Source: Candidatus Saccharimonadales bacterium
Lineage (GTDB): Bacteria > Patescibacteriota > Saccharimonadia > Saccharimonadales > 2-12-FULL-41-12
NCBI GenBank assembly: GCA_036276755.1
Contig: DASUOG010000010.1
Coordinates: forward strand, 155 to 64,154
DNA: 64,000 nt
Reading direction: 5' to 3'
The notes under the pieces were generated by a model. That model ran no database searches. It was not told where the DNA came from and saw nothing but the letters and a program-made list of their open reading frames with translations. Numbering within the stretch: position 1 is the first letter of the stretch; each line of letters starts with the position of its first letter. The translations under genes and the position numbers were made by a program. Shown here in pieces: positions 1-64,000 of this stretch.

Positions 1-425
1 AAATCGCCCAAAAAGTCCATGAAGCCGGTACTCCCGGCTGGTGGGCGCAGAGTGTGACGGTTGCTTACGAGCAACATATCGGCCGGCGGGTCCCAGGCCA
101 ACGTCAGGACGGCAAATTCGACGCATCAGCCAGCAAGATGATCGACGGAACGATGGACGAAGCGCTTGATGTCTGGTTGGGCGCGGTGAAAAACAAGAAT
201 GAATTCGATGGCGTAGCAGTCAAGGGAGAGGCAAGAGTAAGCAAAACAGAGAAATGGCGCAACTGGCGCTGTGATTTGGCCGACGGCTCCCGCATAGTAG
301 TAGGGATAAATCAAAAAACACCCGACAAAGCCGGCTTGGGCCTGGCGCAAGAGAAGCTGGAATCAGCCGAGCAGGCTGAGAGCAAACGCGCCTTCTGGAA
401 AGAGTTTTTAACACGCATTCGATGA
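1..425 (+). CDS. hypothetical protein, 5' end outside window
   Basis: Frame 3 is open from base 3 (..IAQKVHEAGTPGWWAQSVTVAYEQHIGRR..). The tracked ORF 54-425 is therefore only the distal part. No family assigned. Confidence 0.5.
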   Translation, partial: IAQKVHEAGTPGWWAQSVTVAYEQHIGRRVPGQRQDGKFDASASKMIDGTMDEALDVWLGAVKNKNEFDGVAVKGEARVSKTEKWRNWRCDLADGSRIVVGINQKTPDKAGLGLAQEKLESAEQAESKRAFWKEFLTRIR

Positions 426-475
426 AGAAACAGTGCGAAGAGTTCTTTGCTTTTTAGAATAATTTATGTTATCAT

Positions 476-1009
476 ATGCAAATGAATAAAACTTTGGGGA
501 TAGCTACGTCCCATCCTGAAGTTTATTTACGCCCGCTTACAATACCCGATGACATAGTCTTGAGCGAAGCACGGAACGGTGACTTGCATCCTTTGCGACT
601 GAATATGCCGGATGTGCCGGATCGGGCTGAACTTACGTGGCGTGACGTGCTTGCTAGAAATCCGGCGATCGCGGTCATGGGAGTTTGGGGCAACGGCGAA
701 CTGGCCGGAGAAGCTTATACGATTCCTACTACAAGACATCCCGGCTGGGTAGAGATCGGCTTTCAAATACTAAGGGATTACCGCCGGCGCGGCTATGCGG
801 CGGCAGCAGCAGGGGCTCTGGCATCTATGGCACATGCTGTGCCGGATACCGAAGTGGTCTGGGCCAAGGCCGCCGAAACGAACATAGCCAGTAGGAAAGT
901 TCTGCAGTCGGCCGGTTTCGAGCATATGGGCAGTGTGAGCGGTCTGGCAGAAACATTTATATTTAAAAGACAGGTTACACAGACCGGCGATTCGGCCTTT
1001 ATGTGGTAA
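476..1009 (+). CDS. GNAT family N-acetyltransferase
   Basis: 177-aa ORF with a GNAT core (..LRDYRRRGYAAAAAGALASMA.. and ..NIASRKVLQSAGFEHMG). TGtTATCAT extended -10 at 467-475 suggests a leaderless start at ATG 476 or 482. Confidence 0.75.
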   Translation: MQMNKTLGIATSHPEVYLRPLTIPDDIVLSEARNGDLHPLRLNMPDVPDRAELTWRDVLARNPAIAVMGVWGNGELAGEAYTIPTTRHPGWVEIGFQILRDYRRRGYAAAAAGALASMAHAVPDTEVVWAKAAETNIASRKVLQSAGFEHMGSVSGLAETFIFKRQVTQTGDSAFMW

Positions 1010-1018
1010 CTAAGTTTT

Positions 1019-2050
1019 ATGAGCACACCACACGTATCACCGGAATTATTACAGGCTCAGACGGCTGCTTTCGTCGCTGAGTATCCCTTGGATGACGGTA
1101 GCGCGCCGACCTTGCCGCAACGACTGGCCGACGTAGCTTTGGGCATAAGCGACAGTGTGGAATTAAACCAGTCGCAAGAGGAAACGATGACCGGATTCTT
1201 AATGAAGGTAGGGTCGGACTATGCGCCGATTGCCCGCCGCGAACGACTGCTCCAGGCTTATGAGCGCTTCGCACCCGTCGTCGATCCGCTGGTTGATGAG
1301 CTTTTCGCGGCCGGCTTGGAAGATTGGGCGGAGCATCCGGCGTATTTGGACGAAGGCTATCGGTGCGCGGTGTTTTCAATCGAGGGTGATGAGCAAGACT
1401 ACGCAGTCAGGGTACCATGGCCGCCCGGCACTCCTGATAAAGACAAGAGGTTTGGCGGAATCGACAAAGAATATGTCCGGGCCGGCATAAGAGCCATGGG
1501 TGTCGCTAACCTCGAGCAGATAACGGCCTTTTCATTCGGCAGTAACGTAGTCATCTCCGAAAAAATGCTCGGCGACAACTTCCTAAACATCGGTCCGGAT
1601 GCGCTGGAACAGGTGACCCAGAACCAAGTAGTGGAATTCGTCGACACGCTGGAGTATGTCCACGTAGCCGGTCTGAGCATCGACCCAAGACTCCCTAACT
1701 TCTTCTATGACCCTGAAAAAGGCTTCGGCTTCATAGACCTGGCAGTCAGAAAATACGCGTTTAATAAGACACGCTCGCCATACGCGCCTACGGAAAAAGA
1801 AGTAATGTCATCGTTCTTGGCTTACGGCGCGCTGATGCTGCATGAAATAGGGCTAAGGCCTATGCACGTACCGGAAGACAAAGATGAGTTTGAGAAAAAC
1901 AAGAGGATGGCCGAGGCTGCGCTCGGGCTCCTTAAGGTGTATAAAAGCATCTGCGATGAGAGGTTTAACGAAGAAATCGTACAATTGACATTGTCTATAC
2001 AAAAGGCCGAGCACGAAGTTGCAGGGTACTCTAAATACGCTCCGGTTTGA
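1019..2050 (+). CDS. hypothetical protein, tandem paralog A (possible protein-kinase-like fold)
   Basis: 343-aa ORF. Shares blocks with ORF 2500-3582: PE-L-AQTAAF, YA(V/L)RVPW, LEQ(I/L), N(F/L)FYD-EKGFG-(I/V)DL. The D-x4-N then IDL pattern resembles a kinase catalytic loop plus metal-binding Asp. Confidence 0.6.
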   Translation: MSTPHVSPELLQAQTAAFVAEYPLDDGSAPTLPQRLADVALGISDSVELNQSQEETMTGFLMKVGSDYAPIARRERLLQAYERFAPVVDPLVDELFAAGLEDWAEHPAYLDEGYRCAVFSIEGDEQDYAVRVPWPPGTPDKDKRFGGIDKEYVRAGIRAMGVANLEQITAFSFGSNVVISEKMLGDNFLNIGPDALEQVTQNQVVEFVDTLEYVHVAGLSIDPRLPNFFYDPEKGFGFIDLAVRKYAFNKTRSPYAPTEKEVMSSFLAYGALMLHEIGLRPMHVPEDKDEFEKNKRMAEAALGLLKVYKSICDERFNEEIVQLTLSIQKAEHEVAGYSKYAPV

Positions 2051-2062
2051 TAAGCAGTAATC

Positions 2063-2338
2063 TTAATTGTCTTCCATGCAATCTTTGATCATCAGGTGAA
2101 GCACGCATTCTTTAACTTCTCTTTCAGCGGGCGTACCTCGCCCGGGGACTCCGTCTACGAATCCGGCCTCAATTCCGCTGAGTCCACTGAGTCTTAGAGT
2201 TGCGGCAGCCATACCGTTGGCCTGTCCGACCAGCGTATCTATCCTGTGAGTGATAACGGGCGGTAAGGCGGAACCGGTGCCCGGTTCAAGCTCCCCTCGG
2301 GGAGTCCCAAAATCGCCGCCTGGAACTATATTGCCCAT
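2063..2338 (-). CDS. hypothetical small protein (weak call)
   Basis: 91-aa ORF filling the gap between the two paralogs on the opposite strand. No recognisable motif. Confidence 0.25.
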   Translation of the reverse strand: MGNIVPGGDFGTPRGELEPGTGSALPPVITHRIDTLVGQANGMAAATLRLSGLSGIEAGFVDGVPGRGTPAEREVKECVLHLMIKDCMEDN

Positions 2339-2499
2339 ATGCTTGGTTATATAGTTATATTCCGGTTAAGTCAAGGCCGTTTGTTTCTTAACGAAATAGA
2401 TATAAAATTATAAGAAGCAGGCTTAGCAGGAGATACAAACATTGATTTTTAATCTGTTTTATGGTAAAATAGCTATTTGTAAGTTGATGTATTTGGAAA

Positions 2500-3582
2500 A
2501 TGCCTGATATAAGACCGAAAACCCCGGAAACTTTGCATGCCCAGACAGCGGCCTTTTTAGCCGCGGATGGCCGGCGTGATGACGGACAGTATTTTTTGCT
2601 TACAGCCACGTCCGCTGATGCGGCACCGTTGACCGCTTTTGCCAGCCCGATAAGCGAACGGGCCGCGGCCCTGATGCAGGTAGAAGTGGAATATTTGGAT
2701 TTTCTCAAAGAGAGTGCCGGAAAAGTTCCGGACAGTCCGGTGGAGCAGAGGCGGCAACTGGCCGAAAATTATGAACAGTTCGCACCGGCCGTAGACGCAC
2801 TGCTGGAAGAAATCGGCTCCCAGGATAAGAGCGCACGCCAAAAGCACCCGGCGTTCGTAGGCGGCGGCGCGTTCTGCGGTGCATTTGAAATCGAACACGG
2901 AGACAAACAATATGCACTGAGAGTCCCTTGGGCCCATCGCTTTAACCATGTATCCATAGACGAGGATTATATACAGGCCGGCATCAAGGCCAGGGGCCAA
3001 CCGCAGCTTGAGCAGTTGGTCGCCATATCTTATGAGCAGGGTGTTACGGTTGCCGAAATCATGCCCGGTAAACCTATCGAGAGCGTTTCGGTCGACGATC
3101 TGGCAGAGGTAACCGATGAGCAGCTGGAAGAGCTGAACCGTACGCTGATGTTTCTAAGGGATGCCGGACTGGAGCCGGAACTCACTACGCTAAACCTTTT
3201 TTATGACCGGGAAAAGGGGTTCGGCATCGTCGATTTGGAAGAAACCGACAAGCAAGCAGAACCGGTGACGGCAGGAGACCTGATAAACGATGCGGCCATC
3301 GCCATGCATGCGGTGGTCGGCAATTCATATGACGAGCGGATGACTCCGAAACGTAGGGCAAATAAACTTAAATTCTATAGCGTAGTCGAACCGATAATCG
3401 AGAGATACCGGGCAGTTAGTTCACGGATGTTTTCCGGCGATGAAGGAAAAGAGATCGATAAGATGTTCGAAATTAAACTGAACAATATAAAAAGCAGGAT
3501 AGGGGAGCTTCGTGCCGGGTACAAAATTCCCGGCCAGATAGAGTCCGACATTTATGACACCGAGGAAAGGCTAGCCGCCTGA
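2500..3582 (+). CDS. hypothetical protein, tandem paralog B (possible degenerate kinase-like fold)
   Basis: 360-aa ORF homologous to 1019-2050. The position aligned with the putative catalytic Asp of paralog A is Glu (LEPELTTLNLFYD). TGgTAAAAT extended -10 lies about 30 nt upstream. Confidence 0.6.
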   Translation: MPDIRPKTPETLHAQTAAFLAADGRRDDGQYFLLTATSADAAPLTAFASPISERAAALMQVEVEYLDFLKESAGKVPDSPVEQRRQLAENYEQFAPAVDALLEEIGSQDKSARQKHPAFVGGGAFCGAFEIEHGDKQYALRVPWAHRFNHVSIDEDYIQAGIKARGQPQLEQLVAISYEQGVTVAEIMPGKPIESVSVDDLAEVTDEQLEELNRTLMFLRDAGLEPELTTLNLFYDREKGFGIVDLEETDKQAEPVTAGDLINDAAIAMHAVVGNSYDERMTPKRRANKLKFYSVVEPIIERYRAVSSRMFSGDEGKEIDKMFEIKLNNIKSRIGELRAGYKIPGQIESDIYDTEERLAA

Positions 3583-3593
3583 ACCACGGTAAT

Positions 3594-3630
3594 CCTTATG
3601 CTTGCATTATATAAACTTTATGTTTAAACT
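3594..3630 (+). promoter_or_regulatory. sigma70-type promoter carrying shared motif CCTTATGCTTGCAT
   Basis: TTGCAT at 3602-3607, 17-bp spacer, TAAACT at 3625-3630. The same 12-mer CTTATGCTTGCA recurs at 4274 and 5071. Confidence 0.6.
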
Positions 3631-3637
3631 CTCCAAA

Positions 3638-4270
3638 ATGACTACTGCAGAAGCAAGATTGGACTCTATGGAAGCGATGCGCGCGTATCGTCCGATAAGG
3701 AATTATGACTGGATAAGCGATATAAGGCATGCGGCGTACCATAGGTTAGGAGCGGGAGCCTTGAACTTTCGCGATGAATCATTAGGTCCAAGGCGCATAA
3801 AACTTTTGGGTACGGGAGAATTGGTCAGGGTAAACGGCCCGGAGAATTTATTGGGGCATCTTTCGTCCGCCCGATTAGTGGAATTAGCCGGAAAGAGAAT
3901 GATCCACACTTTCGCCAAAAGACTTCGTCCCGAACCGACAGGGCAGCTAAAGGTGATCAAATGCAATGAAGAGGAAGGTTTGCAGCAGGTGCTGGTGGCT
4001 GACATAAGGCACAGAAGAGTGTTACCTGCCGAAAGATCCGTATTGGAACAAGTGGTCGAAGAAGAAGCGGGCCGCGAGCTGTCATGGCCGGTCAAGCCTC
4101 GCTTTAGCATCAAGCTGGCCACCGTAGCGGACGGAGTTGATTTAGGCGGGGATGACCTTGACGTTTTGGCGCGGTATTTACCCAACGACATCGACGCAAG
4201 AGGAGGCCAAATAGAACCGGTTACCTTAGAATTGCGTGGCCCGGCAAGAACGGTATCCGAGGCCTTGTAA
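3638..4270 (+). CDS. hypothetical protein
   Basis: The tracked ORF starts at TTG 3602, which overlaps the predicted -35. The first ATG downstream of the -10 is 3638 (MTTAEARLDS..). No family recognised. Confidence 0.55.
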   Translation: MTTAEARLDSMEAMRAYRPIRNYDWISDIRHAAYHRLGAGALNFRDESLGPRRIKLLGTGELVRVNGPENLLGHLSSARLVELAGKRMIHTFAKRLRPEPTGQLKVIKCNEEEGLQQVLVADIRHRRVLPAERSVLEQVVEEEAGRELSWPVKPRFSIKLATVADGVDLGGDDLDVLARYLPNDIDARGGQIEPVTLELRGPARTVSEAL

Positions 4271-4272
4271 CC

Positions 4273-4309
4273 CCTTATGCTTGCATATGGTGATGTGAAC
4301 ATGGATAAT
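4273..4309 (+). promoter_or_regulatory. sigma70-type promoter carrying shared motif CCTTATGCTTGCAT
   Basis: TTGCAT at 4281-4286, 17-bp spacer, GATAAT at 4304-4309, followed by SD AAGGAGAGG and ATG 4333. Confidence 0.65.
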
Positions 4310-4332
4310 TACTCCTTACATAAGGAGAGGAA

Positions 4333-4689
4333 ATGACCAGACCGAAGAGAGGACTGACGAATTATTTATTCGCGACTTCTAAGGAGAGGGCGCGGGCTAT
4401 TGAGACTGTAGCTGCCGAATATCCTGATGAGAGGATAAAAGCTACCGTGACCCCGATTACCAAGGGCACTGCACGAGGTGATGCGGCAAGGGCGATCAGG
4501 ATTACCGACGCCGAAGCTGATTCGATTAGCGACGAACAAAGAGATGCGGTAATCGCCAGGTTCGAGGATCTGGGGGCGGCCGGCACGCATTCCATGGTAG
4601 AGCTGGACGTTCCCGGTGGCGGACGCAGATTCGGTTTTAAAAAATTCTACGCGCAAGTCGAAGAACAGTTACCGCCGCGCGAGCCTTGA
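4333..4689 (+). CDS. hypothetical protein
   Basis: 118-aa ORF with a strong SD (AAGGAGAGG) 5 nt upstream. No family recognised. Confidence 0.55.
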   Translation: MTRPKRGLTNYLFATSKERARAIETVAAEYPDERIKATVTPITKGTARGDAARAIRITDAEADSISDEQRDAVIARFEDLGAAGTHSMVELDVPGGGRRFGFKKFYAQVEEQLPPREP

Positions 4690-4719
4690 ATTATACGGGA
4701 CGGTGGATAGAATAGAAGA

Positions 4720-5016
4720 ATGCTAGCTTATTTCGTATCGGGCCTGCTCGTCGGGCTGGCCATCGGGATTTCGATAAACAACAGACAGCCCGCCCAGAAA
4801 ACCAAGAATTCACCGGCCGATAGGGTGCCGGATGCGGCGGATACCAAAAAGATAATCGGAATTTTTCAGAAAGAAGACAAGATCAGCAATAACGACGTCG
4901 AAAAACTGCTCAAAATATCGGATGCTACAGCCAGCCGCTATCTGAGCCGGTTGGAAAAACGCGGTTTACTCCAACAACACGGCAGGGGCCGCGGCACGTT
5001 CTATACCAAAATTTAG
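4720..5016 (+). CDS. membrane-anchored winged-helix DNA-binding protein
   Basis: 98 aa. N-terminal hydrophobic helix (LAYFVSGLLVGLAIGISI) followed by an HTH-like segment (NNDVEKLLKISDATASRYLSRLEKRGLLQQHGRGRGTFY). Confidence 0.55.
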   Translation: MLAYFVSGLLVGLAIGISINNRQPAQKTKNSPADRVPDAADTKKIIGIFQKEDKISNNDVEKLLKISDATASRYLSRLEKRGLLQQHGRGRGTFYTKI

Positions 5017-5040
5017 AAAATTGCATCCAGACGGTTAAAA

Positions 5041-5070
5041 AACGCCTCAATTTCAAACTGAGGCGTTTTG
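5041..5070 (+). terminator. intrinsic terminator, member of repeated palindrome family
   Basis: AACGCCTCA-ATTTCAAAC-TGAGGCGTT followed by TTG. An A-run upstream makes it potentially bidirectional. Related copies lie at 7363 and 17585. Confidence 0.65.
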
Positions 5071-5106
5071 CTTATGCTTGCAAAAGATGTTCTTATATTA
5101 GATAAT
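5071..5106 (+). promoter_or_regulatory. sigma70-type promoter carrying shared motif CTTATGCTTGCA
   Basis: TTGCAA at 5078-5083, 17-bp spacer, GATAAT at 5101-5106, then SD AAGGAA and ATG 5134. Confidence 0.65.
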
Positions 5107-5133
5107 GCTTGTCAAAGCAAAGGAACGGTAGTA

Positions 5134-5592
5134 ATGCTTACAAAAGTAAGCGGGTTCGAAGGAACGGACCCGAAGGAAATTTTCGGCGAACGAGGTGGGA
5201 TCCAATACGAGGCTTTCATAGACGGTCTGGCCGGTCAGGGCATGCCGGGCAGCAAACTGATCCGGCATGTTGATAGCCAGCCGATACTCAGATCGCAATA
5301 CCAGCTGATAATGGCAAAGGCTCCGGAAGATGAGTTTGAAATAAGGGGATACTTGTTACACTTGCCGGCGATGGGTACTATGCTGCGCGACGGAGAACAG
5401 CCACACATCGTGATATGCGAGGACAAAAAACTGCGCGCCTGGACTCCACCGGACATCATTGAGAACCTGCCGGTTACCGAAGAAGGCCATCCGGCCATAC
5501 CGGTGCTTGGCGGATATGTGACCCTACGAGCCGATATGCAGGGCCCGGAACTTATCCGTTATGCGGACGAAGAGTCTGTCGGACAGGCTTGA
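5134..5592 (+). CDS. hypothetical protein
   Basis: The tracked ORF 5068-5592 starts inside the promoter. ATG 5134 (MLTKVSGFEG..) follows the -10 and an AAGGAA SD. Confidence 0.5.
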   Translation: MLTKVSGFEGTDPKEIFGERGGIQYEAFIDGLAGQGMPGSKLIRHVDSQPILRSQYQLIMAKAPEDEFEIRGYLLHLPAMGTMLRDGEQPHIVICEDKKLRAWTPPDIIENLPVTEEGHPAIPVLGGYVTLRADMQGPELIRYADEESVGQA

Positions 5593-5671
5593 TAAATACA
5601 GTTTATCGGCAGGTTCTTGTTCGTAATGATCGCGTGAAAGACATTTAATTTATAAATGTTAGAATGTAGGT

Positions 5672-6811
5672 ATGGCAAAACGCGGGAAGATTGCCATAAC
5701 GGTTCTGACTATCTTAGTTTTACTGGTAGCCGGTGCATATTTTGCCCGCGATTATATAGAAAGACAATTTTTTAAACCAACCGGATCGAATATCGAAAAC
5801 GGCGTTTCGGTCGCGCCCGGACAAGACATAAAGGTCATCGCCCGTGACCTGACGGTACCCTGGGGACTGGCATTTTTACCGGACGGTACCTTGTTGGTAA
5901 CCGAACGTTCGGGTACTTTGAGGCGTGTCGACGACGACCGCACTTACGAGATAGAAGGCGTGCGGCATATCGGCGAGGGCGGTTTGCTCGGGCTGGCCAT
6001 ACACCCGCGGTTCGACGAAAACCACTGGATTTATCTTTACTTGACTACCGAAGTAGGCGGCAGGCTGGATAACCGCGTGGAACGTTACGAATATGTCGAT
6101 GGAAGTTTGGCTCATCGTACGGTGATAATCAAGAATATCCCGGGTGCTGCGAACCATGACGGCGGTCGGCTGGCTTTCGGACCGGACGGCTACCTGTACA
6201 TCACCACCGGTGATGCCGGAGATGAGAGCTTGGCCCAGGACAGAAGCTCGCTAGCCGGCAAGATTTTGCGGATCACCGATAAGGGTGAAATACCGGATGA
6301 TAATCCTTCGGGCAACGCCGTTTACAGTTACGGCCACCGCAACCCGCAAGGGCTGGCCTGGGACAGTCAGGGCCGGCTGTGGTCTACCGAGCATGGACGT
6401 TCCGGAATCCGGAGTGGTCATGACGAATTGAATCTTATAAAGAAGGACGGGAATTACGGCTGGCCACTGATAGAGGGAGACGAAGTGCGCAGTGGCATGA
6501 TGACTCCAGTGGCCCATTCCGGCTCGGATGAGACTTGGGCGCCGGCAAGTTTGGCGTATCGGAGCGGTTCGCTGTTCTTCGGCGGTCTGCGTGGCGAAAC
6601 GCTTTATCAGGCAGTCATAGCCGGCGAAGAGCAAGTAAGCCTAAAGGCTCATTTAAGAGGAGAATACGGCCGGATCCGTACCGTTGTCTTCGGGCCGGAC
6701 GGCATGATGTATATCACGACTTCGAATACCGACGGCAGGGGAGATCCAAAAGAAGGCGATGACAAAATAATAAGGATAAATCCGGACATATTCGGTATGA
6801 AGGGAGATTAG
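5672..6811 (+). CDS. PQQ-dependent sugar dehydrogenase (soluble glucose/sorbosone dehydrogenase family)
   Basis: 379 aa. N-terminal membrane anchor, then beta-propeller family signatures (..PWGLAFLPDGTLLVTERSGTLRRV.., GLLGLAIHP, HDGGRLAFGPDGYLYITTGD, YGHRNPQGLAWD). Confidence 0.8.
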   Translation: MAKRGKIAITVLTILVLLVAGAYFARDYIERQFFKPTGSNIENGVSVAPGQDIKVIARDLTVPWGLAFLPDGTLLVTERSGTLRRVDDDRTYEIEGVRHIGEGGLLGLAIHPRFDENHWIYLYLTTEVGGRLDNRVERYEYVDGSLAHRTVIIKNIPGAANHDGGRLAFGPDGYLYITTGDAGDESLAQDRSSLAGKILRITDKGEIPDDNPSGNAVYSYGHRNPQGLAWDSQGRLWSTEHGRSGIRSGHDELNLIKKDGNYGWPLIEGDEVRSGMMTPVAHSGSDETWAPASLAYRSGSLFFGGLRGETLYQAVIAGEEQVSLKAHLRGEYGRIRTVVFGPDGMMYITTSNTDGRGDPKEGDDKIIRINPDIFGMKGD

Positions 6812-6812
6812 G

Positions 6813-7085
6813 ATGCCGGAAATAAAGATAACCGAAGCCAAGGGCAGACCAGCCGATCATGCGTTCGATGTCGAGCTGGCCGGGTATAAATACAAAGTGA
6901 GCTTTACCGACGAGTATTACAAAAAGCTGACCGGCGGCAAATTTACACCGGAAAAACTGGTCAAAAAATCATTTGATTTCCTGCTGGAGCGGGAAGGGCC
7001 GGAATCGATACTGCGCGAGTTTGACCTGTCGATAATCGGAGTTTACTTCCCGGAATATGAAGAAGAGATAATCCAGGGTCTTTAG
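6813..7085 (+). CDS. hypothetical protein
   Basis: 90-aa ORF starting 1 nt after the upstream stop (coupled). No family recognised. Confidence 0.5.
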   Translation: MPEIKITEAKGRPADHAFDVELAGYKYKVSFTDEYYKKLTGGKFTPEKLVKKSFDFLLEREGPESILREFDLSIIGVYFPEYEEEIIQGL

Positions 7086-7125
7086 TAAATAACCAAACTG
7101 TGTTCTTCCAATGAAGAACCAAATT

Positions 7126-7151
7126 GCTACTTTTGGCGATCCAAAAGTAGC
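7126..7151. repeat. perfect 11-bp inverted repeat
   Basis: GCTACTTTTGG-CGAT-CCAAAAGTAGC. A second hairpin GTTCTTC-CAAT-GAAGAAC lies at 7102-7119. Confidence 0.6.
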
Positions 7152-7160
7152 CAAAAACTC

Positions 7161-7341
7161 CCGGGCTGTTCACTGTCTTTACTGTCTCATCGTCAAAGAT
7201 AACAATGGCTTGGAAAACTCTCCGCCAGTTGGCGGATTCGGCCTCGCTCTTTATTAACTTTAAATGATATCGCTCGGCTCGCTTCCAAGCCTTATTATTG
7301 TTGTTTTGACGTTCGCCAATCAGGACAGCTCACAATGCCCG
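7161..7341 (+). other. long imperfect hairpin (~180 nt), candidate structured RNA or palindromic element
   Basis: Nested complementary blocks: CCGGGC/GCCCGG (7161/7336), CGTCAAA/TTTGACG, GGCTTGGAA/TTCCAAGCC (7208/7283). Apical hairpin TCCGCCA-GT-TGGCGGA. No convincing ORF. Confidence 0.3.
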
Positions 7342-7362
7342 GACCCGAATAGATGTATATAG

Positions 7363-7396
7363 AATCGCCTCAATTTCAAATTGAGGCGATTTTCTT
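7363..7396 (+). terminator. intrinsic terminator, member of repeated palindrome family
   Basis: AATCGCCTCAATTT-C-AAATTGAGGCGATT (14-bp arms) followed by TTTCTT. Confidence 0.65.
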
Positions 7397-7480
7397 CCAG
7401 CAGTTGAGAACTAATCTCAACCCCCTTTGTAAAACTGATTATCCTTGAGTAACGTTTTACAACTTGGGGCGGCTCTTTTT

Positions 7481-7514
7481 GCATACTTTTTCCAGCTGGT
7501 GGGAAAAAGTATGC
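7481..7514. repeat. perfect 13-bp inverted repeat
   Basis: GCATACTTTTTCC-AGCTGGTG-GGAAAAAGTATGC. The arms resemble those of the 7126 hairpin (GC-TACTTTT). Confidence 0.6.
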
Positions 7515-7615
7515 CGGGGTAGGGCTTAGAATAAGCGCACCGAACTCGATTCTTTGTTAAAAGAAGTCTCAGCTAGCTGAAAACTAGCGTTGAAACAAAT
7601 TGTTATAATTCAAAG

Positions 7616-8152
7616 ATGACTGATGATAGGCCAAAGCCGCCTTATACGCTGATACATGTCGACGAACATCTGATACTTAAACGGCTGGATATCGATGAGG
7701 CCGGGGAATTATTCGAGCTAACGATGAAAAACAAAAAATATCTTGACCCATGGATGCCGTGGATGAAGGACAATCGCACCGTGGATGATTCCACAAGGTT
7801 CATTCGCGACGTGCTGGACAAATGGGGCAAGGATCATCGGTATGGTTATGGCATGTTTTATGACGGCAAGTTGGCCGGACATATGAGCTTGATGAACCTG
7901 GACATCGAAGATTATCCGGAAATAGGATATTGGCTGGATCACGCATTGAACGGCCGGGGGTTGACTACGAAAGCAGTGAAAAGGTTGACTGAGTTCGGAC
8001 TCGATACCTTGGGCCTTGAGAAGATACTCATCAAATGCAAGCCTGAAAACATTGCCAGCAACCGCGTGGCCGAAAAATGCGGTTATAAGCTGGAAGCAAC
8101 ACGTGATTACCCCGGACGGGGGATGATGAAGGTCTGGGCGATCGAGCAATAA
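7616..8152 (+). CDS. GNAT family N-acetyltransferase (RimJ/RimL-like)
   Basis: 178 aa with ..GYWLDHALNGRGLTTKAVKRLTEFG.. and ..NIASNRVAEKCGYKLE... TGtTATAAT at 7601-7609 lies 6 nt before the ATG, suggesting a leaderless start. Confidence 0.8.
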   Translation: MTDDRPKPPYTLIHVDEHLILKRLDIDEAGELFELTMKNKKYLDPWMPWMKDNRTVDDSTRFIRDVLDKWGKDHRYGYGMFYDGKLAGHMSLMNLDIEDYPEIGYWLDHALNGRGLTTKAVKRLTEFGLDTLGLEKILIKCKPENIASNRVAEKCGYKLEATRDYPGRGMMKVWAIEQ

Positions 8153-8243
8153 CCAAAGCATAAAATATATTAGTCAAAAAACATAAAAAGTGTTAAAATT
8201 AACACTTGTGAGACAGGAACAATTAAAGTCCAAGGGTGAGGTA

Positions 8244-9008
8244 ATGTTGGGCTTGGCCGAAAGAGCTTATGACCTGTGGGGCAGGATATTGGATGCCCAA
8301 ATGGAATACGTCTGCGAATCCCCATATGAGCTGAAACCGGATAATCCTAAGTTGGAACGACTGAACGGACAGATCGAAGAAGCGCAGATACTGTTTAACC
8401 AAGCGATGACCAGAGTCGATAGCCTGATGCCGGCGCCGCCGCGCGGATCTACAGCCAAGCCGCCGCCCAAACAAAAGCCGGAAAAGACAGAACCACCCAA
8501 GCCGCAATTTAAGGCGTTTCGCAAAAGCAATAAGGAACGCTCCGAATATAGCCGCCATCTGATAGAAACCATGGCAAGTTCTCTGGATGATCTTCACGAA
8601 AGTTATAATCCGACCAACCGCAATGCCGGCGAAGCAAGGCAATATCTGGCCAAACAGACCACCTTGCATATGAAGAAGGGCGGCGATGAGTTTAAAATAA
8701 AAGTAAGAAACGGCGATATTATAAAACTGGACGAGAGGCTGCAGCTGCTTATCTGGATCGGCCAGGTGAACGGTCCGAGGCAGGCGCCGTTTTATGATAC
8801 TGCGCGCAAACGCATGATGTTTGTCCATAAGATGATAAACGAAGGAAAACTTGACCCGAACGACCATATAGATGCCGGACGGCTTTGGGAACTGGTCGAC
8901 GAATTAGCCGAAGAAGGGCTGGTTTATCAGGACGAGCCGGATGATCCGAAGCTGTCCGGCAAGGGACTGATGAGGTTGAAGGACAGCGGCCTCAAGGATA
9001 AAGGATAA
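8244..9008 (+). CDS. hypothetical protein
   Basis: The tracked ORF starts at GTG 8190 inside a TGtTAAAAT -10 (8191-8199). ATG 8244 has SD GGTGAGG; GTG 8208 is an alternative leaderless start. The N-terminal half includes a Pro/Lys-rich linker. Confidence 0.5.
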   Translation: MLGLAERAYDLWGRILDAQMEYVCESPYELKPDNPKLERLNGQIEEAQILFNQAMTRVDSLMPAPPRGSTAKPPPKQKPEKTEPPKPQFKAFRKSNKERSEYSRHLIETMASSLDDLHESYNPTNRNAGEARQYLAKQTTLHMKKGGDEFKIKVRNGDIIKLDERLQLLIWIGQVNGPRQAPFYDTARKRMMFVHKMINEGKLDPNDHIDAGRLWELVDELAEEGLVYQDEPDDPKLSGKGLMRLKDSGLKDKG

Positions 9009-9052
9009 AGATCGGTTTAGCCTGAAGCTCCGCTTGTTCTATAATGTAGCGA

Positions 9053-10120
9053 ATGGCAGAAAAGCTCGGCAGCAGATGGCGCAAAGTCATAACGATAGTT
9101 ACCTTTTTGGCTTTGCTGCTGTTGATTTATTTTTCGCGGCACGAGATAGCAGATACCTTTACCAGACTGTTTGAAATAAATTCGCTTATTTTATTACTCA
9201 TAGTATTTTTCCAGCTGGTAAATAACCATTCCTATGCCAAGATGTATCTCTCGCTGTTTAAGATAGTCGGCAAACGGCTGAAGTACCGGTCGATGTTCAG
9301 GGTGGCGCTTGAGGTGAACTTCGTGAACAACGTGTTCCCCACGGCCGGGCTTACCGGATTCTCTTATTTCGGCCTCCGCCTGCAGGAGTTCGGCATAAAT
9401 GCCGGTAAGGCTACATTGATACACCTGATGCGATTCGTGGGAGTATTCCTGTCATTCCAGATATTGATATTCTTCGGCTTGTTGTTCCTGGCAGTCGAAG
9501 GCAAGGTGAGCAACTTTACCATATTGGTCGCCAGCTCGCTGGCTACGCTGATAGTCGTCGGTACGGCCATGGTCGCTTACATCGTCGGCAGCCGTGAACG
9601 GATAGACAGTTTCTTCACTTGGATAACCAAGGCCGTCAATCGTGTCATACAGGTGGTGCGGCCGAAACATCCCGAAACCATCAAAGTCGAATCATCCAGG
9701 CGTATGTTTTTGGATCTGCATCGCGATTACAACATCATGCGTAAGAATTATGAAAAGCTCGGTCCATGGCTGGCTTATTCTTTACTGGCCAACGTTGCCG
9801 AAGTGGCCAGCATCTACATCATATATGTCGCTTTCGGCGACGTGGTCAACCCCGGAGCGATAATCATCGCTTATGTCATTGCTAATTTCGCCGGGTTCAT
9901 ATCGGTGTTACCAGGCGGTATCGGTATATATGAAGGCTTGATGGTGGCGGTATTGGCTACCGCGGGAATATCACCGGGAATCAGCATACCCGCAACGGTC
10001 ATGTACAGGGTACTTACTTCTGCTATCAAGTTGCCACCGGGCTATTACTTATATCAGAAGGCTATCGACCAATCCGGCTGGGAGAAAGACAAGGCCGGAG
10101 GCCCTTATGATAGGCAGTGA
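9053..10120 (+). CDS. flippase-like / lysylphosphatidylglycerol-synthase transmembrane-domain family protein
   Basis: 355-aa polytopic membrane protein. The N-terminal basic stretch, repeated TM helices and C-terminal GGIGIYEG motif are typical of the UPF0104 family. Confidence 0.65.
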   Translation: MAEKLGSRWRKVITIVTFLALLLLIYFSRHEIADTFTRLFEINSLILLLIVFFQLVNNHSYAKMYLSLFKIVGKRLKYRSMFRVALEVNFVNNVFPTAGLTGFSYFGLRLQEFGINAGKATLIHLMRFVGVFLSFQILIFFGLLFLAVEGKVSNFTILVASSLATLIVVGTAMVAYIVGSRERIDSFFTWITKAVNRVIQVVRPKHPETIKVESSRRMFLDLHRDYNIMRKNYEKLGPWLAYSLLANVAEVASIYIIYVAFGDVVNPGAIIIAYVIANFAGFISVLPGGIGIYEGLMVAVLATAGISPGISIPATVMYRVLTSAIKLPPGYYLYQKAIDQSGWEKDKAGGPYDRQ

Positions 10121-11246
10121 CCCGACGTTGAGTGTCAGCGAGTTCGTGGCGGTATTCAACCAGTCGCTTGAGACGATATATCCGAGCGTGGGGATCGTCG
10201 GCGAGCTGGCCAACTTCCGGGTGAGCAAGGGGCGATGGATATATTTTGACCTTAAGGACGAAAACGCCAGCGTGCGGTTCTTCGGCAGCGTGCATGCTTT
10301 GCCCGGCCCGCTGGAAAACGGACTGAGCCTGGAAATTTTCGGCCGGCCCACACTGCATCCGCAGTATGGCTTCAGCGTAAACGTGATGAATATGCGGGTG
10401 GTTGGCGAGGGGTCGCTGGCTAAAGCTCAGGCGATGCTGGCTAAAAAGCTGGAAAAAGAAGGGTTGTTCAGCAGTGAAAGAAAACGACTTTTGCCATATC
10501 CGCCGGTACGGATCGGCCTGATAACTTCCGTCGAATCGGCAGCTTACAGTGATTTTATAAAGATCGTTAACCAGCGCTTTGGAAACCTGCGGATAGAACT
10601 GGTGGATTGTCTGGTACAGGGCATGGAGGCGCCAAGCCAGCTGATCGGCGCGCTGGAATACTTCAACCAGATGGCCGAACCGCCGGAAGTGTTGGTAATG
10701 ATCCGCGGCGGCGGCAGTGCCGATGATCTGGCAGCCTTTAGCAACGAGCAGTTGGTCAGGACGGTCGCAACCAGCCGGGTACCGACGATGGTAGCCATCG
10801 GCCATGAACGCGATATCAGCCTGGCCGAACTGGCGGCGGATAGGCAGGCCAGTACGCCGAGCAATGCCGCGGAACTGTTGGTGCCGGATGCCGACCATGA
10901 GCGGGTACAGATGGCCGATGCAAAAAAGCATGTTTATCGCTGCCTGCAGACAATCCATGCCGATAAACGGCGGCAAACGGATGAGCTGGCCGCCCGCGCG
11001 GGGGATATCCTGAATAATGTGATTGTTCAAAACCGGGAGATGATAAAGCAGAAAAAACTGTTGGTTCGCGCATTGGATCCTAAGGCCCCCCTCAAACGGG
11101 GCTTTGCGATAGTCCGCGGGCCGTATGGTTCGATCATCAAGACCGTCGGAGCGGCTAAGGCTGCGCAAGAATTGTCTATCGACTTGTCAGACGGGACCGT
11201 AAATGCGAAGGTAGTAGATAGCAGACAGCGGAAAAACAAGGGTTGA
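10107..11246 (+). CDS. xseA: exodeoxyribonuclease VII large subunit
   Basis: 379 aa. N-terminal OB fold (LSVSEFVAVFNQSLE..VGIVGELANFRVSKGRWIYFDLKD), then ..IGLITSVESAAYSDF.., RGGGSADDL and IGHERD. Followed by xseB. Confidence 0.9.
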   Translation: MIGSDPTLSVSEFVAVFNQSLETIYPSVGIVGELANFRVSKGRWIYFDLKDENASVRFFGSVHALPGPLENGLSLEIFGRPTLHPQYGFSVNVMNMRVVGEGSLAKAQAMLAKKLEKEGLFSSERKRLLPYPPVRIGLITSVESAAYSDFIKIVNQRFGNLRIELVDCLVQGMEAPSQLIGALEYFNQMAEPPEVLVMIRGGGSADDLAAFSNEQLVRTVATSRVPTMVAIGHERDISLAELAADRQASTPSNAAELLVPDADHERVQMADAKKHVYRCLQTIHADKRRQTDELAARAGDILNNVIVQNREMIKQKKLLVRALDPKAPLKRGFAIVRGPYGSIIKTVGAAKAAQELSIDLSDGTVNAKVVDSRQRKNKG

Positions 11247-11247
11247 T

Positions 11248-11448
11248 ATGGCAAAGAAAGCTAAAACGTATCGGGAGCTGAAAGACGAACTGGACAGGCT
11301 GGTGCTGGAATTGGAAGCGACTACCGATGATATCGATAAAGCCATCGAACAATACAAAAAAGCGCAAAAACTTATCGATGAAATAGAAAAATACCTGGAC
11401 AAGGCAAAGGCTAAGATAGACATACTCAAGCCGCCGAAACAGCCATGA
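11248..11448 (+). CDS. xseB: exodeoxyribonuclease VII small subunit
   Basis: 66-aa helical protein (..YRELKDELDRLVLELE..IDKAIEQYKKAQKLIDEIEKYL) immediately after xseA. Confidence 0.85.
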   Translation: MAKKAKTYRELKDELDRLVLELEATTDDIDKAIEQYKKAQKLIDEIEKYLDKAKAKIDILKPPKQP

Positions 11449-11933
11449 CCTATGTTTATCTGGTGGTAGTTTTCCTGGTAATTTGTTTTTGCGGCGTGTT
11501 GCTGTTCGGCGCGCCCTACCTACCGACTCTGGACCGGCAACGGAAGACAGCACTTGATTTACTGGAATTAAAAAAAGGACAGACCCTGCTGGAGCCGGGC
11601 AGCGGTGACGGACGGGTGCTGGCAGAAGCGGCCCGACGGGGTATAAAGGGCATCGGCATAGAGCTGAACCCGATAATGGTACTGGTCTCGCTGTATGTTA
11701 CGCGGAAATACCGCAAGGATGTAAAAATTATCTGGGGTAATTTTTGGCGCAAGGACTGGTCGGAAGCCGACGGCATATACTTGTTCCTAATAGACAAATA
11801 TATCGGCAGGTTCGACAAACGGGTGAAGAAACTTCCGAAAAAGCCCGTCAAGGTGGCAAGCTTTGCCTTTAAGATACCGAATAAAAAACCCCTGCGCGAA
11901 AAAGACGGCGTGTTTTTGTATCAATATGACTAA
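11445..11933 (+). CDS. class I SAM-dependent methyltransferase
   Basis: 162 aa with motif I LLEPGSGDGRVLAEAARRG..GIELNP. Overlaps the xseB stop by 4 nt. Confidence 0.65.
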   Translation: MTYVYLVVVFLVICFCGVLLFGAPYLPTLDRQRKTALDLLELKKGQTLLEPGSGDGRVLAEAARRGIKGIGIELNPIMVLVSLYVTRKYRKDVKIIWGNFWRKDWSEADGIYLFLIDKYIGRFDKRVKKLPKKPVKVASFAFKIPNKKPLREKDGVFLYQYD

Positions 11934-11956
11934 CTCTGTGTGTTAACATAAGAATT

Positions 11957-12610
11957 ATGAATAATGAACGCGGCGCGATGAGCCTGATGATGGCCGCATG
12001 GATAGTTACCGGATTGGTCTTTATTGCTACGGCCAGTTTTGCAACATGGGCTTTCCTATCGCGCCAGGACTATAAGAACAACGCCGATCAGAAAATCAAG
12101 GCTGCGGTAGAGGTGACCGAAAAGAATGTCGCAGCCGAGAAGGACAACGAATTCGTGGAGAAAGAAAAATACCCGCTCAAGGCATACAACGGTCCGGCCG
12201 ATCTGGGCGCTTTTACGCTTGAGTACCCCAAAACCTGGAGCGCATACGTTTCGACCGGCGGCGGAGTTAACAATGAATTTATCTTTCATCCCGATGTGGT
12301 CAGGGCGGCTAATTCCGGGCAGCAGCAATACGCGCTTAGGGTAACCATCGAAGAGACGGAATACAACCAGGTAATTACCCAATACGATAGCCAGATACAG
12401 CAGGGAAGCGCGACGGTCGTGGCCTATTCGCTGCCGAAAGTCCCTTCGGTCGTGGGCGTAAGGTTCGACGGTGAGATAGAAGTCGGCAAACCGGGCGCGC
12501 TGGTGGTTCTGCCGTTGCGCGATAAAACTATCAAGATAGCCTGCGAGATCCCGGACAGGCTGAATGATTTTAACAGGATCATTCTTCCCAGCTTCTCCTT
12601 CAATCCTTAG
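11957..12610 (+). CDS. hypothetical membrane-anchored/secreted protein
   Basis: 217 aa with one N-terminal TM helix. TGtTAACAT at 11941-11949 lies 7 nt before the ATG. Confidence 0.5.
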   Translation: MNNERGAMSLMMAAWIVTGLVFIATASFATWAFLSRQDYKNNADQKIKAAVEVTEKNVAAEKDNEFVEKEKYPLKAYNGPADLGAFTLEYPKTWSAYVSTGGGVNNEFIFHPDVVRAANSGQQQYALRVTIEETEYNQVITQYDSQIQQGSATVVAYSLPKVPSVVGVRFDGEIEVGKPGALVVLPLRDKTIKIACEIPDRLNDFNRIILPSFSFNP

Positions 12611-12643
12611 GATTGTTTAAAACACACTGATTTTTATTCATGC

Positions 12644-13426
12644 TTGAGCTTGCTGTCGGGCAGTTGGCGCGTGCTAAAATTAGGACGTATCGAAAGTGGG
12701 GTAGCGAGGGTGCAAAAACACCGGGAAGACAAAAACTTATACTCTGCGCCGGACCAATTGTTGAGGGCGTTGGCAAGAGAGCTGAAAAACCCTTTGATAT
12801 TGATTGCCCGCCGCTCGGAGCTGGAAAAAAACGCTTCGAACGGGCCGCAAGCTTATGAAACATTACAGCAAACCGCCGAAAATGCGCTCCAGCTGATCGA
12901 CAGCTATATGCTTATGGCCCAATCCGAATATGGCCAGCGCAGTCTGCCATTGGAAACGGTGGGCATAGGCTCGGTGGTTTATGAAGTAGTACGCGATCTT
13001 ACGCCGCATACCAAAGTCCGGGAAATAGATTTTGCTACCGAAGTGAAGGCCGGGGATGTTATGGCCAACCGCGAAGGACTGAAAGCGATTATCTGGTGCC
13101 TGTGCGAGCTCATGGTAGCGCAAAATGGCGATGGCGGACAGATTAAGAAAAAGGTACGTATCAAGACGATGAAGCAAGACAGGAAGGTTTCAATATCCGT
13201 GCTGAGCAGTGATATGGACATCACCAACAGCGATATAGACGCGGCACGCCGAATTCAGGGTATGTCACATCTGGCGGGCGGCAAATTAAGCGACAGCGGG
13301 ATAAGGCTGGCTATAGCCGATGTCCTGACAAGCTCGTTGGGCAGTAGACTTAAAGTAAGAAAAATAAACGGCTTAAAGGGTCTTTGTTTTGAGCTGGCAG
13401 GCAGCCGCCAGTTACAGTTGGTATGA
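12644..13426 (+). CDS. degenerate histidine-kinase-like protein (phospho-acceptor His replaced)
   Basis: The H-box region reads LLRALARELKNPLILI, against canonical ..SHELRTPL.. (Arg at the His position). The C-terminal half is HATPase-like, but I cannot find a DxGxG G1 box, and the G2 region is SGIRLAIA. Start uncertain (TTG 12644 or GTG 12705). Confidence 0.6.
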   Translation: MSLLSGSWRVLKLGRIESGVARVQKHREDKNLYSAPDQLLRALARELKNPLILIARRSELEKNASNGPQAYETLQQTAENALQLIDSYMLMAQSEYGQRSLPLETVGIGSVVYEVVRDLTPHTKVREIDFATEVKAGDVMANREGLKAIIWCLCELMVAQNGDGGQIKKKVRIKTMKQDRKVSISVLSSDMDITNSDIDAARRIQGMSHLAGGKLSDSGIRLAIADVLTSSLGSRLKVRKINGLKGLCFELAGSRQLQLV

Positions 13427-13825
13427 ATGCACATGAGTAGTACTGACGTTTTGATAATCGAGCCGTCGGCAGACCTGGCAAGTGTGCTAACAGCAGCGTT
13501 TGAACGAAAAGGTTTGAGGGCAGCTTCCGCACATACTGCCCAGGAAGGTATAGCCATGGCGGACAAAAGACCGCCGCGGATGATAGTGATGGAGCTTATC
13601 ATGCCGAATCATAACGGAGTGGAATTCATCCATGAGTTCAGATCTTATCCCGAGTGGATGAGGGTGCCGATAATCATCTATAGCCATCTGGCACCCGGCG
13701 AACTGGACCTGCCGCCGCACAAACTGGAAGAAATAGGTATAAGAGGCCATTTTTATAAGCCAAACACTTCCCTCGCGGAGTTGGTCGGAGCCGTGGAGTC
13801 TGCTTTTGCGACGGAATATAACTGA
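13427..13825 (+). CDS. atypical single-domain receiver protein (Asp to Glu at phospho-acceptor position)
   Basis: 132-aa REC fold. ..RMIVMELIMPNHNG.. aligns with CheY ..FVISDWNMPNMDG.. (Glu at D57). The acidic pocket is LIIEPS rather than DD. The conserved Lys is retained (HFYKP). Starts 1 nt after the upstream stop. Confidence 0.7.
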   Translation: MHMSSTDVLIIEPSADLASVLTAAFERKGLRAASAHTAQEGIAMADKRPPRMIVMELIMPNHNGVEFIHEFRSYPEWMRVPIIIYSHLAPGELDLPPHKLEEIGIRGHFYKPNTSLAELVGAVESAFATEYN

Positions 13826-14492
13826 TCTGGCCATAGTTTTATCACGTGTCGATTATCAGGAAAAGGACCGCATCATAACGGTACTGACGGAGAATCACGG
13901 TAAATTGCGCGCGATCGCCAGAAGTGTACGTTCGAGCAAAAGCCGCCTGGCCGGCGGTATCGAGCTGTTCGCGGAGAATGAACTCGGACTGGCGGAAGGC
14001 CGGGGGGAGCTTCATACGCTTACGCATAGCAGGATGAAGCGGTATTTTGGCAATATTGCTAAAGATACCGAAGCGACCATGTACGCTTATGAGTGCTTGA
14101 AGACTGTTGGCAAACTGACTCCGGAAAACGCCGGCGAGGAATATTATGATGATCTGGTGCGTTTACTAACGGCCTTGGACGCGCACAGGATACCGTTGGA
14201 TCAGATCAGGATATGGTATGGTTTGAAACTGCTAAAGACCCTAGGTGCTTCACCGAACCTTACAACCGGGCCGCAGGGCAAGCCGCTTTCTGAAGGAGGA
14301 CGGTATCAATACGACTTTGATAAACATTGTTTTTATACAAAACCGGACGGACCGTATAGGGCAGACCATATCAAACTGCTGCGCCATCTAAGCCGAGCAG
14401 GCAAACCGGTCGAAGTGATGCGTCTTGATGATGAGATAACCGGTTCGCTGCAGCGGTTGACAAGCTTGCTGGTAAGCTCGCATATTAAATAG
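13806..14492 (+). CDS. recO: DNA repair protein RecO
   Basis: 228 aa. N-terminal OB fold (AIVLSRVDYQEKDRIITVLTENHGKLRAIARSVRSSKSRLAGGIELF). TTG start overlaps the upstream gene. Confidence 0.85.
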   Translation: MRRNITDLAIVLSRVDYQEKDRIITVLTENHGKLRAIARSVRSSKSRLAGGIELFAENELGLAEGRGELHTLTHSRMKRYFGNIAKDTEATMYAYECLKTVGKLTPENAGEEYYDDLVRLLTALDAHRIPLDQIRIWYGLKLLKTLGASPNLTTGPQGKPLSEGGRYQYDFDKHCFYTKPDGPYRADHIKLLRHLSRAGKPVEVMRLDDEITGSLQRLTSLLVSSHIK

Positions 14493-14521
14493 TTATTACT
14501 AATCTGTTAGAATAACTGCAA

Positions 14522-15820
14522 ATGGCAAGTGAAGTTAAGCTCGAAGATATTGTTAGCTTATGCAAGCGCAGAGGGTTTATTTATCAGGGCTCCGAGATTT
14601 ACGGCGGTCTCTCCGGCACTTGGGATTACGGTCCGCTCGGTGTGCGTTTGAAGTGGAACATCATGGATCTTTGGTGGAAAACGTTCGTTGATGACCGCGA
14701 TGATATATATGGCGTCGAAGCCGCCATCCTTATGAATAAAAAGGTCTGGGAAGCCAGCGGACATACAACCGGCTTCAATGACCCGCTAGTGGAATGCCAA
14801 AATTGCAAAGCCCGCTTGCGCCAGGACCACATAGAAAAGGATAAATGTCCGGTCTGTGGCACCGTCGGCAAATTCAGCGAACCGCGTCAATTCAATATGA
14901 TGTTCAAGACCAATGTCGGTCCGACCGAAGACGAAAATTCTCTGAGCTACCTGCGGCCGGAGACAGCTCAAGGAATATTTACCAATTATAAAAATGTAGT
15001 CGACAGCTTCTATCCCGATATTCCTTTTGGCATCGGGCAAATGGGCAAGGCGTTCAGAAATGAAATCAGCTCCCGCGATTTTGTATTCCGAAGCCGTGAG
15101 TTCGAACAGATGGAGATAGAATATTTCGTTCACCCGGATACCTGGAAAAAAGAATTCGACAAATGGGTCAAGGATATCCGTGCGTTTTTGGATGAGCTCG
15201 GTCTGCCGGAAGATAAGATCCACGAACTGGACGTGCCCGAGGCTGATAGAGCGCACTATTCTAAAAAAACAATTGATTTTGAGTTCGACTTCCCGCACAA
15301 ACGCGACGAACTGCTGGGCTTGGCATACCGGACGGACTACGATTTGGCTAATATCCAAAAGGCTACAGGCAAAAGCATGCAGTACCGGCCGAAAGACGGT
15401 TCCGAGCCGTTCGTTCCGCATGTGATCGAGCCAAGCTTCGGCGTAGAACGCGCTGTCATGGCAGTGCTTGCAAGTGCATACACAGAAGACGAAGTAGACG
15501 GCGAAAAACGAATCTTTCTGAAACTACCGGAGCATCTGGCCCCTGTGAAGGTTGCGGTTTCGCCACTGCTTAAGAACAAACCGGAGCTGGTCAAAAAGGC
15601 CAAGGAGGTTTATAAAACACTTAAAAAAGAATTCGGCAACGTAATGTACGATGACAACGGTAATATCGGCAAACGCTACCGCCGCCAAGACGAAATCGGC
15701 ACGCCGCATTGCGTAACAATCGACTTCGATACATTGGCTGACGACACCGTAACCCTCCGCAACCGGGACAATACCAAACAGAAGAGAGTAAAAATAGATA
15801 GATTAACGGAAAGTTTATGA
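14522..15820 (+). CDS. glyQS: glycine--tRNA ligase (dimeric class II type)
   Basis: 432 aa. ..CKRRGFIYQGSEIYGGLSGTWDYGPLG.., ..YLRPETAQGIF.., FRNEISSRDFVFRSREFEQMEIEYF and the C-terminal anticodon-binding domain. Confidence 0.95.
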   Translation: MASEVKLEDIVSLCKRRGFIYQGSEIYGGLSGTWDYGPLGVRLKWNIMDLWWKTFVDDRDDIYGVEAAILMNKKVWEASGHTTGFNDPLVECQNCKARLRQDHIEKDKCPVCGTVGKFSEPRQFNMMFKTNVGPTEDENSLSYLRPETAQGIFTNYKNVVDSFYPDIPFGIGQMGKAFRNEISSRDFVFRSREFEQMEIEYFVHPDTWKKEFDKWVKDIRAFLDELGLPEDKIHELDVPEADRAHYSKKTIDFEFDFPHKRDELLGLAYRTDYDLANIQKATGKSMQYRPKDGSEPFVPHVIEPSFGVERAVMAVLASAYTEDEVDGEKRIFLKLPEHLAPVKVAVSPLLKNKPELVKKAKEVYKTLKKEFGNVMYDDNGNIGKRYRRQDEIGTPHCVTIDFDTLADDTVTLRNRDNTKQKRVKIDRLTESL

Positions 15821-16395
15821 ACCCCAAACAAGGAGATGTTTGGGTAGTTGCCGGGCCGGTAGGTGCTGGGAAAACAACAGTTGCTAATATTTTGCTTTCA
15901 AAACTAAACCCGATACCGGCGCTTTTGGATAAAGACACTATTTACGGCCCGTTCGTTTCCGCTACGCTTGCTGCCGCCGGTCGGCCGGAAGGTGAGCGGG
16001 AAGGTGAATGGTACGACAAAAATATAAAGATTCATGAATATGCAGGCATGACGGAAACCGCAAAAGAAGTCAGGTCATACGGATGTTCCGTGTTATTGTC
16101 CGGGCCGTTTACGGGCAGAATACATGATGCCAAAGCTTGGGGTGAATGGGTAAAACAGCTTGGAGGCGGAACGGTCAGGTTGGTGTGGGTGAAGTCGGAC
16201 AAGGAAACACTATGGCAGCGTCTGAATTCCAGGAATTCAAAGCGGGATGCGCAGAAAATAGCAAAATTTGATGAATTTATACAATCTATGAAAGTCGATA
16301 TACCACCGCCTATACCGCATATAACAATAGACAACAGGCTATCAGCCGAGCAAACGCTGGAAGAACAGATTACTGAAGTTTTGAAACAACTATGA
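15817..16395 (+). CDS. P-loop NTPase/kinase (AAA_33-like)
   Basis: 192 aa with Walker A GPVGAGKTT. Coupled to glyQS by a 4-nt overlap. Confidence 0.65.
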   Translation: MNPKQGDVWVVAGPVGAGKTTVANILLSKLNPIPALLDKDTIYGPFVSATLAAAGRPEGEREGEWYDKNIKIHEYAGMTETAKEVRSYGCSVLLSGPFTGRIHDAKAWGEWVKQLGGGTVRLVWVKSDKETLWQRLNSRNSKRDAQKIAKFDEFIQSMKVDIPPPIPHITIDNRLSAEQTLEEQITEVLKQL

Positions 16396-16482
16396 AAACT
16401 TTGTTTATGGATGCATGCACTTGGCAATGCCTTGATGTTTATTTGGATATGAAGCATAATTTAAAAATTAACGGAGTAGCTG

Positions 16483-16770
16483 ATGGGTTGGTTGCGCGAT
16501 AGTTTTGAAGCGGTAGGTAGAGAATCTTTGCTCAGACAGGCAGTGAAAGAACCACCGATGACCGATGAGGAATATGTCGGGCCTCATATAGATACAAGCG
16601 CTGCTATTTCCAGGGGTAAAGGAGAGCTTGCTAGGTTTACAGCAACGATTGTTGTGGTAGGCTCGATAGTAGCATTCGCTTCCAGTGAGGTGAATAGTAG
16701 TTCGGAAGCCGAACACCCGCCTATCCAACCACCACCGCAATGTCCGGCGCCGGGAATGCAGCACGTTTAG
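16483..16770 (+). CDS. hypothetical small membrane protein (weak call)
   Basis: 95-aa ORF with SD-like ACGGAG and one hydrophobic segment. Low-complexity C-terminus. Confidence 0.25.
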   Translation: MGWLRDSFEAVGRESLLRQAVKEPPMTDEEYVGPHIDTSAAISRGKGELARFTATIVVVGSIVAFASSEVNSSSEAEHPPIQPPPQCPAPGMQHV

Positions 16771-16784
16771 TATTATTGGGGATT

Positions 16785-17294
16785 ATGAAAGCACCTTTTG
16801 ATTTTTATGAAAACGGCTTCGGCTATATACGCTTAGAAAATTTAAAATTGAATGAAGAATTACCTGACACTATAACGGTCGAAAGTGACGAAATGGTGAA
16901 AAAACCGGAGTTCCACATATCTTTGGTATGGGTAGGCAGACTTGCGGGGATGATCAACGAAGATGATCAAGAAGTAATTAGTGTCGAAATGATAAAAGAG
17001 TTTGAAAAATTTATAAAAAAATACTCACTCACAGATTATAAGCTGACGCGAGAATTGCGCTTGGTGAGAAAGGGCGAACAAAAAACCGTGATAGCCATGG
17101 TTAGCATGCCGAACCTGGATATTTTCTTTGAGAAATTAAGTAAAAAATATGATGTAAATTTGCCGGTTCAGCCAACGCACATTACGCTTTATACCTTGCC
17201 GACGGACAAAATAGGCATAGGCATATTGTCATTCGGAGAACTCGACACCTATTCGGAACCCATAAATATAACCGAACTTCAAAGCCTGTTATGA
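16785..17294 (+). CDS. 2H-phosphoesterase-superfamily-like protein
   Basis: Two H-x-(S/T)-x motifs (FHISLV and THITLY) about 90 aa apart. ATG 16785 has a GGGGA SD; tracked start 16740 overlaps the upstream ORF. Confidence 0.5.
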   Translation: MKAPFDFYENGFGYIRLENLKLNEELPDTITVESDEMVKKPEFHISLVWVGRLAGMINEDDQEVISVEMIKEFEKFIKKYSLTDYKLTRELRLVRKGEQKTVIAMVSMPNLDIFFEKLSKKYDVNLPVQPTHITLYTLPTDKIGIGILSFGELDTYSEPINITELQSLL

Positions 17295-17301
17295 TTAGGG
17301 T

Positions 17302-17502
17302 ATGAGTAAAAGATTATATAGGTCGAATGAGGACAGGGTCATTGCCGGAGTTTGCGGCGGGATAGCTCAATATTTTAATATTGATCCCGTCATACCCAGA
17401 GTAGTGGCGCTTATACTGCTGTTACCCGGCGGTCTGCCCGGACTGATCCCATACGTTTTCTTATGGATTGCCGTGCCTGATAACCCCAACAAGAAAAAAT
17501 AA
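17302..17502 (+). CDS. PspC domain-containing membrane protein
   Basis: 66 aa. ..LYRSNEDRVIAGVCGGIAQYFNIDPVIPRVV.. is the PspC N-terminal signature. Confidence 0.8.
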   Translation: MSKRLYRSNEDRVIAGVCGGIAQYFNIDPVIPRVVALILLLPGGLPGLIPYVFLWIAVPDNPNKKK

Positions 17503-17503
17503 T

Positions 17504-18025
17504 TTAAATCGCGTTGTCTTCGTAGGTTCTAGGCTTCAGCCATTTGAACTTGCTTATATATTCAGCGGTGAACTTATAAGGCAGAATCGCCTCAATTTTG
17601 AAATTGAGGCGATTTTTTAACTCGTCTGCAAGCTCTTGATTGGGCTTGGCTTGTGCTAGCGTGACGTGCGGGACGAAATCCCGGTTTGATTTATCTATGG
17701 CGGCTTGGGGCAGGAGTTTCATGAGCTCGCTTTGCAGATTTATAAGCTCCGGACCCTCAACCTCAATATATAAAACACGGTTTTCGAACGTACGTGTACG
17801 CGCCAGCTTGATAGAAATGGGTAGATAATGTTGGGCTACTGTTTTGAATCGCGGAACATATGTTTCCACTGGTAAGCTATCGAGAACATTCGGCGGGACC
17901 AGTGTTATATGCGGCTGGAAAGGTTTCATTACCGGATGTCCCTCTAAAATTTCCTTTTGGATGGCCTCTATATGCCGGCTGACATCTTTCGGCAGACTGA
18001 TGGCTATGAAGTACCGCTCATTCAT
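17504..18025 (-). CDS. RNA 2',3'-cyclic phosphodiesterase / 2'-5' RNA ligase family (LigT/ThpR-like)
   Basis: Two HxTx motifs (PHITLVPP, PHVTLAQA). The likely start is MNERYFIAISLP (18025) rather than tracked 18067. Confidence 0.75.
   Translation of the reverse strand: MNERYFIAISLPKDVSRHIEAIQKEILEGHPVMKPFQPHITLVPPNVLDSLPVETYVPRFKTVAQHYLPISIKLARTRTFENRVLYIEVEGPELINLQSELMKLLPQAAIDKSNRDFVPHVTLAQAKPNQELADELKNRLNFKIEAILPYKFTAEYISKFKWLKPRTYEDNAI
17585..17618 (+). terminator. intrinsic terminator for the pspC transcript, embedded in the convergent CDS
   Basis: AATCGCCTCAATTT-TG-AAATTGAGGCGATT followed by TTTT on the + strand. It lies inside the 3' part of minus-strand CDS 17504-18025, encoding NRLNFKIEAI. 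Confidence 0.55.
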
Positions 18026-18089
18026 GCACCTAGTATAAACGCAAAGAAATTTAGACATACATAGCAATTTATGGTATAATCATTAAATA

Positions 18090-18455
18090 ATGAGTGTTGA
18101 ATCGCAAATTGAGGCATTGGAATTGGCGCCGGATCGGCTAAGTACTGTTGAGTTTAGCCGGGAAGAAATGGCTATGATCATGAACCAAAACCCGGATTCA
18201 CCGAAAACTTCAGTAGCGAACTTTAATGTTATGGCGGCCTTTCTTGTAGAGCATATAGGTTTTTTCGAAGAAGAAGTAACGGAATGGTTCAGAGAAAATG
18301 ACAAAAGGCTTGGCGGCAGAAGCCGGCTAGAGGTTTGGCCCGACGAAGATGGGTTTGAAGAAGTTTTTACCCGTGCATTGGAAATTAAAAGAGAAATCGA
18401 CGAAGATTTACTTGACGATGAATTAAAAAACGGAAAACTGACAGCGAATTTATAA
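18090..18455 (+). CDS. hypothetical protein
   Basis: 121-aa acidic protein. TGgTATAAT at 18072-18080 lies 9 nt before the ATG. Confidence 0.5.
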   Translation: MSVESQIEALELAPDRLSTVEFSREEMAMIMNQNPDSPKTSVANFNVMAAFLVEHIGFFEEEVTEWFRENDKRLGGRSRLEVWPDEDGFEEVFTRALEIKREIDEDLLDDELKNGKLTANL

Positions 18456-18514
18456 GCCCTATCTGCTATGCCAGAGGTTTGACCGTAATATCGGTTATAA
18501 GTTAATCGCCTATG

Positions 18515-19207
18515 TTATTTCTTGGACCTTTTGGCGTTGTTATAAGCCTGCTCTAAGATTCGCCCGGCAAGCTCGCGCCCGCCGAGACCAAATGCCAGCG
18601 CCAGCGCGAAGACAATTCCGGCTACGATGAGCGTTATGTTGGCGGCTAGGATGGTGGTATCAAAACCGAGCTGATCGATTGCCATCAGGCCACCGAAGAT
18701 GATCAGAACGTATTGGGTAATCACACCTATGGTGTGACTGTAATCCACCCGCATATGCGAGAGTGAAGCGGACACTGCGTCCTTGACCAGTCGCGCTCCG
18801 GCGACGGTTACCGTCAACACTATAGCCGCAGCTAATACGTTAGGCAGATATCCGAGCAATTCGCGGATGACATCGCGCATAGCGGTCAAGCCGAGCACAT
18901 CGGCGATGGCCAGCGCGAAGATCACGATTATCACCCAGAACGTAATACGGCCGGATACGTCAATGAAATCTACGTTGACTTCGGCCGTCTTGAGCGTCTT
19001 GGATACGCTTTTGCTCTTGAGAAGCTTGTTAAGACCTATTAATTCTAAAACTTTTTCTACTGCCGCTTTGGCAAGTTTGGCAAAAACTATCGCTACGATA
19101 AGCAATAAAATCGCGCTGAACAGTTTCGGCAGATAAGAACTGATAGCCGACCAGAACTCATTGGCCGAATCGCTCAGCACTTCGTTAAAACCTTTTGTAT
19201 TTTCCAT
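18515..19207 (-). CDS. membrane protein with conserved TM-helix repeats (mechanosensitive-channel-associated type)
   Basis: 230 aa with repeated segments of the form L-x-Y-L-P-x-(L/I)-x-(A/S)-A-(I/L) followed by TM helices. Confidence 0.6.
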   Translation of the reverse strand: MENTKGFNEVLSDSANEFWSAISSYLPKLFSAILLLIVAIVFAKLAKAAVEKVLELIGLNKLLKSKSVSKTLKTAEVNVDFIDVSGRITFWVIIVIFALAIADVLGLTAMRDVIRELLGYLPNVLAAAIVLTVTVAGARLVKDAVSASLSHMRVDYSHTIGVITQYVLIIFGGLMAIDQLGFDTTILAANITLIVAGIVFALALAFGLGGRELAGRILEQAYNNAKRSKK

Positions 19208-19297
19208 TATCCCTCCTTATAGGCTAATAATATAAGTGTACCAAACTGTTCGCATGATACAAGTACGGCTCGCTTGGACAAATGGTATATTGATTAA

Positions 19298-19951
19298 ATG
19301 GCCAGGTTTGAAGCGATACATTTCGACATGGACGGTGTAATCGCCGATACGGAACCGCTGCACGTGGCAGCGGAGAGGCAGACGTGCACGGATTATGGAT
19401 TTGATGTGAATCCGGAGGATTGGACTGGATTCAAGGGCCGACGGGCCGAAGATATATTCAACCATTTGATTGAGCATTACGGTGACCCGGCAGTACACAC
19501 CGCGGACAGTCTGATAGATCATAAGACCAATCTGTTTTTAGAGCTGGCAAAAGACAGGCTCAAGCCGATAGATGGTGTGCTGGATTTCTTAGCGTGGGCA
19601 AGGGAGAGCCACAAGAAGGTATCGCTGGTAACATCCAGTAATAGACGGATACAGGACTTTATCGTAGGAACTTTAGGGATCAGGGATTTATTCGATACGT
19701 TTGTCAACGGCAATGATATAACTAAGGGCAAGCCGCACCCCCAGCCTTACTGGATGGCACTAAAATCCGTGGGCGTGGCCGGAAACAAATCGGTAGTAAT
19801 CGAGGATTCCTCCAGCGGTATACGTTCGGCCAAAAGCGCCGGATGCAGTGTCCTGGCCATCGCAACCTCCCATTCGCCGCAGGAACTCAAGCTTGAACGT
19901 CCGGACTTCATCGCCGAGGACTATCTGTACGCGCGAAATCTGCTGGCCTGA
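19298..19951 (+). CDS. HAD-IA family hydrolase (beta-phosphoglucomutase-like)
   Basis: 217 aa. Motif I FDMDGVIADTE, motif II LVTSS, motif III KGKPHPQPY and VIEDSSSG. TGgTATATT lies 6 nt before the ATG. Confidence 0.8.
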   Translation: MARFEAIHFDMDGVIADTEPLHVAAERQTCTDYGFDVNPEDWTGFKGRRAEDIFNHLIEHYGDPAVHTADSLIDHKTNLFLELAKDRLKPIDGVLDFLAWARESHKKVSLVTSSNRRIQDFIVGTLGIRDLFDTFVNGNDITKGKPHPQPYWMALKSVGVAGNKSVVIEDSSSGIRSAKSAGCSVLAIATSHSPQELKLERPDFIAEDYLYARNLLA

Positions 19952-19987
19952 AGTAATGATATGATTAATTGAACGTATCTAGGTTCG

Positions 19988-20401
19988 GTGTATATGAAGG
20001 CAAACGGAATAGTAATCAGGCACAAGCGCAACGGCACGAAATTCGGTTATCCGACGGCGAATATAGTGTTCGAGGATAAATCATTTAGCGGCCTGTTCGT
20101 CGGTAATACCAAGCTTTTGTCCACGGACGATGAAAAAGTCAAGCAGACGTTCGCCGGGCGGGAATTACCGTCGATAATATTCATCGGCACGGCGGAAACG
20201 CTGGATGAGACTGAGCACCGGCTGGAGTCGCATATCCTAGACTTTCCTTTGATCGACCTGTATGACAGCGAAATCGAGATTACGGTACTGGATAAACTGC
20301 GTGATAATAGAAAGTTCGAGAGTGTAGAGTTGCTTATCGAACAGATGAAAAAAGACGAGCGTGATGCCCGCCGCTGGTTCGCCAAAGAGAATCTGCGATG
20401 A
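19988..20401 (+). CDS. riboflavin kinase domain protein
   Basis: 137 aa. ..GTKFGYPTANI.., ..LESHILDF..DLYDSEIEITVLDKLRDNRKFESVELLIEQMKKDERDARRWF matches the RibF C-terminal kinase domain. Confidence 0.75.
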   Translation: MYMKANGIVIRHKRNGTKFGYPTANIVFEDKSFSGLFVGNTKLLSTDDEKVKQTFAGRELPSIIFIGTAETLDETEHRLESHILDFPLIDLYDSEIEITVLDKLRDNRKFESVELLIEQMKKDERDARRWFAKENLR

Positions 20402-21009
20402 TTGATGAACGGTTCGTCATATTGGCGGTCATTGTTAATTTTGCCGGGAGTTTAAATTACCTAGTTAACACTCTGAAAGGAGATACAAAGCCTAACCGTG
20501 TCACGTGGTTTTTGTGGGCACTATTTCCGATGATTGCTTTTAGTGCAATGCTTGATAAGGATGTTGGAACAACTCCCTTGGTCCTGACTTTTATGTCCGG
20601 ATTTATGCCATTAATGATCTTCTCAGGATCTTTTATTAACAGGAATGCTTTCTGGAAAATTACTAGATTTGATTGGACTTGCGGTATTTTATCCTTCGCA
20701 GGATTAATTCTATGGTTTATAACTCGTGAAGGTAATATAGCAATAGCGTTAAGTATACTAGCAGATGCTTTGGCGCTGCTTCCTACTCTCGTAAAGTCAT
20801 ATAAATTTCCCAAAACTGAGAGCTGGGCAGCTTTCGGCGGCGCTGCAGCTGCGGCTTTCATCACTATGTTAACAATAAAAGTTTGGACTTTTGCTGCAGT
20901 TGCATTTCCGCTTTATATATTTATCGTGTGTGTGATACTTTCTGTACTTATTAAATTTAAAATCGGTCCGAAACTGACACCAAGTATCAAAGGAATCCCC
21001 AATGATTGA
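20398..21009 (+). CDS. polytopic membrane protein, tandem paralog 1
   Basis: 203 aa with about 6-7 TM helices and motif KG-TKPNRVTWFLW. The start overlaps the riboflavin kinase stop (ATGA). Confidence 0.65.
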   Translation: MIDERFVILAVIVNFAGSLNYLVNTLKGDTKPNRVTWFLWALFPMIAFSAMLDKDVGTTPLVLTFMSGFMPLMIFSGSFINRNAFWKITRFDWTCGILSFAGLILWFITREGNIAIALSILADALALLPTLVKSYKFPKTESWAAFGGAAAAAFITMLTIKVWTFAAVAFPLYIFIVCVILSVLIKFKIGPKLTPSIKGIPND

Positions 21010-21607
21010 TGAACGGTTCGTCATATTGGCGGTCCTGGTGGATGTATGGGGCAGTCTGGCTTACGTCATCGACACGGCGAAAGGAATAACCAAACCGAAC
21101 CGTGTTACGTGGTTTTTGTGGACTCTTATACCGGTAGTCGCATTGGTCGGTATGTTTGACGAGAAGGCGAGTATGACTTCCATAATCTTAGTGGGGGTAT
21201 TCGGACTTATGCCGCTTATAATATTTATAACTTCGTTTTTAAACAAGAAAGCTTATTGGAAAATAACCCGTTTTGATTGGATTTGCGGTATTCTCTCCGC
21301 GGCCGGTATCCTAGCCTGGCTGGCAACCGGCAATGGTAATCTGACGATAATATTCTCGATGGTGGCCAACTTCTTCGCTTGGCTGCCGACTTTGGTAAAG
21401 GCCTTCCGGGTTCCGGATAGCGAAAGCTGGCTGGCATATTTTAACGGGGCGCTGGCCTCGTTTTTAACACTTTTGACAGTAGGACAATGGTCATTCGCTT
21501 CGGTTGCCCTGTTGATATATTTCACCATAAGCTGCAGCGTTACTTTCGCTTTGGTTAAGTTCAGACTAGGGCTGAAATTATTGAAACTACCCGGGGCGCA
21601 GACCTGA
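21002..21607 (+). CDS. polytopic membrane protein, tandem paralog 2
   Basis: 201 aa, roughly half the residues identical by eye to paralog 1. Its first 33 nt are identical to 20398-20430. Confidence 0.65.
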   Translation: MIDERFVILAVLVDVWGSLAYVIDTAKGITKPNRVTWFLWTLIPVVALVGMFDEKASMTSIILVGVFGLMPLIIFITSFLNKKAYWKITRFDWICGILSAAGILAWLATGNGNLTIIFSMVANFFAWLPTLVKAFRVPDSESWLAYFNGALASFLTLLTVGQWSFASVALLIYFTISCSVTFALVKFRLGLKLLKLPGAQT

Positions 21608-21619
21608 TATTATTATTGT

Positions 21620-22246
21620 ATGAAAGTAACCAAATACGAGCAAAGCTGTCTGCTAATAGAATATCGTGGGAGCAGAATATTGATCGATCCCGGATTTCCT
21701 TTTGCTGGCAGGCATGATATCTCAGAACTGGGCAGGCTGGATGCCGTATTCATTACCCATGAGCACCCTGATCATTTCGATAAAGATATGTGCGAAAAAC
21801 TGGCAGATGAAACGATAGTACATGTCAATGAGAGCACGGCCAAGCAATTAAATAATCCTAAGAAGATCGTCATTAAAAACCATGACTTGATAGAGGTAGG
21901 GAAATTCAAGATAAAGGTTATCGAACTGCCACACTGTCTGATGCCGGACGGCAGCGAAGGACCGCAAAATGCGGGGTATCTAATAAATGATAAATTGTTC
22001 CACCCAGGCGACGGGATAAAATTGGATGGTTTGAACGTAAAAAATCTGGCCTTGCCCATAACGGGCCCCGATATATCGCCTAAGGCAGCATTTGAGTTCG
22101 CCCGGCAAGTCGCGGCGAAGAAAGCGCTGGCTATCCATTATGATACTTTTGGAGCTAACGCGGATTATTATCAGGATCGCGCTAAGGCTACCAAGCAGCC
22201 GTTTAAGCTAGTAGTTTTGCGCCCCGGCGAATCAATGAAAATCTGA
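21620..22246 (+). CDS. MBL-fold metallo-hydrolase
   Basis: 208 aa with FITHEHPDHFD. TGaTATTAT lies 6 nt before the ATG. Confidence 0.8.
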   Translation: MKVTKYEQSCLLIEYRGSRILIDPGFPFAGRHDISELGRLDAVFITHEHPDHFDKDMCEKLADETIVHVNESTAKQLNNPKKIVIKNHDLIEVGKFKIKVIELPHCLMPDGSEGPQNAGYLINDKLFHPGDGIKLDGLNVKNLALPITGPDISPKAAFEFARQVAAKKALAIHYDTFGANADYYQDRAKATKQPFKLVVLRPGESMKI

Positions 22247-22383
22247 TGAATCCCGTAGTGAGCCTCCAGGTTGCTTTGCAAAGACTGTCAATATTCAATG
22301 GGGTTTTATTACATAAAGATAATTCAGTATCCAAAGAAAGATGTTTGTGTAACGAAAGTTCTTGGAGGTCTACTACGGGATGA
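22246..22383 (+). CDS. 45-codon ORF spanning the miniature element
   Basis: ATG overlaps the MBL stop (TGATG). The product is MNPVVSLQVALQRLSIFNGVLLHKDNSVSKERCLCNESSWRSTTG. The TGA overlaps the def ATG (ATGA). It is below the 60-aa cutoff of the track. Confidence 0.35.
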   Translation: MNPVVSLQVALQRLSIFNGVLLHKDNSVSKERCLCNESSWRSTTG

Positions 22384-22384
22384 A
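22246..22384 (+). mobile_element. miniature copy of start-codon-associated inverted-repeat element
   Basis: Layout: ATGAA (22246-50) | TCCCGTAGTGAGCCTCCAGG (22251-70) | ~90 nt | CTTGGAGGTCTACTACGGG (22361-79) | ATGAA (22380-84). The arms pair over 20 positions, allowing G-U pairs. Confidence 0.55.
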
Positions 22385-22922
22385 GATTACCGAATTCGGC
22401 AACCCAATACTGCGCCAAAAGCCTAAAAAACTGACCGTCAAAGAAATAAAATCCGAAACAACCCAAAGACTCATCAAGCGGATGCGTGAATTTTTGCTGA
22501 GCAAGAAACTGGGGGTCGGCTTGGCCGCGCCACAGGTCGGAAAAGGGTTAGCTCTGGCCGTCATTTGTATCCGACCGGTGGAACATCGGGAAGATGTAGA
22601 AGAATTCGATCTAGTGATAATCAATCCGGAGATCACCCGTACGTTCGGGCGAAGGGTGCAACAATGGGAAGGTTGTATCAGCGGCGGTTCGCTCAAAGGC
22701 GGATTATTTGCCAAGGTACCAAGATATAAAAAGCTGGAATTAAGCTATAAGGACGAAAAAGCCCGGCCTCAGAAAAAGGTTTTTGAAGGCTTGCCGGCGC
22801 ATGTGATACAGCACGAGATCGATCATTTAAACGGCGTGCTGTTCGTAGAAAAGGTTAAAGACCGCAGGACGTTCGTAACCTATAACGAATACGTCAAAAT
22901 CGCCAAATCGGACAAAAAATAA
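22380..22922 (+). CDS. def: peptide deformylase
   Basis: Motifs GVGLAAPQVG, EGCIS and HEIDHLNG. Start at ATG 22380 (MKITEFGNPILRQ) with GGAGG 12 nt upstream; tracked start 22362 lies inside the element arm. Confidence 0.9.
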   Translation: MKITEFGNPILRQKPKKLTVKEIKSETTQRLIKRMREFLLSKKLGVGLAAPQVGKGLALAVICIRPVEHREDVEEFDLVIINPEITRTFGRRVQQWEGCISGGSLKGGLFAKVPRYKKLELSYKDEKARPQKKVFEGLPAHVIQHEIDHLNGVLFVEKVKDRRTFVTYNEYVKIAKSDKK

Positions 22923-22925
22923 ATT

Positions 22926-23855
22926 TTAACTGACTAAAGTATCCAGCAACGCCATGCGTATGTAGAGTCCGTTGCCGGCCTGCTCGAAATATTTTGCACG
23001 CGAGTCCTTGTCAACCTCCGGGTCGATTTCGTCAATCCGCGGCAGGGGATGAAGTATGATCGAATCTTTCGGCAGCTTGGCGATGTTGGTCTTGGTCAGG
23101 GTGAAACCGCCGCTGTTTATGGAGCCGGGTTTTTCTAACCTTTCTTTTTGCAAACGGGTCCAATAAACTACGTCAGCGCCGGGAAAAACCTCGGTTACAT
23201 CGCTGGTCTCGTCATAAGTCGTGCCGCTTTTTTTCAGCATTTGTTTGATGTCCTTTTCCATCTGAAGTTCGGGTACGGAAACGAAACTTATATGGTTATT
23301 CGGGTACAAGGACATCAGGCGGCAAAGCGATCTGATGGTACGGCCGTATTTAAGGTCGCCACCGGCGACGATCCTAAGGTTGTCCAGGCGACCGAAATGC
23401 TTCTTTATCGTATAGGCATCCAAAAGCGCCTGGGTAGGATGTTCGCCGGTACCGTCGCCGGCATTGATAATCGGTATCTTGCTGACCGATGCGGCCTTGT
23501 TCGCCGCACCATTTTCACGGTGGCGGATTATTATCGCAGACAAGCCGTATTGATTAAGGACGTTTACCGTATCTTCTATAGTTTCGCCTTTGGCGGCTGA
23601 TGAAAATCCGGCCGCGTTTTCGGTGGATATGACATCAATGCCCAGTTTCAGCGCGGCTGTCTCAAAACTGAGCCGGGTCCTGGTAGAGGGTTCATAAAAA
23701 AGCGTGCATATCTGCTTGCCCGCGTATTTGCTTGATAGCTTTTTGGCGGCCACAGGATCATTCAGCCGGGTTTCTATGGATTCGGCAAGGGAGAACAACT
23801 CTTCTAATGTCGAGGTATCGAATTGATCTATCGACAGTACGTTTGAGATGCCCAT
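22926..23855 (-). CDS. pyrB: aspartate carbamoyltransferase catalytic subunit
   Basis: 309 aa. STRTRLSFE, HPTQALLD and HPLPR motifs. Confidence 0.92.
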   Translation of the reverse strand: MGISNVLSIDQFDTSTLEELFSLAESIETRLNDPVAAKKLSSKYAGKQICTLFYEPSTRTRLSFETAALKLGIDVISTENAAGFSSAAKGETIEDTVNVLNQYGLSAIIIRHRENGAANKAASVSKIPIINAGDGTGEHPTQALLDAYTIKKHFGRLDNLRIVAGGDLKYGRTIRSLCRLMSLYPNNHISFVSVPELQMEKDIKQMLKKSGTTYDETSDVTEVFPGADVVYWTRLQKERLEKPGSINSGGFTLTKTNIAKLPKDSIILHPLPRIDEIDPEVDKDSRAKYFEQAGNGLYIRMALLDTLVS

Positions 23856-23940
23856 ATCTGAATGGACATTCTGATGTATTTCCCGGGATAAATCAAGCGT
23901 CCGGGCTGGTATACTGTTTAATGAACCAAAAATTAAAAAG

Positions 23941-24264
23941 ATGAATCCCGTAGTGAGCCCTTGATTACGATTATGTTTTACGTTTATTTATTAAGGTCCA
24001 AAACAAGAATATACGTTGGCATAACAACCGACTTAAAAAAACGCGTCACAAAACATAACGCCGGTCAAAATGTATCAACGAAGGCCTATCTGCCCTGGAA
24101 ACTGATATTTTATGAAGCTTATATTAATCGTCAAGATGCCGCAAGACGTGAAAAATATTTAAAGACAACTCAAGGCAGGCAAGCAATAAGAAGGATGTTA
24201 AGATGTACTTTAGAGAATCAGAAATTAACACATTTTGACTATCAAGGATCTACTACGGGATGAA
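23941..24264 (+). mobile_element. GIY-YIG-encoding copy of start-codon-associated inverted-repeat element
   Basis: Layout: ATGAA (23941-45) | TCCCGTAGTGAGCCCTTGAT (23946-65) | GIY-YIG ORF | ATCAAGGATCTACTACGGG (24241-59) | ATGAA (24260-64). Confidence 0.6.
23961..24263 (+). CDS. GIY-YIG nuclease family protein (UPF0213-like)
   Basis: ..FYVYLLRSKTRIYVGITTDLKKRVTKHNAG.. and ..RREKYLKTTQGRQ.. The TTG start overlaps the stop of a 7-codon ORF (MNPVVSP). Alternative start ATG 23973. The stop overlaps the GH1 ATG. Confidence 0.8.
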   Translation: MITIMFYVYLLRSKTRIYVGITTDLKKRVTKHNAGQNVSTKAYLPWKLIFYEAYINRQDAARREKYLKTTQGRQAIRRMLRCTLENQKLTHFDYQGSTTG

Positions 24265-25528
24265 AGAAGAACAAAACGCAGCGATTTTCCCAAAACATTT
24301 TTTCTGGGGTGCAAGTGTGTCCGCGCATCAGGTTGAAGGCGGCAACCATAACCAGTGGACGGTCTGGGAGCTGGAAAATGCCACCCGGCTGGCGCAAACC
24401 GCGCATATAAGATTGGGAAGACTCTCGAGTTGGGAAAGGTTCAAAGACCAGGCTGAAGAACCTGATAATTACGTGTCCGGCGTTGCCGTGGACCACTACA
24501 ACCGTTACAGGGAAGACTTTGACTTGCTAGAAAAACTTAACCTTAATTCCTTCCGTTTTACTATCGAGTGGTCAAGGATCGAACCCGAAGAAGGCAAATG
24601 GAACCAGGAAGCCATAGAATATTACAGAAACTATATAAAAGAGCTAAGAAAACGCAAAATAGAGCCGTTCTTGAACATCTGGCATTGGACTCTGCCGGTA
24701 TGGTTCGCTGAAATAGACGGATTTGAGAAGAAAGACAATCTACGGTATTTTGAGAGGTTCGTCGAAAAGATATGTAAGTCGGGACTGTTGGATGAAGTCG
24801 AATATGTCCTGACAATTAATGAGCCGAGCAACTACGCGAGCTTCGGTTATCTGCTGGGCGAATGGCCGCCCCAACAGAAGAATTTCTGGAAGTTCGCCAA
24901 AGTTTATTGGAATATGACGAAAGTCCATAAGCAGTCTTATAAGATAATCAAGTCCCACAAACCGGCCATACAGGTGGGGTTGGCAATGATATTGGCCAAT
25001 ATTCAGGCCAAACACCCGCATAACATCCTTGATGAAGCCTCGACCAAGATTATGAGGTATATATGGAACTGGTGGTTTTTAAAGCGCATAAAGCGCAAGC
25101 TGGATTTTGTCGGTGTGAATTATTATTTCAGCGATTATTACACCGGTCTTGGCCGGCGTGAGAATCCTAAAGTTCCGGTAAGCGATTTGGGATGGTATGC
25201 AGAGCCGGAAGGGCTTTATCCGATTTTGCTCAGGACCTGGGCCAAGTTCAAGAAACCGATATTTGTTTCCGAAAGCGGTATAGCCGATCAGGATGATGAG
25301 CTTCGGCGCTGGTGGATACAGGAAAACCTGGTCGCTATGGAGCGCGCGCTTAGCGAGGGTGTCGATCTGCGCGGGTACTTTCACTGGAGCCTGCTGGATA
25401 ACTTCGAGTGGGCTTACGGCTGGTGGCCTAAGTTCGGGCTGGTCCGAGTAGATAGAAAAAACGGCATGAAACGGGCTATCCGGCCAAGTGCCAAGTGGTT
25501 CGCGAACTGGATTGCCAAGCTGGAGTAA
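24260..25528 (+). CDS. glycoside hydrolase family 1 (beta-glucosidase-like)
   Basis: 422 aa. FPKHFFWGASVSAHQVEGG, TINEP (acid/base), VSESG (nucleophile region) and the C-terminal WSLLDNFEW. Confidence 0.9.
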   Translation: MKEEQNAAIFPKHFFWGASVSAHQVEGGNHNQWTVWELENATRLAQTAHIRLGRLSSWERFKDQAEEPDNYVSGVAVDHYNRYREDFDLLEKLNLNSFRFTIEWSRIEPEEGKWNQEAIEYYRNYIKELRKRKIEPFLNIWHWTLPVWFAEIDGFEKKDNLRYFERFVEKICKSGLLDEVEYVLTINEPSNYASFGYLLGEWPPQQKNFWKFAKVYWNMTKVHKQSYKIIKSHKPAIQVGLAMILANIQAKHPHNILDEASTKIMRYIWNWWFLKRIKRKLDFVGVNYYFSDYYTGLGRRENPKVPVSDLGWYAEPEGLYPILLRTWAKFKKPIFVSESGIADQDDELRRWWIQENLVAMERALSEGVDLRGYFHWSLLDNFEWAYGWWPKFGLVRVDRKNGMKRAIRPSAKWFANWIAKLE

Positions 25529-25632
25529 ACCACATAGGGTATAAAATGCTCGGCCGCGAGAGTATTTTTAGCAAAAAGATTAAAAAATGTGTTCAATAGC
25601 TTTAAAATAAGATTATAACCAAGGAGAACGTC

Positions 25633-26181
25633 ATGCAAAAGATACCGAAAAAACTCCCGGACAGGCTCGTTGAAGAAGGCCTGGAGGTCGTTGTAGCAAA
25701 AGCCAAAGACGTACCTGAAAAGTACATAAAACAGATTATAAAGAAGTCCCGCGAACCGCATGTCATGAAATTCGAAGGTCATGAAGATGCCGGCGGCAGG
25801 TTCAAAGATTTGCCGTCTTATAAAGAATGGGCAAAAAAGGAGCGGCTGGTCTATCTTTTAATCCGTAAGTCCGGCAAGGACAAGTCCGACGATGTCGGCG
25901 GTATAATCTGGTTCGGAAAGCGCCGGAATGAGCATGTCGACCCATTATATGATCTGACCTTCGGTATACGACTGTATGAAGGCTGCGTGGGCAAGGGCCT
26001 TGCCGTACCTTTTATGAAAGCCACTCATGAAGATTTGAAGCGTTTTTATCCTAACCAGGCGGTATGGCTGGATTTTGTGGAAGATAATATAGCGGCCAAA
26101 AAAGCCTACGAATCGTTCGGCTACGAACATCTGATCAAGGCCGAGGGCCGTATGGCCATGGGCTATAAGATAGGGGAATAA
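25633..26181 (+). CDS. GNAT-like acetyltransferase domain protein
   Basis: 182 aa. ..GKGLAVPFMKAT.. and ..NIAAKKAYESFGYE... SD AAGGAG upstream. Confidence 0.5.
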   Translation: MQKIPKKLPDRLVEEGLEVVVAKAKDVPEKYIKQIIKKSREPHVMKFEGHEDAGGRFKDLPSYKEWAKKERLVYLLIRKSGKDKSDDVGGIIWFGKRRNEHVDPLYDLTFGIRLYEGCVGKGLAVPFMKATHEDLKRFYPNQAVWLDFVEDNIAAKKAYESFGYEHLIKAEGRMAMGYKIGE

Positions 26182-27141
26182 TTGAAAAGGATAGCGGTCA
26201 TCGGCGGCGGACACGGCAGCAGCATCGTGCTGACTGCCCTCAAAGACAGTGGGCGTCATCTGAGTGCTATTCTCTCCATGACTGATGACGGCGGCTCTAC
26301 AGGCAGGCTTAAAAAAGAACTGGGCACCTCGGCAGCCGGCGACATCCGCCAATGTCTGGTTGCGTTGGCTGATAACCCCGAAGTAGCCAAGTTATTCGGC
26401 TACCGGTTCGAAAGCGGCGAACTTAGCGGTCACAGCTTGGGGAATCTGTTCCTAGCCGCGGGAGAATTACAACACAAGGACATAGAACAAAGCATAGAAA
26501 TTGCAAAAAAAGCGCTTAAGGTAGGGGCTGATGTCATACCATCGACCCTTGATAGGTGTGAACTGCAGCTGGACTTGCAGGGTAAACACTACGGCGGGGT
26601 TTATGAGATAGCGAACAAAGATTTCGACGGCATAAGACCCCACCTGTCTATAGAACCCTCTGCCGGGTTGTCAAAAACTGCTGGGGAGGCTGTCCGCAAA
26701 GCCGATTTCATCATCATTGCGCCCGGTAATTTCTATTGCTCGATAATGCCCGCCTTGATGGTACAAGGAATGGTAAAAGCCATAAATGAAGCACCCGCCA
26801 AGGTTATATTGGTAGCGAACTTGATAAACCGCATTGATCAGACGGGCGGTTTTAATGCCACCGATTACGTCGATGAGATCAGGCGGTTGGCAGGTGATTT
26901 GCGGTTGGATGCTCTGATTTACAATACGTCTGATATCGCAAAAGCTTGTCTGCGGGAAGGGGAAGAACCGGTGCGTACTGCCAATGCGGCCGACCCGGGA
27001 TACAGTTTGGTCGGCAGGGAAATATCCGATGATGATCAGGTGAAAAATGACATCAACGATAAGATTGCACACGTCAGGTCACTCGCCAGACATGATAAAG
27101 CAAAACTCGCGGCCGTTTTAGAGGAAGTCATGGATAATTAG
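26182..27141 (+). CDS. YvcK/CofD-family gluconeogenesis factor-like protein
   Basis: 319 aa. IAVIGGGHGSS, MTDDGGSTGRL and GDIRQCLVAL. TTG start directly after the upstream stop. Confidence 0.85.
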   Translation: MKRIAVIGGGHGSSIVLTALKDSGRHLSAILSMTDDGGSTGRLKKELGTSAAGDIRQCLVALADNPEVAKLFGYRFESGELSGHSLGNLFLAAGELQHKDIEQSIEIAKKALKVGADVIPSTLDRCELQLDLQGKHYGGVYEIANKDFDGIRPHLSIEPSAGLSKTAGEAVRKADFIIIAPGNFYCSIMPALMVQGMVKAINEAPAKVILVANLINRIDQTGGFNATDYVDEIRRLAGDLRLDALIYNTSDIAKACLREGEEPVRTANAADPGYSLVGREISDDDQVKNDINDKIAHVRSLARHDKAKLAAVLEEVMDN

Positions 27142-27146
27142 TTCCG

Positions 27147-27785
27147 ATGGCAGCTGATGACTTGTATATCCTAGATTTCGACCGTACCCTGTTGGATGTT
27201 TACGCAGTCATGGAGCTCACCGAGAGAGCATGCGATATAGTCGGTATTGAATTTGCTGGCATCGGCAAGGATCAGGTTGATGCATCGGCCGAAGCCAGGT
27301 CTTATAGTCCGCTTGAGACTATCAAGATGGCAGGGGGAGATAAACTCATGCAATTCAAGCAAGGGTTCATCAATCTGGCCGACCCGGACAAACTGGTGTT
27401 TCCCGACGGGCGTAGATATCTGGAAACTCTAAAAAAGAAGGATAAACCACATATGATCCTTACTTATGCCGTCGATATCGAATGGCAGAAGATAAAGCTG
27501 GAAGCCAGCGGTCTGATAGATGTGCCGCATGTGATAACCCTGGACCCTAAGAAAGGCCAAATTATCGCAAACTGGCTTAATCAGGGAGGCAAGTATGACC
27601 CAGGCTTGCCCGGAATCAATCCTGCCGGGCGCATCGTGTTGATAGATGATCGGTTGCGGGCATTCGAGTATTTTCCTGACGACTGCAAAGGCTTTTACCT
27701 GGCACGGGAAAGAAACGACCGGGCGGACCTACCGGATAACGTCAAAATGATTAGTAGCCTTGACCAGATAATTGACAAAATATGA
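27147..27785 (+). CDS. HAD-like hydrolase (weak)
   Basis: 212 aa. N-terminal LYILDFDRTLLD resembles HAD motif I, with LIDD near the C-terminus. Confidence 0.45.
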   Translation: MAADDLYILDFDRTLLDVYAVMELTERACDIVGIEFAGIGKDQVDASAEARSYSPLETIKMAGGDKLMQFKQGFINLADPDKLVFPDGRRYLETLKKKDKPHMILTYAVDIEWQKIKLEASGLIDVPHVITLDPKKGQIIANWLNQGGKYDPGLPGINPAGRIVLIDDRLRAFEYFPDDCKGFYLARERNDRADLPDNVKMISSLDQIIDKI

Positions 27786-27851
27786 AATAACGATTTTTAA
27801 TAGCGTATTAAAAACGACGCGGACACCAGATATAGCGCACATGGCTTTCCC

Positions 27852-27950
27852 TGTGGAAAACTATGGGTATTTTGTCTGTGAATATGCTAAAAAACCCTTG
27901 TATGTGGGAGATTGTGGGTAGTAAACTCTTGTTAGTGGGTAATCGTAGGT
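27852..27950 (+). promoter_or_regulatory. candidate MraZ operator: phased GTGGG-type boxes
   Basis: Boxes GTGGAA 27852, ATGGGT 27863, GTGGGA 27904, GTGGGT 27914, GTGGGT 27935 and GTAGGT 27945. Spacings are 10-11 or 21 bp. Confidence 0.55.
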
Positions 27951-27974
27951 AATCAAAATAATTATCTGCGCATA

Positions 27975-28042
27975 GCCCCGCTCCTTATAACGAAGTATTG
28001 CAGTCTGGTTACAGATTGCTTCACTCGGATAGGAGCGGGGGC
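27975..28042 (+). other. extended hairpin in the mraZ 5' region
   Basis: GCCCCGCTCCT..(inner hairpin GCAGTCTG-GTTA-CAGATTGC)..AGGAGCGGGGGC. No T-run follows it. Confidence 0.4.
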
Positions 28043-28077
28043 AAAAATAAAAACCACTGCAACACTAAATAACTTTT

Positions 28078-28464
28078 ATGGCCACACTAGACTACTTTGA
28101 GAGGAAACTGGACGAAAAGAGGCGGTTAACAATACCGACCGAGCTTCGTCATCAGTTTGCAACCGGAGCGGTAGTGACCAGAGGGTTCGGTAGATATCTC
28201 CACCTCTATCCCAAAGAAGTTTGGGATAAACGAGTGGAGCCGAAGCTCGACGGCGATATTTTGGATGAAAATATCGCGGATCTGAACGTACGGTTCAGAA
28301 TGGGCAAGGTGAATACCGAACTGGATGGGAAACAAGGACGGATTACGCTGGAGCAGCACTTGCTTGATTACAGCGGAATCGACCGGGAAGTAGTAGCTGT
28401 GGGAGTCGGTCAATACTGGCGTCTGATGACACCGGAAGAGGCTGCTCGCATCCTAAAGAAGTGA
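28078..28464 (+). CDS. mraZ: transcriptional regulator MraZ
   Basis: 128 aa with two SpoVT/AbrB-like halves (LDEKRRLTIPTELR.. and LDGKQGRITLEQHL..). First gene of the dcw cluster. Confidence 0.9.
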   Translation: MATLDYFERKLDEKRRLTIPTELRHQFATGAVVTRGFGRYLHLYPKEVWDKRVEPKLDGDILDENIADLNVRFRMGKVNTELDGKQGRITLEQHLLDYSGIDREVVAVGVGQYWRLMTPEEAARILKK

Positions 28465-28875
28465 TTTAGCGTACCTTAACAAACAATAGCACCCGTATTT
28501 TCCTAAGGAAAAGAGAAGCCCGAGCGTCGGATTCATTCCGTGGCCCGGCACGATGAGAAAAACCGCAGGTTTGTCTCATTACACGAGGTTAGCTATTCGG
28601 CAGTCAGTAAGTGGATATTTAGGGTAACCACTTTAAAAACCCTCGTTCTTTCTATTCAAACACCTCCCAAAACTCCACCTCACACATAAGTCTCTCAAAG
28701 AATCACGGTTTGTAAGAGCATCTTATGATAAGCACGAGAAGCTTATCTGCTGTTACATCAAGACCAGTGTTTCAAACAAAAACAAAAACAACGCAAAAAC
28801 AAAAAACTGACTGCTGAATAGGTGACCTTGTAAAACAAAAATAAAAACAAAAACAAAAATACAAGTAGGATCACC

Positions 28876-29754
28876 ATGAACAAACAAAAACATGTCCCTG
28901 TGCTGGCACAAGAAGTGCTGGCGTGGTTGGACCCCAAGCCGGGAGATCAATATCTTGATCTGACGGCAGGTTACGGCGGCCATGCGCGGATGGTATTGAA
29001 GCGCATAGACGACAATGGCCAAGCGACCCTGGTAGACAGGGACGAAGAAGCCATAAGTGCCCTCAAAGGAGCCTTTGCAAAAGATTCAAGAGTGGAAATC
29101 ATGCATACGGACTTCCTCTCGGCCAGTCAACAACTGCTGGATAAGGGTAAACGCTATGACATTGTTTTTGCGGATCTTGGCGTATCGTCACCGCACCTTG
29201 ACAATATGGAAAGAGGTTTCTCGTTCGCGGGTAACGGACCGTTGGATATGCGTATGGACCGGTCGCAGGCGCTCACTGCCGCAGACATCATTAATGGATA
29301 TGCGGTCGATAAGCTTGCTAAGATCTTCCGTGAATACGGCGAGATCCGGGGCGCGCATAGGCTGGCGGCTCATCTCGTAGAACACCGGCCGTACAAAAGC
29401 ACTAGCCAATTGGCGAACAAAATTGTTCAATTGCGCAAACGTAAATCTCGCATCCACCCGGCCACGCAGATTTTTCAAGCACTGCGGATAGAGGTGAACG
29501 ATGAGATCGGGATGCTCAATAAAAGCTTGGGCTTATGGATTGAACTGCTAAGGCCAATGGGCAGGATAGGGGTCATATCATTCCATAGTCTGGAAGACAG
29601 GCTTGTCAAACAAGCCTTCAAAGACTATGGGGGTAATCGGTATGACGCCAGACTGCACATTCTGAATGCGAAAGTGATCAGAGGCAGCAGCGAAGAAATT
29701 GTTTTTAATCCGCGTGCCCGGAGTGCCAAACTCAGGGTGGCGCAGCGAAAATAA
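28876..29754 (+). CDS. rsmH: 16S rRNA (cytosine1402-N4)-methyltransferase
   Basis: 292 aa. HVPVLAQEVL, DLTAGYGGH, FADLGVSSPHLD and SFHSLEDRLVK. Confidence 0.92.
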   Translation: MNKQKHVPVLAQEVLAWLDPKPGDQYLDLTAGYGGHARMVLKRIDDNGQATLVDRDEEAISALKGAFAKDSRVEIMHTDFLSASQQLLDKGKRYDIVFADLGVSSPHLDNMERGFSFAGNGPLDMRMDRSQALTAADIINGYAVDKLAKIFREYGEIRGAHRLAAHLVEHRPYKSTSQLANKIVQLRKRKSRIHPATQIFQALRIEVNDEIGMLNKSLGLWIELLRPMGRIGVISFHSLEDRLVKQAFKDYGGNRYDARLHILNAKVIRGSSEEIVFNPRARSAKLRVAQRK

Positions 29755-29774
29755 AAACAAAGAAAGGGAGCAAA

Positions 29775-29834
29775 ATGCCTATACAGGTAAAAAGTACCTC
29801 CCGCGCCTATAAAGTACACGTACGCGTACTGTAA
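29775..29834 (+). CDS. candidate 19-codon small ORF between rsmH and ftsL
   Basis: SD AAGGGAG lies 5 nt upstream of the ATG. Product MPIQVKSTSRAYKVHVRVL. Preceded by the same A-rich motif as other dcw cistrons. Confidence 0.25.
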   Translation: MPIQVKSTSRAYKVHVRVL

Positions 29835-29850
29835 ATAGGCGAACCCTTCA

Positions 29851-29879
29851 GGCGGACTCCGCTAAAAGCGGACTCCGCC
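29851..29879 (+). other. 12-bp stem hairpin within the dcw transcript
   Basis: GGCGGACTCCGC-TAAAA-GCGGACTCCGCC with one C-C mismatch. The arms are simultaneously direct repeats. Confidence 0.5.
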
Positions 29880-29937
29880 GGGGAGGGAAAACCGGCAGTC
29901 AGAGACTGCTGAAAACAAAAATAAAAAGGAGAAACAA

Positions 29938-30282
29938 ATGACATATTCTAGCTCAATAAGTATGGGCAGAAGACGTTTTGCCAGACGGCATCAGAATGCC
30001 GTGAGCATGGCAGAGCAGGCAAGAACAATAGGGCCGATCAGCAACAGCATAGTACTCGTCTTGCTTAGTTGCTTGTTAGGCATCTTGTATCTGACCCAGG
30101 TTACTAAAACCAATGCGACCGGTTATAAGATCAACCAGCTGAAAGAAGAGTATTCACAACTTCAGAAGGATCATGCCGAACTGGAACTTTCAGCGGCACG
30201 ACTGCAGTCCATGGACCGGGTAGCGGGCAGTCCGGTTACCAAGAACCTGGTTTCGGTAGCGCCTACGACGACAGTCCAATAA
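29938..30282 (+). CDS. ftsL: cell division protein FtsL-like
   Basis: 114 aa. A basic N-terminus, a single TM helix and a coiled-coil segment. Canonical position between rsmH and ftsI. Confidence 0.6.
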   Translation: MTYSSSISMGRRRFARRHQNAVSMAEQARTIGPISNSIVLVLLSCLLGILYLTQVTKTNATGYKINQLKEEYSQLQKDHAELELSAARLQSMDRVAGSPVTKNLVSVAPTTTVQ

Positions 30283-30300
30283 ACGTAAGAGGTAAGACAA

Positions 30301-32037
30301 TTGTTGCCGCTTAAGACAAACCAGGTCAGGCTTACGCCTAGCAACCTACGGTTCGATGTTTTCTACGGGTTGCTGGTTTTAATTTTGGTCATATTCATCG
30401 TTCGTTTGTTTTATTTACAGGTTATACAACATAATCATTATAGGCAGGCGGCATTGCACGGACAGTTAAAGGAGTACAGCATTCCTGCTCAACGAGGCTC
30501 GATAAAGGCTCATGACGGTAACAATATCGTGCCTATTGTGCTCAACGAGGAAGTCTTTACTCTTTTTGCCGACCCGATCTACGTAAAAGATAAGAAAGCT
30601 GCCGCGGAAAAGCTGAGCAAGCTTACCGGTGACGACGAGGTTGAATATCTGAAGAAGATGCAGCGTGATACCCGATATGCCATACTTGCTAAAAAACTGG
30701 ATGAGAACAAAAAGAAAGCCATCGAGGCGCTTGATCTCAAAGGTATCGGCCTGCGACCGGAAGCTATGCGGGTGTATCCCCAGGGTAGTTTGGCGGCTCA
30801 ATTGCTGGGGTTTGTCAATGATGCGGGTTATGGGGTGTACGGCATAGAAGAGTTCATGGACAATTCCTTGCGTGGTAGGGACGGCCAGCTAAAGGCCATC
30901 ACCGATATAAGAGGTGTGCCCTTGGTAGCTAATGAGGATAATGTACTTAAGGATCCAATCCCCGGTAAGGATATATTGCTTAGTATAGACATCGGTATGC
31001 AAAGCAAGGTAGAGAAGCTTTTGGCAAAGCATCTGCCTGAAGTACGGGCAGAGAGCGGTAGCGTGACAGTGCTTGATCCGAATAACGGGGAGATCAAAGC
31101 GATGGCTAATTTTCCCAGTTATGACCCGAGAAAGTATACCGAAGTCAAAGAGCAGGCGCTGTTCACCAATCCGGCAGTAAGTTCGCCGCTCGAGGTAGGC
31201 TCTATAATGAAGACCCTCACTGTAGCGGCGGGTCTGGATACCGGGGTGATCAAGCCGGATACTACATTCTTTGATAAGGCGCAGTTCACGGTCGACGGGT
31301 ATACCATACGCAACGTCGAGGAAGACGGCGGACCGCAAACCCGGAGCATAGCCGACATACTGCAGTATTCATTAAATACCGGCGCGACATATATTCTCCA
31401 GCAAATGGGCGGCGGCGAAGTCAATAAGAAAGCCCGGGATACTTGGCATGATTACCTGGTCAATCATTATTACTTCGGCCAGAAGACCGGAGTAGAGCAG
31501 GGCTATGAAGCACCGGGTGTGGTACCCGGACCGACGGACGGTTTCGCGCCCAGTCTAAAATATGCCAACATGGCTTTCGGCCAAGGCTTCACGGTTACTC
31601 CGCTGCAGATGGCCGCCGCATTCGCTTCGACGATTAACGGCGGGACGTATTATCAGCCGCATTTGGTGGATGGTGGTAAGAACTCCGAATGGATAAAAAA
31701 TAAAAATGTGATCAAGCCGCAGGTTTCTAAAACACTTAGAACCATGCATGAGAATAGCGCACAAAAGCGCTACCCGTTCATCCTGCACGATGGTTATCGG
31801 ATCGGAGGCAAAACAGGGACGGCACAGGTTCCCGGACCCGACGGTACCTATTTGGAAGATGTTTTCAACGGTACGTTCATCGGATATGTAGGAGGTAACA
31901 AGCCGGCTTACGTAATAATGGTCAGGGTCGATAAACCGCGCATTTACGGCTATGCCGGATCGGTTGCCGCGGCACCGTTGTTTGCGAAGGTGTCTAATAT
32001 GCTGATAGATAATTTCTCGATTCCAAGGGCTGAATAA
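30301..32037 (+). CDS. ftsI: penicillin-binding protein 2 / FtsI-type transpeptidase
   Basis: 578 aa. TM anchor, dimerisation domain, and SxxK (SIMK), SxN (SLN) and KTG (KTGTA) motifs. Confidence 0.9.
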   Translation: MLPLKTNQVRLTPSNLRFDVFYGLLVLILVIFIVRLFYLQVIQHNHYRQAALHGQLKEYSIPAQRGSIKAHDGNNIVPIVLNEEVFTLFADPIYVKDKKAAAEKLSKLTGDDEVEYLKKMQRDTRYAILAKKLDENKKKAIEALDLKGIGLRPEAMRVYPQGSLAAQLLGFVNDAGYGVYGIEEFMDNSLRGRDGQLKAITDIRGVPLVANEDNVLKDPIPGKDILLSIDIGMQSKVEKLLAKHLPEVRAESGSVTVLDPNNGEIKAMANFPSYDPRKYTEVKEQALFTNPAVSSPLEVGSIMKTLTVAAGLDTGVIKPDTTFFDKAQFTVDGYTIRNVEEDGGPQTRSIADILQYSLNTGATYILQQMGGGEVNKKARDTWHDYLVNHYYFGQKTGVEQGYEAPGVVPGPTDGFAPSLKYANMAFGQGFTVTPLQMAAAFASTINGGTYYQPHLVDGGKNSEWIKNKNVIKPQVSKTLRTMHENSAQKRYPFILHDGYRIGGKTGTAQVPGPDGTYLEDVFNGTFIGYVGGNKPAYVIMVRVDKPRIYGYAGSVAAAPLFAKVSNMLIDNFSIPRAE

Positions 32038-32106
32038 AGGTATAATAAGTATGGATGCTAAAGATAATGACCGAAATAAAAACTCTGCAAAAAGAAAGGT
32101 CGCAAC

Positions 32107-33150
32107 ATGAATGATGCATTCCTGATAGCTTTGGAAAGCGATAGGCTGGTGCAGCTGTTATTCATGGCTTTTTCCGGTTTTGCCTTAAGCATGCTGTTGA
32201 CTCCTATATATACGACCTTCGCTTACCGGCAAAAGTGGTGGAAGAAACCCAGGACTGATGCGACGACAGGGGAGAAGGCCAAGATATTCACCCAGCTGCA
32301 TGCTTTGAAGCACCGGCGCAACATACCAACCATGGCCGGCTTGATATTCGTAATCTCGGTGGCTGTGGTGACTTTGTCGCTTAATTTTTCCCGGGAACAG
32401 ACCTGGCTGCCTCTGGCGGCGTTTTTAGGTGCGGGTTTCGTGGGATTGATCGATGACGTGATAAACCTGCGCGGTTCGGGCAATGGCACCGGGGGATTAT
32501 CCGCAAAGCTGAAGCTGGGGCTTATAACCTTGGTGGCGTTGATAGGCGGATTGTTTTTCTACTATAAGCTGGATTACAACTCGATCCAGGTGCCCGGTAT
32601 CGGCGATCTGGGAATCGGTTTGCTCATAATACCGTTGTTTGTGCTGGTAGTTCTAAGTACCGCGAATGCTGTCAACATAAGCGACGGGCTTGACGGTTTG
32701 GCCGGCGGATTGGCGTCATCGGCGTTCGGAGTATATGCGATAATCGCGTTTACCCAAGGTCGGTTCGGAATCGCCGGTTTTTGCCTGACGATAGTCGGAG
32801 CCTTGCTGAGTTATACCTGGTTCAATATTTATCCGGCCAGATTCTTTATGGGAGACGTCGGTTCGTTCGCGCTGGGTACGGCGCTCGGAGTGGTAGCGAT
32901 GATTACTGACACGGTGCTGCTTCTGCCGATAATCGGCGCGGTATTCGTAGTAGAGGCCGGTTCTTCGCTGATACAGATACTTTCCAAAAAATTTCGTGGC
33001 AGGAAGGTTTTCAAGGTAGCGCCGATTCACCATCATTTCGAGGCTTCCGGATGGCCGGAAACCAAAGTCACCATGCGGTTTTGGATAATGGGGCAAGTGT
33101 CGGCATTCGTGGGACTGATTATTTACATAATAGGAAATTACCATGTTTAA
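32107..33150 (+). CDS. mraY: phospho-N-acetylmuramoyl-pentapeptide transferase
   Basis: 347 aa. ..NAVNISDGLDGLAGG.., FMGDVGSFALG and APIHHHFE. Confidence 0.93.
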   Translation: MNDAFLIALESDRLVQLLFMAFSGFALSMLLTPIYTTFAYRQKWWKKPRTDATTGEKAKIFTQLHALKHRRNIPTMAGLIFVISVAVVTLSLNFSREQTWLPLAAFLGAGFVGLIDDVINLRGSGNGTGGLSAKLKLGLITLVALIGGLFFYYKLDYNSIQVPGIGDLGIGLLIIPLFVLVVLSTANAVNISDGLDGLAGGLASSAFGVYAIIAFTQGRFGIAGFCLTIVGALLSYTWFNIYPARFFMGDVGSFALGTALGVVAMITDTVLLLPIIGAVFVVEAGSSLIQILSKKFRGRKVFKVAPIHHHFEASGWPETKVTMRFWIMGQVSAFVGLIIYIIGNYHV

Positions 33151-34438
33151 ACGCAGTCGCCGCTCACGCAACCCAAGGATAAACCAGCGCAGCGCTTACC
33201 TGGCGGACGGAAATAACTCCGATCAAAATGCGTTCAGACGCCACCGGCCGGATTATTGGTTGATTATTATCGCTTTCTTGCTGTTGACCATCGGCATAGT
33301 CGTGGTTTATTCCATCAGTCCTGCCTTGGCTGCTGCCCAAGGTATAAGTGAACACTACTATGTGACCAAACAACTTATTGCACTTTTGATGGGAATGGCG
33401 GCTTTTGCCTTGTTAAGCGCACTTCCTTTATCGGCGGTTAAGAGGATTACGAAAACCTTGGTATGGCTGTCATTTATAATGATCGCTGCCGTACAGCTGT
33501 TCGGACAAGAGGCCAACGGAGCTTATCGCTGGATACAGGTAGCCGGCTTCTCGTTCCAGGTAGCCGAACTGGTAAAACTCACACTTGTGATTTGGTTGGC
33601 CGGATTTTTAGTGCAACGTATCTCTAACCAGGAGATTCAATCGACGAACAAGACCCTGAGACCGCTTGTCATAGTCATCGGATTGATCGGCCTGCTCATA
33701 GCCGGGTTGGAAAGTGATTTAGGCTCAGCGGGCGTGATGATAGCAATAGTGGCCGTCATGGGCTTTTCGGCCGGATTGCCCCTTAAAAAGATCGGTATAA
33801 TCGTCGGTATTATCCTGCTTTTAACAACGCTTGCTATCAGCAGTACGCCGTACAGACGGGATAGGCTGGCTTCGTTCCTGAATCCTGCCAGGGATTGCCA
33901 GGACGAAGGATACCAATCATGTCAGGCATTGATTGCCATAGGAAGCGGGGGAGTTTTCGGTCTGGGTTTGGCGAACGGTGTGCAGGCATACGGATATCTA
34001 CCGGAAGCAGAAAATGATTCCATATTTGCTATTCTGGGCGAAAAATTCGGCTTTTTCGGAACCAGTGCAATCATCGGACTTTACGCCGTATTGTTCGCGC
34101 GTATGCGCCGGATAATCCTGCGCACGTCGGATTATTTTTCGCGATTGGTAGTTATAGGTGTCTTAGCTTGGCTTAGCATACAGACTATAATAAATATTGG
34201 CGCGATGATCGGTCTTTTGCCGCTGAAAGGCATCACATTACCGTTTATCAGTTACGGCGGTACCAGTCTGGTCTTTGTCATGGCGGCCGTCGGCCTGGTC
34301 TTCCAAATATCGCGTTACACCAGCTATTCAACGGTCAGGAGCGCTTCGATAAAAGAAAAAGAAGGAGATACTATTGAAGATTCTTTTAGTCGGCGGCGGC
34401 AGCGGAGGCCATATTACGCCTCTTCTGGCAGTCGCTAA
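33143..34438 (+). CDS. ftsW: FtsW/RodA/SpoVE family peptidoglycan glycosyltransferase
   Basis: 431-aa polytopic protein. ..GAYRWIQVAGFSFQVAELVK.., ESDLGSAG, PEAENDSIFA and PLKGITLPFISYGGTS. Confidence 0.9.
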   Translation: MFKRSRRSRNPRINQRSAYLADGNNSDQNAFRRHRPDYWLIIIAFLLLTIGIVVVYSISPALAAAQGISEHYYVTKQLIALLMGMAAFALLSALPLSAVKRITKTLVWLSFIMIAAVQLFGQEANGAYRWIQVAGFSFQVAELVKLTLVIWLAGFLVQRISNQEIQSTNKTLRPLVIVIGLIGLLIAGLESDLGSAGVMIAIVAVMGFSAGLPLKKIGIIVGIILLLTTLAISSTPYRRDRLASFLNPARDCQDEGYQSCQALIAIGSGGVFGLGLANGVQAYGYLPEAENDSIFAILGEKFGFFGTSAIIGLYAVLFARMRRIILRTSDYFSRLVVIGVLAWLSIQTIINIGAMIGLLPLKGITLPFISYGGTSLVFVMAAVGLVFQISRYTSYSTVRSASIKEKEGDTIEDSFSRRRQRRPYYASSGSR

Positions 34439-35549
34439 TCAGTTAAAAAACAGCCATCCTAAATGCAAAGTCTCGATCATCACCGAACGTATGGGCATTT
34501 TTGAACATATCCTCAAGGAGTCCGATACAAGCTCGATCGACTCCATTCATTATATAAATGCCGGCAAATACAGAAGATACTACGGAGAAACATTGCTAAA
34601 AAAGGTGATCGATGTAAAAACCATCCTGTTTAATTTTCGGGATGCCTTCAAACTTCTTGTCGGAGTGGTAGAAAGTTTCTGGTTGCTGATTAGAATAAGA
34701 CCCAACGTAGTATTCATAAAAGGCGGTTATGTAGGAGTTCCGGTAGGCCTGGCTTGCCGTTTGCTCAGAATCCCATATGTCACCCATGACTCTGATGCAT
34801 TGCCCGGTCTGACCAACCGCCTGATCTCTAAAAAGGCCAAGGCGAATGCGGTCGGTATGCCAGTGGAGCACTATCCGTATCCTCCACATAAGACCGTATA
34901 TGTCGGCATACCCATAACTGATGATTTCCTACTCACGAGCGAAGAAACCAGGCGCAAGAAACGCCGGGAACTCGGTCTGAAATCTTCGGATTTTTTGATT
35001 TTAATTACCGGCGGAAGCAACGGTGCTTTGCGCTTGGATAAAATAGTCCATGATTCGCTTAAAACGCTACTTGAAAAAAACAAACAGCTTCATATCATCC
35101 ATCAGGTCGGCAAGGATAACAAGGATGTTTACTCCGATTATCCGGCGCATTTGCATTCAAGGATCCGCGTATCCGGGTTTTTCAAACCGCTGAGCGAATA
35201 TATCGCAGCATCCGACGCCGTGATAGCCCGTGCCGGAGCAACATCTATAACCGAAGTAGGGATGCAAAAGAAACCGCTAATAATAGTGCCTAATCCCTAC
35301 CTGAGCGGGGGACACCAGATAAAAAATTCTAAAATATATGAAGAAAAACAGGCGGTATTGGTAATAAACGAGCATAAGGCATTAGAAGATCCAAAACTTT
35401 TGCCAGCGGCAGTTACCAACGTCATTAATTCGCCTGATTTGGCGGCAAAACTCAGTAAGAATCTTTATGCCCTTATCCGAAAGGACGCTTCAAAAAAAAT
35501 AGCCCGGTTATTGATTGATATCGCTCGTAAGAAAGGCTTTGCAGATTGA
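34374..35549 (+). CDS. murG: UDP-N-acetylglucosamine--N-acetylmuramyl-(pentapeptide) pyrophosphoryl-undecaprenol GlcNAc transferase
   Basis: 391 aa. GGGSGGHITPLLAV and ..ARAGATSITE.. TTG start overlaps the ftsW 3' end; the true start may be slightly different. Confidence 0.88.
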   Translation: MKILLVGGGSGGHITPLLAVANQLKNSHPKCKVSIITERMGIFEHILKESDTSSIDSIHYINAGKYRRYYGETLLKKVIDVKTILFNFRDAFKLLVGVVESFWLLIRIRPNVVFIKGGYVGVPVGLACRLLRIPYVTHDSDALPGLTNRLISKKAKANAVGMPVEHYPYPPHKTVYVGIPITDDFLLTSEETRRKKRRELGLKSSDFLILITGGSNGALRLDKIVHDSLKTLLEKNKQLHIIHQVGKDNKDVYSDYPAHLHSRIRVSGFFKPLSEYIAASDAVIARAGATSITEVGMQKKPLIIVPNPYLSGGHQIKNSKIYEEKQAVLVINEHKALEDPKLLPAAVTNVINSPDLAAKLSKNLYALIRKDASKKIARLLIDIARKKGFAD

Positions 35550-36445
35550 AGAGACCGTTTAAGAATAGTAAACAAACCCGCAGAGTAAGGCTCGATAAAT
35601 CCAAGCCCAGACTATTTTTTTACGGGTCTGGACGCGGCAGCTCGCAGAAACCTGAACGCAGCCCAAACGCTTCTGAGCAGGACTATGCGATTTTGCAATC
35701 CAAATTTTCTAATATCATAAACTTCACAATAGCCGCAATCATCCTGATCGGCATAATATATATGTCGATTTTGCAGCCTGACGCGCAGGTCAAGCTAGAG
35801 GGCGAAAAGGTTTATCCCCGGGCCAAATCCAGCTATGAGGAAGGGATAAACCGCCAACTTAAGAGCTCTGTCTTTTATAGAAACAAGCTGACCTTTGATG
35901 CTGAGAGTTTGAGGAAAAAAATAGAAGCCGCGTTCCCTGAAGTCAATGAGACGAATATAGCCATATCTTTATTCCGGCACCGCCCGGTGGTTGAGATCAG
36001 GCTGGCCAAACCTACGACTAAACTAATTACTGAGGACAGGGTCTACATATTAGATGAAGAGGGGAGAGCTCTTTTCGAGCAAAAAGACGCATCCAAACAG
36101 CTGGATACGGAGTCTTTGTTAACTATTCGTGACAGCTCGGGGCAATCCATTGAATTAGGTAAGCCGGCGCTTGCGGAAAGCCAGATAGGTTATATCAGAG
36201 AAATCATCGGCCAAATGAAGGCCTATAAAAAGCTAAAACCACGTTTTTTTCTGCTTTCAAACGGAGGGACAGGTCTTAATGTGAGGTTTGACGGTCTGAG
36301 CTACTATGCAAGGTTCAGTTTTTATGCGGACCCGCGGCAGAGCAGCGGGGCCTTCATAGCCTTGTATGAACAGTTCAACCGCGAAGGGACTGCGCCTAGC
36401 GAATATGTGGACTTACGGATTCCCGAAAAGGCCTTTGTCAAGTAA
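35546..36445 (+). CDS. ftsQ: cell division protein FtsQ/DivIB-like
   Basis: 299 aa. Basic N-terminus, single TM helix and an extracytoplasmic POTRA-like region. Position after murG. Confidence 0.55.
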   Translation: MKRPFKNSKQTRRVRLDKSKPRLFFYGSGRGSSQKPERSPNASEQDYAILQSKFSNIINFTIAAIILIGIIYMSILQPDAQVKLEGEKVYPRAKSSYEEGINRQLKSSVFYRNKLTFDAESLRKKIEAAFPEVNETNIAISLFRHRPVVEIRLAKPTTKLITEDRVYILDEEGRALFEQKDASKQLDTESLLTIRDSSGQSIELGKPALAESQIGYIREIIGQMKAYKKLKPRFFLLSNGGTGLNVRFDGLSYYARFSFYADPRQSSGAFIALYEQFNREGTAPSEYVDLRIPEKAFVK

Positions 36446-37049
36446 TACTCCTCTGCTCTTCCAATGTTCGCTTTTTGTTCAACAATAGAATTTTAGTAAT
36501 TCTTTGGAAAAGTATATTTTAAATATAGAAACACCAAAATGTCAAAAAATCAAAAAATAGAGCAAGGCAGGGGACAAAAATAAAAAAAACTTATAAAACG
36601 TGAAAAAGCGTGAAAATGCAAACATGTTTGTGGAAAAGTCTAGAATATGGTATGGAATTATTTTGAGACACTAGCGGTTTCGAGAGGGCTTTGTCGTTAG
36701 AATGCAGGTTATATAAACAAGCAGACACATGAGAGGTGCAGCAGTGCCTTAAAACGATGTTTAGTCCATTAGGACATCATTACTCCCCTAGCATAAGAGG
36801 TATCCAGAACCCATCCGTACAGGATATATGCAGGTCGCAAAATATACATTGTGCGACGTTATATCTATCTATGGATCTGACTCTCAGATACTGCTGCTCT
36901 GCTTATATTTTTATCGTCTTGTATATTTTAGGTTCTAAAAATCACTCGACCCTGCTCTTTCAAGTCCGTACTTGCCGGCAACGTTGACATCCGGTTCTAT
37001 TTAGCCAAACTCATAAAATATATTGTTCGTATTTTGTTCAATAAAAACT

Positions 37050-37742
37050 TTAATCATAAGCTACTTGGTTTTCTATGGGTACTTCAGCTAACCAGTCTGC
37101 AACTGCATCTAGCTGTCGGCTACAAAGAGCCCCTAAAGAGGGGACGCTTTTTTTGAGTCTAGACATTTCACCATCGGGGGTGCCACTATGTGATAATATT
37201 TCTGGCAAGAAAAAAGTATCGCCGGGGTCTTTCCCCTCTTCAACTTTTACCCATGCTTTGAAACCACTATAACCTGCATATCCGTTTTTACCTAAGTCAG
37301 TATATGAGCTTACTATTCCTGGTACCAATGTAATACCTTCTATCTCTATAGCCTGTGAAGGCTCGACTATTGTAGCTGATGCGGAAGTCATTAATAATAT
37401 GTCGGAATCATCTTTATCTTCTGAAGGTCCGCCCATTATAACGATGCTCTCGCCTATAGCTTCTCCCAAAGAGCTACCATCAGCTTGCCTCAGTATGAAA
37501 TTTACCGGTTTTCGTACCGCAAAATTATATCTTGGCAATTTAAAAAATCCCCACTGACTAGGATCTATTTCCTGATCTTTTATATGTGCATAGTACTGAT
37601 CCAAATCAGATATTTCTACCGCATTGTCCGAACCTGGCATCAGTCGTTCGGATTCTTGAGCCAAACTTGCGGTAGGTACAATAAAGTTTGCTTCCCGTGT
37701 TTGAAGTTGCTTAGGCGGGGTTACTGAAGCTGGAAACCACAT
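37050..37742 (-). CDS. hypothetical protein
   Basis: 230-aa ORF in a visibly AT-richer segment. No family recognised. Confidence 0.5.
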   Translation of the reverse strand: MWFPASVTPPKQLQTREANFIVPTASLAQESERLMPGSDNAVEISDLDQYYAHIKDQEIDPSQWGFFKLPRYNFAVRKPVNFILRQADGSSLGEAIGESIVIMGGPSEDKDDSDILLMTSASATIVEPSQAIEIEGITLVPGIVSSYTDLGKNGYAGYSGFKAWVKVEEGKDPGDTFFLPEILSHSGTPDGEMSRLKKSVPSLGALCSRQLDAVADWLAEVPIENQVAYD

Positions 37743-37769
37743 AATATTATAAATATTATCTAGCTAGAT

Positions 37770-38795
37770 TTATTCGGCTAAGGCGTAGGTGGCTTTGGCA
37801 GTGCGCTTGAATTGCGGTTTGCCCTGCAGGTTCAAAAGGATGGTTGTCTCTTTTACATAGCGGCTTTTGAGCACGCGTTTGACTATCTCGTCCCGATGCA
37901 ATGGTTCGCCGGCTTCTTTTAATACTTCGGCTATTATATCGGCAACGGTTCCCTTCTTATATCCCCACTCCTTTAGTGCGTACACTCCCCTGCCGATCAG
38001 AACGAAGCGACCGTCTTTGATAAGCTCGTTATGAATAGCTTGTGTCGTAACATCTTTGCGCTTGAATTCTGACTTCTTGATGGCATCGGCTATCTCGCTG
38101 AAGTGCATATGCTTGCCCTGCTCTTTTAGGATGACATAAATCTTATCCCTGATGTTCTTCGGGTTCACGGTCGGCCATTTGATAAGTCCCCAAAGACCGT
38201 TAAGGGTAGCAAGATGTTTCGAGGTGCTGGAAAGCGCTTGTACGTGCTTAGGATTGTTATGGTCTATATGTTGGGCTATCTTCTCTATCTTGTGCGGTTC
38301 ACCAAGCGATTTTATAGCGCCGATTATGTCATTTACATGCTTACGCACCGTACCTTCGTCATGAACTTCGGTGATCGCTACTGATTGATGGAAGTGGTCG
38401 TTATCCGGTATGACGCTGAATTTCGGGCTTAGAGTGGCAAAGAACGCTACTCTGGACTGGTCGATCTTACTGCTTTCCTTGCCGATTATTTCATCGGTCA
38501 GCTTGGTTACTCTCGCAATGTTACCAAGTTCCACCAGATTGTCATGTACCGCTGATTCTACTTCGCTAAGTCCCGGTATATCGCCTTTTTCCGCATCGGC
38601 TTGCATACGCATTAGGATGGATTTTTCCAATTGCCTGACCCGTTCCCTGGTAATACCTAAGAATTCACCTATCTGTTCCAAGGTTTCTCTTCTGTCAAAT
38701 AGGCCGAAACGTCTCGAGATTATTTCACGCTCACGGTCACGTTCAATAGTCGAAAGGATGTTTGTGATCTTTTGTTCGATTTCTTTCTGAGTCAT
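37770..38795 (-). CDS. sigma-70 region-4-like HTH protein with two C-terminal HARE-HTH-like modules
   Basis: N-terminus ..REREIISRRFGL..TLEQIGEFLGITRERVRQLEKSILMRM.. matches sigma region 4. The C-terminus has two winged-helix modules (..HFSEIADAI..GRFVLIGRGVYALKEWGY.. and ..LHRDEIVKRVL..). Confidence 0.65.
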   Translation of the reverse strand: MTQKEIEQKITNILSTIERDREREIISRRFGLFDRRETLEQIGEFLGITRERVRQLEKSILMRMQADAEKGDIPGLSEVESAVHDNLVELGNIARVTKLTDEIIGKESSKIDQSRVAFFATLSPKFSVIPDNDHFHQSVAITEVHDEGTVRKHVNDIIGAIKSLGEPHKIEKIAQHIDHNNPKHVQALSSTSKHLATLNGLWGLIKWPTVNPKNIRDKIYVILKEQGKHMHFSEIADAIKKSEFKRKDVTTQAIHNELIKDGRFVLIGRGVYALKEWGYKKGTVADIIAEVLKEAGEPLHRDEIVKRVLKSRYVKETTILLNLQGKPQFKRTAKATYALAE

Positions 38796-38839
38796 GAAAT
38801 CTTCTTCCCTTCTAACAGGTGATAAAACAGCATATGTTT

Positions 38840-38868
38840 ATTATATAACTTTAATTTTTAATAGTCAA
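38840..38868 (-). promoter_or_regulatory. consensus sigma70-type promoter
   Basis: On the minus strand: TTGACT (38868-38863), 17-bp spacer, TATAAT (38845-38840). About 45 nt upstream of ATG 38795. Confidence 0.6.
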
Positions 38869-39003
38869 GTAATATTGTTTGATAATACTATGACAACACT
38901 TTTCACCTCTTTTGTGAACATTAGTATAACACGCTACCGTAAATGTCCAAAATATTCATTAGCATTATAAATGGAGGCTTTTGTGGATAAATTAGTTATT
39001 AAT

Positions 39004-41277
39004 TTAACCTCTGCGGCTTTTGCGTACAGGGGCGGAATCCAAAATTTCTTGAGCAGATTCTTTATCCAATTCTTCGTGTTTTATCCCCTTGGGAAGTTTA
39101 GCGTTCTTCTTACCGTCGGTTACATAAGGCCCGAAGGGTCCGCGGATAATCGCCAACCCACCCGGAAACTTCTTGATATATTTGTTGGCTTCATCCTGTT
39201 TTTTGGCTGCGTACAGCTTTCTGGCGGTTTCTTCGTCTATCGTATGCGGATCGTTCGGCTTGATAGAGACGAAGGTTGTCCCTATCTTTATATAGGGTCC
39301 GAACCGTCCTATGCTGGCGGTTATTTCCTGTCCGTCCTCGGTCTTACCGACGACCCGGGGTAACTCAAACATCTTAAGCGCTTGTTCAAGCGTGATCGTA
39401 TTGATGCTTGAACCCTCCGGCAAAGGAGCGAATTGCGGTTTATCTTTGTCTTCGGCGTCTCCTATCTGCAACATCGGCCCATAACGTCCGTACCGGGCAT
39501 AAACCGGTCTGCCGGTTTTGGGATGTTTGCCGAGATCACGGGCCTGGCTGGTTTCGCGGCGGCTGACTTTTTCCGACTCTTTGACCAGCGGCGCGAAGTC
39601 CTTATAAAAATCTTTTATGGTCTGATGCCAGACTGCTTCGCCTCCGGCAATCTTATCGAAGTCGGTCTCAACATGCGCCGTGAATTTATAATCCAATATC
39701 GGCGCGAAGTGCTTGGTAAGGAAATCATTAGTTACTTCTGCCAGGTAAGTCGGCAACAGTTTATTGCGTTCTACACCGGTGTTCTCGGTAGTTTTCCCCT
39801 GTTTGACGATACCGTCTTGTAAAGTAATAATTTTAAGCTCGCGCTTCTTGCCTTCTGAATCGGATTTCTTGACATAGCCCCGACTTTGGATGGTGGAAAT
39901 AGTCGGCGCGTAGGTGCTGGGACGGCCGATGCCTAGTTCTTCGAGCTTTTTCACTAGTGATGCTTCCGAATAACGACTGGGTGGCCGATCATAATATTGA
40001 TTGGCTTGGATCCGTTTCATATCCAGCGTGGAGCCGATCTGCAGGTCCGGTAGGATAACATCTTCCTTACCGGTGCCCCAGACCCTTGTATAGCCGTCAA
40101 ATTCCATGATTTCGCCCTTGGCTAAAAATGTTTCCGGCCGGGTAGAGATTTCTATAGATATTTCGGTTTTTTTGATCTTCGCGCTGGCCATTTGGCTGGC
40201 GATAGCCCGCTTCCAGATGAGCTGGTACAGTTTTTGCTGGGCGTCATCCGCCCCAGCTTTTTCCAACGCGAAATTAGTCGGTCGGATAGCCTCGTGGGCT
40301 TCCTGGGCACTGGTGTTTTTAGTCCGATATTGTCGCGACTGATGATAATCATTACCGAATTTTTCCTTGATGTATTTACCGGCCGAATCTATGGCCAGAT
40401 TGGACAGATTAGTGCTATCGGTACGCATGTAGGTTATTTGGCCCGATTCATATAATCTTTGGGCTACCGACATGGTTTGCCGGACACTAAAACCGAGTTT
40501 GATGGAGGCTTCCTGTTGGAGACTGCTGGTAGTGAACGGCGGACTGGGGTTGCGGGTACCGGATTTTTTTTCTGTACCGGCTATTTTAAATTGTGCGTCT
40601 TTGCAGCCATTGAGGAATTCCGTGGCGGTTTTATCGTCCTGGAGTGACTTGGGAAGTTCGGCTTTGAGTTCGCTGCCGCCTACCGCGAAGATGGCTTGGA
40701 CTTTATAACTGAAGCCGGGTTTGAATGCCTGGATTTCCCTTTCGCGTTCAACGATTAGCCTTACGGCTACCGATTGGACCCGGCCGGCCGATAAGCCGGC
40801 TTGGACCTTTTTCCAAAGCACGGGTGAGAGTTCGTATCCTACTATCCTATCGAGTACGCGTCTGGCCTGCTGTGCGTCGACAAGATTCTGATTTACCGAG
40901 CGGGGGTTCTTAATAGCTTGTTCGATGGCCGGTTTGGTTATCTCGTGGAAAACTATGCGCTTGGTGTGCTGAGGGTCGAGCTTCAAGGCCTGGCATAAAT
41001 GCCAGGCTATGGCTTCTCCTTCCCGGTCTTCATCACTAGCCAGCCATACTGACGTATTATCATCTATGGATTTTTTCAGCTCGCTGACTATCTTTTTCTT
41101 ATCTGCCGGTATTTCGTACTCCGGCTTGAAGTCGTTATCTATATCGACCGATAAGCCGGATTTGGGAAGATCCCGGATATGGCCGAAACTGCTTTTGACT
41201 TGATAATCGGAACCGAGGTATTTCTCGATGGTCTTTGCTTTGGCCGGACTCTCTACTATTACTAAGTTCTTACTCAT
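39004..41277 (-). CDS. topA: DNA topoisomerase I
   Basis: Toprim N-terminus MSKNLVIVESPAKAKTIEKYLG, SFGHIRDL and active-site ..ITYMRTDS... The likely start is 41277 rather than tracked 41301. Confidence 0.95.
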   Translation of the reverse strand: MSKNLVIVESPAKAKTIEKYLGSDYQVKSSFGHIRDLPKSGLSVDIDNDFKPEYEIPADKKKIVSELKKSIDDNTSVWLASDEDREGEAIAWHLCQALKLDPQHTKRIVFHEITKPAIEQAIKNPRSVNQNLVDAQQARRVLDRIVGYELSPVLWKKVQAGLSAGRVQSVAVRLIVEREREIQAFKPGFSYKVQAIFAVGGSELKAELPKSLQDDKTATEFLNGCKDAQFKIAGTEKKSGTRNPSPPFTTSSLQQEASIKLGFSVRQTMSVAQRLYESGQITYMRTDSTNLSNLAIDSAGKYIKEKFGNDYHQSRQYRTKNTSAQEAHEAIRPTNFALEKAGADDAQQKLYQLIWKRAIASQMASAKIKKTEISIEISTRPETFLAKGEIMEFDGYTRVWGTGKEDVILPDLQIGSTLDMKRIQANQYYDRPPSRYSEASLVKKLEELGIGRPSTYAPTISTIQSRGYVKKSDSEGKKRELKIITLQDGIVKQGKTTENTGVERNKLLPTYLAEVTNDFLTKHFAPILDYKFTAHVETDFDKIAGGEAVWHQTIKDFYKDFAPLVKESEKVSRRETSQARDLGKHPKTGRPVYARYGRYGPMLQIGDAEDKDKPQFAPLPEGSSINTITLEQALKMFELPRVVGKTEDGQEITASIGRFGPYIKIGTTFVSIKPNDPHTIDEETARKLYAAKKQDEANKYIKKFPGGLAIIRGPFGPYVTDGKKNAKLPKGIKHEELDKESAQEILDSAPVRKSRRG

Positions 41278-41354
41278 TCGTACCGCTAATGCTACTTTCA
41301 ATGACCGTCTCGGTCAAGCCTCAAGAGTAGTCGGTTTCGGTTGTATTTGCAAGT

Positions 41355-42341
41355 TTATTCGACAGTTTCTAAATGCGCTTGCTTCAAATAATAATTGAAT
41401 CTCACCTTATCCTTTTCGTCTTCTCTGTGAAGGGCGATATTATGGAACATCCTAGCCACGCCTTCTAGATCATCGGCTTCCACTAAGGATTTGAACAGCT
41501 GGTCTTTCATAAATATGCGGGCTTGATTATCTCGAGTTATGGCTCGCGGTATCCCCGGATGTATTACCTCCAGTATGGATGCGATGAAGTATCCTATGAG
41601 TTCTTGTCGGCTTATAGGTTGCCCCTCAGCGACCATTTGTCCGACGTGGTTTTTATACATGGCGGCATAATCCAGACCGGCCATCGACCAACTGCTGGCA
41701 GAGACCTTATTACAGGTTTCTTCTTGTTCGGCTAAATATTGGAAAACAGGATAATGCGCGCTACCTAAAGTAACCAAAGCTGAAACTTCTTCTTTGTTCC
41801 TTAATCTGGGGTGTTCTCTGATTTTGTCTGTAACTGCCGGCCCCAGATTTGTTACCATGATTATATCTCTCAGATTCGCGCCATTTCTCAGATCGACTAT
41901 CGAGTTATAGAATTCTTCTAGATGCCCCTCGTAATCATCAGAACTTGCCGTCGCTAAGTAACTATCAGGATCTCTTGGCAAATCCTCAGCCCGGGCATCA
42001 ATAAAAACTATTGGTTTAAAAGTACCACTTATTTCCTGGATCATTTGTTCGGTATAACCATCAATTTTAGGAGACATCCTTCGTTTTATTTTTTCAAGGC
42101 TTGCGCCACTGGCTTTGGTTATACGTGTATATCTTTCTTGCTCGTCCTCATCCCACGCTACAAGCTCTGGTATGAATATGTCACAATCGTCTAAAAGCTG
42201 GGCTGCGGCATCAAAATGACTGGCATCCGCATGTGGTCCGAACACAAAGTGTACACTGACATTTTCAGGCAGATAGCCTTCGCCTATCTCTGGCATTTCG
42301 TGGTGTTCAATAGGTGTGTGATATGCTTCCGGTGAACTCAT
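41355..42341 (-). CDS. hypothetical protein
   Basis: 328-aa acidic protein between topA and dprA. No family recognised. Confidence 0.55.
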   Translation of the reverse strand: MSSPEAYHTPIEHHEMPEIGEGYLPENVSVHFVFGPHADASHFDAAAQLLDDCDIFIPELVAWDEDEQERYTRITKASGASLEKIKRRMSPKIDGYTEQMIQEISGTFKPIVFIDARAEDLPRDPDSYLATASSDDYEGHLEEFYNSIVDLRNGANLRDIIMVTNLGPAVTDKIREHPRLRNKEEVSALVTLGSAHYPVFQYLAEQEETCNKVSASSWSMAGLDYAAMYKNHVGQMVAEGQPISRQELIGYFIASILEVIHPGIPRAITRDNQARIFMKDQLFKSLVEADDLEGVARMFHNIALHREDEKDKVRFNYYLKQAHLETVE

Positions 42342-42384
42342 GCAACAAACGATAGTATATTTTTATAAATTAAACAAAAGCAGT

Positions 42385-43245
42385 TTATTTGAGCCGCCAG
42401 TCGTTGTTGCCTAAAGGATGGATGAAGCCCTTTATCTCAAGCATAGACAGCGTCTGCTGGAATAAATTGACTTCCATTTTACTTAGCCTTAATAATTCGT
42501 CACCGCCATGCACGCCGGATCTTAGTAAATCCAATATAGCTGATTCCTGTTCATTATCTCCATAAATATCCAGCTGCTCAGGGTTTTGGGCCGGTATTTT
42601 CAAGACATCCAGTATGTCCTGTTCGTCAGTAACCATGATGGCTCCGGCCTTGAGTAGATTGTTGGTTCCCCGGCTGGTGGGACTATTTATATTCCCAGGT
42701 ACGGCCAATACTGGCTTGCCGGCCTCAAGTGCGAAGTTGGCTGTGTGCAGACTACCGCTTTTTTCTGCCGCCTCGGTAACTAAAAGCGCATCGGAGAGTC
42801 CGGCGATGATCCGGTTTCGCTGTATAAATGATTCCCGACGTGGCCGGAAGTCATCATCATATTCGCTGATAAGCCCGCCATCATTATTTAATATATCCTT
42901 CGCTAGACTTCGGTGGCCGGCCGGGTAGATGGCCCTTAAGCCGCCGGGAAGAACGGCTATCGTCTTACCTTTGGCCTGGAGCGTTGCCTTGTGAGCTAGG
43001 CTGTCTACTCCGTAAGCCAGGCCGCTTACTATACATACACCGGCTCGGGCAAGGCTTGCGGCCAGCTCCTGCGTAACTGTTCTACCATATCCGCTGACCT
43101 TTCGGGAACCGACAATGCCGAGCCTCGGCATATTGATCAGTTGCGTGACTCCGCCTATCACATTTAATCGGCCGGGAGGATTATAAAGTTCCTCCAGCTC
43201 ACGGGGGTATTCTTTAGCATTCCTGTCTATTCTAAGGATTCTCAT
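42385..43245 (-). CDS. dprA: DNA-processing protein DprA
   Basis: 286 aa. ..GIVGSRKVSGYG.., SGLAYGVDSLAH and ..EAAEKSGSLHTA.., followed by a C-terminal winged helix. Confidence 0.9.
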   Translation of the reverse strand: MRILRIDRNAKEYPRELEELYNPPGRLNVIGGVTQLINMPRLGIVGSRKVSGYGRTVTQELAASLARAGVCIVSGLAYGVDSLAHKATLQAKGKTIAVLPGGLRAIYPAGHRSLAKDILNNDGGLISEYDDDFRPRRESFIQRNRIIAGLSDALLVTEAAEKSGSLHTANFALEAGKPVLAVPGNINSPTSRGTNNLLKAGAIMVTDEQDILDVLKIPAQNPEQLDIYGDNEQESAILDLLRSGVHGGDELLRLSKMEVNLFQQTLSMLEIKGFIHPLGNNDWRLK

Positions 43246-43285
43246 TAACCTATAGTTGAAAAAAACACAATTTTATATTCAAGTA

Positions 43286-43314
43286 TTGACATAAAGAAAC
43301 ATTTTTGCTAAAAT
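43286..43314 (+). promoter_or_regulatory. consensus sigma70-type promoter
   Basis: TTGACA at 43286-43291, 17-bp spacer, TAAAAT at 43309-43314. Confidence 0.65.
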
Positions 43315-43320
43315 TGCAAC

Positions 43321-43718
43321 TTGTAAGTCCCGTATATTCGGGGTTTTGCACCTTACACCCTATCCGCCTATGGCGGATGTTAGATTGTTTTAGAGTGCAC
43401 TTCTAAGTGCAGGATGTACCTGGAAGTATTTACCCTCCACTTCTTAGTATATCTCATCCCGCTTATGCGGGGGCTCTAGAACAAGCTAACCCCTTTAACT
43501 ATTGCGGGCGTCTTCGGACGTCATTGCAGTACCCCGTTCGATGCGAGCCTAAACGGTTCCGTGATTGCCTAGCATACATCGGAGACACGGCCCTTTATGG
43601 AGTTTATGGGAGCCAGATGTTTCGCCGGGGTGGGTTGAAGGGTGTTTTTTTGGCTCGAACGGGTTTCGAGCCATGTAATGAACCTCCGGCGGTGCCCACC
43701 CCCTCCGGAGGTTCTTTT
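43321..43718 (+). ncRNA. candidate ~400-nt structured RNA of unknown class
   Basis: Bounded by the promoter above and a 10-bp-stem terminator (GAACCTCCGG..CCGGAGGTTC+TTTT, 43680-43718). Contains many local hairpins, including a C(UUCG)G tetraloop stem at 43506-43521, and a long-range helix 43348-59/43631-43. The overlapping ORFs look non-coding. Confidence 0.5.
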
Positions 43719-43835
43719 CATTGTTAACGACGGTTCCCTAGTGACTACAAAACAGTTCACTGAACTGCCAAGCCTACAGGGTTCTATGTTTGACAAATAC
43801 TAAAATATATTATTATGATATACTAAACAACTATT

Positions 43836-44408
43836 ATGGACAGAGAGACGCTTAAAGGAACCGCTAAAGGCTTTGAAGCCATTGTGTCGCAGTTTGCCTA
43901 TGAAGACGGCGGTTTCTGTGAATTCCCGTTATCTAAGGCCGTATTGACAGAGTTGGACAGGCTTTCCGAAATGAACTCAGAAGAAAAGCTTGAGCTATTT
44001 AACGACAGAACAGCCGATCTTAGAAGGATGGCCGGCGATATCCGCGATGAGGCTCAAGGAAGAAGGATAGAGCTCCCCGGTCTAGGTACTTATCATTTTG
44101 AATTCCATGGCCGCCGCGAAGCAGGCAAAGAAAGTCAGGATGAGGATATTTCTCTTCGGATATCGCGAGTTTTTGATCCTCCTAAAAATCTCAAATCGTC
44201 CCGAACCTTGGCTATTTTAAAAAGAATAAGCGACCGGGAGGCTCCGCTGATCAAGTCGCCGGGCGGACGACTTAATCTAAGAAGGCGGCAAGGATTGCCT
44301 CAGATCGGAACCTTTGCCGTGCTTTTCGACACTCACGAGACAGTTAAAATCATGCATAAGACTCTAGGGTTGGACAAAGAAGCCCAAGTTCAAAAATCCA
44401 AAAGTTGA
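43836..44408 (+). CDS. hypothetical protein
   Basis: 190-aa ORF. TGaTATACT at 43816-43824 lies 11 nt upstream of the ATG. Confidence 0.5.
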   Translation: MDRETLKGTAKGFEAIVSQFAYEDGGFCEFPLSKAVLTELDRLSEMNSEEKLELFNDRTADLRRMAGDIRDEAQGRRIELPGLGTYHFEFHGRREAGKESQDEDISLRISRVFDPPKNLKSSRTLAILKRISDREAPLIKSPGGRLNLRRRQGLPQIGTFAVLFDTHETVKIMHKTLGLDKEAQVQKSKS

Positions 44409-45050
44409 TTAAACGATAAAGTTGCGGGTTTCGGCAAGGAGTTCCCCGCCGCCAAAGGCGTATTCGCTTAAAATACTGTTAGCTTCCTGAAGCAGCAAAC
44501 TCAGATTAGCTCGCTGGGTTTCGCTGAATCTGGACAGTACGAAATCTTCGCTGGCAATCCTGGCCGGTTTTTTCGGACCGATGCCAACGCGTACCCGGCC
44601 GAAATCTTCCCCGCAATGGTTGATCACGGACTTTATGCCATTATGCCCGGCAGCCTTGCCGCCGGACCTTATGCGGATGGTTCCGAAATCTATATCCAAT
44701 TCATCATGGACAACCAGCACGTTGTCATCTTTTATCCGATAAAAACGTTTGGCTGCCTGCACTGCTTCCCCGCTGTTGTTCATATAGGTCGTAGGCTTGA
44801 TTAAAGTGACTTTGGCCTCGCCCAGCTTATGGTTCGTTAGCAGGCACTTTAGATCTTTCTTAAGTATCCAATCAGGGAAGCCCTGCTTGCCGGCGAAATT
44901 GTCGATGATCTTAAAACCGATGTTATGCCGTGTGTCTTCGTATTTTTTGCCCGGATTGCCCAGGCCGACTATTAACAAAGTCGTTTCCAGGCCGAGTGTA
45001 TAAAACGGTGCGGAAGTTTCTACCGACGGTTTTTTCTGAAACAATGACAT
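44409..45050 (-). CDS. pth: peptidyl-tRNA hydrolase
   Basis: LIVGLGNPGKKYEDTRHNIGF and HNG. Has a ~24-aa N-terminal extension if the tracked start is used. Confidence 0.9.
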   Translation of the reverse strand: MSLFQKKPSVETSAPFYTLGLETTLLIVGLGNPGKKYEDTRHNIGFKIIDNFAGKQGFPDWILKKDLKCLLTNHKLGEAKVTLIKPTTYMNNSGEAVQAAKRFYRIKDDNVLVVHDELDIDFGTIRIRSGGKAAGHNGIKSVINHCGEDFGRVRVGIGPKKPARIASEDFVLSRFSETQRANLSLLLQEANSILSEYAFGGGELLAETRNFIV

Positions 45051-45120
45051 GTGTAGTCAAGTATCACTAACTGTCAGCACTAAATCAAGTGTATCTACTT
45101 GAACGTCCATAAGTTATAGA

Positions 45121-46443
45121 TTACTTGCGGTCAAAAAACCAAAATTTTATGGGTGTACCTAAAAAGCCAAAGGCCCGCCGTAATTCCTTTTCCATAAAAC
45201 GTTTATAGCTCCAGTGTAGGAATTTGGTATCCGCGCCGTAGACCTTGAAGGTCGGGTTCGGGTTGTCCTCTTCCCCTACGATGTAATGCAGTTTCGGCGT
45301 ACGGTTCTTCAATCCTGCCGGCGGATGCTTGGCGCTTATCGCCTGGAGCCATTTGTTAAGCTGTGTCGTCTTGATTTTCGTCTGGCGGTTTTTATCTATA
45401 TCCAATGCCAGCTCGAATATTTTAGACACGTTCCGGCCGGTCACACTGCTGGTGAATATCAACGGCGCCCAAGGCACGAATGCGAAATCATGCGCTATCT
45501 GGGGCGCAAGTAAATCGCGGGTATAGGCGTCCTTGCCTTCGGCGATGTCCCATTTCGAAACCGCCAGGACCAGACCTTTGCCGGCTTCTTTTATCATGCC
45601 GGCGATTTTCTGGTCCAGTTGAACGTTGAGCTCATTGACATCCATGAGCAGGATACATATATCGGCCTCTTCTATGGCGGCTAGACTACGCATAACACTG
45701 AATTGCTCGACACCTCGTTTTATTTTGCCGCTGCGCCGGATACCTGCCGTATCCAATATCTCAATCTGCCGTTTCTCATAACGCACCAGGGACCTGTTTA
45801 TGTCTCTTGTGGTGCCGGCTTTTGAGGCTACTATGGCCTGTTGTTTCTTACCTAACGCGTTAAACAGCGCCGATTTGCCAGCATTGGGACGGCCCAGTAT
45901 AGCCAGTGTTAGACGGTTTTTGGATATTTTGATACTTGCTTTGGGTATGATGTTTACTATGCGGTCTAAAACTTCGGATATACCTTTTGTCTGGGTTACG
46001 CTGATCAATGAAATGTCACTGATGCCGAATTTTTTATAGTATTCCCGCTCCGGGTTTTTTACCCGGTCTGTTTTGTTGACGATAAGCATTACCGGTTTTT
46101 TTGTTTTTAACATGGATTTTGCCAAACGGCGATCATCGTCATTGATCGCCGCGTCGGCTTCGATCATCATAAGTATCACGTCGGCGCTCTCTGAAGCTTC
46201 ATTAATCTGCTCCTGGATGGTCGCTTCGAACTCATCTTCGGGATTCTTGACTCCGGCAGTATCCACCAGCCAGAAGTCTTGTCCCTTGTAGCTAACCTTG
46301 CCGGTCAGACGGTCGCGCGTAGTACCCGGTTCGTTGGCAGTGATTGCCTCGCGTTTTTTTATCGCGGCATTAAAAAAACTGGACTTGCCCACGTTGGCAC
46401 GTCCGACTATCGCTACAATCGGTACCCTAGACTTACGAGTCAT
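45121..46443 (-). CDS. der: ribosome biogenesis GTPase Der (EngA)
   Basis: 440 aa with two GTPase domains (GRANVGKSS.. and GRPNAGKSA..; DTAG twice; NKTD/SKWD) and a KH-like C-terminus. Confidence 0.93.
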   Translation of the reverse strand: MTRKSRVPIVAIVGRANVGKSSFFNAAIKKREAITANEPGTTRDRLTGKVSYKGQDFWLVDTAGVKNPEDEFEATIQEQINEASESADVILMMIEADAAINDDDRRLAKSMLKTKKPVMLIVNKTDRVKNPEREYYKKFGISDISLISVTQTKGISEVLDRIVNIIPKASIKISKNRLTLAILGRPNAGKSALFNALGKKQQAIVASKAGTTRDINRSLVRYEKRQIEILDTAGIRRSGKIKRGVEQFSVMRSLAAIEEADICILLMDVNELNVQLDQKIAGMIKEAGKGLVLAVSKWDIAEGKDAYTRDLLAPQIAHDFAFVPWAPLIFTSSVTGRNVSKIFELALDIDKNRQTKIKTTQLNKWLQAISAKHPPAGLKNRTPKLHYIVGEEDNPNPTFKVYGADTKFLHWSYKRFMEKELRRAFGFLGTPIKFWFFDRK

Positions 46444-46449
46444 GGCAAC

Positions 46450-46614
46450 CTACTTTTCGGCAGAGCCGAAAACTCTGCCGTCATTCTTGAGCCATATTGA
46501 AATTTTCTTTTGCGGTAGTCCATTTACTGTACCGTTTGTACGGCTTAGTCTGTTTCTCAGAGAGAAATTCCAATCTGTATTCAAGCTCGTAAAGTCTAGC
46601 CTCGGTTTGCTCAT
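46450..46614 (-). CDS. candidate 54-aa basic small protein upstream of der
   Basis: I translated it by hand: MSKPRLDFTSLNTDWNFSLRNRLSRTNGTVNGLPQKKISIWLKNDGRVFGSAEK. A minus-strand TATAAT lies 9 nt upstream of the ATG. The stop is 6 nt before the der ATG. It is below the track cutoff. Confidence 0.25.
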   Translation of the reverse strand: MSKPRLDFTSLNTDWNFSLRNRLSRTNGTVNGLPQKKISIWLKNDGRVFGSAEK

Positions 46615-46710
46615 CAAGGACTAATTATAACTTTGTTTAGTATAAATCTGTAAACAAATTAACAGACCCACGTAGACCTTATGTTTATCCTAGAAATTCG
46701 ATAAGGGGGC

Positions 46711-47508
46711 ATGGTGGCTGAAAGTGATATAGAAAAAGGAGGTTCATCGTCTACTCCATTTCCAAAATCGGGACGTTTTCTGACCGCCCCGATACAACGG
46801 TTGGGTGAACGGTTGCCTTTTCCTTCCGGCGGAGTTTCCGCGGACGTCGTTGCCCAGCAAGCAATATTGCGCCAATTTAAGCACCGGTTCGGCGTGGCTG
46901 CTAATATCTTGGAAAGTGATGATACTAAAGAAGCGAACTCTAGAATCAGAAGACTTGCCGGTTCGTTGGTAGAAGGACGGTTAGTGGACGAGAAAACAGT
47001 ATTAGAAACCAGGATGCTTTTGCCGGAATCGGACCTGAGGGATTCTAGTCTAGTTTCTAAAGGTTTGGCTAGAATGACCAGACTTAGACATGTTCTGGCG
47101 GATGAACATGACATTACCCGTGTGATTCCTAATAGTCACCCTATCATGCCCACTCAAGCATCAGACTCGCCGGTTGATCCGTCAGTCGTATGGGGAGCTA
47201 TCAGCTATGAATTTGACGGCCTCGGGCACCAATTCAATTGGCGCCCTACGGGTCCGCAAAAACCAAACCTGGCCATTCTCGCTTTGACGAAGGAACCGTA
47301 TGCCCGTCATATTTTTGGCGGACAGGTGGCCTTTCAGGGAGATTATCTGCAGGATCAAATCATGCTGTTGCATGATGTCGGCGACAAGCCGCATGAAAAC
47401 GTGCTGGTGCCACCGCACCCGGCCGGTACGCTGGCCGTGGCTGCCTCCGGAGCCGACAGTTTAGCCGGATTGAGGGTCCCGGGTGCAGGAATGCAGATGC
47501 CGGGATAA
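46711..47508 (+). CDS. hypothetical protein
   Basis: 265-aa ORF with SD AAGGGGG. The overlapping 151-aa antisense ORF is judged to be a shadow frame. Confidence 0.45.
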   Translation: MVAESDIEKGGSSSTPFPKSGRFLTAPIQRLGERLPFPSGGVSADVVAQQAILRQFKHRFGVAANILESDDTKEANSRIRRLAGSLVEGRLVDEKTVLETRMLLPESDLRDSSLVSKGLARMTRLRHVLADEHDITRVIPNSHPIMPTQASDSPVDPSVVWGAISYEFDGLGHQFNWRPTGPQKPNLAILALTKEPYARHIFGGQVAFQGDYLQDQIMLLHDVGDKPHENVLVPPHPAGTLAVAASGADSLAGLRVPGAGMQMPG

Positions 47509-47535
47509 GCTATTTTGTCAGGTTGCCCCTTTCTG

Positions 47536-48192
47536 CTAAATAATATTAAACTCTCCGAGCAAAAGGTTATCCGGCAGCTGATAACTTCCGAGCCTTATGC
47601 GATGCAGGGATAGTATTTTATAACCTAAGGCGTTGAACGTGCGGCGGATCTGACGGTTCCTTCCTTCTGCTAAAACTACTTGGTAATCATTGTTTGAATA
47701 ATGTTTTACATTAATAAATTTACTCATGCCGTCGCTCAGTTCCACCCCTGTCAAAAGTTGATTTTTGTCCCTCGGACCGAGTTTTTTATTCAAAGCAAGG
47801 ACATAGATTTTCTCTTTTTGGTAACGGGGATGGGTCAGTTTATTTGCAAAAATGCCGTCATTCGTGAGGAGCAGTAGGCCTGATGAATCCTTATCTAGCC
47901 TGCCGATTGGCTTTAACCGCTGATATTTCTTTGGCAACAGATCATAGATTGTCTTATTTCCCTGCCCTTTGCGGCTGCAGACGTAGCCGGGCGGTTTGTT
48001 TAACATGATGGTAACGGTTTCCCGGCTGACGGTCAGTACGCGGCCGTCAAATGTTACTTTATCTTCTTTATCTACTTTATCGCCCGGTTTCGCTATGTCC
48101 CGGTTAATCATAATTTTACCGTCGACGACCAAATTATCCGCAGAGCGGCGTGATAAGCCGGTCGCTAAAGCTACGTATCGGTTGATTCTCAC
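47536..48192 (-). CDS. rRNA pseudouridine synthase (RsuA/RluB family)
   Basis: N-terminal S4 domain (RINRYVALATGLSRRSADNLV..) and the catalytic ..GRLDKDSSGLLLLTNDG.. motif. Confidence 0.85.
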   Translation of the reverse strand: MRINRYVALATGLSRRSADNLVVDGKIMINRDIAKPGDKVDKEDKVTFDGRVLTVSRETVTIMLNKPPGYVCSRKGQGNKTIYDLLPKKYQRLKPIGRLDKDSSGLLLLTNDGIFANKLTHPRYQKEKIYVLALNKKLGPRDKNQLLTGVELSDGMSKFINVKHYSNNDYQVVLAEGRNRQIRRTFNALGYKILSLHRIRLGSYQLPDNLLLGEFNII

Positions 48193-48199
48193 GAATTAA

Positions 48200-49516
48200 T
48201 TATAACGAAATTTTGCTAAGATCGTCCGGGTTATTCTTATTGTCGGTTGAGTTGCCTTGGTCTTCGCCCTGGTTGGCCGCGGCTCCGGTGCCGTTTTCTT
48301 TTGCCTGTTCTTGTGCCAACAAAGCATCGAGGTCCGGCCCTTTGGTCGGGTCATTTATTGGCTTGATTATCTTCTTGCCGGGTGTGCCATCAGAGCTATT
48401 TATCGATGATGGGGCCACCTCCTCGGAATTTTCTGCTGGCTTTTCTTCGGTTACCGTAGTTGCTTGTGGTTTTACTACGGTAGATGGCTGTGAAATGCTT
48501 GAAGCGGATGTTTCAGGAGGCTTATCTTCTTTATCTGCTTCTTTGGTTTGGTCTTGGAGGGACTTTTCTTCTTCGGCAAGGGCTTCGGCTACAGTAGGCC
48601 CGATATCAGGTGTTTCAGCGGAAGTATCGGTAGATTGGGCGTTGTCGCCCGGCTTGGTGGATTCGTCAATATTTTTTGCACCCTGTGCTTCGTCGCCGTC
48701 AGGAAGTGTAACCTCGATTTTCCTAGCCGGTGGCTTAGGCGGCGGTTGGGCGGCATCATCAGGTTGGGCTACCGACGCCTGTGGTGTCGCGGGCTGAGCG
48801 GATACTGTCGGAGGATTTTGGCCGGCATCGGGCGGTGGTGTCACCGCCGAGGGTTGCTGCGGTGCGGTAGCTGGTTGGTTTTGATCGGATGTCGGTGGCG
48901 TGGCTGGTGGTGATGGAGCTGGAACGGGCGCCGGGTCGTTTGCAGCCGCTGGCGGAGCCGGTGAAGGCGCGGACGTCAGAGGCGCTTGTGTTCCTGATGG
49001 CTGTGCAACAGGCGGAGTTTGTTCGGCCGGTTTCTGTTCTACGACCGGTTGTGGTGGCGTCGGGGTGGCTGATTCCGGCGGCGGTGCGTCGGCAGGAGCT
49101 TGATTGCTTTGTGGCTGGTCCTGGGGGCTGGCTGGTGGCGACGTTGGACCGTCGTTAAGCATCTTATGTACCGCCTCTGCTACGTCCTCTAGGGTAACCT
49201 GACTCTTTACCAGATAAAGGTCAGCGCCAAGCTTGTCGGCGCGTTCCTTATCCTCGGCTTGCGACAAGGCCGTCATCATAATTATCTTCGTATCTTTTGT
49301 TTCAGGAGCGTTACGCAGAATATCCAGCATGTCGAAGCCGCTGATTTTCGGCATCATTATATCCGAGATGATCAGGTCGGGTTTTTCTTTTACGGCTATT
49401 GCCAAAGCTTCTTCGCCGTCGGGAGCCGCTACAATCTCATAACCTTCAGCGGTCAACCTGGCGCCGTAAATCTCTCTTAGATTATTGTCGTCTTCAACGA
49501 GTAAGATTTTGGCCAT
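48200..49516 (-). CDS. response regulator with ~300-aa Pro/Ala/Gln/Thr-rich low-complexity C-terminal region
   Basis: Canonical REC domain (ILLVEDDNNL, DLIISDIMMPKISG, K in YLVKS). The remainder has no recognisable output domain. Confidence 0.8.
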   Translation of the reverse strand: MAKILLVEDDNNLREIYGARLTAEGYEIVAAPDGEEALAIAVKEKPDLIISDIMMPKISGFDMLDILRNAPETKDTKIIMMTALSQAEDKERADKLGADLYLVKSQVTLEDVAEAVHKMLNDGPTSPPASPQDQPQSNQAPADAPPPESATPTPPQPVVEQKPAEQTPPVAQPSGTQAPLTSAPSPAPPAAANDPAPVPAPSPPATPPTSDQNQPATAPQQPSAVTPPPDAGQNPPTVSAQPATPQASVAQPDDAAQPPPKPPARKIEVTLPDGDEAQGAKNIDESTKPGDNAQSTDTSAETPDIGPTVAEALAEEEKSLQDQTKEADKEDKPPETSASSISQPSTVVKPQATTVTEEKPAENSEEVAPSSINSSDGTPGKKIIKPINDPTKGPDLDALLAQEQAKENGTGAAANQGEDQGNSTDNKNNPDDLSKISL

Positions 49517-49580
49517 TTTTAAACTTTCTTAATCCATGGTTGTTTTATTCTATTCAACTCTAAAGACAATTGTAACATGT

Positions 49581-51350
49581 TTATGCTTTCGTGGAAGTTC
49601 GCGCGCTGTTTTTAAGTTGCCCGGCCTTGTCCGATGATAAACGGGGAAAGTTTACATAAAAGGTACTGCCTTCTCCCATCTTGCTTTCCGCCCAAATATT
49701 ACCGTTATATAGCTCGACTATCTTCTTGCAAATGAACAAGCCCAAGCCGGTACCGCCGATCGACCTGGTCGCCGAATTGTCCACTCGGTAGAACTTTTGG
49801 AACAAATGAGGCAGATCTTCGTCCGGTATACCGGGGCCGGTGTCGGTTATTTTGATCTGTACTACCTGATCGTTGCCGGTCAGGCCAATTGTAATACGGC
49901 CTTCAGAAGTGTATTTGACCGCATTGTCAAAGACATTGGTGATGACTTCCCTGACCCTGTCCGGGTCTACTAAACAGAAGTACAACGGCTGGATGCTCTT
50001 TAGGCTGCTGCTGGCATCGATGACGCCGGATTCGCTGTCCTGCATGTTGATTACCAGTTCCATCTTGAGACCTTTTTTCTCCGCGCTGAATTTCAGGTCT
50101 TCGCTCAGCTGGGTTATGAATTGACCCACCTCGACGACTTCGGGGTGGCTGGCCAGTCTTCCGTCCTCGGCCTTGGCGCTGGTTAATAAATCCTGGAAGA
50201 GCTTGCCCAAATGCTGGGTGCTCAGGTGTGCTTTAGTCAGATACTCGCGGGCTTTACTGTCTATCTTGCTGACTCGCTCGTTAAGGGCAAGCGCCAGATA
50301 GCCTTCGATGGCGGCTACGGGCGTGCGCATCTCATGGCTGGCGGTGCTGATGAACTCGGCACGTTGTTGCTCTTCTTGTTTTTCTTTACTGACATCGCGG
50401 AACACGGCCACCGCTCCGGAAAGTTTATTGGCTTTGTCTACTATGACCGGAGAGATAGCCAGCGATATGTACATATTATTGTTCTGTCGGTCTATCATAA
50501 GCATGGTTTTACTGAAATGATTGTGTCGTTTCAGCACTTGGCTGAAAGGATGCTCATCGCCCTTTAGCAATTCTTTTGATTTAGGGTCTTTTATGAGTCG
50601 CAGTACAGCTGTGGCGTCGAATCCGAAAGCCTCGTTTTCCGGCCAGGCAGTCAGCTTGGCCGCCGCTGCGTTAATAAGGGTTATCCTGCCGGCGGTATCG
50701 ACCGCGATTATACCGTCGGTAATCGATTGGACCAGGATTTCAAGCTGCTGTTCGTGGCTTTTGATCTGTACGGAAAGCTTTTTGACCCGCTCGGAAGACT
50801 CTGAGATGAACCGGTTGCGCCAGAAAAAATAGCTGAACAGAGCCACCACCATCGCGCCTAAAATTAAAAATAGGCCCACCGGTTTCAGATTCGAAAAATC
50901 GAACTCTATCTCCAGTAGTATGTAAATGAAGCTGACCAGCATGGCTCCCAGCGATATGACAAATCCGTGCATACTCACGATCCAGCCCGTGAGAAACCAG
51001 GTTATTACAAAGACCAATGCGGCCGGCGATTGATTAGTTTCATTGAAGACGTTCATAAACGGCAGGACCATCATCAGCGATCCTACAAATGAAGCCAGCG
51101 CCAAACTGGCCTTTGCTACTACCCAGTAAAAAGTCAGCAGATAGACTAATATACCTACGGACATATATAAGACTGCGTCATTCAACCCATATGTTGTTTC
51201 CAGGTTCAGCTCAGGAAATTTTCTGGAAACTATATATAAAGCTAAAAATGCCAGATTCAGGATTACCCAAACTATCCAATGGAAGCGGTACCATCCCTTC
51301 GAGACATGCTGCATTAGTTCGTCAAGCATTACTAGAAGATTATACTGCAA
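49581..51350 (-). CDS. sensor histidine kinase (multi-TM, PAS, HisKA, HATPase)
   Basis: H-box FISTASHEMRTPVAAIEGYL, N-box NVFDNAVKYT, DTGPGIP and GGTGLGLFICK. The N-terminal half has about 6 TM helices. Confidence 0.85.
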   Translation of the reverse strand: MQYNLLVMLDELMQHVSKGWYRFHWIVWVILNLAFLALYIVSRKFPELNLETTYGLNDAVLYMSVGILVYLLTFYWVVAKASLALASFVGSLMMVLPFMNVFNETNQSPAALVFVITWFLTGWIVSMHGFVISLGAMLVSFIYILLEIEFDFSNLKPVGLFLILGAMVVALFSYFFWRNRFISESSERVKKLSVQIKSHEQQLEILVQSITDGIIAVDTAGRITLINAAAAKLTAWPENEAFGFDATAVLRLIKDPKSKELLKGDEHPFSQVLKRHNHFSKTMLMIDRQNNNMYISLAISPVIVDKANKLSGAVAVFRDVSKEKQEEQQRAEFISTASHEMRTPVAAIEGYLALALNERVSKIDSKAREYLTKAHLSTQHLGKLFQDLLTSAKAEDGRLASHPEVVEVGQFITQLSEDLKFSAEKKGLKMELVINMQDSESGVIDASSSLKSIQPLYFCLVDPDRVREVITNVFDNAVKYTSEGRITIGLTGNDQVVQIKITDTGPGIPDEDLPHLFQKFYRVDNSATRSIGGTGLGLFICKKIVELYNGNIWAESKMGEGSTFYVNFPRLSSDKAGQLKNSARTSTKA

Positions 51351-51474
51351 TGCTTATGCTTGGGCCAATCTGTTATACTAATATTTTACGGTGGATATCG
51401 CGTGATAGTATGTACTGCTTAGGCATAATAACGCTTCGCTCGTGTCTACAAAAAGCCAAGACATTGGCTTTTCG

Positions 51475-51549
51475 GGTCCCATCGTCTAGCGGTTAGGACA
51501 TCAGGTTCTCATCCTGAAAACAGGGGTTCGATTCCCCTTGGGATCACCA
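51475..51549 (+). tRNA. tRNA-Glu (anticodon CUC), CCA encoded
   Basis: Manual cloverleaf. Acceptor GGTCCCA/TGGGATC (one G-U pair). D arm GTCT-AGCGGTTA-GGAC. Anticodon arm TCAGG-TTCTCAT-CCTGA. T arm AGGGG-TTCGATT-CCCCT. Discriminator A plus CCA. Confidence 0.9.
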
Positions 51550-51658
51550 CAAAAAATGCTCGCATAAAGGCGGGCTGTTTTTGTGTTAATACTTCAGTGG
51601 AATCGAACGGGAAGTCCTGTGGACTTCCCAGGCACTTTTGGAGATTCATCGAGAAAAG

Positions 51659-51679
51659 CGATTCCCCTTGGGATCACCA
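51659..51679 (+). repeat. 21-nt perfect direct repeat of the tRNA-Glu 3' end
   Basis: CGATTCCCCTTGGGATCACCA at 51529-51549 (inside the tRNA) and again at 51659-51679. Confidence 0.85.
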
Positions 51680-51685
51680 GAATTT

Positions 51686-52216
51686 TTATATCGGATCACT
51701 CTTGAATTTCGTCAGGTAGCCTATGTAACTAGTCAGCAGATGCATGAGGAACCAAACGATAGCCATCAGAACATACTGCCCTGCCTCAAGCACAACAGCC
51801 AAGGAGCTAAACAACAGCCCGCCGGCTATATAGTCCAGCTGGTCGAACGGAAACCAGCTTTTGCCGGAAACAACATTCACCTGTCTTTTGAAAAAGCTTT
51901 TTACCATATCGCCGAACAGCGCGCCGAAACTCAAAAGAACTCCCAGCCAAATCGTCAGCTGGGCATAATCCAGACCGCCGGCAACTCCGCCTATTTGTGT
52001 CTGCAGGAAGAAAAACCAAGTACCGGCCAGTGTGCCAAATACCAGGCCGCGGATGGTTTTGTGAGGCCCTAATATCGGCTTGCCGCGAAACTTACGGCCG
52101 AAATCTACCGGCGCCTGCCATTCGGACAGCACCGGTAACTTTGCGATTATCACCGGTGTGACATTAGCTATGCCCGCGGGTAGGAAAAACCAAAGCGCAA
52201 AGAATAGATCATCCAT
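51686..52216 (-). CDS. CDP-archaeol synthase (CarS/DUF46)-like CTP:lipid cytidylyltransferase
   Basis: 176 aa. ..FFLPAGIANVTPV.., ..PVDFGRKFRGKPILGPHKTIRGLVFG.., ..FGALFGDMVKSFFKRQ.. and ..FPFDQLDY.. match the blocks I recall from archaeal CarS. Confidence 0.7.
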   Translation of the reverse strand: MDDLFFALWFFLPAGIANVTPVIIAKLPVLSEWQAPVDFGRKFRGKPILGPHKTIRGLVFGTLAGTWFFFLQTQIGGVAGGLDYAQLTIWLGVLLSFGALFGDMVKSFFKRQVNVVSGKSWFPFDQLDYIAGGLLFSSLAVVLEAGQYVLMAIVWFLMHLLTSYIGYLTKFKSDPI

Positions 52217-52218
52217 AT

Positions 52219-52842
52219 TTAAACCTTCTTACTGATAAATGATATGCGTTCAAATATTGATATGACAGCAAATACCGCGACCACCCCGCTGGCCAGCAAG
52301 ACCTGATCTATCAACAACCCGAAGATGATTATTGCGATACGGGTCTCAAACGGCACCAGACCCTCGTGGTATAGACGGTTCAGTTTATGGTGGTCGTCCG
52401 GCCGGTGCTTTATCGCGTAAGCGACCTCGCCTTTGGCCTTTATATAGCTGACGCTTATCGTCGCGCCGCAGGCTATCAGAGGTATAAAGGTCCAGGCATA
52501 ATAGGCTCCTTGTGAAAGATAATAGACGACTCCGCTGTAAATCAATACTTCTTTTACCCTATCGGTGGAAGCATCGATCATCATGCCCCGCGGGCTGGCG
52601 GTTTTCTTATACCTTGCCAGCTCGCCATCCAGCACGTCGAACAGGCCGAAGAATATCAACAGTACGGCAGCGAGATCCAGCTTGCCGTAACCAATAAGCA
52701 CGGCTATCGGCAGATAGGCCGCTACACCGGTCCAGGTTATAGTATCGGGCGATACGCGACCGCCACTGACCTTATCGAGCAGTTTGGCGACTACGGCAAT
52801 CTTAGTTCTTACGAATTTACGCAAGCTGGCAAGCCATGACAT
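52219..52842 (-). CDS. CDP-alcohol phosphatidyltransferase family protein
   Basis: D-G-x2-A-R-x8-G-x3-D-x3-D motif present (DVLDGELARYKKTASPRGMMIDASTDRVKE). Confidence 0.85.
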   Translation of the reverse strand: MSWLASLRKFVRTKIAVVAKLLDKVSGGRVSPDTITWTGVAAYLPIAVLIGYGKLDLAAVLLIFFGLFDVLDGELARYKKTASPRGMMIDASTDRVKEVLIYSGVVYYLSQGAYYAWTFIPLIACGATISVSYIKAKGEVAYAIKHRPDDHHKLNRLYHEGLVPFETRIAIIIFGLLIDQVLLASGVVAVFAVISIFERISFISKKV

Positions 52843-52891
52843 CGAAGTTATTGTAGCATCTGTCTATCAAAAAAATGATAATCTATTAGAC

Positions 52892-53572
52892 GTGAGATAT
52901 ACGTTACATACGTCCAAAAGGGCTGATTGGGAGATACTTGGGAAAAATCCTAAGAACATCTGGCAGGTTATTGCCGCGAAATCATATGGCGTCCTAACAC
53001 CCGGGAACATGGCCAGTTTCATCGGCGGCGCTTTGGCGCTTTATGGTTTATGGATAATCTTGAGCGGAGACACCGTAAAAGGGCTGGTGTTTTTGAGCGT
53101 CGGTCGTTTGGCAGATGTAGCCGATGGGATAATCGCGGAATATACCAGGACCAAAAGCCCTCTAGGCGAAATAGTAGATGCCGCGATGGATAAGCTTGTC
53201 GTAGCGGCGACTTTGATAGTGCTGGGTGCCTTGGAACTGATACCTTGGATAATAATAATAGTCATAGCTTTGCAGAACTCGGCTAACGTGGTGATCAGTG
53301 TCGTCGCAAAACTCAGGCATAAATACCTCCACCCTTCCCGCCTGGGCAAGGTGTCGTCGGCTTTCAGCTGGATTACGATAATTCTTTATCCGCTGGGAGA
53401 TTGGCTGCGGCAGGATGTCTCTACCGTCGGCGGCAACGCGTTAATAACACTATCGCTGATTTGTTTCGGCATCTATGCAGTCATGGGGCTAAGGGCCAGT
53501 CTCAGCTACGCGGATGCAATATATAAGAAACCGGCTAAGAAACTTATAGATTATTTGGGCAAAAAACCATAA
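52892..53572 (+). CDS. CDP-alcohol phosphatidyltransferase family protein
   Basis: Motif ADVADGIIAEYTRTKSPLGEIVDAAMDKLV. Tracked start 52784 overlaps the divergent gene. GTG 52892 follows a TGATAAT box; the start is uncertain. Confidence 0.7.
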   Translation: MRYTLHTSKRADWEILGKNPKNIWQVIAAKSYGVLTPGNMASFIGGALALYGLWIILSGDTVKGLVFLSVGRLADVADGIIAEYTRTKSPLGEIVDAAMDKLVVAATLIVLGALELIPWIIIIVIALQNSANVVISVVAKLRHKYLHPSRLGKVSSAFSWITIILYPLGDWLRQDVSTVGGNALITLSLICFGIYAVMGLRASLSYADAIYKKPAKKLIDYLGKKP

Positions 53573-53584
53573 AATAAGTAAATC

Positions 53585-54589
53585 ATGAAAAAGGGTGAGG
53601 CTGATCTAAACAGGCCGGATCCGGGCAGTCTTTTGGTCCGGTTTGATAGACTCGTGGTTATTTATAACCCGGTCAGTACCAATTCGCGCCGGAGCCGCCG
53701 CCGGATCGCCGAACTTAAAGATCTGTTTCCTTCCAAAGAAGTAGCAGTGGTGGAAACTTCGCCCGATGGCCTGGAAGCAAACAAGAAATTAATCGCCCGC
53801 GAAGCAAAAAAATTTAATAAACGCACGCTAATCTGCATAGCTGCTGGCGACGGTACGGTCAGCGCAGTCCTTGATGCCCTGTTGACCGACAAAAGCATAC
53901 CGGCCGCGGCGCGGAAGGTGCCGATTCTTCCTTTGTGGGGCGGTAACGCCAATGATCTGGCATATATGGCGAACGGTTTTTCTAATAAAAACAGCCTGAA
54001 ACATATATTCGAAAAAGGAGAAATCGTACCCGTTTATCCACTAAGCGTGAGGGTAAGCCATAAAAAGAAGATTAACAAGCGCGTAGCCGCCTGTTATGTA
54101 AGTTTCGGTGCGTCGGCTTACGCGGCCCAGCAGACGGAACTGCCAAAAAACAAAAAAAAGAAAATACATGTAATTCCCGGTACAAGGGTAGCTACGGAAT
54201 TTTGGACGGTTACCAAAGCCTTGATCAAGGCCAAGACCTTCACTATAAATGTGGACGGCGAAGAGCAATCGGTTTACGAACGTATCTTCGTGAACGGCTC
54301 GCGGATAGCCAAGATCGACCGTTTGCCGGTAAAACTCAACGAAAGGGCGTTCTATGAGGCCACGTTGGATAAGAAACATCCCAAAGCGTTGGTATCCCTG
54401 CTCTCTGCCCTGAAGATTTTGCGAAACCGTACCTACGGAGAGATCAGCGAGAAGAATTATTCCTTTGCCTTAAACAGCGAGGCGTGGTCGCAGATAGACG
54501 GCGAGGTAGTCAAATTGCCGGCGGGGACAGAAATAGAGATAAGCCTTAGTCCCGTGCCCTTTCATATAATAAGTACCAAGCTCGGATAA
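53585..54589 (+). CDS. diacylglycerol-kinase-family lipid kinase (YegS/BmrU-like)
   Basis: 334 aa. DAGK catalytic domain with ..ICIAAGDGTVSAVLDAL.. and ..PLWGGNANDLA... Confidence 0.82.
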   Translation: MKKGEADLNRPDPGSLLVRFDRLVVIYNPVSTNSRRSRRRIAELKDLFPSKEVAVVETSPDGLEANKKLIAREAKKFNKRTLICIAAGDGTVSAVLDALLTDKSIPAAARKVPILPLWGGNANDLAYMANGFSNKNSLKHIFEKGEIVPVYPLSVRVSHKKKINKRVAACYVSFGASAYAAQQTELPKNKKKKIHVIPGTRVATEFWTVTKALIKAKTFTINVDGEEQSVYERIFVNGSRIAKIDRLPVKLNERAFYEATLDKKHPKALVSLLSALKILRNRTYGEISEKNYSFALNSEAWSQIDGEVVKLPAGTEIEISLSPVPFHIISTKLG

Positions 54590-54645
54590 ATTGGTTATTG
54601 ATATAAAATTTTTGCTATACTATTGCTATACATAAGGGAGTTTAG

Positions 54646-55302
54646 GTGAAGTTTTTCATTGATACTGCTAATTTATCCGAAATAAAAAAAGCGGCAGACT
54701 ACGGGGTACTCGACGGCGTAACTACGAATCCGAGCCTGATGGCGAAAATCGGCATCAAGGGTCGCCCGAATATCAAAAAGCATTATAAAGATATCTGCGA
54801 TTTGGTTGGAAACAATGTCAGTGCCGAGGTCATCGCTGCCGATTATGATGAGATTATGAAGGAAGCGCGTGAACTTGCGGCTATCGATGACAAGATAGTG
54901 GTCAAGGTGCCGATGATCCCGGAAGGAGTAAAAGCTATCTCTACCCTGTCCAAAGAAGGCATCAGGACAAATTGTACGTTGGTATTTTCCGCCGGACAGG
55001 CCTTATTGGCCGCCAAGGCCGGTGCAAGTTATGTCAGTCCGTTCATCGGCCGGCTCGATGATGTTTCGACCGACGGGATGAGGCTGATCGAAGAGATAGT
55101 AGCCATTTATCAGAACTATGATTACCCTACCGAAGTGTTGGCTGCGAGCATCCGTCATCCGATGCATATCGTGACTTCGGCGATCGCCGGCGCGGATGTC
55201 GCTACCTGTCCGCTGAGTGTCATCGAAAAACTATTCAACCATCCGCTTACCGACACAGGCCTGGAAAAATTCTTAAGCGACTATAAGACGAGTCAGGCGT
55301 GA
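54646..55302 (+). CDS. tal: transaldolase / fructose-6-phosphate aldolase (short type 3B)
   Basis: 218 aa. MKFFIDTANLSEIKKA..GVTTNPSL and the Schiff-base Lys context VVKVP. GTG start with SD AAGGGAG. Confidence 0.9.
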   Translation: MKFFIDTANLSEIKKAADYGVLDGVTTNPSLMAKIGIKGRPNIKKHYKDICDLVGNNVSAEVIAADYDEIMKEARELAAIDDKIVVKVPMIPEGVKAISTLSKEGIRTNCTLVFSAGQALLAAKAGASYVSPFIGRLDDVSTDGMRLIEEIVAIYQNYDYPTEVLAASIRHPMHIVTSAIAGADVATCPLSVIEKLFNHPLTDTGLEKFLSDYKTSQA

Positions 55303-55330
55303 GTATACGCGGAGGAAGATTTATAACAGG

Positions 55331-57337
55331 ATGACCATAGACCAAAAAGCCGCCAATACGATTAGGATCTTATCAGTGGCGATGGTCGAGCGCGCCAAGA
55401 GCGGACATCCCGGCGGGCCGATGGGTGCCGCCGATTTTATTCATGTACTGTTTTCCGAATTTATGGTTGAAGATCCTGATGACCCCAAGTGGCCGTGGCG
55501 CGACCGGTTCTTCCTTGATGCGGGACATATGTCGCCGATGCTTTATAGCATTCTGGCCTTGACCGGTCGGATGCCTATTTCCGAAATAAAGAATTTTCGT
55601 CAATTGGACAGTAAAACTCCCGGCCATCCGGAACGGGATTTAGAGCATGGCATAGAAAACACCAGCGGCCCGCTCGGCCAGGGGCACGCCTTTGGTGTCG
55701 GCGCGGCGGTTGCCGCCAAGTTTTTAGAAGCCCGCTTTGGCGATTGGCAGGCTCATAATATCTATTGTTTCATCAGTGACGGTGGTATTCAGGAGGAAAT
55801 CAGCCAGGGCGCGGGACGCATCGCCGGCAATTTGGGCCTAGGCAATCTGATCATGTTTTATGACAGCAACCACATCCAGCTCTCGACGGAGACAAAGCTG
55901 GTGACACATGAGGATACGGCTAAGAAGTACGAGGCCTGGGGCTGGCAGGTGATCAAGATTAATGGCAATAATCAGGACGAAATCCGCTCTGCCCTAAAAG
56001 CTGCCAACGCCGAAAAATCCAAACCGACGCTGATTATCGGCGACACGGTCATGGGCAAAGGCGCGCTAGCTGAAGACGGCAAAAGCTTTGAACACCAAGT
56101 CAGCATGCACGGCCAACCAATAACCGGTGCCGGCGGTTCTTATGAAATGACGATTAAAAATTTAGGCGGCGATCCGGACAATCCGTTCGTCATTCCTGAT
56201 GAAGTGAAAAAACTTTATGAAGTTGCGGCCGAGCGCAAACGTAAGCTAGTCGCCGACCGGAACAATGTTGAGAAACAATGGCGGGCAAAGGATAAGGATA
56301 AAGCCGAACGGCTGGACGCTTACCTTGCCGGCAAAGTACCCGCCCTTGCCTGGGAAAAGCTCGCCGAGGACCAAAAGCCTGATATTGCAACCCGGGCCAG
56401 CAGCAGCTACGTGCTGGGCGAATTCGCGGAGAATATCGGTAATATGATAGTCATGAGCGCCGACCTGGCTAACAGCGATAAGACCGACGGCTTTTTGAAA
56501 AAATCCAAGCCAATCATACCAGGGGATTTCTCCGGAGCATTCCTGCACTGCGGCGTAAGTGAATTTTCTATGGCGGCGATGGCCGTCGGCATGGGTCTGC
56601 ACGGCGGAGTCATTCCCGTCTGCGGTACGTTCTTTGCCTTCTCCGATTATCAAAAACCGGCTCTGCGGCTGGCTGCTTTGATGGAAGTGCCGGTCAAGTT
56701 CCTCTGGACGCACGACGCTTTCCGCGTCGGCGAGGACGGTCCTACACACCAACCGATTGAGCAGGAGGCACAATTAAGACTGCTCGAAAAAGTCCATAAC
56801 CATTCCGGCAAGCCGGGGTTTTTGGTCCTGCGTCCGGCAGATTCTGCCGAAACTACAGTCGCTTGGAAAATGGCCATAGAAAACACCAAGTCCCCCACCG
56901 GACTTATCCTTACCCGCCAGAACATCAGCGAAGTTACGGACTATAAAACCGCGCTAGGCGCGGAAAAAGGCGCCTATGTTGCATATGAGCCTGCTAGCAA
57001 ACCGGAGCTTGTAGTAGTAGCTAACGGCAGCGAAGTCGGCACGGCTTATGAGGCGATCAAGCTCTTGGGAAAGCATAATATACGCTTAGTTTCCATACCT
57101 AGTGAAGGGCTTTTTCGTGAGCAATCAAAAACATACCAGGATTCGGTTTTGCCGGAAGGTATTCCCCGCTTCGGCGTAACTGCCGGCCTTGCCGTTAACC
57201 TTTTTGGCCTAGTCGGTGACCTGGATCGGATTCATAGCCTGGAGCATTTTGGTTTCAGCGCCCCTTATCAAAAACTTGATGAACAATTCGGCTTCACCGC
57301 CGAAAACCTCGCCGCCAAAATCCAAAAGTTGTTTTAA
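55331..57337 (+). CDS. tkt: transketolase
   Basis: 668 aa. ..SGHPGGPMGAA.., GPLGQGHAFGVG, ThDP motif GDGGIQEEIS..NLI.FYDSN and ..GEDGPTHQPIE... Confidence 0.95.
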   Translation: MTIDQKAANTIRILSVAMVERAKSGHPGGPMGAADFIHVLFSEFMVEDPDDPKWPWRDRFFLDAGHMSPMLYSILALTGRMPISEIKNFRQLDSKTPGHPERDLEHGIENTSGPLGQGHAFGVGAAVAAKFLEARFGDWQAHNIYCFISDGGIQEEISQGAGRIAGNLGLGNLIMFYDSNHIQLSTETKLVTHEDTAKKYEAWGWQVIKINGNNQDEIRSALKAANAEKSKPTLIIGDTVMGKGALAEDGKSFEHQVSMHGQPITGAGGSYEMTIKNLGGDPDNPFVIPDEVKKLYEVAAERKRKLVADRNNVEKQWRAKDKDKAERLDAYLAGKVPALAWEKLAEDQKPDIATRASSSYVLGEFAENIGNMIVMSADLANSDKTDGFLKKSKPIIPGDFSGAFLHCGVSEFSMAAMAVGMGLHGGVIPVCGTFFAFSDYQKPALRLAALMEVPVKFLWTHDAFRVGEDGPTHQPIEQEAQLRLLEKVHNHSGKPGFLVLRPADSAETTVAWKMAIENTKSPTGLILTRQNISEVTDYKTALGAEKGAYVAYEPASKPELVVVANGSEVGTAYEAIKLLGKHNIRLVSIPSEGLFREQSKTYQDSVLPEGIPRFGVTAGLAVNLFGLVGDLDRIHSLEHFGFSAPYQKLDEQFGFTAENLAAKIQKLF

Positions 57338-58677
57338 GCCCCGTCTTTGAACAATAGGTTCAGATAACGGGTACCGGTGAACGGTATCTTCTGCTTGACT
57401 ATGCGCTTGCCGCCCAGGGTGTTAAGCGAATGGATAACGAAGTTGCCGTAGCGTTCATTAAGTTCGTCCACGGCTCCGGTAAGCCATTCTTCCTTATTTA
57501 TTTCGTCGAACAGGCTGGGCTGGCCCCGGGTAGTTGGCGATAAATTGTAACAGGTTATGCCCATTATGGTTAAGTTCGAGTGCCGCGGACGTTTGTTAAA
57601 CAGGTAAAGTGCCCGCTCGTATATTTCCCTGTCCGTATAAAAGCTTTTGCGCCAGGTCCGGCGGGCATGCCAGCGCTCTCCGTTAGAGAGGCCTGCCCAG
57701 ACCAGAACTCCCCTAGCGTCGACGCCATTGAACCGCAGTTTCTTACCCGTGGTTTCGCATAAATAATGAAACCGTGGCAGAAGTTCGCGGTCGTCATTGG
57801 TGCGTTTGTCCAGAGCGAATTGTCGGCCTACCTGGCCAAGTCGGGTCGGCTCATCGTCTACCTCGTAACCGCGCAGGCGCTGGTACCATTCGTCGCCGAC
57901 GATTCCGCGAAAAACCAGCCGGCGCAGCGTATCTGCCGAAGTGTTTAAAAAATCCAATGGCGTAAATATACCGACGGAATTCAACCTGGCTTCGTAATGC
58001 CGGGCTATGCCGGGCAAATCGGTCAGTTCCAAACAGTCATAAGTTTCAAGCAGGTTTTTATGATCTATGACATCCAAGCCGTCCGGCTTGTTCAGCCCGG
58101 CGGCCGTCTTGGCCAAAAAACGGTTCGGTCCTATACCGATATTGACCCTTATCCAATGCCCCAGCTCGCTGCGCAGACGTGCTTTTATCTCCAAGGCTAT
58201 TGTCTCAAGCGACCGGTGGTTTATAAAATTACGAGTGCCGTGGAAGTCAATAATCCCCTCGTCGATACTACGCATCATGACATCCGGCGAATAGCTTTTC
58301 ATTATCTGAGCCAGCTTCTGGTGGACGTATAAATATTTCGGCGGATCGGTCTCCAGGATTATCAGCTCCGGTATGATTTCCCTGGCCTGCATAAGCCCCA
58401 TACCGACCTTGACGCCGCGGTTCTTGGCCTCGTAGCTGGCGGCGATGATACAGCAGTTTTTGGATATACGGTTGGTCATGCCTAAGGGTTTGCCGCGCAA
58501 GGATGGTCTGGCCTGCTGTTCGGTCATCGCAAACGCACTGTTGAGGTCTATATGCATTATTTGCGGCAACTCCTTGCTTATCGGCAGATGACCCCAGTGA
58601 GTTTCTATGGCGGTCTTTGATTTACTAACACTTTTTGTCCGATCGGACCCTTTTTGTTGGTAGTTTTGGGAAGACAT
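57334..58677 (-). CDS. dinB: Y-family DNA polymerase (DinB/Pol IV-like)
   Basis: ..MHIDLNSAFAMTEQ.., ..AASYEAKNRGVKVGM.. and ..SIDEGIIDF... Has an N-terminal ~40-aa extension. Confidence 0.82.
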   Translation of the reverse strand: MSSQNYQQKGSDRTKSVSKSKTAIETHWGHLPISKELPQIMHIDLNSAFAMTEQQARPSLRGKPLGMTNRISKNCCIIAASYEAKNRGVKVGMGLMQAREIIPELIILETDPPKYLYVHQKLAQIMKSYSPDVMMRSIDEGIIDFHGTRNFINHRSLETIALEIKARLRSELGHWIRVNIGIGPNRFLAKTAAGLNKPDGLDVIDHKNLLETYDCLELTDLPGIARHYEARLNSVGIFTPLDFLNTSADTLRRLVFRGIVGDEWYQRLRGYEVDDEPTRLGQVGRQFALDKRTNDDRELLPRFHYLCETTGKKLRFNGVDARGVLVWAGLSNGERWHARRTWRKSFYTDREIYERALYLFNKRPRHSNLTIMGITCYNLSPTTRGQPSLFDEINKEEWLTGAVDELNERYGNFVIHSLNTLGGKRIVKQKIPFTGTRYLNLLFKDGA

Positions 58678-58946
58678 CAGCTACTGCCCTCGATTATCGT
58701 AACCAGTGTCCATACGAGCATTTCGGCGTCGAATTCCAGGCGGTAGTCATTGGTCCCGTCGCTCATGTCGAAAACGTGTATCATCCGGCGGCCTTTGGTC
58801 GTCGGATGACGTAACCCCAACTCGGTAAAAATAATTTCCTCGCCCCTGTATTTCATTTTGGCGGGCATTATCAAATAGGCGGGTTCGCCGTGAGCTTTGA
58901 ACCGGGTTATTACTTCTACTCTTTGATTTATTTCGACAAAATTCAT
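58677..58946 (-). CDS. hypothetical small protein coupled to the Y-family polymerase
   Basis: 89-aa ORF whose stop overlaps the polymerase ATG (ATGA). No family assigned. Confidence 0.55.
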   Translation of the reverse strand: MNFVEINQRVEVITRFKAHGEPAYLIMPAKMKYRGEEIIFTELGLRHPTTKGRRMIHVFDMSDGTNDYRLEFDAEMLVWTLVTIIEGSS

Positions 58947-59123
58947 ATCTAAACAACTCTTTTAGGTTGACTGTCACTGAACGGATTTTGGTAGTTAGCT
59001 GCCCGGTAGAATTTTGCGACCGTTCAACCGCTTGTTCATAACGGGAAACTTGTTGTTTAGATAAGGATACGCAGGGACCGTAGTATGCGTTCCTGGATTT
59101 ATTATAACTGGATTAGATAGAAC

Positions 59124-59786
59124 TTAGTAGTTTCTTTTAAAGTTGGGCAGCGGAGTTTTGGGCGGCATATCTTCGCGGATACGTACGCTTATACCGGCAG
59201 CCAAGCTGCTGGGGCTGGAAGCCTTAATCTTACAATTGTGACCTATAGTCACCCCTGGATCGACATACCCGCTGCCGGATATATATACATTATCCTCTAT
59301 CGTTACATCCCTGCACACGGTCACTTCAGAGCCGAGCCGGACATTTGAACCGATACTTACATTGGAGCCTATTTCTGCTCCTTCTAAAATTCTTGTATAA
59401 GTTCCCGTACTGCTTCCCCTGCCGAAGAGTCGCGCCCTTATAACAGAATAAGCTCCCAGGGTTATTCCGGAAGAGAATCTGGCGTCGCCCGGTATCAGCA
59501 CGCGGCTGTCAATCCGGCTCGGGTCACCCTCCGCTTCTTCAACAAACTCAACACCGGGGCCAATAAGTATTCCCTGTGCAAGCACTAAGTCTGCCGGCAG
59601 TTCAACACTTGGATGTATAAGGTTTCCCTTACCGTCAAGCTCATATTCCTCACCTTTGTGGAGTAGACGCTCCCCGGCGAATGATTGTCCCATTTCAAGC
59701 GGGGGCGTTAATTCCTGCGAACCTTCCGGCGAGAATCCAAGTATCCGTCCTTTGTTATCAGTTTGAGCGCTAAAATTTACTGGCAT
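59124..59786 (-). CDS. left-handed beta-helix (hexapeptide-repeat) protein, paralog 1
   Basis: The C-terminal half carries imperfect hexapeptide repeats (IGSNVSIGSNVRLGSEVTVCRDVTIEDNVYISGSGYVDPGVTIGHNCKI). The N-terminal ~80-aa domain is shared with paralog 2. Confidence 0.6.
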   Translation of the reverse strand: MPVNFSAQTDNKGRILGFSPEGSQELTPPLEMGQSFAGERLLHKGEEYELDGKGNLIHPSVELPADLVLAQGILIGPGVEFVEEAEGDPSRIDSRVLIPGDARFSSGITLGAYSVIRARLFGRGSSTGTYTRILEGAEIGSNVSIGSNVRLGSEVTVCRDVTIEDNVYISGSGYVDPGVTIGHNCKIKASSPSSLAAGISVRIREDMPPKTPLPNFKRNY

Positions 59787-59861
59787 AAACCATAAATCTC
59801 CTAAAATTTAAATTTATTTTAACATTAAATACACAGATTAGCAATTATATTTTGTTGTTGA

Positions 59862-60509
59862 TTACGCAAGATTATTTGTCCGCAGTCTGGAGTTTGGACC
59901 GATTATCATATCCTGAGGTATGCGTACGCCTTCGCCTATGTAGACCCGTGCGCCAAGCTCGGCGTTTGGGCCGATTACCGCGTTGTCATCGATCCGAACA
60001 TGACTTTCTGCGGTTACGCCGCTTGAGACCTGGACGTTTTCGCCGGTAACCACCGAGGCACCCAAGCTCACGCCGTCGCTGACATTGGTCCTTGGCCCAA
60101 TCTTGCCATAAGGGCCGATGTCGCTTTCGCCGATGGAAGCGCCAAGCCGGACTACGGTATGGGTAGCAATATGCAACCCTGAGCGCAGTCTTGTCTCGCC
60201 GGAAATGGCTACCCGGTCTTCGATGACAGTCGGCTTATCATTGGATGGATTCGTAAAAACTATGTTCGGACCAAGCAAAACCCCCGATCCTAAGCTGAGA
60301 TTTTCCGGCAGTTCTATATCGCAATGGATCAAATTGCCGTGTTCATCGAGTCTATATACCTCGCGTTTGTAGCTTATTCTTTCGCCGCCCTCCAGGTAGC
60401 GGCCTATATCTTCCGGTGCGATAACCTCATCGGAACCTTCCCTCATATAACCGGAAATCGTACCTTTTTTCTGACTGGTTTTGACCGTGAATATTTCGGG
60501 GTTTGACAT
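59862..60509 (-). CDS. left-handed beta-helix (hexapeptide-repeat) protein, paralog 2
   Basis: Aligns with paralog 1 from MSNPEIFTVKTSQKKGTISGY (Met 60509; tracked start 60545). Shared block Y-L-D--GNLIH---ELP--L. Confidence 0.6.
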   Translation of the reverse strand: MSNPEIFTVKTSQKKGTISGYMREGSDEVIAPEDIGRYLEGGERISYKREVYRLDEHGNLIHCDIELPENLSLGSGVLLGPNIVFTNPSNDKPTVIEDRVAISGETRLRSGLHIATHTVVRLGASIGESDIGPYGKIGPRTNVSDGVSLGASVVTGENVQVSSGVTAESHVRIDDNAVIGPNAELGARVYIGEGVRIPQDMIIGPNSRLRTNNLA

Positions 60510-60580
60510 ACCTACTCCCACGATGAATTTGTCTATACTATACAAGTAAATTATAAATCACGCAAGTTTGTGGGGTGATA

Positions 60581-60967
60581 TCAAGTCGTTTTCAGGTTGT
60601 TTAAAAAAACAACCAGCTGTTTAGGTGTTATCTCGGCCTTGATCAGATAACCGTCGGCCTGCCTTTCTATTTCTTCGCGCACCTCGTCGCTTTGCTCCAA
60701 ATTAGTAGTTATGATTATCTTGGTTTTGATATTCGGAGCTTCATGCCTAAGCCTTTTTAGGACTTCTATGCCTAAAATATCGGGTATCATCAGGTCCAGC
60801 AGCATGATGTCATATTCGCCGGTCTTGGCAAGTTCCAAGCCTTCGGCGCCGCCTTTGACCAGCCTTACGTCATAGCCTTCCTTTTTGAGTGCGCGCTTAT
60901 AGAGCTCGCTAATGAACTCCTCGTCTTCTATGCACAGTACTTTTATCGGGTTTGGTGATATTTCCAT
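60581..60967 (-). CDS. single-domain response regulator (canonical)
   Basis: 128 aa. CIEDEE, DIMLLDLMIPDILG, TT and K in YLIKA. Confidence 0.85.
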   Translation of the reverse strand: MEISPNPIKVLCIEDEEFISELYKRALKKEGYDVRLVKGGAEGLELAKTGEYDIMLLDLMIPDILGIEVLKRLRHEAPNIKTKIIITTNLEQSDEVREEIERQADGYLIKAEITPKQLVVFLNNLKTT

Positions 60968-60969
60968 GG

Positions 60970-62505
60970 TTATTGCCTCGAGAGTGAATGATTCTTTATC
61001 CAGCCGTGAGCGCTGCGGGTTATGCCATTATTATCGCCGGACTTATCCTTATCTGCAAGTTGGTCATAAGGCACGACGGTAAAACCGAATATCGTACCTT
61101 CCCCTTCCTTAGATCTTACCCAGATATTTCCGCCGTGGGCCGCGATCAGTGCCTTGGAGAGGTACAAACCCAGGCCGGTACCGGTAATATTCGCCTTATT
61201 ACGGTAATTGCGCGAATACTTTTCAAACAAATGAGGCATGACTGATTCGGGTATACCGACACCGAAATCCTGCACGGTTGTCTCGACCAAATTATCCTTG
61301 GTCAGTATTACATTTATCTTAATCTGGGTCTTATCGTGCGGACTGTATTTAATCGCATTATCTATAAGATTAATAAGCACTTCGGCGATGCTGACTTTGT
61401 CTATGCCCACCTTGGGCAAGCCGTCGGGCACATTCAATTCTATGGCCTTGCCATGCACTTTCGCCCGCAACTGCATGTTGCTGATGACGCTGGAGATAGT
61501 TTCTTTCCAGTCTTCCTCTCGCAACTTCAGGCTTAGCTGATCCTGTTCTACGCGAGCGACATTTAGGATGTTGCCTACGAAAGCCGTAAGGTTTTCGGCG
61601 GCCACCTGCATTTTTTGTACGAAATCCTGCATCTCCGGATTGAGATCACGGCTCAGCTCATCATCAAGCACCTCGATATATCCTTTTAAGATAGTCAGAG
61701 GGGCGCGGAGTTCGTGCACGGCCAAGGCTATGAAGCTGAGTTCCTTGTCTTCTTCGCCATAGGTTTCGGTCTGGTCGAATAATGTCATTATTACTTCCGT
61801 GGAGTTCTGGCCGGACTGCTTGACATAGCTGGCCGCCAGATCGCAATACTGCGTTTCTTCTTCATAAGAAGTCATCCGTACGCCCCGCCAGATCTTTTGC
61901 GCCGTCACGCTTTTTTCCCGGCACTGCTCGATCCAATCCTCCAGTGTCGGCTCATCATCATGGAACAATATGTCAAAGTTGTTGTATAAGTTCTTGCCTA
62001 CCAGACTGTCGGCGGTTTTAGCATATTCCTGGGTTTTCGGATTGGCGAACACTATATTGGCTTCATGATCGATGCCGATTATCGGTACCGGCAATTGCTG
62101 CAGCACCATATTTAGCGGATTCTCGGTTTGCAGACTCGCATCGTGCGAACTTGAAGCGAATTCATAAACTTGTCTGGTGAGATTGGCTACCAATTCCTTG
62201 GCCAGCGTCAATCTTTCTACTTGCGGAGCGGCAATCGGCAGCGGTGACGGCGATACATGCATAATGGCCTGGGACAAGGCCGTCAAAGGCTTGGTTACCT
62301 GGCTGGCCAAAATCAACCCGGCGACTATTGCCGTAACCAGCCAAATACCGACCAAGATTACCAGGACCATCAGTGTTTCGAAGTCGAAATAAGTCTCAAC
62401 CAGCCACCACGCGCCGATGATGATCAATCCGGTCGTAAACAGCCAGGTAACCAAATAAAATTTTATCGACTTTTGTGCTTTTTCAAGATAACCGGGTCCA
62501 CCCAT
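60970..62505 (-). CDS. sensor histidine kinase (2 TM, PAS-like, HisKA, HATPase)
   Basis: H-box FIALAVHELRAPLTILKGYIE, N-box NLIDNAIKYS, DFGVGIP and GTGLGLYLSK. Confidence 0.88.
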   Translation of the reverse strand: MGGPGYLEKAQKSIKFYLVTWLFTTGLIIIGAWWLVETYFDFETLMVLVILVGIWLVTAIVAGLILASQVTKPLTALSQAIMHVSPSPLPIAAPQVERLTLAKELVANLTRQVYEFASSSHDASLQTENPLNMVLQQLPVPIIGIDHEANIVFANPKTQEYAKTADSLVGKNLYNNFDILFHDDEPTLEDWIEQCREKSVTAQKIWRGVRMTSYEEETQYCDLAASYVKQSGQNSTEVIMTLFDQTETYGEEDKELSFIALAVHELRAPLTILKGYIEVLDDELSRDLNPEMQDFVQKMQVAAENLTAFVGNILNVARVEQDQLSLKLREEDWKETISSVISNMQLRAKVHGKAIELNVPDGLPKVGIDKVSIAEVLINLIDNAIKYSPHDKTQIKINVILTKDNLVETTVQDFGVGIPESVMPHLFEKYSRNYRNKANITGTGLGLYLSKALIAAHGGNIWVRSKEGEGTIFGFTVVPYDQLADKDKSGDNNGITRSAHGWIKNHSLSRQ

Positions 62506-62516
62506 TGCTTTTTCGT

Positions 62517-63767
62517 CTAACGCTTATACTTTACTTCGCTTGCCTTTGCGACCAGCGTTACCCATGTCTGCCCGGCGTTTAAAGCCAGCTCTTTGCCTTT
62601 GGAGTCATAGAATTTGAACTGAGCGCGCGGGCCGTCTTTTTTCCAGATTCCCTGGTGCACTTTGCCATCCTGGAAGACGAACATTTTGCCCTTCCCGCTG
62701 GTGTAATAAACCGAATAAATTCCACTCTTGGCATAGTCCATGGCCAAGGCCACCACTACTTTGGGTGACAACTGTTTATGGGTCAATGCATCGATGTGCG
62801 GCTGTCCGGCCTGTTTGCGCTTATAAGAATTGGACTTTTTATCATAGTCGAAATGCGGGTCATAGAGAAAATCCGAAATCAAGAAATCTATCTTGGTCGC
62901 CGCCGGCTTCTTAGCCGGAGCTTCTTCTTTGCGCGGCCAGCTGTCGATCTTGCGGAGCTTGTTGAATTTCTTGGCTTTGCTGGCCCTAAGCAAGGCGTCC
63001 ATGGAAGTATAAAGATTATGCGGCGCGTAGCGCTTGTTTACCCGGTGAAAGGCGTCAGTCTTGGTGTAATCCAGATCCTTGACGTGCAGTTTGCCGAGCT
63101 TGGTCAATCCTTTGACGCTACCGCCGGCATGGGCGATCGCCGCATCGAACGGCAGGAACAGGTCTATATAATACGGACGGATTGAACGCACCGGGCCGAT
63201 CTCTTTCGGCCGGCCTTCCAGATAAAGCGCATTGAAACGGGTTATCCCGCCTTCGGCTATCGCTTCAAACACTATACCGGCATGCCTTAGTCCGGATTGC
63301 GGCCGGGCGTCAGGGCTGTTTTCTATCATGACTGCCGTTATCGGGCGTTTGTTAACTTCTATCGGTATCTCAACGCCACTCAGACGGGACGGTTCGGTAG
63401 TTTTCTTCTCTTCGATTTTCTGGACTACCGGCGCCGCCGGTGCAGGGCTTTTGCTAAACAGATTCTTAAGTGCGTATACACCGCCGATACCGCCCACCAA
63501 AAGCACGGCTATGATCAAGCTGCCGGCGATCTTCTGGTTCTTGGTACTGGGCCAAAGATCCAGGCCCCGGCTTAGGAATTTGTGTGCCTTTTTTTTGAGC
63601 CTGTTGGCTTTTTTACCGGCTTTGCCGGTAGCTATGCCGCCGATGTCGTTAACAACCAAAGAATCGACCTGTCCGGGCGGGTTTGTCCCGCTCTTTAGAT
63701 TTATCGTGTCTGATCCCGGGTTGTTTTTATTTTGGTCCTCCGGCTGAGGACTTATATCATCAACCAT
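62517..63767 (-). CDS. DUF3048 domain-containing membrane-anchored protein (YerB-like)
   Basis: 416 aa. Disordered N-terminus and a TM helix, then ..RPITAVMIENSPDARPQSGLRHAGIVFEAIAEGGITRFNALY... Confidence 0.8.
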   Translation of the reverse strand: MVDDISPQPEDQNKNNPGSDTINLKSGTNPPGQVDSLVVNDIGGIATGKAGKKANRLKKKAHKFLSRGLDLWPSTKNQKIAGSLIIAVLLVGGIGGVYALKNLFSKSPAPAAPVVQKIEEKKTTEPSRLSGVEIPIEVNKRPITAVMIENSPDARPQSGLRHAGIVFEAIAEGGITRFNALYLEGRPKEIGPVRSIRPYYIDLFLPFDAAIAHAGGSVKGLTKLGKLHVKDLDYTKTDAFHRVNKRYAPHNLYTSMDALLRASKAKKFNKLRKIDSWPRKEEAPAKKPAATKIDFLISDFLYDPHFDYDKKSNSYKRKQAGQPHIDALTHKQLSPKVVVALAMDYAKSGIYSVYYTSGKGKMFVFQDGKVHQGIWKKDGPRAQFKFYDSKGKELALNAGQTWVTLVAKASEVKYKR

Positions 63768-63807
63768 GACAAGACTATACCATATTTTGACTATTTAGTG
63801 TATCTGT

Positions 63808-64000
63808 TCATCCCTTGAGAGCCGCTATCCGCGCGTTGATCCTACGAAGGCAGGTTTTTTGGCCTAACACCTCCATGGTTTCAGCTAACCCCGGGCTTGA
63901 GCTGGCCTGGGTGGTTGCGATTCGGATCAGGCTGAACAGCACCACGGGTTTTTGCCCGGTTTGTTCCAAAAGCTTGTTCAGTCTTTGCGCAAGGTCTTCT
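63808..64000 (-). CDS. gltX: probable glutamate--tRNA ligase, C-terminal fragment (continues beyond window)
   Basis: The minus-strand frame reads ..EDLAQRLNKLLEQTGQKPVVLFSLIRIATTQASSSPGLAETMEVLGQKTCLRRINARIAALKG*, resembling the GluRS C-terminal helical domain. Assignment is from memory only. Confidence 0.4.
   Translation of the reverse strand, partial: EDLAQRLNKLLEQTGQKPVVLFSLIRIATTQASSSPGLAETMEVLGQKTCLRRINARIAALKG

Follow-up and report, generated by a model that had tools for sequence, protein, structure and literature searches.

Several described systems share parts of the architecture reported here. Bacterial MITEs and palindromic repeat elements (the Correia elements of Neisseria, ERIC and the Rickettsia palindromic elements, RPEs) measure 100-150 bp and form a long imperfect hairpin, as does our element, and they resemble it in their terminal inverted repeats (TIRs) and short target-site duplication (TSD), in the many copies that lie near genes in transcribed regions, and in a gene-less form that is the commoner one. 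Where an enzyme is known for them, they are attributed to DDE transposases. Their TSD is a fixed dinucleotide, TA for instance, and RPEs, unlike the element, insert in frame within ORFs; we know of none reported on start codons and rebuilding the ATG, nor of one with a GIY-YIG partner. The IS200/IS605 and REP-RAYT systems recall the element in hairpin ends that are recognised in single-stranded DNA, very small size, targets that are short and sequence-specific, a bias in strand or orientation (81:20 for the element) and solo hairpin repeats (REP) found genome-wide. They use a Y1 HUH transposase with a covalent intermediate, produce no TSD, and carry a separate subterminal hairpin at each end, as opposed to the element's single end-to-end stem; membership in these groups was rejected on the lack of an HUH protein and the presence of duplications in most copies. 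GIY-YIG homing endonucleases (I-TevI, T4 Seg) have the same catalytic domain and are likewise selfish genes, co-oriented with the gene downstream and inserted between host genes or at a gene's edge, but they possess long DNA-binding domains, recognise a single long cognate site and spread by homing, which depends on recombination; they have no TIRs, no TSDs and no gene-less derivatives. Membership there was also rejected, the element having one 96-aa domain and at least 78 unrelated host genes. Hydrolytic GIY-YIG nucleases do not join DNA by themselves, and to our knowledge GIY-YIG enzymes have no strand-transfer activity and do not drive bacterial transposons.

The first-pass annotation of the 64-kb stretch of DNA analysed here (the window) knew of no IS or homing-endonuclease family with this architecture. 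A close precedent nevertheless exists in the Ssn nucleases and their NTS hairpins (Chenal et al., Nat Commun 2025, PMC11893778). Ssn enzymes are 94-aa single-domain GIY-YIG proteins whose genes have hairpin repeats on either side; binding of the hairpin is confined to ssDNA, the cut falls a few nucleotides upstream at a slightly variable position, and cleavage persists with a split hairpin or an extended loop (PMC11893778). SsnA makes a single cut per hairpin, transposition has been shown for no Ssn, and the IS-like layout of the genes was noted by the authors themselves, who went no further than raising the idea that such nucleases are mobile elements or derive from them (PMC11893778).

The element resembles this system in its single-domain GIY-YIG protein (about 94-96 aa in both, catalytic residues intact) with the same catalytic spacing (Y6/Y17/E64 in SsnA, Y3/Y14/E60 in the element), in a gene bracketed 5' and 3' by hairpin-forming inverted repeats, in many solo repeats scattered between genes, and in a stem core that reads ATCCCG...CGGGAT against ATTCCCG...CGGGAAT in NTS; a gene enclosed by the arms is moreover equivalent to the split hairpin or enlarged loop that Ssn tolerates. 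It differs in that its arms pair across the whole element, whereas each Ssn flank is its own compact hairpin, in lacking a GTC motif 5' of the stem, in a G·T + A·C tandem mismatch present in every copy, and in its TSDs, empty sites and start-codon insertion, none of which is reported for Ssn. The SRM consensus HGTCWYN(0-2)YYVSBRHN(0-5)WNVSBRGN(0-2)RNCYNB had no match in the window, arms included, and in 1.2 Mb of related loci it matched seven times against three in shuffles, never at the arms. Judged by size, residue spacing and layout, Ssn appears to be the closest known system, and the element family, with its empty sites, duplications and hundreds of copies, offers a testable case for Ssn mobility.

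Two insertions in the window

The layout described for both loci by the first-pass annotation, with a cargo between complementary arms and a host start codon at the right end, was confirmed, and comprises the following features.

22246..22383, + strand: 45-codon ORF from the left ATG through copy A, with its stop in the ATGA on the def start
22247..22250, + strand: left TSD copy of A, TGAA (from the layout and the L083 empty site)
22251..22380, no strand assigned: copy A, a miniature non-autonomous element of 130 nt (from layout, fold and absence in L083)
22251-22270 and 22361-22380: arms of copy A
22381..22384, + strand: right TSD copy of A, TGAA, equal to bases 2-5 of the def coding sequence
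22380..22922, + strand: def, peptide deformylase, host gene whose start codon was struck by copy A
23941..23964, + strand: 7-codon ORF MNPVVSP plus stop, opened by the left ATG of copy B
23942..23945, + strand: left TSD copy of B, TGAA (from the layout and the empty sites in L083, L084 and L085)
23946..24260, no strand assigned: copy B, the full-length element of 315 nt, absent from the pyrB-GH1 spacer in three relatives
23946-23965 and 24241-24260: arms of copy B
23973..24263, + strand: gene for a 96-aa single-domain GIY-YIG nuclease in copy B (PF01541, E = 2.8e-16)
24261..24264, + strand: right TSD copy of B, TGAA (from the layout and the same three empty sites)
24260..25528, + strand: GH1 beta-glucosidase, host gene whose start codon was struck by copy B

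The left ends of copies A and B have 20 identical nucleotides in common (GATGAATCCCGTAGTGAGCC) and the right ends 16 (TCTACTACGGGATGAA), and TCCCGTAGT occurs exactly four times in the window, at the four arms; the inner halves of the arms differ between A and B, with complementarity kept inside each copy. Copy A has the ends TCCCGTAGTGAG...TCTACTACGGGA. Before insertion, the def start codon was formed by host A 22246 with the left TGAA, in overlap with the TGA that ends the MBL gene (22244-22246), and that of GH1 by A 23941 with the left TGAA of copy B. The present start codons take their A from the terminal bases of the elements (A 22380 for def, A 24260 for GH1). Their identity as the def and GH1 starts is borne out by ORFs and domain matches, and both N-termini align from residue 1 with those of relatives without the element.

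Precise empty sites for both copies were found in syntenic relatives. A relative with the same gene order and an 86%-identical GH1 lacks both copies and has ATGAA once per site; the MBL-def empty site of L083 reads CCAATGAAAATAAC, with a single ATGAA, and the pyrB-GH1 empty sites of L083, L084 and L085 read ...ATGAAAGAAGAA.... Since the copies vary between relatives this close, insertion was fairly recent. Copies A and B are thus insertions of a family of tiny transposable elements of Patescibacteria (CPR).

The nuclease of copy B had been read as a 100-aa ORF from a TTG at 23961; because 43 of 43 aligned homologues begin MFYVY, the true start is the ATG at 23973, which gives 96 aa. PF01541 spans residues 5-73 of the scanned 100-aa form (about 1-69 of the 96-aa protein), T5orf172 being the sole further Pfam match and under its cut-off, and the NCBIfam scan assigned no family. 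The catalytic Y3, Y14 and E60 are invariant among the 43 homologues and R24 nearly so. The structure model is one compact domain (pLDDT 87), with UPF0213 (E = 1e-7) and Slx1 as the closest solved folds; its tail is modelled at low confidence and is encoded by the arm, the last seven codons (YQGSTTG) lying within the right arm and the stop TGA (24261-24263) within the TSD. Neither the domain scan nor the model yielded an additional DNA-binding domain, and a search for a plasmid homologue returned none.

Copies in other genomes and their targets

The family is widespread in CPR bacteria: about 45 arm pairs were recovered around GIY-YIG homologues from 80 CPR genomes, and metagenomes yielded at least 120 miniatures. 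Full-length copies measure about 310-320 bp and hold one gene, for a 96-aa single-domain GIY-YIG nuclease; in more than 30 of them, from several CPR phyla, it is the sole gene between the arms, and its ORF keeps a constant spacing to the left arm, beside a conserved GATTATG. Most of the 80 GIY-YIG loci have cognate arms or, just upstream, a compact hairpin with the same core, and most of about 46 elements in the 80 CPR genomes have direct repeats, variable in sequence, immediately next to the arms. In relatives from Peribacteria and other lineages the compact upstream hairpin has the same mismatch core and the gene is sometimes unenclosed. Gene-less copies abound at about 120-147 bp, with others of 30-95 bp, and far outnumber the gene-carrying ones. 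Hain-H43 has at least six copies on one 0.70-Mb contig, counted by contig names, and a seventh locus on another contig of that assembly, with pairwise identities of 61-91%. With the empty sites, the arm pairs and the miniatures, the proposal of a mobile element with gene-carrying and MITE-like forms stands. The suggestion that copy A is a deletion derivative of copy B had to be abandoned: the interior similarity is at chance (126 of 300 shuffles scored as high), and copy A falls in its own miniature subfamily, with 70-75% identical relatives at other sites (L157, L122, L179).

In its TIRs, TSD and empty sites, and in the many non-homologous places where copies lie, the family agrees with classical IS elements and MITEs, but the gene-carrying copy has no transposase of a known class; no DDE, HUH, serine or tyrosine recombinase was found between the arms, where the GIY-YIG ORF is the only one with a family match. 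The arms might therefore be conventional MITE-type TIRs moved in trans by a DDE-type transposase, with the GIY-YIG gene a passenger or an addiction or homing gene, and a trans-acting transposase elsewhere in the incomplete genomes is a possible alternative mover. TIRs, a short variable TSD and many gene-less copies do form the classic MITE signature, GIY-YIG enzymes are hydrolytic and have no strand transfer known to us, and IS-encoded GIY-YIG proteins are absent from the literature searched. We nonetheless regard this explanation as unlikely, given the constancy of the sole gene and of its distance from the left arm, the mismatch-core hairpin that accompanies the gene even where it is unenclosed, and the rare GTAGAG/GTAGAA arm variant common to a full-length copy and a miniature in L069; a casual, unsystematic look noticed no transposase gene beside the elements.

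Insertion duplicates 2-5 nt of the target, mostly 4 (TGNN at start codons). A perfect 4-nt duplication is present in 80 of 121 metagenome miniatures, and among the start-codon copies (n = 88) the TSD is 4 nt in 65, 5 in 12, 3 in six and 2 in five. The junction ATG opens an ORF of at least 60 codons in 101 of the 121 miniatures (83%), compared with 28% of control ATGRA sites in the same loci, and these 101 junction host genes form 78 clusters. The codon left of the miniature (n = 88) is ATG in 79 cases and GTG in nine, and the right codon is always ATG; as the right codon is ATG even where the left is GTG, the A is the element's last base. For the T...A-ended subfamily, to which the window copies belong, the target is R-TGNN at a start codon, with the insertion between R and TGNN, and the terminal A of the element rebuilds the ATG before the host ORF even if the original codon was GTG. 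Insertion with duplication at start codons, as first proposed, therefore holds, whereas ATGAA as the duplicated unit does not: the TSD is TGNN and the A is element-derived. Subfamilies with C...G ends often lie at stop codons or in spacers and have duplications such as TTGA, TTAG, CAAG and TATAA.

A free-standing GIY-YIG homing endonuclease gene with one cognate site in a conserved host gene is scarcely credible as an explanation. The GIY-YIG domain, a weak match to TIGR01453, the model for group I intron endonucleases (E = 0.007, well under the cut-off), and insertions that adjoin conserved genes would fit it, but the protein is 96 aa long without a DNA-binding domain, at least 78 unrelated genes have been struck with RTGNN as their only common feature, gene-less copies are far commoner than gene-carrying ones, and TSDs are no feature of homing.

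About four-fifths of copies lie on a host start codon and rebuild it, which is unreported for any transposon in the literature searched and raises the question of how a DNA element finds, or survives only at, start codons. The predominance of these sites could reflect targeting, survival of harmless insertions, or both, and purifying selection could account for much of the bias.

Stem pairing and the question of an RNA role

Imperfect inverted repeats of 20 bp (TCCCGTAGTGA... / ...TCTACTACGGGA) mark the two ends of the element, and copy A is predicted to fold into a single long hairpin (-51.3 kcal/mol, z = -6.3; 0 of 200 shuffles did as well). Across the family the inner arms are widely variable and mostly AT-rich, and 87.9% of stem cells pair, compared with 69.7% in shuffles; both sides change at 17 of 22 stem pairs, and the observed values were reached by 0 of 500 shuffles. 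This covariation upholds the view that variable but complementary inner arms reflect selection for pairing. At positions 10-11 of the stem a tandem of mismatches, G·T + A·C, is invariant, column 10 being G·U in 63 of 64 sequences and column 11 unpaired in all 64. The first-pass annotation had remarked on G-U pairs on the + strand only. This wobble pattern is no pointer to RNA: with respect both to host genes (81 vs 20) and to the GIY gene, arm pairs are found in either orientation, and the invariant tandem reads alike on both strands.

A transcribed stem that regulates or insulates downstream translation, or is processed, for example by RNase III, is very improbable as the reason for the arms. 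It would accord with the high predicted stability of the hairpin, with the position of the elements inside transcription units at the start codon, with the better fold of the sense than the antisense strand in 65 of 81 majority-orientation miniatures, and with the chained ORFs of the window. Against it, the arms occur in both orientations, the A·C mismatch is invariant (in the minority orientation the sense strand has 13 A·C mismatches vs nine G·U), the empty sites indicate that the host genes function without the element, and Rfam gives no match to it at any threshold. Rfam 15 returned nothing at gathering score in the whole window except one tRNA gene (51475-51546), and 22150-24350 gave no hit of relevance at E <= 1. 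Any effects at the RNA level may follow from insertion and not be why the arms exist.

The chaining of ORFs, from which translational coupling was proposed earlier, holds in the window and is not a family property, as only three of 61 left-ATG ORFs of miniatures reach the right ATG, the other 58 terminating 22-123 nt before it. The 45-codon ORF of copy A may be translated in a coupled manner with def here; it is not conserved in the family. In copy B the MNPVVSP ORF stops 8 nt ahead of the GIY-YIG ATG, and a comparable short ORF was seen by eye in several relatives with the copy-B arm orientation, not in those with flipped arms. The SD-like motif upstream of the right-hand start likewise proved to be no family trait (GGAG or GAGG in two of 88 miniatures). 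The elements raise the question of how CPR bacteria, which are poor in SD sequences, translate genes whose AUG sits at the base of a 20-bp stem, and they create spurious short ORFs that can mislead start-codon calls in CPR genomes.

A candidate mechanism of movement

We infer, with a probability of about 0.62, that the element inserts at start codons and is moved by its own Ssn-like GIY-YIG nuclease. The GIY-YIG protein would be the mobility enzyme and act much as Ssn nucleases do. On single-stranded DNA the arms would pair with each other, making the entire element a loop, and the protein would read the foot of the stem and the mismatch and place a nick on each strand, a few nucleotides to the 5' side of the foot; nicks on both strands would leave a stagger of about 4 nt that gives rise to the observed duplication, and host ligation or repair would finish the move. 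The TSD length, mostly 4 nt with a scatter of 2-5 nt, is compatible, though indirectly, with this predicted cutting a few nucleotides 5' of a hairpin. Expression of the host gene would persist because the start codon is regenerated at the junction; stop/start overlaps (ATGA) may assist it in the window, and elsewhere independent initiation would have to serve, in hosts that are largely SD-independent.

A stronger form of this reading, which we hold tentatively and at somewhat less than even odds, is that the family represents an unrecognised class of prokaryotic transposon in which the sole Ssn-type nuclease reads the stem of its own ends, integration is actively directed to RTG and the terminal A is designed for regenerating the ATG. 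If so, the family would be without precedent among known mobile DNA in targeting start codons as such. The toolbox for ssDNA cutting that has been proposed for Ssn may gain new specificities from the 96-aa enzyme and the paired arms.

The repeats might instead have spread in the past and now belong to a host-domesticated Ssn-type system, with the hairpins as recognition sites of an ssDNA nuclease that restricts or shapes incoming transforming DNA; they would serve to control genome dynamics and no longer act as a selfish transposon. Ssn and NTS affect natural transformation (PMC11893778), Saccharibacteria are described as naturally competent (PMC10187176), and the CPR loci L033 and L045 contain canonical NTS-like hairpins as well. 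We consider this quite improbable, as it leaves precise duplications, start-codon sites and the regenerated ATG unexplained, and as relatives with 86% GH1 identity differ in their copies, which points to fairly recent insertion. Domesticated and transposon roles are mutually compatible.

Insertions at def and GH1

The two loci in the window have the layout described in the first-pass annotation, and this was confirmed in the sequence. The left ends of copy A, a miniature that lacks the GIY-YIG gene, and of copy B, a full-length element, share 20 identical nt (GATGAATCCCGTAGTGAGCC), their right ends share 16 (TCTACTACGGGATGAA), and the 9-mer TCCCGTAGT occurs four times in the 64-kb window, once in each arm of the two copies and nowhere else. 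Copy A folds as a single long hairpin (−51.3 kcal/mol, z = −6.3), and the ORF of copy B encodes a GIY-YIG protein (PF01541, E = 2.8e-16). The flanking genes are those of an MBL-fold hydrolase, def, pyrB (minus strand), and a GH1 glycosidase.

Exact-protein look-ups with the def and GH1 products of the window returned the same strain only, with both sites filled; three further contigs (L083, L084, and L085) were reached via GH1 homologues of 78–86% identity. L083 has the gene order of the window, MBL-def-pyrB(−)-GH1, with the element absent at both places. Its MBL stop and def start overlap in CCAATGAAAATAACTGAATTCGG, an unoccupied junction of the kind that the earlier annotation had proposed looking for, and its pyrB-GH1 spacer is 87 nt long, ending in ...AAATAAAAATGAAAGAAGAAAAAAAC. 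The element is also absent from the GH1 start of L084 and L085. ATGAA is present once per empty site, whereas the filled sites read ATGAA/TCCCG...CGGGA/TGAA, which sets the limits of each element and its duplicated TGAA. Copies A and B are thus insertions.

Elements in the window, delimited by comparison with empty sites
22251-22380: copy A, miniature at the def start, TGAA duplicated on both flanks
23946-24260: copy B, full-length element at the GH1 start, TGAA duplicated on both flanks

An Rfam search gave no relevant match to the elements, neither at gathering score nor at E ≤ 1, and a promoter and terminator scan of 21500-24500 gave no signal exceeding shuffle expectation. Just 5′ of the MBL gene, two paralogous genes in tandem (window 20398-21009 and 21002-21607) encode small membrane proteins of about 200 aa; the genes share an 8-nt overlap, and both products begin MIDERFVILAV.

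The element family and its nuclease

The central inference of the first-pass annotation, a mobile element with gene-carrying and MITE-like forms, was correct and holds across a large family. The search that it proposed for further copies yielded about 46 arm pairs in the CPR genome loci around GIY-YIG relatives, 13 of them gene-less (65–143 nt), and a two-arm pattern scan of metagenomes yielded at least 120 loci, from which 121 usable miniatures of 118–147 nt were taken. At least six of the latter lie on one 0.70-Mb contig (Hainich H43), as judged from contig names, and pairwise identities are 61–91% among these copies and those on another contig of that assembly. Miniatures elsewhere (L157, L122, and L179) share 70–75% identity with copy A, whose proposed origin from copy B by deletion did not hold up: the local alignment of the two interiors scores 10, shuffles average 9.5, and 126 of 300 shuffles score at least as high. 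Miniature interiors can be aligned within subfamilies only, and a hidden RNA or peptide with a conserved interior was rejected on this ground.

Alignment of 43 homologues places the start of the GIY-YIG protein at ATG 23973 (MFYVY..., 96 aa), and the TTG start assigned previously was wrong. The ORF passes through the right arm (window 24241-24263), and its TGA stop lies outside the element, in the target-site duplication. The C-terminal YQGSTTG, which is the product of the right arm and is predicted to be disordered, is conserved among homologues, unlike the 15 residues before it. Sixty-one close homologues were found, and those with names are Patescibacteria. A scan that took a single genome for each species returned 412 relatives; nearly all of the best 80 of these 412 loci are labelled as CPR lineages (Saccharibacteria, Parcubacteria/Paceibacterota, Peribacteria, Doudna-, Uhr-, Falkow- and Moranbacteria, and Kazan), and a few are labelled just “bacterium.” At most of these 80 loci, the left arm lies about 26 nt 5′ of the GIY-YIG ATG and the right arm lies on or just past the stop. 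The 50%-identity representative library contained 7,442 relatives at E ≤ 1e-3, of which 900 reach E ≤ 1e-10; a tblastn search of the protein against plasmids gave no match. Many family representatives (within P0182-P0330) are 105–130 aa long with the domain beginning at residue 25–45, and these may be genes called from a duplicated host start codon lying upstream, or proteins with true N-terminal extensions.

Copies with the same core also occur in other sizes, as compact hairpins of 29–41 nt and as copies of 56–86 nt. A 33-nt compact hairpin, TCCCGTAGTGAAAGCTTCGCTTCTACTACAGGA, with the same ends and mismatch core is nested inside a miniature (L106 743-775; L113 1904-1936 and ~3612), which suggests a size continuum of SRM-like hairpins, MITEs, and gene-carrying copies. 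Peribacteria and some other lineages have an unenclosed GIY-YIG gene with a compact hairpin of the same core 5′ of it, e.g., GTCCTGTAGT-TGCGCGAAGCGCA-TACTACGGGAC. This was seen just 5′ of position 10001 or of the GIY-YIG start in L028, L036, L039, L046, L055, L057, L058, and L073, and also in L027, L051, and L059; in L027 and L059, two compact hairpins stand in tandem with opposite polarity. At L001 9960-9990, a right-arm fragment adjoins the left arm of a full-length copy at a palindromic junction (AACTACGGGATCCCGTAGT), and back-to-back arms resembling it in L023 and L063 look, like this one, to be tandem or nested insertions or remnants.

Target sites and host start codons

A perfect direct repeat of 3–5 nt and of variable sequence (TGAA, TGGA, TATG, TTGA, TTAG, CAAG, CAAA, TATAA, TTCAC, and others) adjoins most arm pairs in the genome loci. 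Among the metagenome matches listed, a perfect 4-nt repeat was found in 80 of 121 miniatures, and repeat lengths at start-codon copies were 4 nt in 65, 5 nt in 12, 3 nt in 6, and 2 nt in 5, with 12 decayed. In 101 of the 121 miniatures listed (83%), an ORF of 60 codons or more runs outward from the junction ATG, compared with just 28% of control ATGRA sites taken from the same loci. Several of the other 20 have TATG duplications or shorter ORFs. Subfamilies with C...G ends behave differently, in that their repeats often contain stop codons or sit in spacers. The junction ORFs of the matches listed fall into 78 clusters. Some seem, from their N-terminal sequences, to encode methionine aminopeptidase, ribosome recycling factor, ribosomal protein L35, and a PilT-like ATPase, each beginning at its normal N-terminus. 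A junction start codon is present in 27–28 of the 46 genome-locus elements, and in the gene-carrying copies among these the GIY-YIG gene is always directly 5′ of the host gene and in the same orientation.

Of 88 copies (among matches listed), 79 have A and 9 have G immediately 5′ of the left repeat, while the right codon is ATG in all; the right-hand A is thus part of the element, and GTG starts become ATG. Insertion and duplication at start sites were read correctly before, with the amendment that TGAA is duplicated rather than ATGAA. By our rough estimate, survival of intergenic RTG insertions would by itself account for a start-codon position in only about one copy in six, which seems to call for some true targeting or for strong selection favoring this exact position.

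Distant GIY-YIG paralogues (~40% identity) lie directly 5′ of, or overlap, tRNA-Cys, tRNA-Gln, and tRNA-Thr genes, with the 5′ part of the tRNA duplicated upstream, beside a GTC-type hairpin. These sites look to share the logic of the start codons, in that insertion hits the 5′ end of a gene and an intact gene is regenerated downstream.

GIY-YIG paralogues associated with tRNA genes
L032 7545-7910
L054 3989-4400
L054 14592-14990

The reading frames are chained in the window as had been reported, from the MBL stop through the left ATG and a 45-codon ORF to ATGA at def in copy A, and from a 7-codon ORF through the GIY-YIG ORF to ATGA at GH1 in copy B. Among the 61 listed miniatures with an intact left ATG, however, the ORF ends on the right ATG in 3 and stops 22–123 nt before it in 58, and element length has no frame preference among the matches listed; translational coupling through this ORF was therefore rejected as a general property. 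Provision of a Shine-Dalgarno sequence by the right arm was likewise discarded as a family feature, since GGAG/GAGG is rare 5′ of either ATG copy (2/88 each, among matches listed). The hosts seem largely SD-independent.

Stem pairing and comparison with Ssn nucleases

Pseudo-hairpins were built from 64 distinct elements by joining 22 nt per end through GAAA. Standard pairs occupy 87.9% of cells against 69.7% in shuffles, the observed values were reached by none of 500 shuffles, the signal is lost on sliding the partner, and pairing extends over 20 bp with both sides varying in 17 of 22 stem pairs. The window copies have the outer 12–14 nt of the arms in common but differ in the inner 8, which bears out the earlier argument that pairing itself is under selection. 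G·U stands at column 10 in 63 of 64 elements, and column 11 is unpaired (A·C) in all 64. Because this tandem presents one G·T and one A·C whichever strand is read, it is uninformative on strand or on RNA as the relevant form, and the plus-strand G-U pairs lose their value as a pointer to RNA.

The arm pair occurs in both orientations relative to the GIY-YIG gene and also to the host gene (81 vs 20 among the metagenome matches listed, L086-L205), with copy A in the minority. Among matches listed, G·U and A·C outside the tandem on the sense strand number 17 vs 7 in the majority class and 9 vs 13 in the minority, and the sense strand is the better folded in 65 of 81 and 10 of 20 miniatures, respectively. 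In our reading, these data describe a DNA-level element whose orientation is biased 4:1; strandedness of replication or of transcription could account for the bias, and effects at the RNA level are probably secondary.

The elements insert with a duplication of about 4 nt, rebuild ATG with their terminal A, and carry a conserved, mismatch-bearing stem, and gene and arms co-occur. The nuclease would recognize the stem foot on ssDNA and nick each strand about 4 nt 5′ of it, and host functions would then complete the reaction. Among known kinds, the family is best filed as a MITE/IS-like element with an Ssn-like nuclease and hairpin repeats. Ssn enzymes are 94-aa single-domain GIY-YIG proteins (CDD cd10448) whose genes have hairpin repeats (NTS/SRM) on both sides; they bind the hairpin as ssDNA only, on one strand, and cleave a few nt 5′ of it at slightly variable positions, and cutting persists if the hairpin is split between two oligos or its loop is extended (PMC11893778). 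The authors of that study pointed out the IS-like layout and drew the analogy with IS200/IS605 and REP-RAYT, mobility not being demonstrated (PMC11893778). The window family resembles Ssn in protein size, catalytic spacing, solo repeats, and stem core (ATCCCG...CGGGAT vs ATTCCCG...CGGGAAT in the NTS), and differs in its end-to-end arm pairing, tandem mismatch, duplications, empty sites, and start-codon insertion; the published SRM consensus fails to describe its arms. In the literature searched, no bacterial GIY-YIG TIR/TSD transposon or CPR MITEs were described, nor was a GIY-YIG nuclease as the sole gene of a TIR/TSD element, or insertion at start codons with ATG regeneration. Two CPR loci contain canonical NTS-like hairpins, such as TGTCATTCCCGTGAAGACGGGAATCCAG, at L045 1012-1085, as an inverted pair within a spacer with no ssn-like gene adjoining, and at L033 2112-2140 and 12275-12303.

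Follow-up and report, generated by a model that had tools for sequence, protein, structure and literature searches.

What kind of element occupies the roughly 400 nt next to dprA in a Saccharibacteria (TM7, Patescibacteria) genome, where a promoter and a terminator bracket a stretch of dense hairpins but no credible ORF? A first-pass annotation of the window (the whole 64,000-nt stretch of DNA analysed, from contig DASUOG010000010.1) had flagged positions 43286-43718 and offered two readings, namely a free-standing non-coding RNA or a very long terminator-controlled leader, while ruling out tmRNA, RNase P, SRP RNA and T-box. Our analysis confirms the observation and supports the first of these readings. 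The near-consensus promoter matches 11 of 12 consensus positions and has a TG extension, all six local hairpins listed earlier are in the sequence, and the plus strand folds to -165.5 kcal/mol (z = -7.3 against dinucleotide shuffles), as opposed to z = -4.4 for the minus strand. A comparable mean z of -7.5 was obtained for 24 homologues. Neither of the tracked open reading frames has a Pfam hit, and across 54 homologues the longest stop-free stretch ranges from 33 to 116 codons with no common frame. One detail of the earlier annotation fails: the proposed long-range helix CACCUUACACCC/GGGUUGAAGGGUG had coordinates off by one (the strands are 43349-43360 and 43632-43644) and shows no covariation beyond shuffles; the G-rich strand instead pairs with CCCUUUAAC, and this pairing does covary. 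The features of the locus, with helices numbered P1 to P12, are as follows.

43286-43314 (+): promoter, with -35 TTGACA (43286-43291), a 17-nt spacer and extended -10 TGCTAAAAT (43306-43314; TAAAAT at 43309-43314); the transcription start is inferred near 43320 (+/-3)
43321-43349 (+): P1, the 5'-terminal hairpin, with outer stem GUAAG/UUUGC and inner stem CCCG/CGGG (43329-43342) enclosing the loop UAUAUU
43348-43361 (+): conserved single-stranded 5' element GCACCUUACACCCU (family consensus GYACCUUAUACCCCC)
43362-43378 (+): P2 hairpin, ATCCGCC-UAU-GGCGGAU, specific in sequence to this lineage
43379-43490 (+): 5' domain, in which the long helix P3 (5' strand 43379-43395, 3' strand 43474-43490) closes a three-way junction
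43396-43411 (+): lineage-specific extra hairpin TGCAC-TTCTAA-GTGCA
43412-43454 (+): P3a/P4 arm, with P4 stem 43423-27/43439-43 and an 11-nt loop at 43428-43438; the invariant UUACCCUCCAC at 43430-43440 contains the anti-Shine-Dalgarno core CCUCC
43458-43471 (+): P5 hairpin CCCGC-UUAU-GCGGG, the variable arm of the junction
43491-43499 (+): P6 5' strand, CCCUUUAAC, pairing with 43634-43642
43500-43627 (+): interior of the 3' domain, with the variable hairpin P7 (about 43503-43529; GGCGTC-TTCG-GACGTC at 43507-43522, with a UUCG loop), P8 (outer CCCCG 43532-36/CGGGG 43626-30; inner GCGAG 43543-47/UUCGC 43621-25) and the internal hairpins P9-P11
43628-43644 (+): invariant G-rich strand GGGUGGGUUGAAGGGUG, of which 43634-42 form the P6 3' strand
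43652-43672 (+): optional hairpin P12, GGCUCGAA-CGGGU-UUCGAGCC (in DNA, GGCTCGAA-CGGGT-TTCGAGCC)
43680-43718 (+): intrinsic terminator, with a 10-bp stem of GAACCTCCGG (43680-43689) and CCGGAGGTTC (43705-43714), the invariant 15-nt loop CGGUGCCCACCCCCU (43690-43704), then UUUU

The unit is conserved as a whole. An nhmmer search finds full-length homologues in 50 or more loci, with E-values down to 1e-39, even though DprA itself is only about 50% identical across these genomes. A profile HMM finds the RNA between pth and dprA in every Saccharibacteria locus that had upstream DNA, about 62, except three divergent or mis-binned ones (L060, L061 and L062, where L numbers denote individual related loci). 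The order der - pth - [RNA, opposite strand] - dprA - topA is conserved across the loci examined, although conserved synteny may have no functional meaning in reduced genomes. The RNA is single-copy in the window. In an alignment of 51 sequences, TTGAC of the promoter is at least 90% conserved and TG-TA---T is invariant. In the 5' element G, ACC and UU are invariant, and the element is retained in the divergent L051 and L064, as is the P4 loop, in which TACCCTCC-C is invariant in 51/51 sequences. Three invariant C-rich elements, the 5' element, the P4 loop UACCCUCCAC (anti-Shine-Dalgarno-like) and the terminator loop, lie in unpaired positions.

In contrast to these elements, the helices vary while remaining paired. 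Covariation supports the three-way-junction 5' domain (P3/P4/P5), the multi-helix 3' domain (P6/P8) and the terminator stem: 96.4% of cells are paired, and 27 pairs carry compensatory changes, against 15.9 +/- 1.7 in shuffles (0 of 500 shuffles reach the observed value) and 9-11 in slid controls. P3 is predicted by RNAalifold; its 18 pairs are 97.8% paired and 10 change on both sides. Its inner half is rewritten compensatorily in L051 and L064, and its outer GUUAG/CUAAC becomes AUAAG/CUUAU in L063. The P4 stem covaries from AAGU/ACUU to ACGU/ACGU and AGGU/ACCU, while P6 shows the compensatory variants CCCUUUAAG/CUUAAAGGG, GCCUUUAAC/GUUGAAGGC and CCCUUUGUC/GACGAAGGG. P8 is 95% paired, with 4 of its 6 pairs changing on both sides (e.g., GCGAG/CUUCGC to GUGAG/CUUCAC and GCAAG/CUUUGC), an internal stem of the 3' domain (alignment columns 542-545/570-573) covaries strongly, and 9 of the 10 terminator stem pairs change on both sides. 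The stem and T-run of the terminator are present in the 51 aligned homologues. The divergent members L029, L033, L041, L049, L076, L051, L064 and L063 rewrite P3 and P6 compensatorily, and a covariance model of the 5' domain recovers them, finding L051 and L064 at E 7e-8 and 1e-11. For a model with the full structure, RNAalifold on the MAFFT alignment recovered only P3, because the variable hairpins are not alignable by sequence. G.U pairs, for example U.G in 44 of 51 sequences in P6, are valid only on the plus strand and fix it as the RNA strand.

The peripheral hairpins are more labile. In P1 the outer GUAA/UUAC is conserved in homologues, whereas the inner stem differs in sequence but stays complementary. 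Most relatives have UUCUAACA...UGUUAGA at the position of P2. The site of the extra hairpin at 43396-43411 tolerates insertions, with 60 to 270 nt in L009, L014 and L019. A hairpin of unrelated sequence occupies the P5 position in nearly all homologues, and P12 is present with unrelated, complementary stems in 31 of the 51 aligned sequences and absent in the rest. Two tertiary pairings are possible but unproven. GYACC of the 5' element could pair with GGUGC of the terminator loop, with 100% of cells paired but variation on one side only. GGGUGGG of the G-rich strand is complementary to CCCACCC of the terminator loop, a possible pseudoknot whose pairs never vary and are hence neither proven nor refuted; in the window its first three G also take part in outer P8. 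In the L029 group GGGUGGG is reduced to GGGG while the loop stays unchanged, and therefore such a pseudoknot cannot be the only reason for the conservation of the loop.

The RNA matches no catalogued family. Scans of all 4227 Rfam 15 models at gathering score and at E<=10, covering 851 nt, the 411-nt RNA alone and nine homologues, returned only chance miRNA/lncRNA fragments, and scans of the viral hairpin loci and of L061/L062 also found nothing. ARAGORN finds only tRNA-Glu in the window and no tmRNA. The earlier exclusions thus stand. The consensus of the 51 sequences lacks the RNase P motifs CR-I (GGAAAGUCC) and CR-V (ACAGAA..GGCUUA), a 5'/3' terminal helix, a tRNA-like end, a tag reading frame and the SRP domain IV motif, and the covariation-supported fold has two multi-helix domains rather than the rod of 6S RNA. 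Only the reverse complement of the terminator loop (GGGUGGGCACCGC) resembles the T-box sequence, and that strand is excluded by the G.U pairs of host and viral stems. In the literature searched, no paper describes such an RNA or its conserved sequences.

Unexpectedly, the terminator loop is not confined to this RNA. It occurs once in the window and once per locus in all 61 loci that carry it, within 467 kb of related DNA, yet the same loop closed by unrelated stems recurs in at least 42 viral contigs from uncultivated phages. Of 120 viral hits, 42 are true hairpins on 40 distinct stems, with 44 of 425 stem pairs being G.U, and the base before the match is C in 41 of 42 true hairpins, against 21 of 73 chance hits. 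These hairpins sit at transcript 5' ends directly after TATAAT boxes, after a capsid gene, and between tRNA genes. The loop variant specific to the L051/L064 clade has its own viral twins. Scans for the P4 loop and the G-rich strand as viral modules gave only chance hits. Attempts to link the viral contigs to a host gave little: cultured phages give no useful blastn match, window proteins have no match in the viral loci, and tetranucleotide similarity is only weak. The GC content of these contigs spans 40-61%, so the partner of the loop may not be specific to Saccharibacteria.

Taken together, window positions ~43320-43718 (+) represent an independent gene for a highly structured, uncatalogued non-coding RNA of about 400 nt, a conclusion in which we have high confidence even though the transcription start, the stability of the RNA and any partner are inferred from sequence alone. 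Its function is a more tentative matter. The strictly conserved bases are held out by covarying helices, and the gene is present almost throughout the examined loci of a lineage with reduced genomes, with housekeeping-grade expression signals. From these points we infer that it most likely acts in trans as a constitutive RNA or ribonucleoprotein scaffold with the loops as recognition sites, a reading we regard as about as likely as not. The P4 loop resembles the anti-Shine-Dalgarno tail of 16S rRNA and could capture either a protein that reads that tail or a G-rich RNA, but this specific mimicry is doubtful: the resemblance is short (ACCCUCC against ACCUCC), and only 12 of 41 window genes have any SD-like motif while many look leaderless, leaving few obvious clients for a role centred on Shine-Dalgarno sequences. 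The 3' hairpin would both terminate and protect the RNA and carry a sequence tag (core UGCCCACCC) read by a cellular partner, either the RNA's own GGGUGGG strand or a host factor; phages would copy this tag at the ends of their own transcripts. A bolder and rather unlikely possibility is that the RNA is the subunit of a previously unknown ribonucleoprotein, or a ribozyme, found throughout Saccharibacteria, with phages having copied the tag onto the 5' ends, 3' ends and intercistronic spacers of their transcripts and the tag sequence tracking the host clade, which would amount to an RNA tag system shared between host and phage.

Among the alternatives, a base-pairing regulatory RNA of the RNAIII/RsaE/RoxS type is unlikely but the least remote. 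Its C-rich unpaired elements, including CCUCC in the P4 loop and the C-rich terminator loop, could pair with G-rich Shine-Dalgarno regions of several mRNAs to repress or activate translation, much as S. aureus RNAIII (about 514 nt) appears to use the C-rich loops of hairpins 7, 13 and 14, the last being its terminator. However, beyond the sparse SD use noted above, no complementary site for any of the three elements was found within the 64-kb window; the invariance of 11-15-nt loops across genomes whose proteins are only about 50% identical and the elaborate multi-junction fold exceed what seed pairing needs; and the same terminator loop works in phage transcripts that have no link to such targets. 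A new catalytic RNA or RNA subunit of an enzyme would account for the invariant junction and loop bases, the covarying helices, the tolerated peripheral insertions and the possible pseudoknots, a pattern resembling that of RNase P, OLE-class and ribozyme-class RNAs, as well as for the wide retention of the RNA. Yet this too is unlikely, since no cleavage or ligation signature is visible, no associated protein gene is conserved next to it, and the evidence is wholly circumstantial. A strongly diverged housekeeping RNA (RNase P RNA, tmRNA, 6S RNA or SRP RNA) would fit the size, the strong promoter and the retention, and CPR RNase P RNAs are often below Rfam thresholds (PMC8172020). Against this, besides the missing hits and motifs, the RNA ends in a terminator hairpin, and all 35 circular CPR genomes of that study, including two Saccharimonadia genomes, had an RF00010-type RNase P RNA once thresholds were lowered, making this option very improbable.

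Cis-acting roles find little support. The RNA promoter lies back to back with dprA, its -35 box being 41 nt from the dprA start codon, and the RNA lies antisense between pth and dprA, which share a strand, so that interference with dprA-topA or with read-through from pth can be envisaged; moreover, the upstream UUCUAAC can pair with the P3 5' strand in competition with the P3 3' strand, which looks switch-like. However, the leader reading is rejected, because the downstream 190-aa gene is unique to this genome (0 of 75 related loci have it) and has its own near-consensus promoter at 43790-43819, and in relatives the RNA is convergent with pth. The RNA has its own terminator and overlaps neither neighboring ORF, and structural covariation and invariant loops are not needed for simple antisense action. 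It is likewise very doubtful that the 3' end of the gene is an attachment site for integrative elements, as tRNA and tmRNA genes are, with the viral hairpins as attP copies. The recurrence of the hairpin in viral contigs and the variable genes just downstream of the RNA in several genomes would favor this idea, but no integrase lies next to the viral hairpins examined, the viral stems differ from one another and from host stems with only the loop being shared, no direct repeat of the RNA's 3' end flanks the 190-aa gene, and the G.U pairs on one strand only point to a function at the RNA level.

Saccharibacteria and other Patescibacteria make up a large share of bacterial diversity and have tiny genomes and few known regulators, but almost nothing is known about their RNA biology; the key genetics and review papers that we checked mention no non-coding RNAs. 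An RNA of this size kept through the lineage, with ribozyme-like conservation, is a strong candidate for a new functional RNA class in organisms that are naturally transformable and for which Tn-seq data exist (PMC10633639). The shared hairpin suggests a form of host-phage RNA mimicry that has not been described, and the conserved promoter, terminator and hairpin could serve as parts for genetic tools.

Comparisons with known systems place these features in context. Like the 3' tail of 16S rRNA (GAUCACCUCCUUA), which is read by mRNAs and by the Era KH domain, the P4 loop has an ACC(C)UCC core, as judged from the E. coli sequence, but it sits in a hairpin loop rather than at a free 3' end and carries one extra C. 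The loop AUCACCCUCCU of a short RNA in L061, L062 and L422 equals the 16S tail plus one C, though the covariance model of the 5' domain does not detect this short form and its homology is unproven. With S. aureus RNAIII and the C-rich-loop sRNAs RsaE/RoxS, it shares the display of C-rich hairpin loops, including that of its own terminator, on a long, highly structured trans-encoded RNA, but there is no sequence or structural homology and no encoded peptide, and its loops are longer. With type A bacterial RNase P RNA, including the diverged CPR forms, it shares a length of about 350-450 nt, housekeeping-grade expression signals and peripheral helices gained and lost between lineages, but it lacks the P4 pseudoknot motifs and the 5'/3' P1 helix, and RF00010/RF00011 give no match. 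Finally, like the orphan large structured RNAs OLE, ROOL, GOLLD, raiA-motif RNA and HEARO, it is restricted to one lineage, combines several junctions and covarying helices with invariant unpaired bases, has its own promoter and terminator, and has no function that can be read from its neighbors. However, none of their models gives a hit, the host phylum differs, at a median of 400 nt it is smaller than OLE, ROOL and GOLLD, and only its 3' hairpin, not the whole RNA, is found in viral contigs.

The stretch at 43286-43718 contains what the first-pass annotation described, namely a near-consensus promoter, a dense series of local hairpins, and an intrinsic terminator in a region without a credible reading frame. 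The promoter is of the sigma-70 type and consists of TTGACA, a 17-nt spacer, and TAAAAT; it matches 11 of 12 consensus positions and has a TG extension. The six local hairpins listed in that annotation are all in the sequence, and a 10-bp GC-rich stem followed by UUUU lies at 43680-43718. The + strand folds to -165.5 kcal/mol (z = -7.3 against dinucleotide shuffles), whereas the - strand gives z = -4.4. Neither of the two ORFs tracked across the region has a Pfam match.

On one side, the neighbors are topA, a 328-aa hypothetical gene, and dprA, all on the - strand, while beyond the element lie a 190-aa hypothetical gene on the + strand and then pth and der on the - strand. The relatives of DprA in species-representative genomes are almost all from Saccharibacteria/Saccharimonadales (TM7; Patescibacteria/CPR) metagenome-assembled genomes, at 45-66% identity. 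Translated searches of these loci showed that the order der - pth - gap - dprA - topA is conserved in about 50 of them. In contrast, the 190-aa gene (43836-44408, +) and the 328-aa gene (41355-42341, -), which flank the RNA-dprA pair, are absent from all 75 related loci and have no Pfam or PHROG match, and the spaces between the RNA and pth and between dprA and topA appear to be variable insertion spots. The element is therefore not a leader for the 190-aa gene, which also has its own near-consensus promoter at 43790-43819 (TTGACA, an 18-nt spacer, and TATGAT); this lies 17 nt before the ATG, so that the leader of that gene would be about 10 nt.

A nucleotide profile search (nhmmer) with the window sequence recovers full-length matches on the expected strand, directly upstream of dprA, in 50 or more loci, with E-values reaching 1e-39. 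This nucleotide-level conservation exceeds that of the flanking protein genes. A profile HMM further finds the element in every Saccharibacteria locus that has upstream DNA, with the exception of the three loci designated L060, L061, and L062. From promoter to terminator, the RNA measures 318-667 nt, with a median of 400. It is single-copy in the window, and its terminator loop occurs exactly once in each of the 61 related loci that carry it. The -35 box and the extended -10 are themselves nearly invariant, but no ORF or reading frame is conserved. Twenty-four homologues have minimum free energy z-scores between -4 and -15, with a mean of -7.5. Deeper relatives lack the 400-nt RNA. At the same pth-dprA position (L061:~1340-1640, - strand; L062:~2260-2590, - strand; and a further locus, L422, - strand, around 1281-1299), they have a shorter RNA of about 240 nt with a TTGACA promoter, a terminator, and the hairpin CCUCA-UCACCCUCC-UGAGG, whose loop equals the 16S anti-SD tail plus one C. 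This short RNA has no Rfam hit and is not detected by a covariance model of the 5' domain of the longer RNA, and homology between the two is hence unproven.

Consensus folding with RNAalifold, anchor-based inspection, and pair counting on an alignment of 51 sequences together give the following model, in window coordinates, although the variable hairpins could not be structurally aligned:

43321-43349 (+), P1, the 5' hairpin.
43348-43361 (+), the conserved 5' single strand GYACCUUAUACCCCC.
43362-43378 (+), P2, a variable hairpin.
43379-95 / 43474-90 (+), P3, a 17-19-bp helix that closes a three-way junction.
43430-43440 (+), the invariant UUACCCUCCAC, carried by the 11-nt loop of the P3a/P4 arm.
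P5 (+), a variable hairpin.
43491-99 / 43634-42 (+), P6, formed by CCCUUUAAC and GUUGAAGGG, which closes a second domain holding P7, P8 (CCCCG..GCGAG / UUCGC..CGGGG), and the internal hairpins.
43652-72 (+), P12, an optional hairpin.
43680-43714 (+), the terminator hairpin.

For the 59 named pairs, 96.4% of cells form standard pairs, and 27 pairs show changes on both sides, as against 15.9 +/- 1.7 in shuffles (0 of 500 reach the observed value) and 9-11 in slid controls. Divergent members of the family add decisive compensatory changes: P6 becomes GCCUUUAAC/GUUGAAGGC, CCCUUUGUC/GACGAAGGG, or CCCUUUAAG/CUUAAAGGG; the inner half of P3 is rewritten in L051 and L064, two loci that form a divergent host clade; outer P3 changes from GUUAG/CUAAC to AUAAG/CUUAU in locus L063; and P4 changes from AAGU/ACUU to ACGU/ACGU and AGGU/ACCU. 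The covariance model of the 5' domain recovers L051 and L064 at E 7e-8 and 1e-11. Frequent G.U pairs fix the + strand as the RNA strand. However, the long-range helix proposed in the first-pass annotation is no better than shuffles. Two possible tertiary pairings, GGGUGGG with CCCACCC of the terminator loop and the 5' GYACC with GGUGC of the same loop, are fully compatible with the data, but they cannot be proven because the bases never vary or vary on one side only.

Insertions of 60-270 nt are tolerated at two peripheral sites, one inside the P3a arm and the other between P3 and P6, in some homologues (L014:2240-2960, L019:2270-2955, L043, and L009), and at least one of them, in L014, looks like a long hairpin extension comparable to the expansion segments of rRNA or RNase P. 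In addition, 48 of 54 family members carry UUCUAAC just upstream of P3 (e.g., L005:2870-2900, L024, L031, L048, and L063). This element can pair with the P3 5' strand GUUAGA in competition with the P3 3' strand CUAAC, and in nine members a second GUUAGA is present, so that both helices can form. The window lacks this element, which may be a switch or a folding intermediate.

Unexpectedly, the terminator hairpin appears to be a portable module. Its 15-nt loop, CGGUGCCCACCCCCU (43690-43704), is invariant in the main clade, and we scanned IMG/VR viral contigs for 14 of its bases. Among the 120 hits, the match is closed by a perfect stem of 7-18 bp in at least 42 contigs (within viral loci L078-L195, e.g., L085:2160-2200, L084, L128, L145, and L149), whereas, from the pairing odds, fewer than one such stem would be expected by chance. 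There are 40 different stem sequences in these 42 hairpins, and 44 of 425 stem pairs are G.U. The base before the match is C in 41 of 42, as against 21 of 73 in the remaining chance hits, and the closing pair is G-C in 35 of 42. These hairpins are intergenic in 36 of 42 cases. They are seen directly after TATAAT boxes at transcript 5' ends (L084, L128, L079, and L121), just after a capsid gene (L085), between structural genes in a group of eight related contigs, and between tandem tRNA genes (L140 and L145). Only 9 of 42 are followed by a T-run, none has a G-rich partner nearby, and none matches an Rfam family. Notably, the divergent host clade (L051:~2640-2700 and L064:~2680-2745) has a different loop, AGGUGAUGCCCACCCUUACCU, and that exact variant also occurs as stem-closed hairpins in five viral contigs (L442, L462, L492, L448, and L502), so that loop variants in host RNAs are mirrored in viral sequences. 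The core shared by the two loops is UGCCCACCC. In contrast, the P4 loop and the G-rich strand are not found as viral modules, and the hosts of these contigs could not be assigned.

These observations establish an independent, conserved, structured RNA gene, but in the absence of expression data its mode of action can only be inferred. The conserved helices hold out invariant unpaired C-rich elements, the gene is present throughout the examined dprA-anchored loci of a lineage with reduced genomes, with the three exceptions noted, and its promoter is of the strength seen for stable RNAs. This pattern is typical of ribonucleoprotein (RNP) or catalytic RNAs rather than of seed-pairing sRNAs. We therefore favor a constitutive trans-acting RNA or RNP scaffold whose loops are recognition sites. 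The P4 loop resembles the anti-SD tail of 16S rRNA (ACC(C)UCC) and could bind a protein that reads this tail or a G-rich RNA. This detail is weak: only 12 of the 41 larger ORFs in the window have any SD-like motif; many have a TATAAT/TAGAAT-like box 5-12 nt before the ATG (e.g., upstream of the ORFs at 5672, 7616, 9053, 14522, and 43836), which suggests widespread leaderless or very short-leader mRNAs; and no complementary sites exist within the window. As for the 3' hairpin, we infer that it terminates transcription and also carries a tag that works outside the RNA, in phage transcripts, so that it must be read by something else in the cell. The loop stays unchanged in the group of members typified by L029, where the internal GGGUGGG is reduced, and this argues that the internal pseudoknot is not its only role.

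Of the alternatives, an RNAIII-like regulator of mRNAs is the least improbable, but we consider it unlikely, given that the conservation pattern is not the one typical of seed-pairing sRNAs. A new ribozyme or enzyme RNA, with which that pattern would be compatible, is more doubtful still. A cis-acting or antisense element for dprA or pth appears remote. The prospect of a diverged version of a known housekeeping RNA is slimmer yet, and least likely of all is an attachment site for integrative elements, since neither an integrase next to the viral hairpins examined nor an att-like repeat supports an attP/attB explanation of the shared hairpins.

The RNA has no detectable relation to any catalogued family. 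Rfam 15 (4227 models) gives nothing at gathering score on the whole 64-kb window apart from one tRNA, a tRNA-Glu(CUC) gene at 51475-51546 that is the only Rfam or ARAGORN hit there; likewise, it gives nothing at E<=10 on 851 nt or on the 411-nt RNA alone, or on nine homologous loci. ARAGORN finds no tmRNA. Full-text searches, which extended to the main Saccharibacteria genetics and perspective papers, found no description of this RNA in a literature collection that was itself incomplete. Its function cannot be assigned to a known system either, and we rate it as a new RNA class. The reverse complement of the terminator loop (GGGUGGGCACCGC; 43690-43704, - strand) resembles the T-box consensus sequence, but we judge this to be a coincidence because Rfam gives no T-box hit and the G.U pairs put the functional strand on the C-rich side. 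The family consensus lacks a tRNA-like end, a tag ORF, and SRP domain IV, and it also lacks the RNase P P4 motifs and terminal helix. CPR RNase P RNAs are known to be diverged (PMC8172020); however, that study reports an RF00010-type RNase P RNA in all 35 of its circular CPR genomes once thresholds were lowered, and two of those genomes are Saccharimonadia.

What the first reader, a model, noticed from the sequence alone, without database searches (positions are those of the whole stretch)
51686..54589. Lipid head-group cluster built around an archaeal-type CarS-like cytidylyltransferase
**Seen in sequence**
Four adjacent genes:
- A 176-aa protein matching the CarS/DUF46 blocks (PVDFG..G..ILG..KT.RG; FGD..KSF.KR; DQLD).
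- Two divergently arranged CDP-alcohol phosphatidyltransferases with intact D-G-x2-A-R..G-x3-D-x3-D motifs.
- A DAG-kinase-family lipid kinase.

No fatty-acid or glycerol-phosphate acyltransferase genes and no CdsA-type gene are visible in this window.

**Established knowledge**
- CarS makes CDP-archaeol in archaea.
- CDP-alcohol transferases need a CDP-activated lipid.
- CPR bacteria are reported to lack de novo lipid synthesis.

**Inference**
The cluster could form a self-contained salvage route. A scavenged diacylglycerol-type lipid would be converted to phosphatidate by the kinase, then to a CDP-lipid by the CarS-like enzyme, then to two different head groups. Here the CarS-like enzyme would substitute for CdsA.
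Basis: partly seen in the sequence, partly recalled or inferred. Interest (0 to 1): 0.6.

Follow-up and report, generated by a model that had tools for sequence, protein, structure and literature searches.

The report
Archaeal-type CDP-lipid synthase cluster, Saccharibacteria
A lipid-dependent Saccharibacteria (CPR) bacterium carries a conserved four-gene cluster in which an enzyme of the archaeal CarS type, not the usual bacterial CdsA, probably activates borrowed lipids so that new head groups can be attached.

Summary
The four genes are real. They are a CarS-like cytidylyltransferase (PF01864, 94 bits; model matches ApCarS 5GUF, TM 0.74/0.82), a PIP-synthase-like CDP-alcohol transferase, a PgsA-like transferase and a DgkB/YegS-fold lipid kinase. 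One stated detail is wrong. The second transferase reads D-G-x2-A-E, not A-R, as do all 20 of its relatives, and it probably starts at GTG 52892.

The window is from a Candidatus Saccharimonadales MAG. The CarS-like family occurs in at least 543 species genomes, nearly all named ones Patescibacteria. It forms a clade apart from sampled archaeal CarS, with its own signature.

Function is inferred from context:
- A CDP-alcohol transferase lies within 3 kb in 72 of 82 loci.
- The commonest operon is transferase, PHP phosphatase, CarS-like.
- Fusions exist: transferase–CarS-like, phosphatase–CarS-like and transferase–kinase.

Best reading: a CarS-fold enzyme makes CDP-diacylglycerol from scavenged or recycled lipid. 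Substitution for CdsA could not be tested in this genome. In the complete T. rhizospherense genome the only cdsA-type hit is this 186-aa protein. Starr et al. (2018) already proposed that route without noting the CarS type. No substrate has been tested. I rate it a new variant of a known kind, of moderate interest.

The parts
51686..52216 (-). CarS-like integral-membrane CTP:lipid-phosphate cytidylyltransferase, 176 aa with five predicted TM helices. It begins 2 nt after the stop of the upstream transferase gene.
   Evidence: PF01864 94.1 bits; NF003114 128.4 bits against a cutoff of 148. ApCarS 5GUF E 1.7e-12. AF2 pLDDT 92.6; Foldseek 5GUF TM 0.74/0.82, rmsd 1.8 A. The invariant core shared with archaeal CarS is kept.
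52219..52842 (-). CPT_A: CDP-alcohol phosphatidyltransferase of the inositol-phosphate-acceptor type (PIP or AIP synthase-like), 207 aa. The signature motif is complete and Arg follows the fourth Asp.
   Evidence: PF01066 49.6 bits. NCBIfam best hits are AIP synthase 79 bits and PIP synthase 74 bits, both below cutoff. Nearest solved structures are mycobacterial PIP synthases 6wm5 and 6h53, E 4e-13 and 3e-11. A relative of this type lies within 3 kb of the CarS-like gene in 49 of 82 loci.
52843..52891 (.). 49-bp A+T-rich divergent intergenic region between the two transferase genes. This holds if CPT_B starts at GTG 52892. It is the presumed site of divergent promoters.
   Evidence: Sequence read; start inferred from homologue N-termini. 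The promoter scan gave nothing above the shuffled expectation.
52892..53572 (+). CPT_B: divergent PgsA-like or Cls-like CDP-alcohol transferase, 226 aa (the mechanical ORF starts at TTG 52784). The signature Arg is replaced by Glu (D-G-I-I-A-E). Head group unassigned.
   Evidence: PF01066 58.2 bits. Profile against PDB: best hit S. aureus PgsA 7drj, E 4.5e-11. NCBIfam ClsA, AIPS and PgsA all far below cutoff. E or D at the Arg position in 20 of 20 relatives. Fused to the kinase in other lineages.
53585..54589 (+). Soluble lipid kinase of the DAGK_cat (DgkB/YegS/SphK) family, 334 aa. It starts 12 nt after CPT_B on the same strand.
   Evidence: PF00781 44.3 bits. The GDGT motif is invariant. AF2 pLDDT 88.9. 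Foldseek top hits are SphK1, DgkB and YegS at TM 0.6-0.7, with NAD kinases lower. It lies beside the CarS-like gene in 19 of 82 loci.

Best explanation
The cluster is a phospholipid head-group (re)synthesis module in a Saccharibacterium that cannot make its own acyl chains.

Proposed steps:
1. The soluble DgkB/YegS-type kinase phosphorylates a diacylglycerol-type lipid to phosphatidate. The lipid is either taken from the host or released by the cell's own lipid turnover.
2. The five-helix CarS-fold enzyme transfers CMP from CTP to it, giving CDP-diacylglycerol. This is the job CdsA does in other bacteria.
3. CPT_A uses the CDP-lipid to make a phosphorylated inositol lipid (PIP, later PI). CPT_B makes a second, still unassigned head group, of the PGP or cardiolipin type.

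Shown here: gene content, family and fold membership, conserved linkage and fusions.
Inferred: the lipid substrate of each enzyme, the replacement of CdsA, and the origin of the lipid.
For: **Family and fold.** PF01864 well above PF01148. The AF2 model superposes on ApCarS 5GUF, while TmCdsA gives only E 0.23. The catalytic core shared with 120 archaeal CarS is invariant: N18, D38, K53, T54, D103, K110, R111, D125, Q126, D128.

**Context.**
- A CDP-alcohol transferase lies within 3 kb of the CarS-like gene in 72 of 82 distinct loci. The kinase does so in 19 of 82.
- Fusion proteins: PF01066+PF01864 (P0181, a complete Nomurabacteria genome; P0221); DUF212 phosphatase+PF01864 (P0239, P0261), with P0239 preceded by a transferase gene; PF01066+PF00781 in 7 of the best 120 kinase homologues.
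- Two unrelated phosphatases, PHP and DUF212, occupy the same operon role. That fits a sequence of CDP-lipid, then phospho-head-group lipid, then dephosphorylation.

**Acyl rather than isoprenoid substrate.**
- All intact polar lipids in a CPR-enriched size fraction were acylglycerols (PMC7242380).
- No UbiA or PcrB family hit in the window.
- The CPR clade has lost two Arg that are 97-100% conserved in archaeal CarS (positions 112 and 117). It has gained R56, W121, F124 and a 7-residue insertion.

**Replacement of CdsA.**
- In the complete T. rhizospherense genome the only K00981 hit is the 186-aa homologue, sitting in a PIPS-like/PHP/CarS-like operon. The table is held up to gene 1500 at least.
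- No canonical CdsA was found in the window or in 1.2 Mb of related loci.
Against: - No biochemical data exist for any bacterial member.
- The only characterised CarS enzymes prefer unsaturated archaetidate. AfCarS does not complement an E. coli cdsA mutant (PMC9385802).
- The rest of this genome was not available, so a canonical cdsA could exist elsewhere. The 1.2-Mb sample has little power: about one cdsA would be expected by chance.
- Cultivated oral Southlakia epibionticum lacks PF01864, PF01148 and PF00781 altogether, and its single PF01066 gene is non-essential. The module is therefore dispensable for some Saccharibacteria.
- No inositol-1-phosphate synthase was seen in the window or in the T. 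rhizospherense table, which leaves CPT_A's acceptor uncertain.
- CPT_B lacks the signature Arg.
Confidence: 0.6

Rival explanations
1. Accessory, not replacement. The genome has a normal CdsA elsewhere. The CarS-like enzyme is a dedicated second CDP-lipid synthase channelling substrate to particular products, for example a PI or PIM-type glycolipid anchor. E. coli YnbB beside CdsA is a comparable case.
For: Only 64 kb of the genome could be examined. The module is tightly coupled to specific transferases and is even fused to them. It is absent from reduced oral Saccharibacteria, as expected for an accessory function.
Against: The complete T. rhizospherense genome shows a single K00981 hit, the CarS-like protein. 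No CdsA was found in the window or in 82 related loci.
Confidence: 0.2
2. Genuine CDP-archaeol synthase. The enzyme activates isoprenoid ether lipids (archaetidate or DGGGP), either made by the bacterium or taken from archaeal neighbours.
For: Membership of the CarS family by Pfam and by fold. Database names say 'CDP-archaeol synthase'. The best NCBIfam hit of CPT_A is archaetidylinositol-phosphate synthase. Some Patescibacteria parasitise archaea (PMC12281837, title and abstract only).
Against: - The score is below the archaeal equivalog cutoff, 128 against 148.
- Archaea-invariant R112 and R117 are lost.
- No GGGPS or DGGGPS-type gene in the window.
- CPR-fraction lipids were all acylglycerols (PMC7242380).
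- Cultivated Saccharibacteria grow on Actinobacteria (PMC10633639).
- The partner kinase is of the DAG-kinase type.
Confidence: 0.07
3. A different lipid phosphate. The enzyme cytidylylates, or acts as a CTP-dependent kinase on, another membrane lipid such as lyso-phosphatidate or a polyprenyl phosphate. The product would feed cell-envelope polymer synthesis rather than bulk phospholipid synthesis.
For: The wider CTP-transferase superfamily includes CTP-dependent dolichol and phytol kinases (own knowledge). Lysolipids are enriched in CPR fractions (PMC7242380). CPT_B has an unusual motif. One locus has UppS next to the gene (L083).
Against: The catalytic residues shared with CarS are intact. 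The dominant partners are PIPS-like and PgsA-like transferases, whose known donors are CDP-diacylglycerol-type lipids.
Confidence: 0.1

Closest known systems
Archaeal CDP-archaeol synthase CarS (A. fulgidus AF1740; A. pernix ApCarS, PDB 5GUF)
   Same: Same Pfam family and same five-helix fold (TM 0.74/0.82, 31% identity). Same invariant Asp, Lys and Arg core. It is also followed by CDP-alcohol transferases in the pathway.
   Different: - Bacterial (Patescibacteria) host with ester-lipid membranes.
- A separate clade: 98 of 100 NJ bootstraps separate named CPR from archaeal sequences.
- It lacks archaeal R112 and R117, E56 and A121, and has a 7-residue insertion.
- It scores below the NCBIfam equivalog cutoff.
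- Substrate presumed to be phosphatidate rather than DGGGP.
Bacterial CDP-diacylglycerol synthase CdsA (E. coli; T. maritima, PDB 4Q2E/4Q2G)
   Same: Presumed same reaction (CTP + phosphatidate gives CDP-diacylglycerol) and same pathway position. Distant homology of the catalytic C-terminal domain (PF01148 30.9 bits over residues 39-115).
   Different: 176 aa and 5 TM, against about 270 aa and 9 TM with N-terminal and dimerisation domains. The motif is F-P-F-D-Q-L-D instead of the H-G-G-x-D-R-x-D signature. Foldseek E is only 0.23.
Actinobacterial PI route (own knowledge): DAG kinase Rv2252, then CdsA, then PIP synthase PgsA1, then a PIP phosphatase
   Same: Same logic and partly the same enzyme types: a DAGK_cat kinase, and a PIPS-like transferase whose nearest solved relatives are mycobacterial PIPS. 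Most relatives also encode a phosphatase in the operon.
   Different: The cytidylyltransferase is CarS-type. The genes are clustered or fused. Acyl chains are presumably not self-made. This window's lineage lacks the operon phosphatase.
Gram-positive diacylglycerol recycling (DgkB, CdsA, PgsA; own knowledge)
   Same: A soluble DgkB-fold kinase is paired with a PgsA-like transferase. This suggests return of DAG to the CDP-DAG pool.
   Different: The PgsA-like enzyme has Glu in place of the signature Arg and is sometimes fused to the kinase. CdsA is replaced by the CarS type.
Lipid-scavenging model for Saccharibacteria (T. rhizospherense; Starr et al. 2018, PMC6031116)
   Same: The same proposal: imported lipid, then a 'putative phosphatidate cytidylyltransferase', then CDP-DAG, then PGP, cardiolipin or PI. 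That gene is the 186-aa homologue of the window protein.
   Different: That study did not recognise the enzyme as CarS-type. It did not report the CPR-wide operon, the fusions or the kinase link.

Membership tests
CarS / CDP-archaeol synthase (PF01864, NF003114) | Pfam PF01864 match above the gathering score, over the full length | tested here: met
   94.1 bits against a cutoff of 22; residues 4-172 on profile positions 5-171 of 175.
CarS / CDP-archaeol synthase (PF01864, NF003114) | NCBIfam equivalog score for CDP-2,3-bis-(O-geranylgeranyl)-sn-glycerol synthase | tested here: not met
   128.4 bits, below the curated cutoff of 148.
CarS / CDP-archaeol synthase (PF01864, NF003114) | Five-TM fold of ApCarS with two cytoplasmic loops | tested here: met
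   AF2 pLDDT 92.6. Foldseek 5GUF E 1.6e-6, TM 0.74/0.82, rmsd 1.8 A.
CarS / CDP-archaeol synthase (PF01864, NF003114) | Residues invariant across archaeal CarS | tested here: inconclusive
   21 core positions are shared, including D38, K53, T54, D103, K110, R111, D125, Q126 and D128. However, archaeal R112 (100%), R117 (97%), P120, A121, P122 and L124 are replaced in the CPR clade.
CarS / CDP-archaeol synthase (PF01864, NF003114) | Substrate is DGGGP or archaetidate; co-occurs with GGGP and DGGGP synthases | tested here: not met
   No PcrB/GGGPS or UbiA family hit among the window ORFs scanned. This covers the window only. The substrate itself is not testable with these tools.
CdsA / phosphatidate cytidylyltransferase (PF01148) | Full-length PF01148 match, about 9 TM with N-terminal and dimerisation domains | tested here: not met
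   PF01148 30.9 bits (cutoff 24), but only residues 39-115 on profile positions 157-230 of 264. The protein is 176 aa with 5 helices. TmCdsA Foldseek E 0.23.
CdsA / phosphatidate cytidylyltransferase (PF01148) | CDS signature ...K-D-x-G-x3-P-G-H-G-G-x-D-R-x-D (PROSITE pattern, from memory) | tested here: not met
   The sequence reads K110-R-Q-V-N-V-V-S-G-K-S-W-F-P-F-D-Q-L-D128, which is the CarS-type D-Q-L-D.
CDP-alcohol phosphatidyltransferase (PF01066), CPT_A | D-x2-D-G-x2-A-R-x7-12-G-x3-D-x3-D, with a basic residue after D4 for phospho-alcohol acceptors | tested here: met
   D-V-L-D-G-E-L-A-R-x8-G-M-M-I-D-A-S-T-D-R. R occupies the motif position in 50 of 53 relatives. The role of the basic residue after D4 is taken from PMC6506517.
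PIP / AIP synthase equivalogs (NF045883, NF040950), CPT_A | Score above the curated equivalog cutoff | tested here: not met
   79 and 74 bits against cutoffs of 180 and 170. These are still the best-scoring subfamilies, and the nearest solved structures are PIPS.
CDP-alcohol phosphatidyltransferase (PF01066), CPT_B | Complete signature motif including A-R | tested here: not met
   The Pfam match is met (58.2 bits) and D1-D4 are present. The Arg is Glu here, and E or D in 20 of 20 relatives.
DAGK_cat lipid kinases (DgkB/YegS/SphK) | PF00781 match, GDGT nucleotide motif, two-domain lipid-kinase fold | tested here: met
   44.3 bits against a cutoff of 23.6. G88, D89, G90 and T91 are invariant. 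Foldseek gives SphK1, DgkB and YegS at E about 1e-14, TM 0.6-0.7.
DAGK_cat lipid kinases (DgkB/YegS/SphK) | Diacylglycerol as the phosphate acceptor | not testable with these tools
   All NCBIfam lipid-kinase equivalogs score far below cutoff. The fold does not separate DAG, PG and sphingoid substrates.

The most novel reading that the evidence does not exclude
CarS-fold enzymes, not CdsA, are the CDP-diacylglycerol synthases of a large part of the Patescibacteria. An enzyme treated as a hallmark of the archaeal side of the 'lipid divide' would then work routinely on bacterial ester lipids. The conserved operon (PIPS-like transferase, PHP or DUF212 phosphatase, CarS-like enzyme, often with a DgkB-like kinase) would be the machinery by which these lipid-auxotrophic epibionts re-head scavenged host lipids. 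Its PHP protein would be a candidate for the PIP phosphatase described as unidentified in PMC6506517 (2019).
Probability: 0.45. Interest if true: 0.7.

Novelty: new variant of a known kind. Interest (0 to 1): 0.5.

Why it matters
How Patescibacteria obtain and tailor membrane lipids is an open question. A 2024 perspective states that no lipid uptake or breakdown mechanism has been identified in them (PMC11665869).

This cluster supplies concrete, clonable candidates for the steps after uptake. It also allows a sharp test: does a CPR CarS-type gene rescue an E. coli cdsA defect that archaeal CarS cannot?

If it does, three things follow:
- The CarS/CdsA substrate partition that is said to uphold the lipid divide would not be a property of the fold.
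- CdsA would have been replaced across a major bacterial radiation.
- The operon's PHP or DUF212 phosphatases would become candidates for the unassigned PIP or PGP phosphatase step.

If a normal cdsA is present in these genomes, the cluster is an ordinary accessory head-group module.

Tried and rejected
- **Tiling the window with the look-up of encoding contigs for free Pfam annotation.** Only 1-5 kb Logan contigs, or nothing, were on record for window proteins. I used Pfam scans instead.
- **Genome-level cdsA test.** This was not possible. The MAG beyond this contig, and the complete genomes found (CP060223.1, CP066685.1, CP129475.1, the 896-kb JGI contig), can only be read 20 kb at a time. 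E. coli CdsA run against 4338 ORFs from the window and 1.2 Mb of related loci hit only the CarS-like ORFs, at 17-30 bits. About one cdsA would be expected there by chance, so this is weak evidence.
- **Ren et al. 2017 (ApCarS structure paper).** Not held. Catalytic residues were therefore inferred from conservation, not from the published mutagenesis.
- **Promoter and terminator scan of 51300-54800.** Nothing above the shuffled expectation for promoters.
- **Literature searches for bacterial or CPR CarS homologues**. No explicit treatment was found. Coleman 2019 does not mention CarS.
- **First bootstrap of a CPR versus Archaea split.** It gave 35%. The cause was that the tail of the 150 representatives includes archaeal sequences, for example P0226 from Altiarchaeales. 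Redone with named sequences only, the result was 98 of 100.
- **Rejected: the kinase is an NAD kinase.** NAD kinases match the model clearly worse than lipid kinases do.
- **Rejected: the cluster is a chance juxtaposition**.
Full report
**Observation**

The four ORFs exist as described.
- 51686-52216(-), 176 aa, matches PF01864 CarS-like at 94.1 bits over its whole length. PF01148 (CdsA family) reaches only 30.9 bits, on residues 39-115.
- The archaeal CarS equivalog NF003114 scores 128.4 bits, below its cutoff of 148.
- 52219-52842(-) and 52784-53572(+) are PF01066 proteins. 53585-54589(+) is a PF00781 DAGK_cat protein.

I scanned 57 window ORFs of 150 aa or more against Pfam. None hit a fatty-acid synthesis, PlsX/Y/C, CdsA, GGGPS or UbiA family. 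E. coli CdsA run with phmmer against all window ORFs of 60 aa or more found nothing.

Two details of the observation need correction.
- The second transferase reads D-V-A-D-G-I-I-A-E, not A-R. All 20 relatives of its type have E or D there, whereas 50 of 53 relatives of the first type have R.
- Its start is most likely GTG 52892 (226 aa). Homologues begin M-K/R-Y-T-L-H at that point. This leaves a 49-bp divergent intergenic region.

**Source organism and spread**

An identical protein is on record as 'MAG TPA: CDP-archaeol synthase [Candidatus Saccharimonadales bacterium]', on a 64,424-bp contig.

The family is large.
- 1,504 clusters at 50% identity match at E of 1e-3 or better.
The best 80 are almost all Patescibacteria: Saccharibacteria, Levyibacteriota, WS6/Dojkabacteria and Microgenomates.

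**Is it CarS-type?**

Yes, by sequence and by fold. The only solved relative by sequence is A. pernix CarS (5GUF, E 1.7e-12). An AlphaFold model (pLDDT 92.6) has five long helices and superposes on 5GUF with TM 0.74/0.82 and rmsd 1.8 A. T. maritima CdsA is a marginal second at E 0.23.

I compared the CPR sequences with 120 archaeal CarS from Thermoprotei, Thermococci, methanogens, Verstraetearchaeota, Marsarchaeota and MSBL1.
- The core is shared and invariant: N18, D38, K53, T54, D103, K110, R111, D125, Q126, D128 and others.
- The CPR sequences have a signature of their own. R56 replaces archaeal E. Archaeal R112 (100%) and R117 (97%) are lost. W121 replaces A and F124 replaces L. There is a seven-residue insertion at 79-85.
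- A neighbour-joining split separates 46 named CPR sequences from 46 archaeal ones in 98 of 100 bootstraps. Of 134 unnamed representatives, only P0226 joins the archaeal side, and it is from Altiarchaeales.
- The window protein is at most 39% identical to any sampled archaeal CarS.

So this is a distinct bacterial clade inside the CarS family. The tree is distance-based, and its archaeal sampling is seeded on ApCarS.

**What it works with**

I compared the four window proteins with all ORFs of 82 distinct loci that carry a CarS-like gene. The counts below are genes within 3 kb of the CarS-like gene.

| Neighbour | Loci (of 82) |
|---|---|
| Any CDP-alcohol transferase | 72 |
| PHP-family phosphatase | 52 |
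| CPT_A-type transferase | 49 |
| CPT_A-type transferase plus PHP | 40 |
| DAGK_cat kinase | 19 |
| CPT_B-type transferase | 18 |

- The commonest operon is co-directional: CPT_A-type transferase, then PHP, then CarS-like.
- The window's arrangement recurs in its closest relatives, including an 896-kb contig with the same flanks. It is CarS-like and CPT_A on one strand, with CPT_B and the kinase on the other.

Fusions reinforce the links.
- PF01066+PF01864 in a complete Nomurabacteria genome (P0181), and in P0221.
- DUF212 (PAP2-like phosphatase)+PF01864 in P0239 and P0261. P0239 is preceded by a transferase gene.
- PF01066+PF00781 in seven of the best 120 kinase homologues, and in L013.

Two unrelated phosphatases thus fill the same slot. 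This argues for a three-step module: CDP-lipid synthesis, transfer of a phosphorylated head group, then dephosphorylation.

**The partners**

- CPT_A is closest to inositol-phosphate-using transferases. NCBIfam gives AIP and PIP synthase at 79 and 74 bits, both below cutoff. The nearest structures are mycobacterial PIP synthases. It keeps the basic residue after the fourth Asp, which is required for inositol-phosphate binding in M. tuberculosis PgsA1 (PMC6506517).
- CPT_B is closest to S. aureus PgsA (profile E 4.5e-11) but is far below every equivalog cutoff. Its Arg-to-Glu change is unexplained.
- The kinase model (pLDDT 88.9) matches sphingosine kinase 1, DgkB and YegS at TM 0.6-0.7, ahead of NAD kinases. 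Its lipid substrate cannot be read from this.

**Mechanism**

The best-supported reading is a head-group (re)synthesis module in four steps.
1. The kinase makes phosphatidate from a diacylglycerol-type lipid.
2. The CarS-fold enzyme makes CDP-diacylglycerol.
3. CPT_A makes PIP, later PI.
4. CPT_B makes a second product.

An acyl rather than isoprenoid substrate is favoured on three grounds.
- CPR-enriched cell fractions contained only acylglycerol lipids (PMC7242380).
- No ether-lipid genes are present in the window.
- The substrate-loop arginines invariant in archaea are lost.

The lipid could be scavenged from the host. It could equally be recycled from the cell's own turnover, as in the Gram-positive DgkB cycle. 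The data do not separate these.

**Does it replace CdsA?**

This could not be tested for this genome. Indirect evidence points in different directions.
- In the complete T. rhizospherense genome, the only K00981 assignment is a 186-aa membrane protein next to a PHP (K07053) and a PIPS-like gene. That is the same operon. No acyltransferase is annotated. The stored table runs to at least gene 1500.
- Cultivated Southlakia epibionticum has none of PF01864, PF01148 or PF00781, and its single PF01066 gene is non-essential. The module is therefore not universal in the class.
- Characterised archaeal CarS prefers DGGGP, and AfCarS cannot rescue E. coli cdsA (PMC9385802). The proposed activity thus needs a change of specificity, and nobody has demonstrated one.

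**Known or new**

Databases already call these proteins CDP-archaeol synthase. Starr et al. 2018 already drew the route 'scavenged lipid, CDP-DAG, then PGP, CL or PI' for a Saccharibacterium, labelling the homologue a putative phosphatidate cytidylyltransferase (PMC6031116).

I found no paper that does any of the following.
- It recognises the enzyme as CarS-type in bacteria.
- It describes its spread across Patescibacteria.
- It describes the conserved operon or the fusions.
- It describes the clade signature.

**Verdict**

I rate it a new variant of a known kind, of moderate interest.

Noticed in passing
L003:8723-10555 and about 40 further loci (e.g. L008-L013, L017-L019): The commonest arrangement in Patescibacteria is a co-directional operon: PIPS-like transferase, PHP-family phosphatase (PF02811; K07053 in T. 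rhizospherense), then CarS-like gene. The window's lineage lacks the PHP gene in the cluster, and the window has no PHP homologue at all. The PHP protein is a candidate PIP or PGP phosphatase. A 2019 paper calls the mycobacterial PIP phosphatase unidentified (PMC6506517).
   Followed up: partly
window 52892-53572; relatives in L001, L005, L006, L009, L012 and others: The whole CPT_B subfamily replaces the signature Arg of D-G-x2-A-R with Glu or Asp (20 of 20). It keeps an invariant T-K-S-x-x-G-E...D-A-x2-D-K. No known CDP-alcohol transferase subfamily that I could match has this change, and its meaning for donor or acceptor is unknown.
   Followed up: partly
P0181 (L088:6001-6993), P0221, P0239 (L089:3191-4123), P0261; P0334, P0350, P0365, P0373, P0383, P0389, P0392; L013:4979-6670: Three kinds of natural fusion protein occur in other Patescibacteria: CDP-alcohol transferase+CarS-like, DUF212 phosphatase+CarS-like, and CPT_B-type transferase+DAGK_cat kinase.
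   Followed up: yes
window 9053-10120 (+): A 355-aa protein matches only the transmembrane region of lysyl-phosphatidylglycerol synthase (MprF-type; PF03706, 104 bits) and has no synthase domain. It is another lipid-related membrane protein in the window, 40 kb from the cluster.
   Followed up: no
window 48200-49516 (-): A response regulator has a normal receiver domain (residues 4-106) followed by about 330 residues of Pro/Ala/Gln/Thr-rich low-complexity sequence and no recognisable output domain. It sits next to a PAS histidine kinase (49581-51350) directly beside the lipid cluster. The same pair flanks the cluster in L001.
   Followed up: no
L003 / L007 (OY969576.1, 1,901,429 bp, 'uncultured bacterium MFD04463.bin.1.146 chromosome 1'): A single 1.9-Mb chromosome carries the transferase/PHP/CarS-like operon, with a CarS-like protein 51% identical to the window's. 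Its neighbours include G6PD, 6PGD, purA, purB and enolase. If this is a Patescibacterium it is unusually large. Its taxonomy was not resolved.
   Followed up: no
Southlakia epibionticum ML1 gene tables (PMC10633639 supplements): This cultivated oral Saccharibacterium has no PF01864, PF01148 or PF00781 gene. It has one PF01066 gene (SEML1_0297) scored non-essential. It therefore keeps a CDP-alcohol transferase with no evident enzyme to make a CDP-lipid.
   Followed up: partly
window 51475-51549 (+): tRNA-Glu(CTC), the only RNA gene found in the window, lies between the histidine kinase gene and the 3' end of the CarS-like gene.
   Followed up: no
window about 34000-37000: Cumulative GC skew rises steadily to about 34 kb and then flattens. 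Gene orientation switches from + to - between 36445 and 37050, just after the dcw cluster (RsmH, PBP, MraY, FtsW, MurG at 28876-35549). This may be a replication landmark.
   Followed up: no
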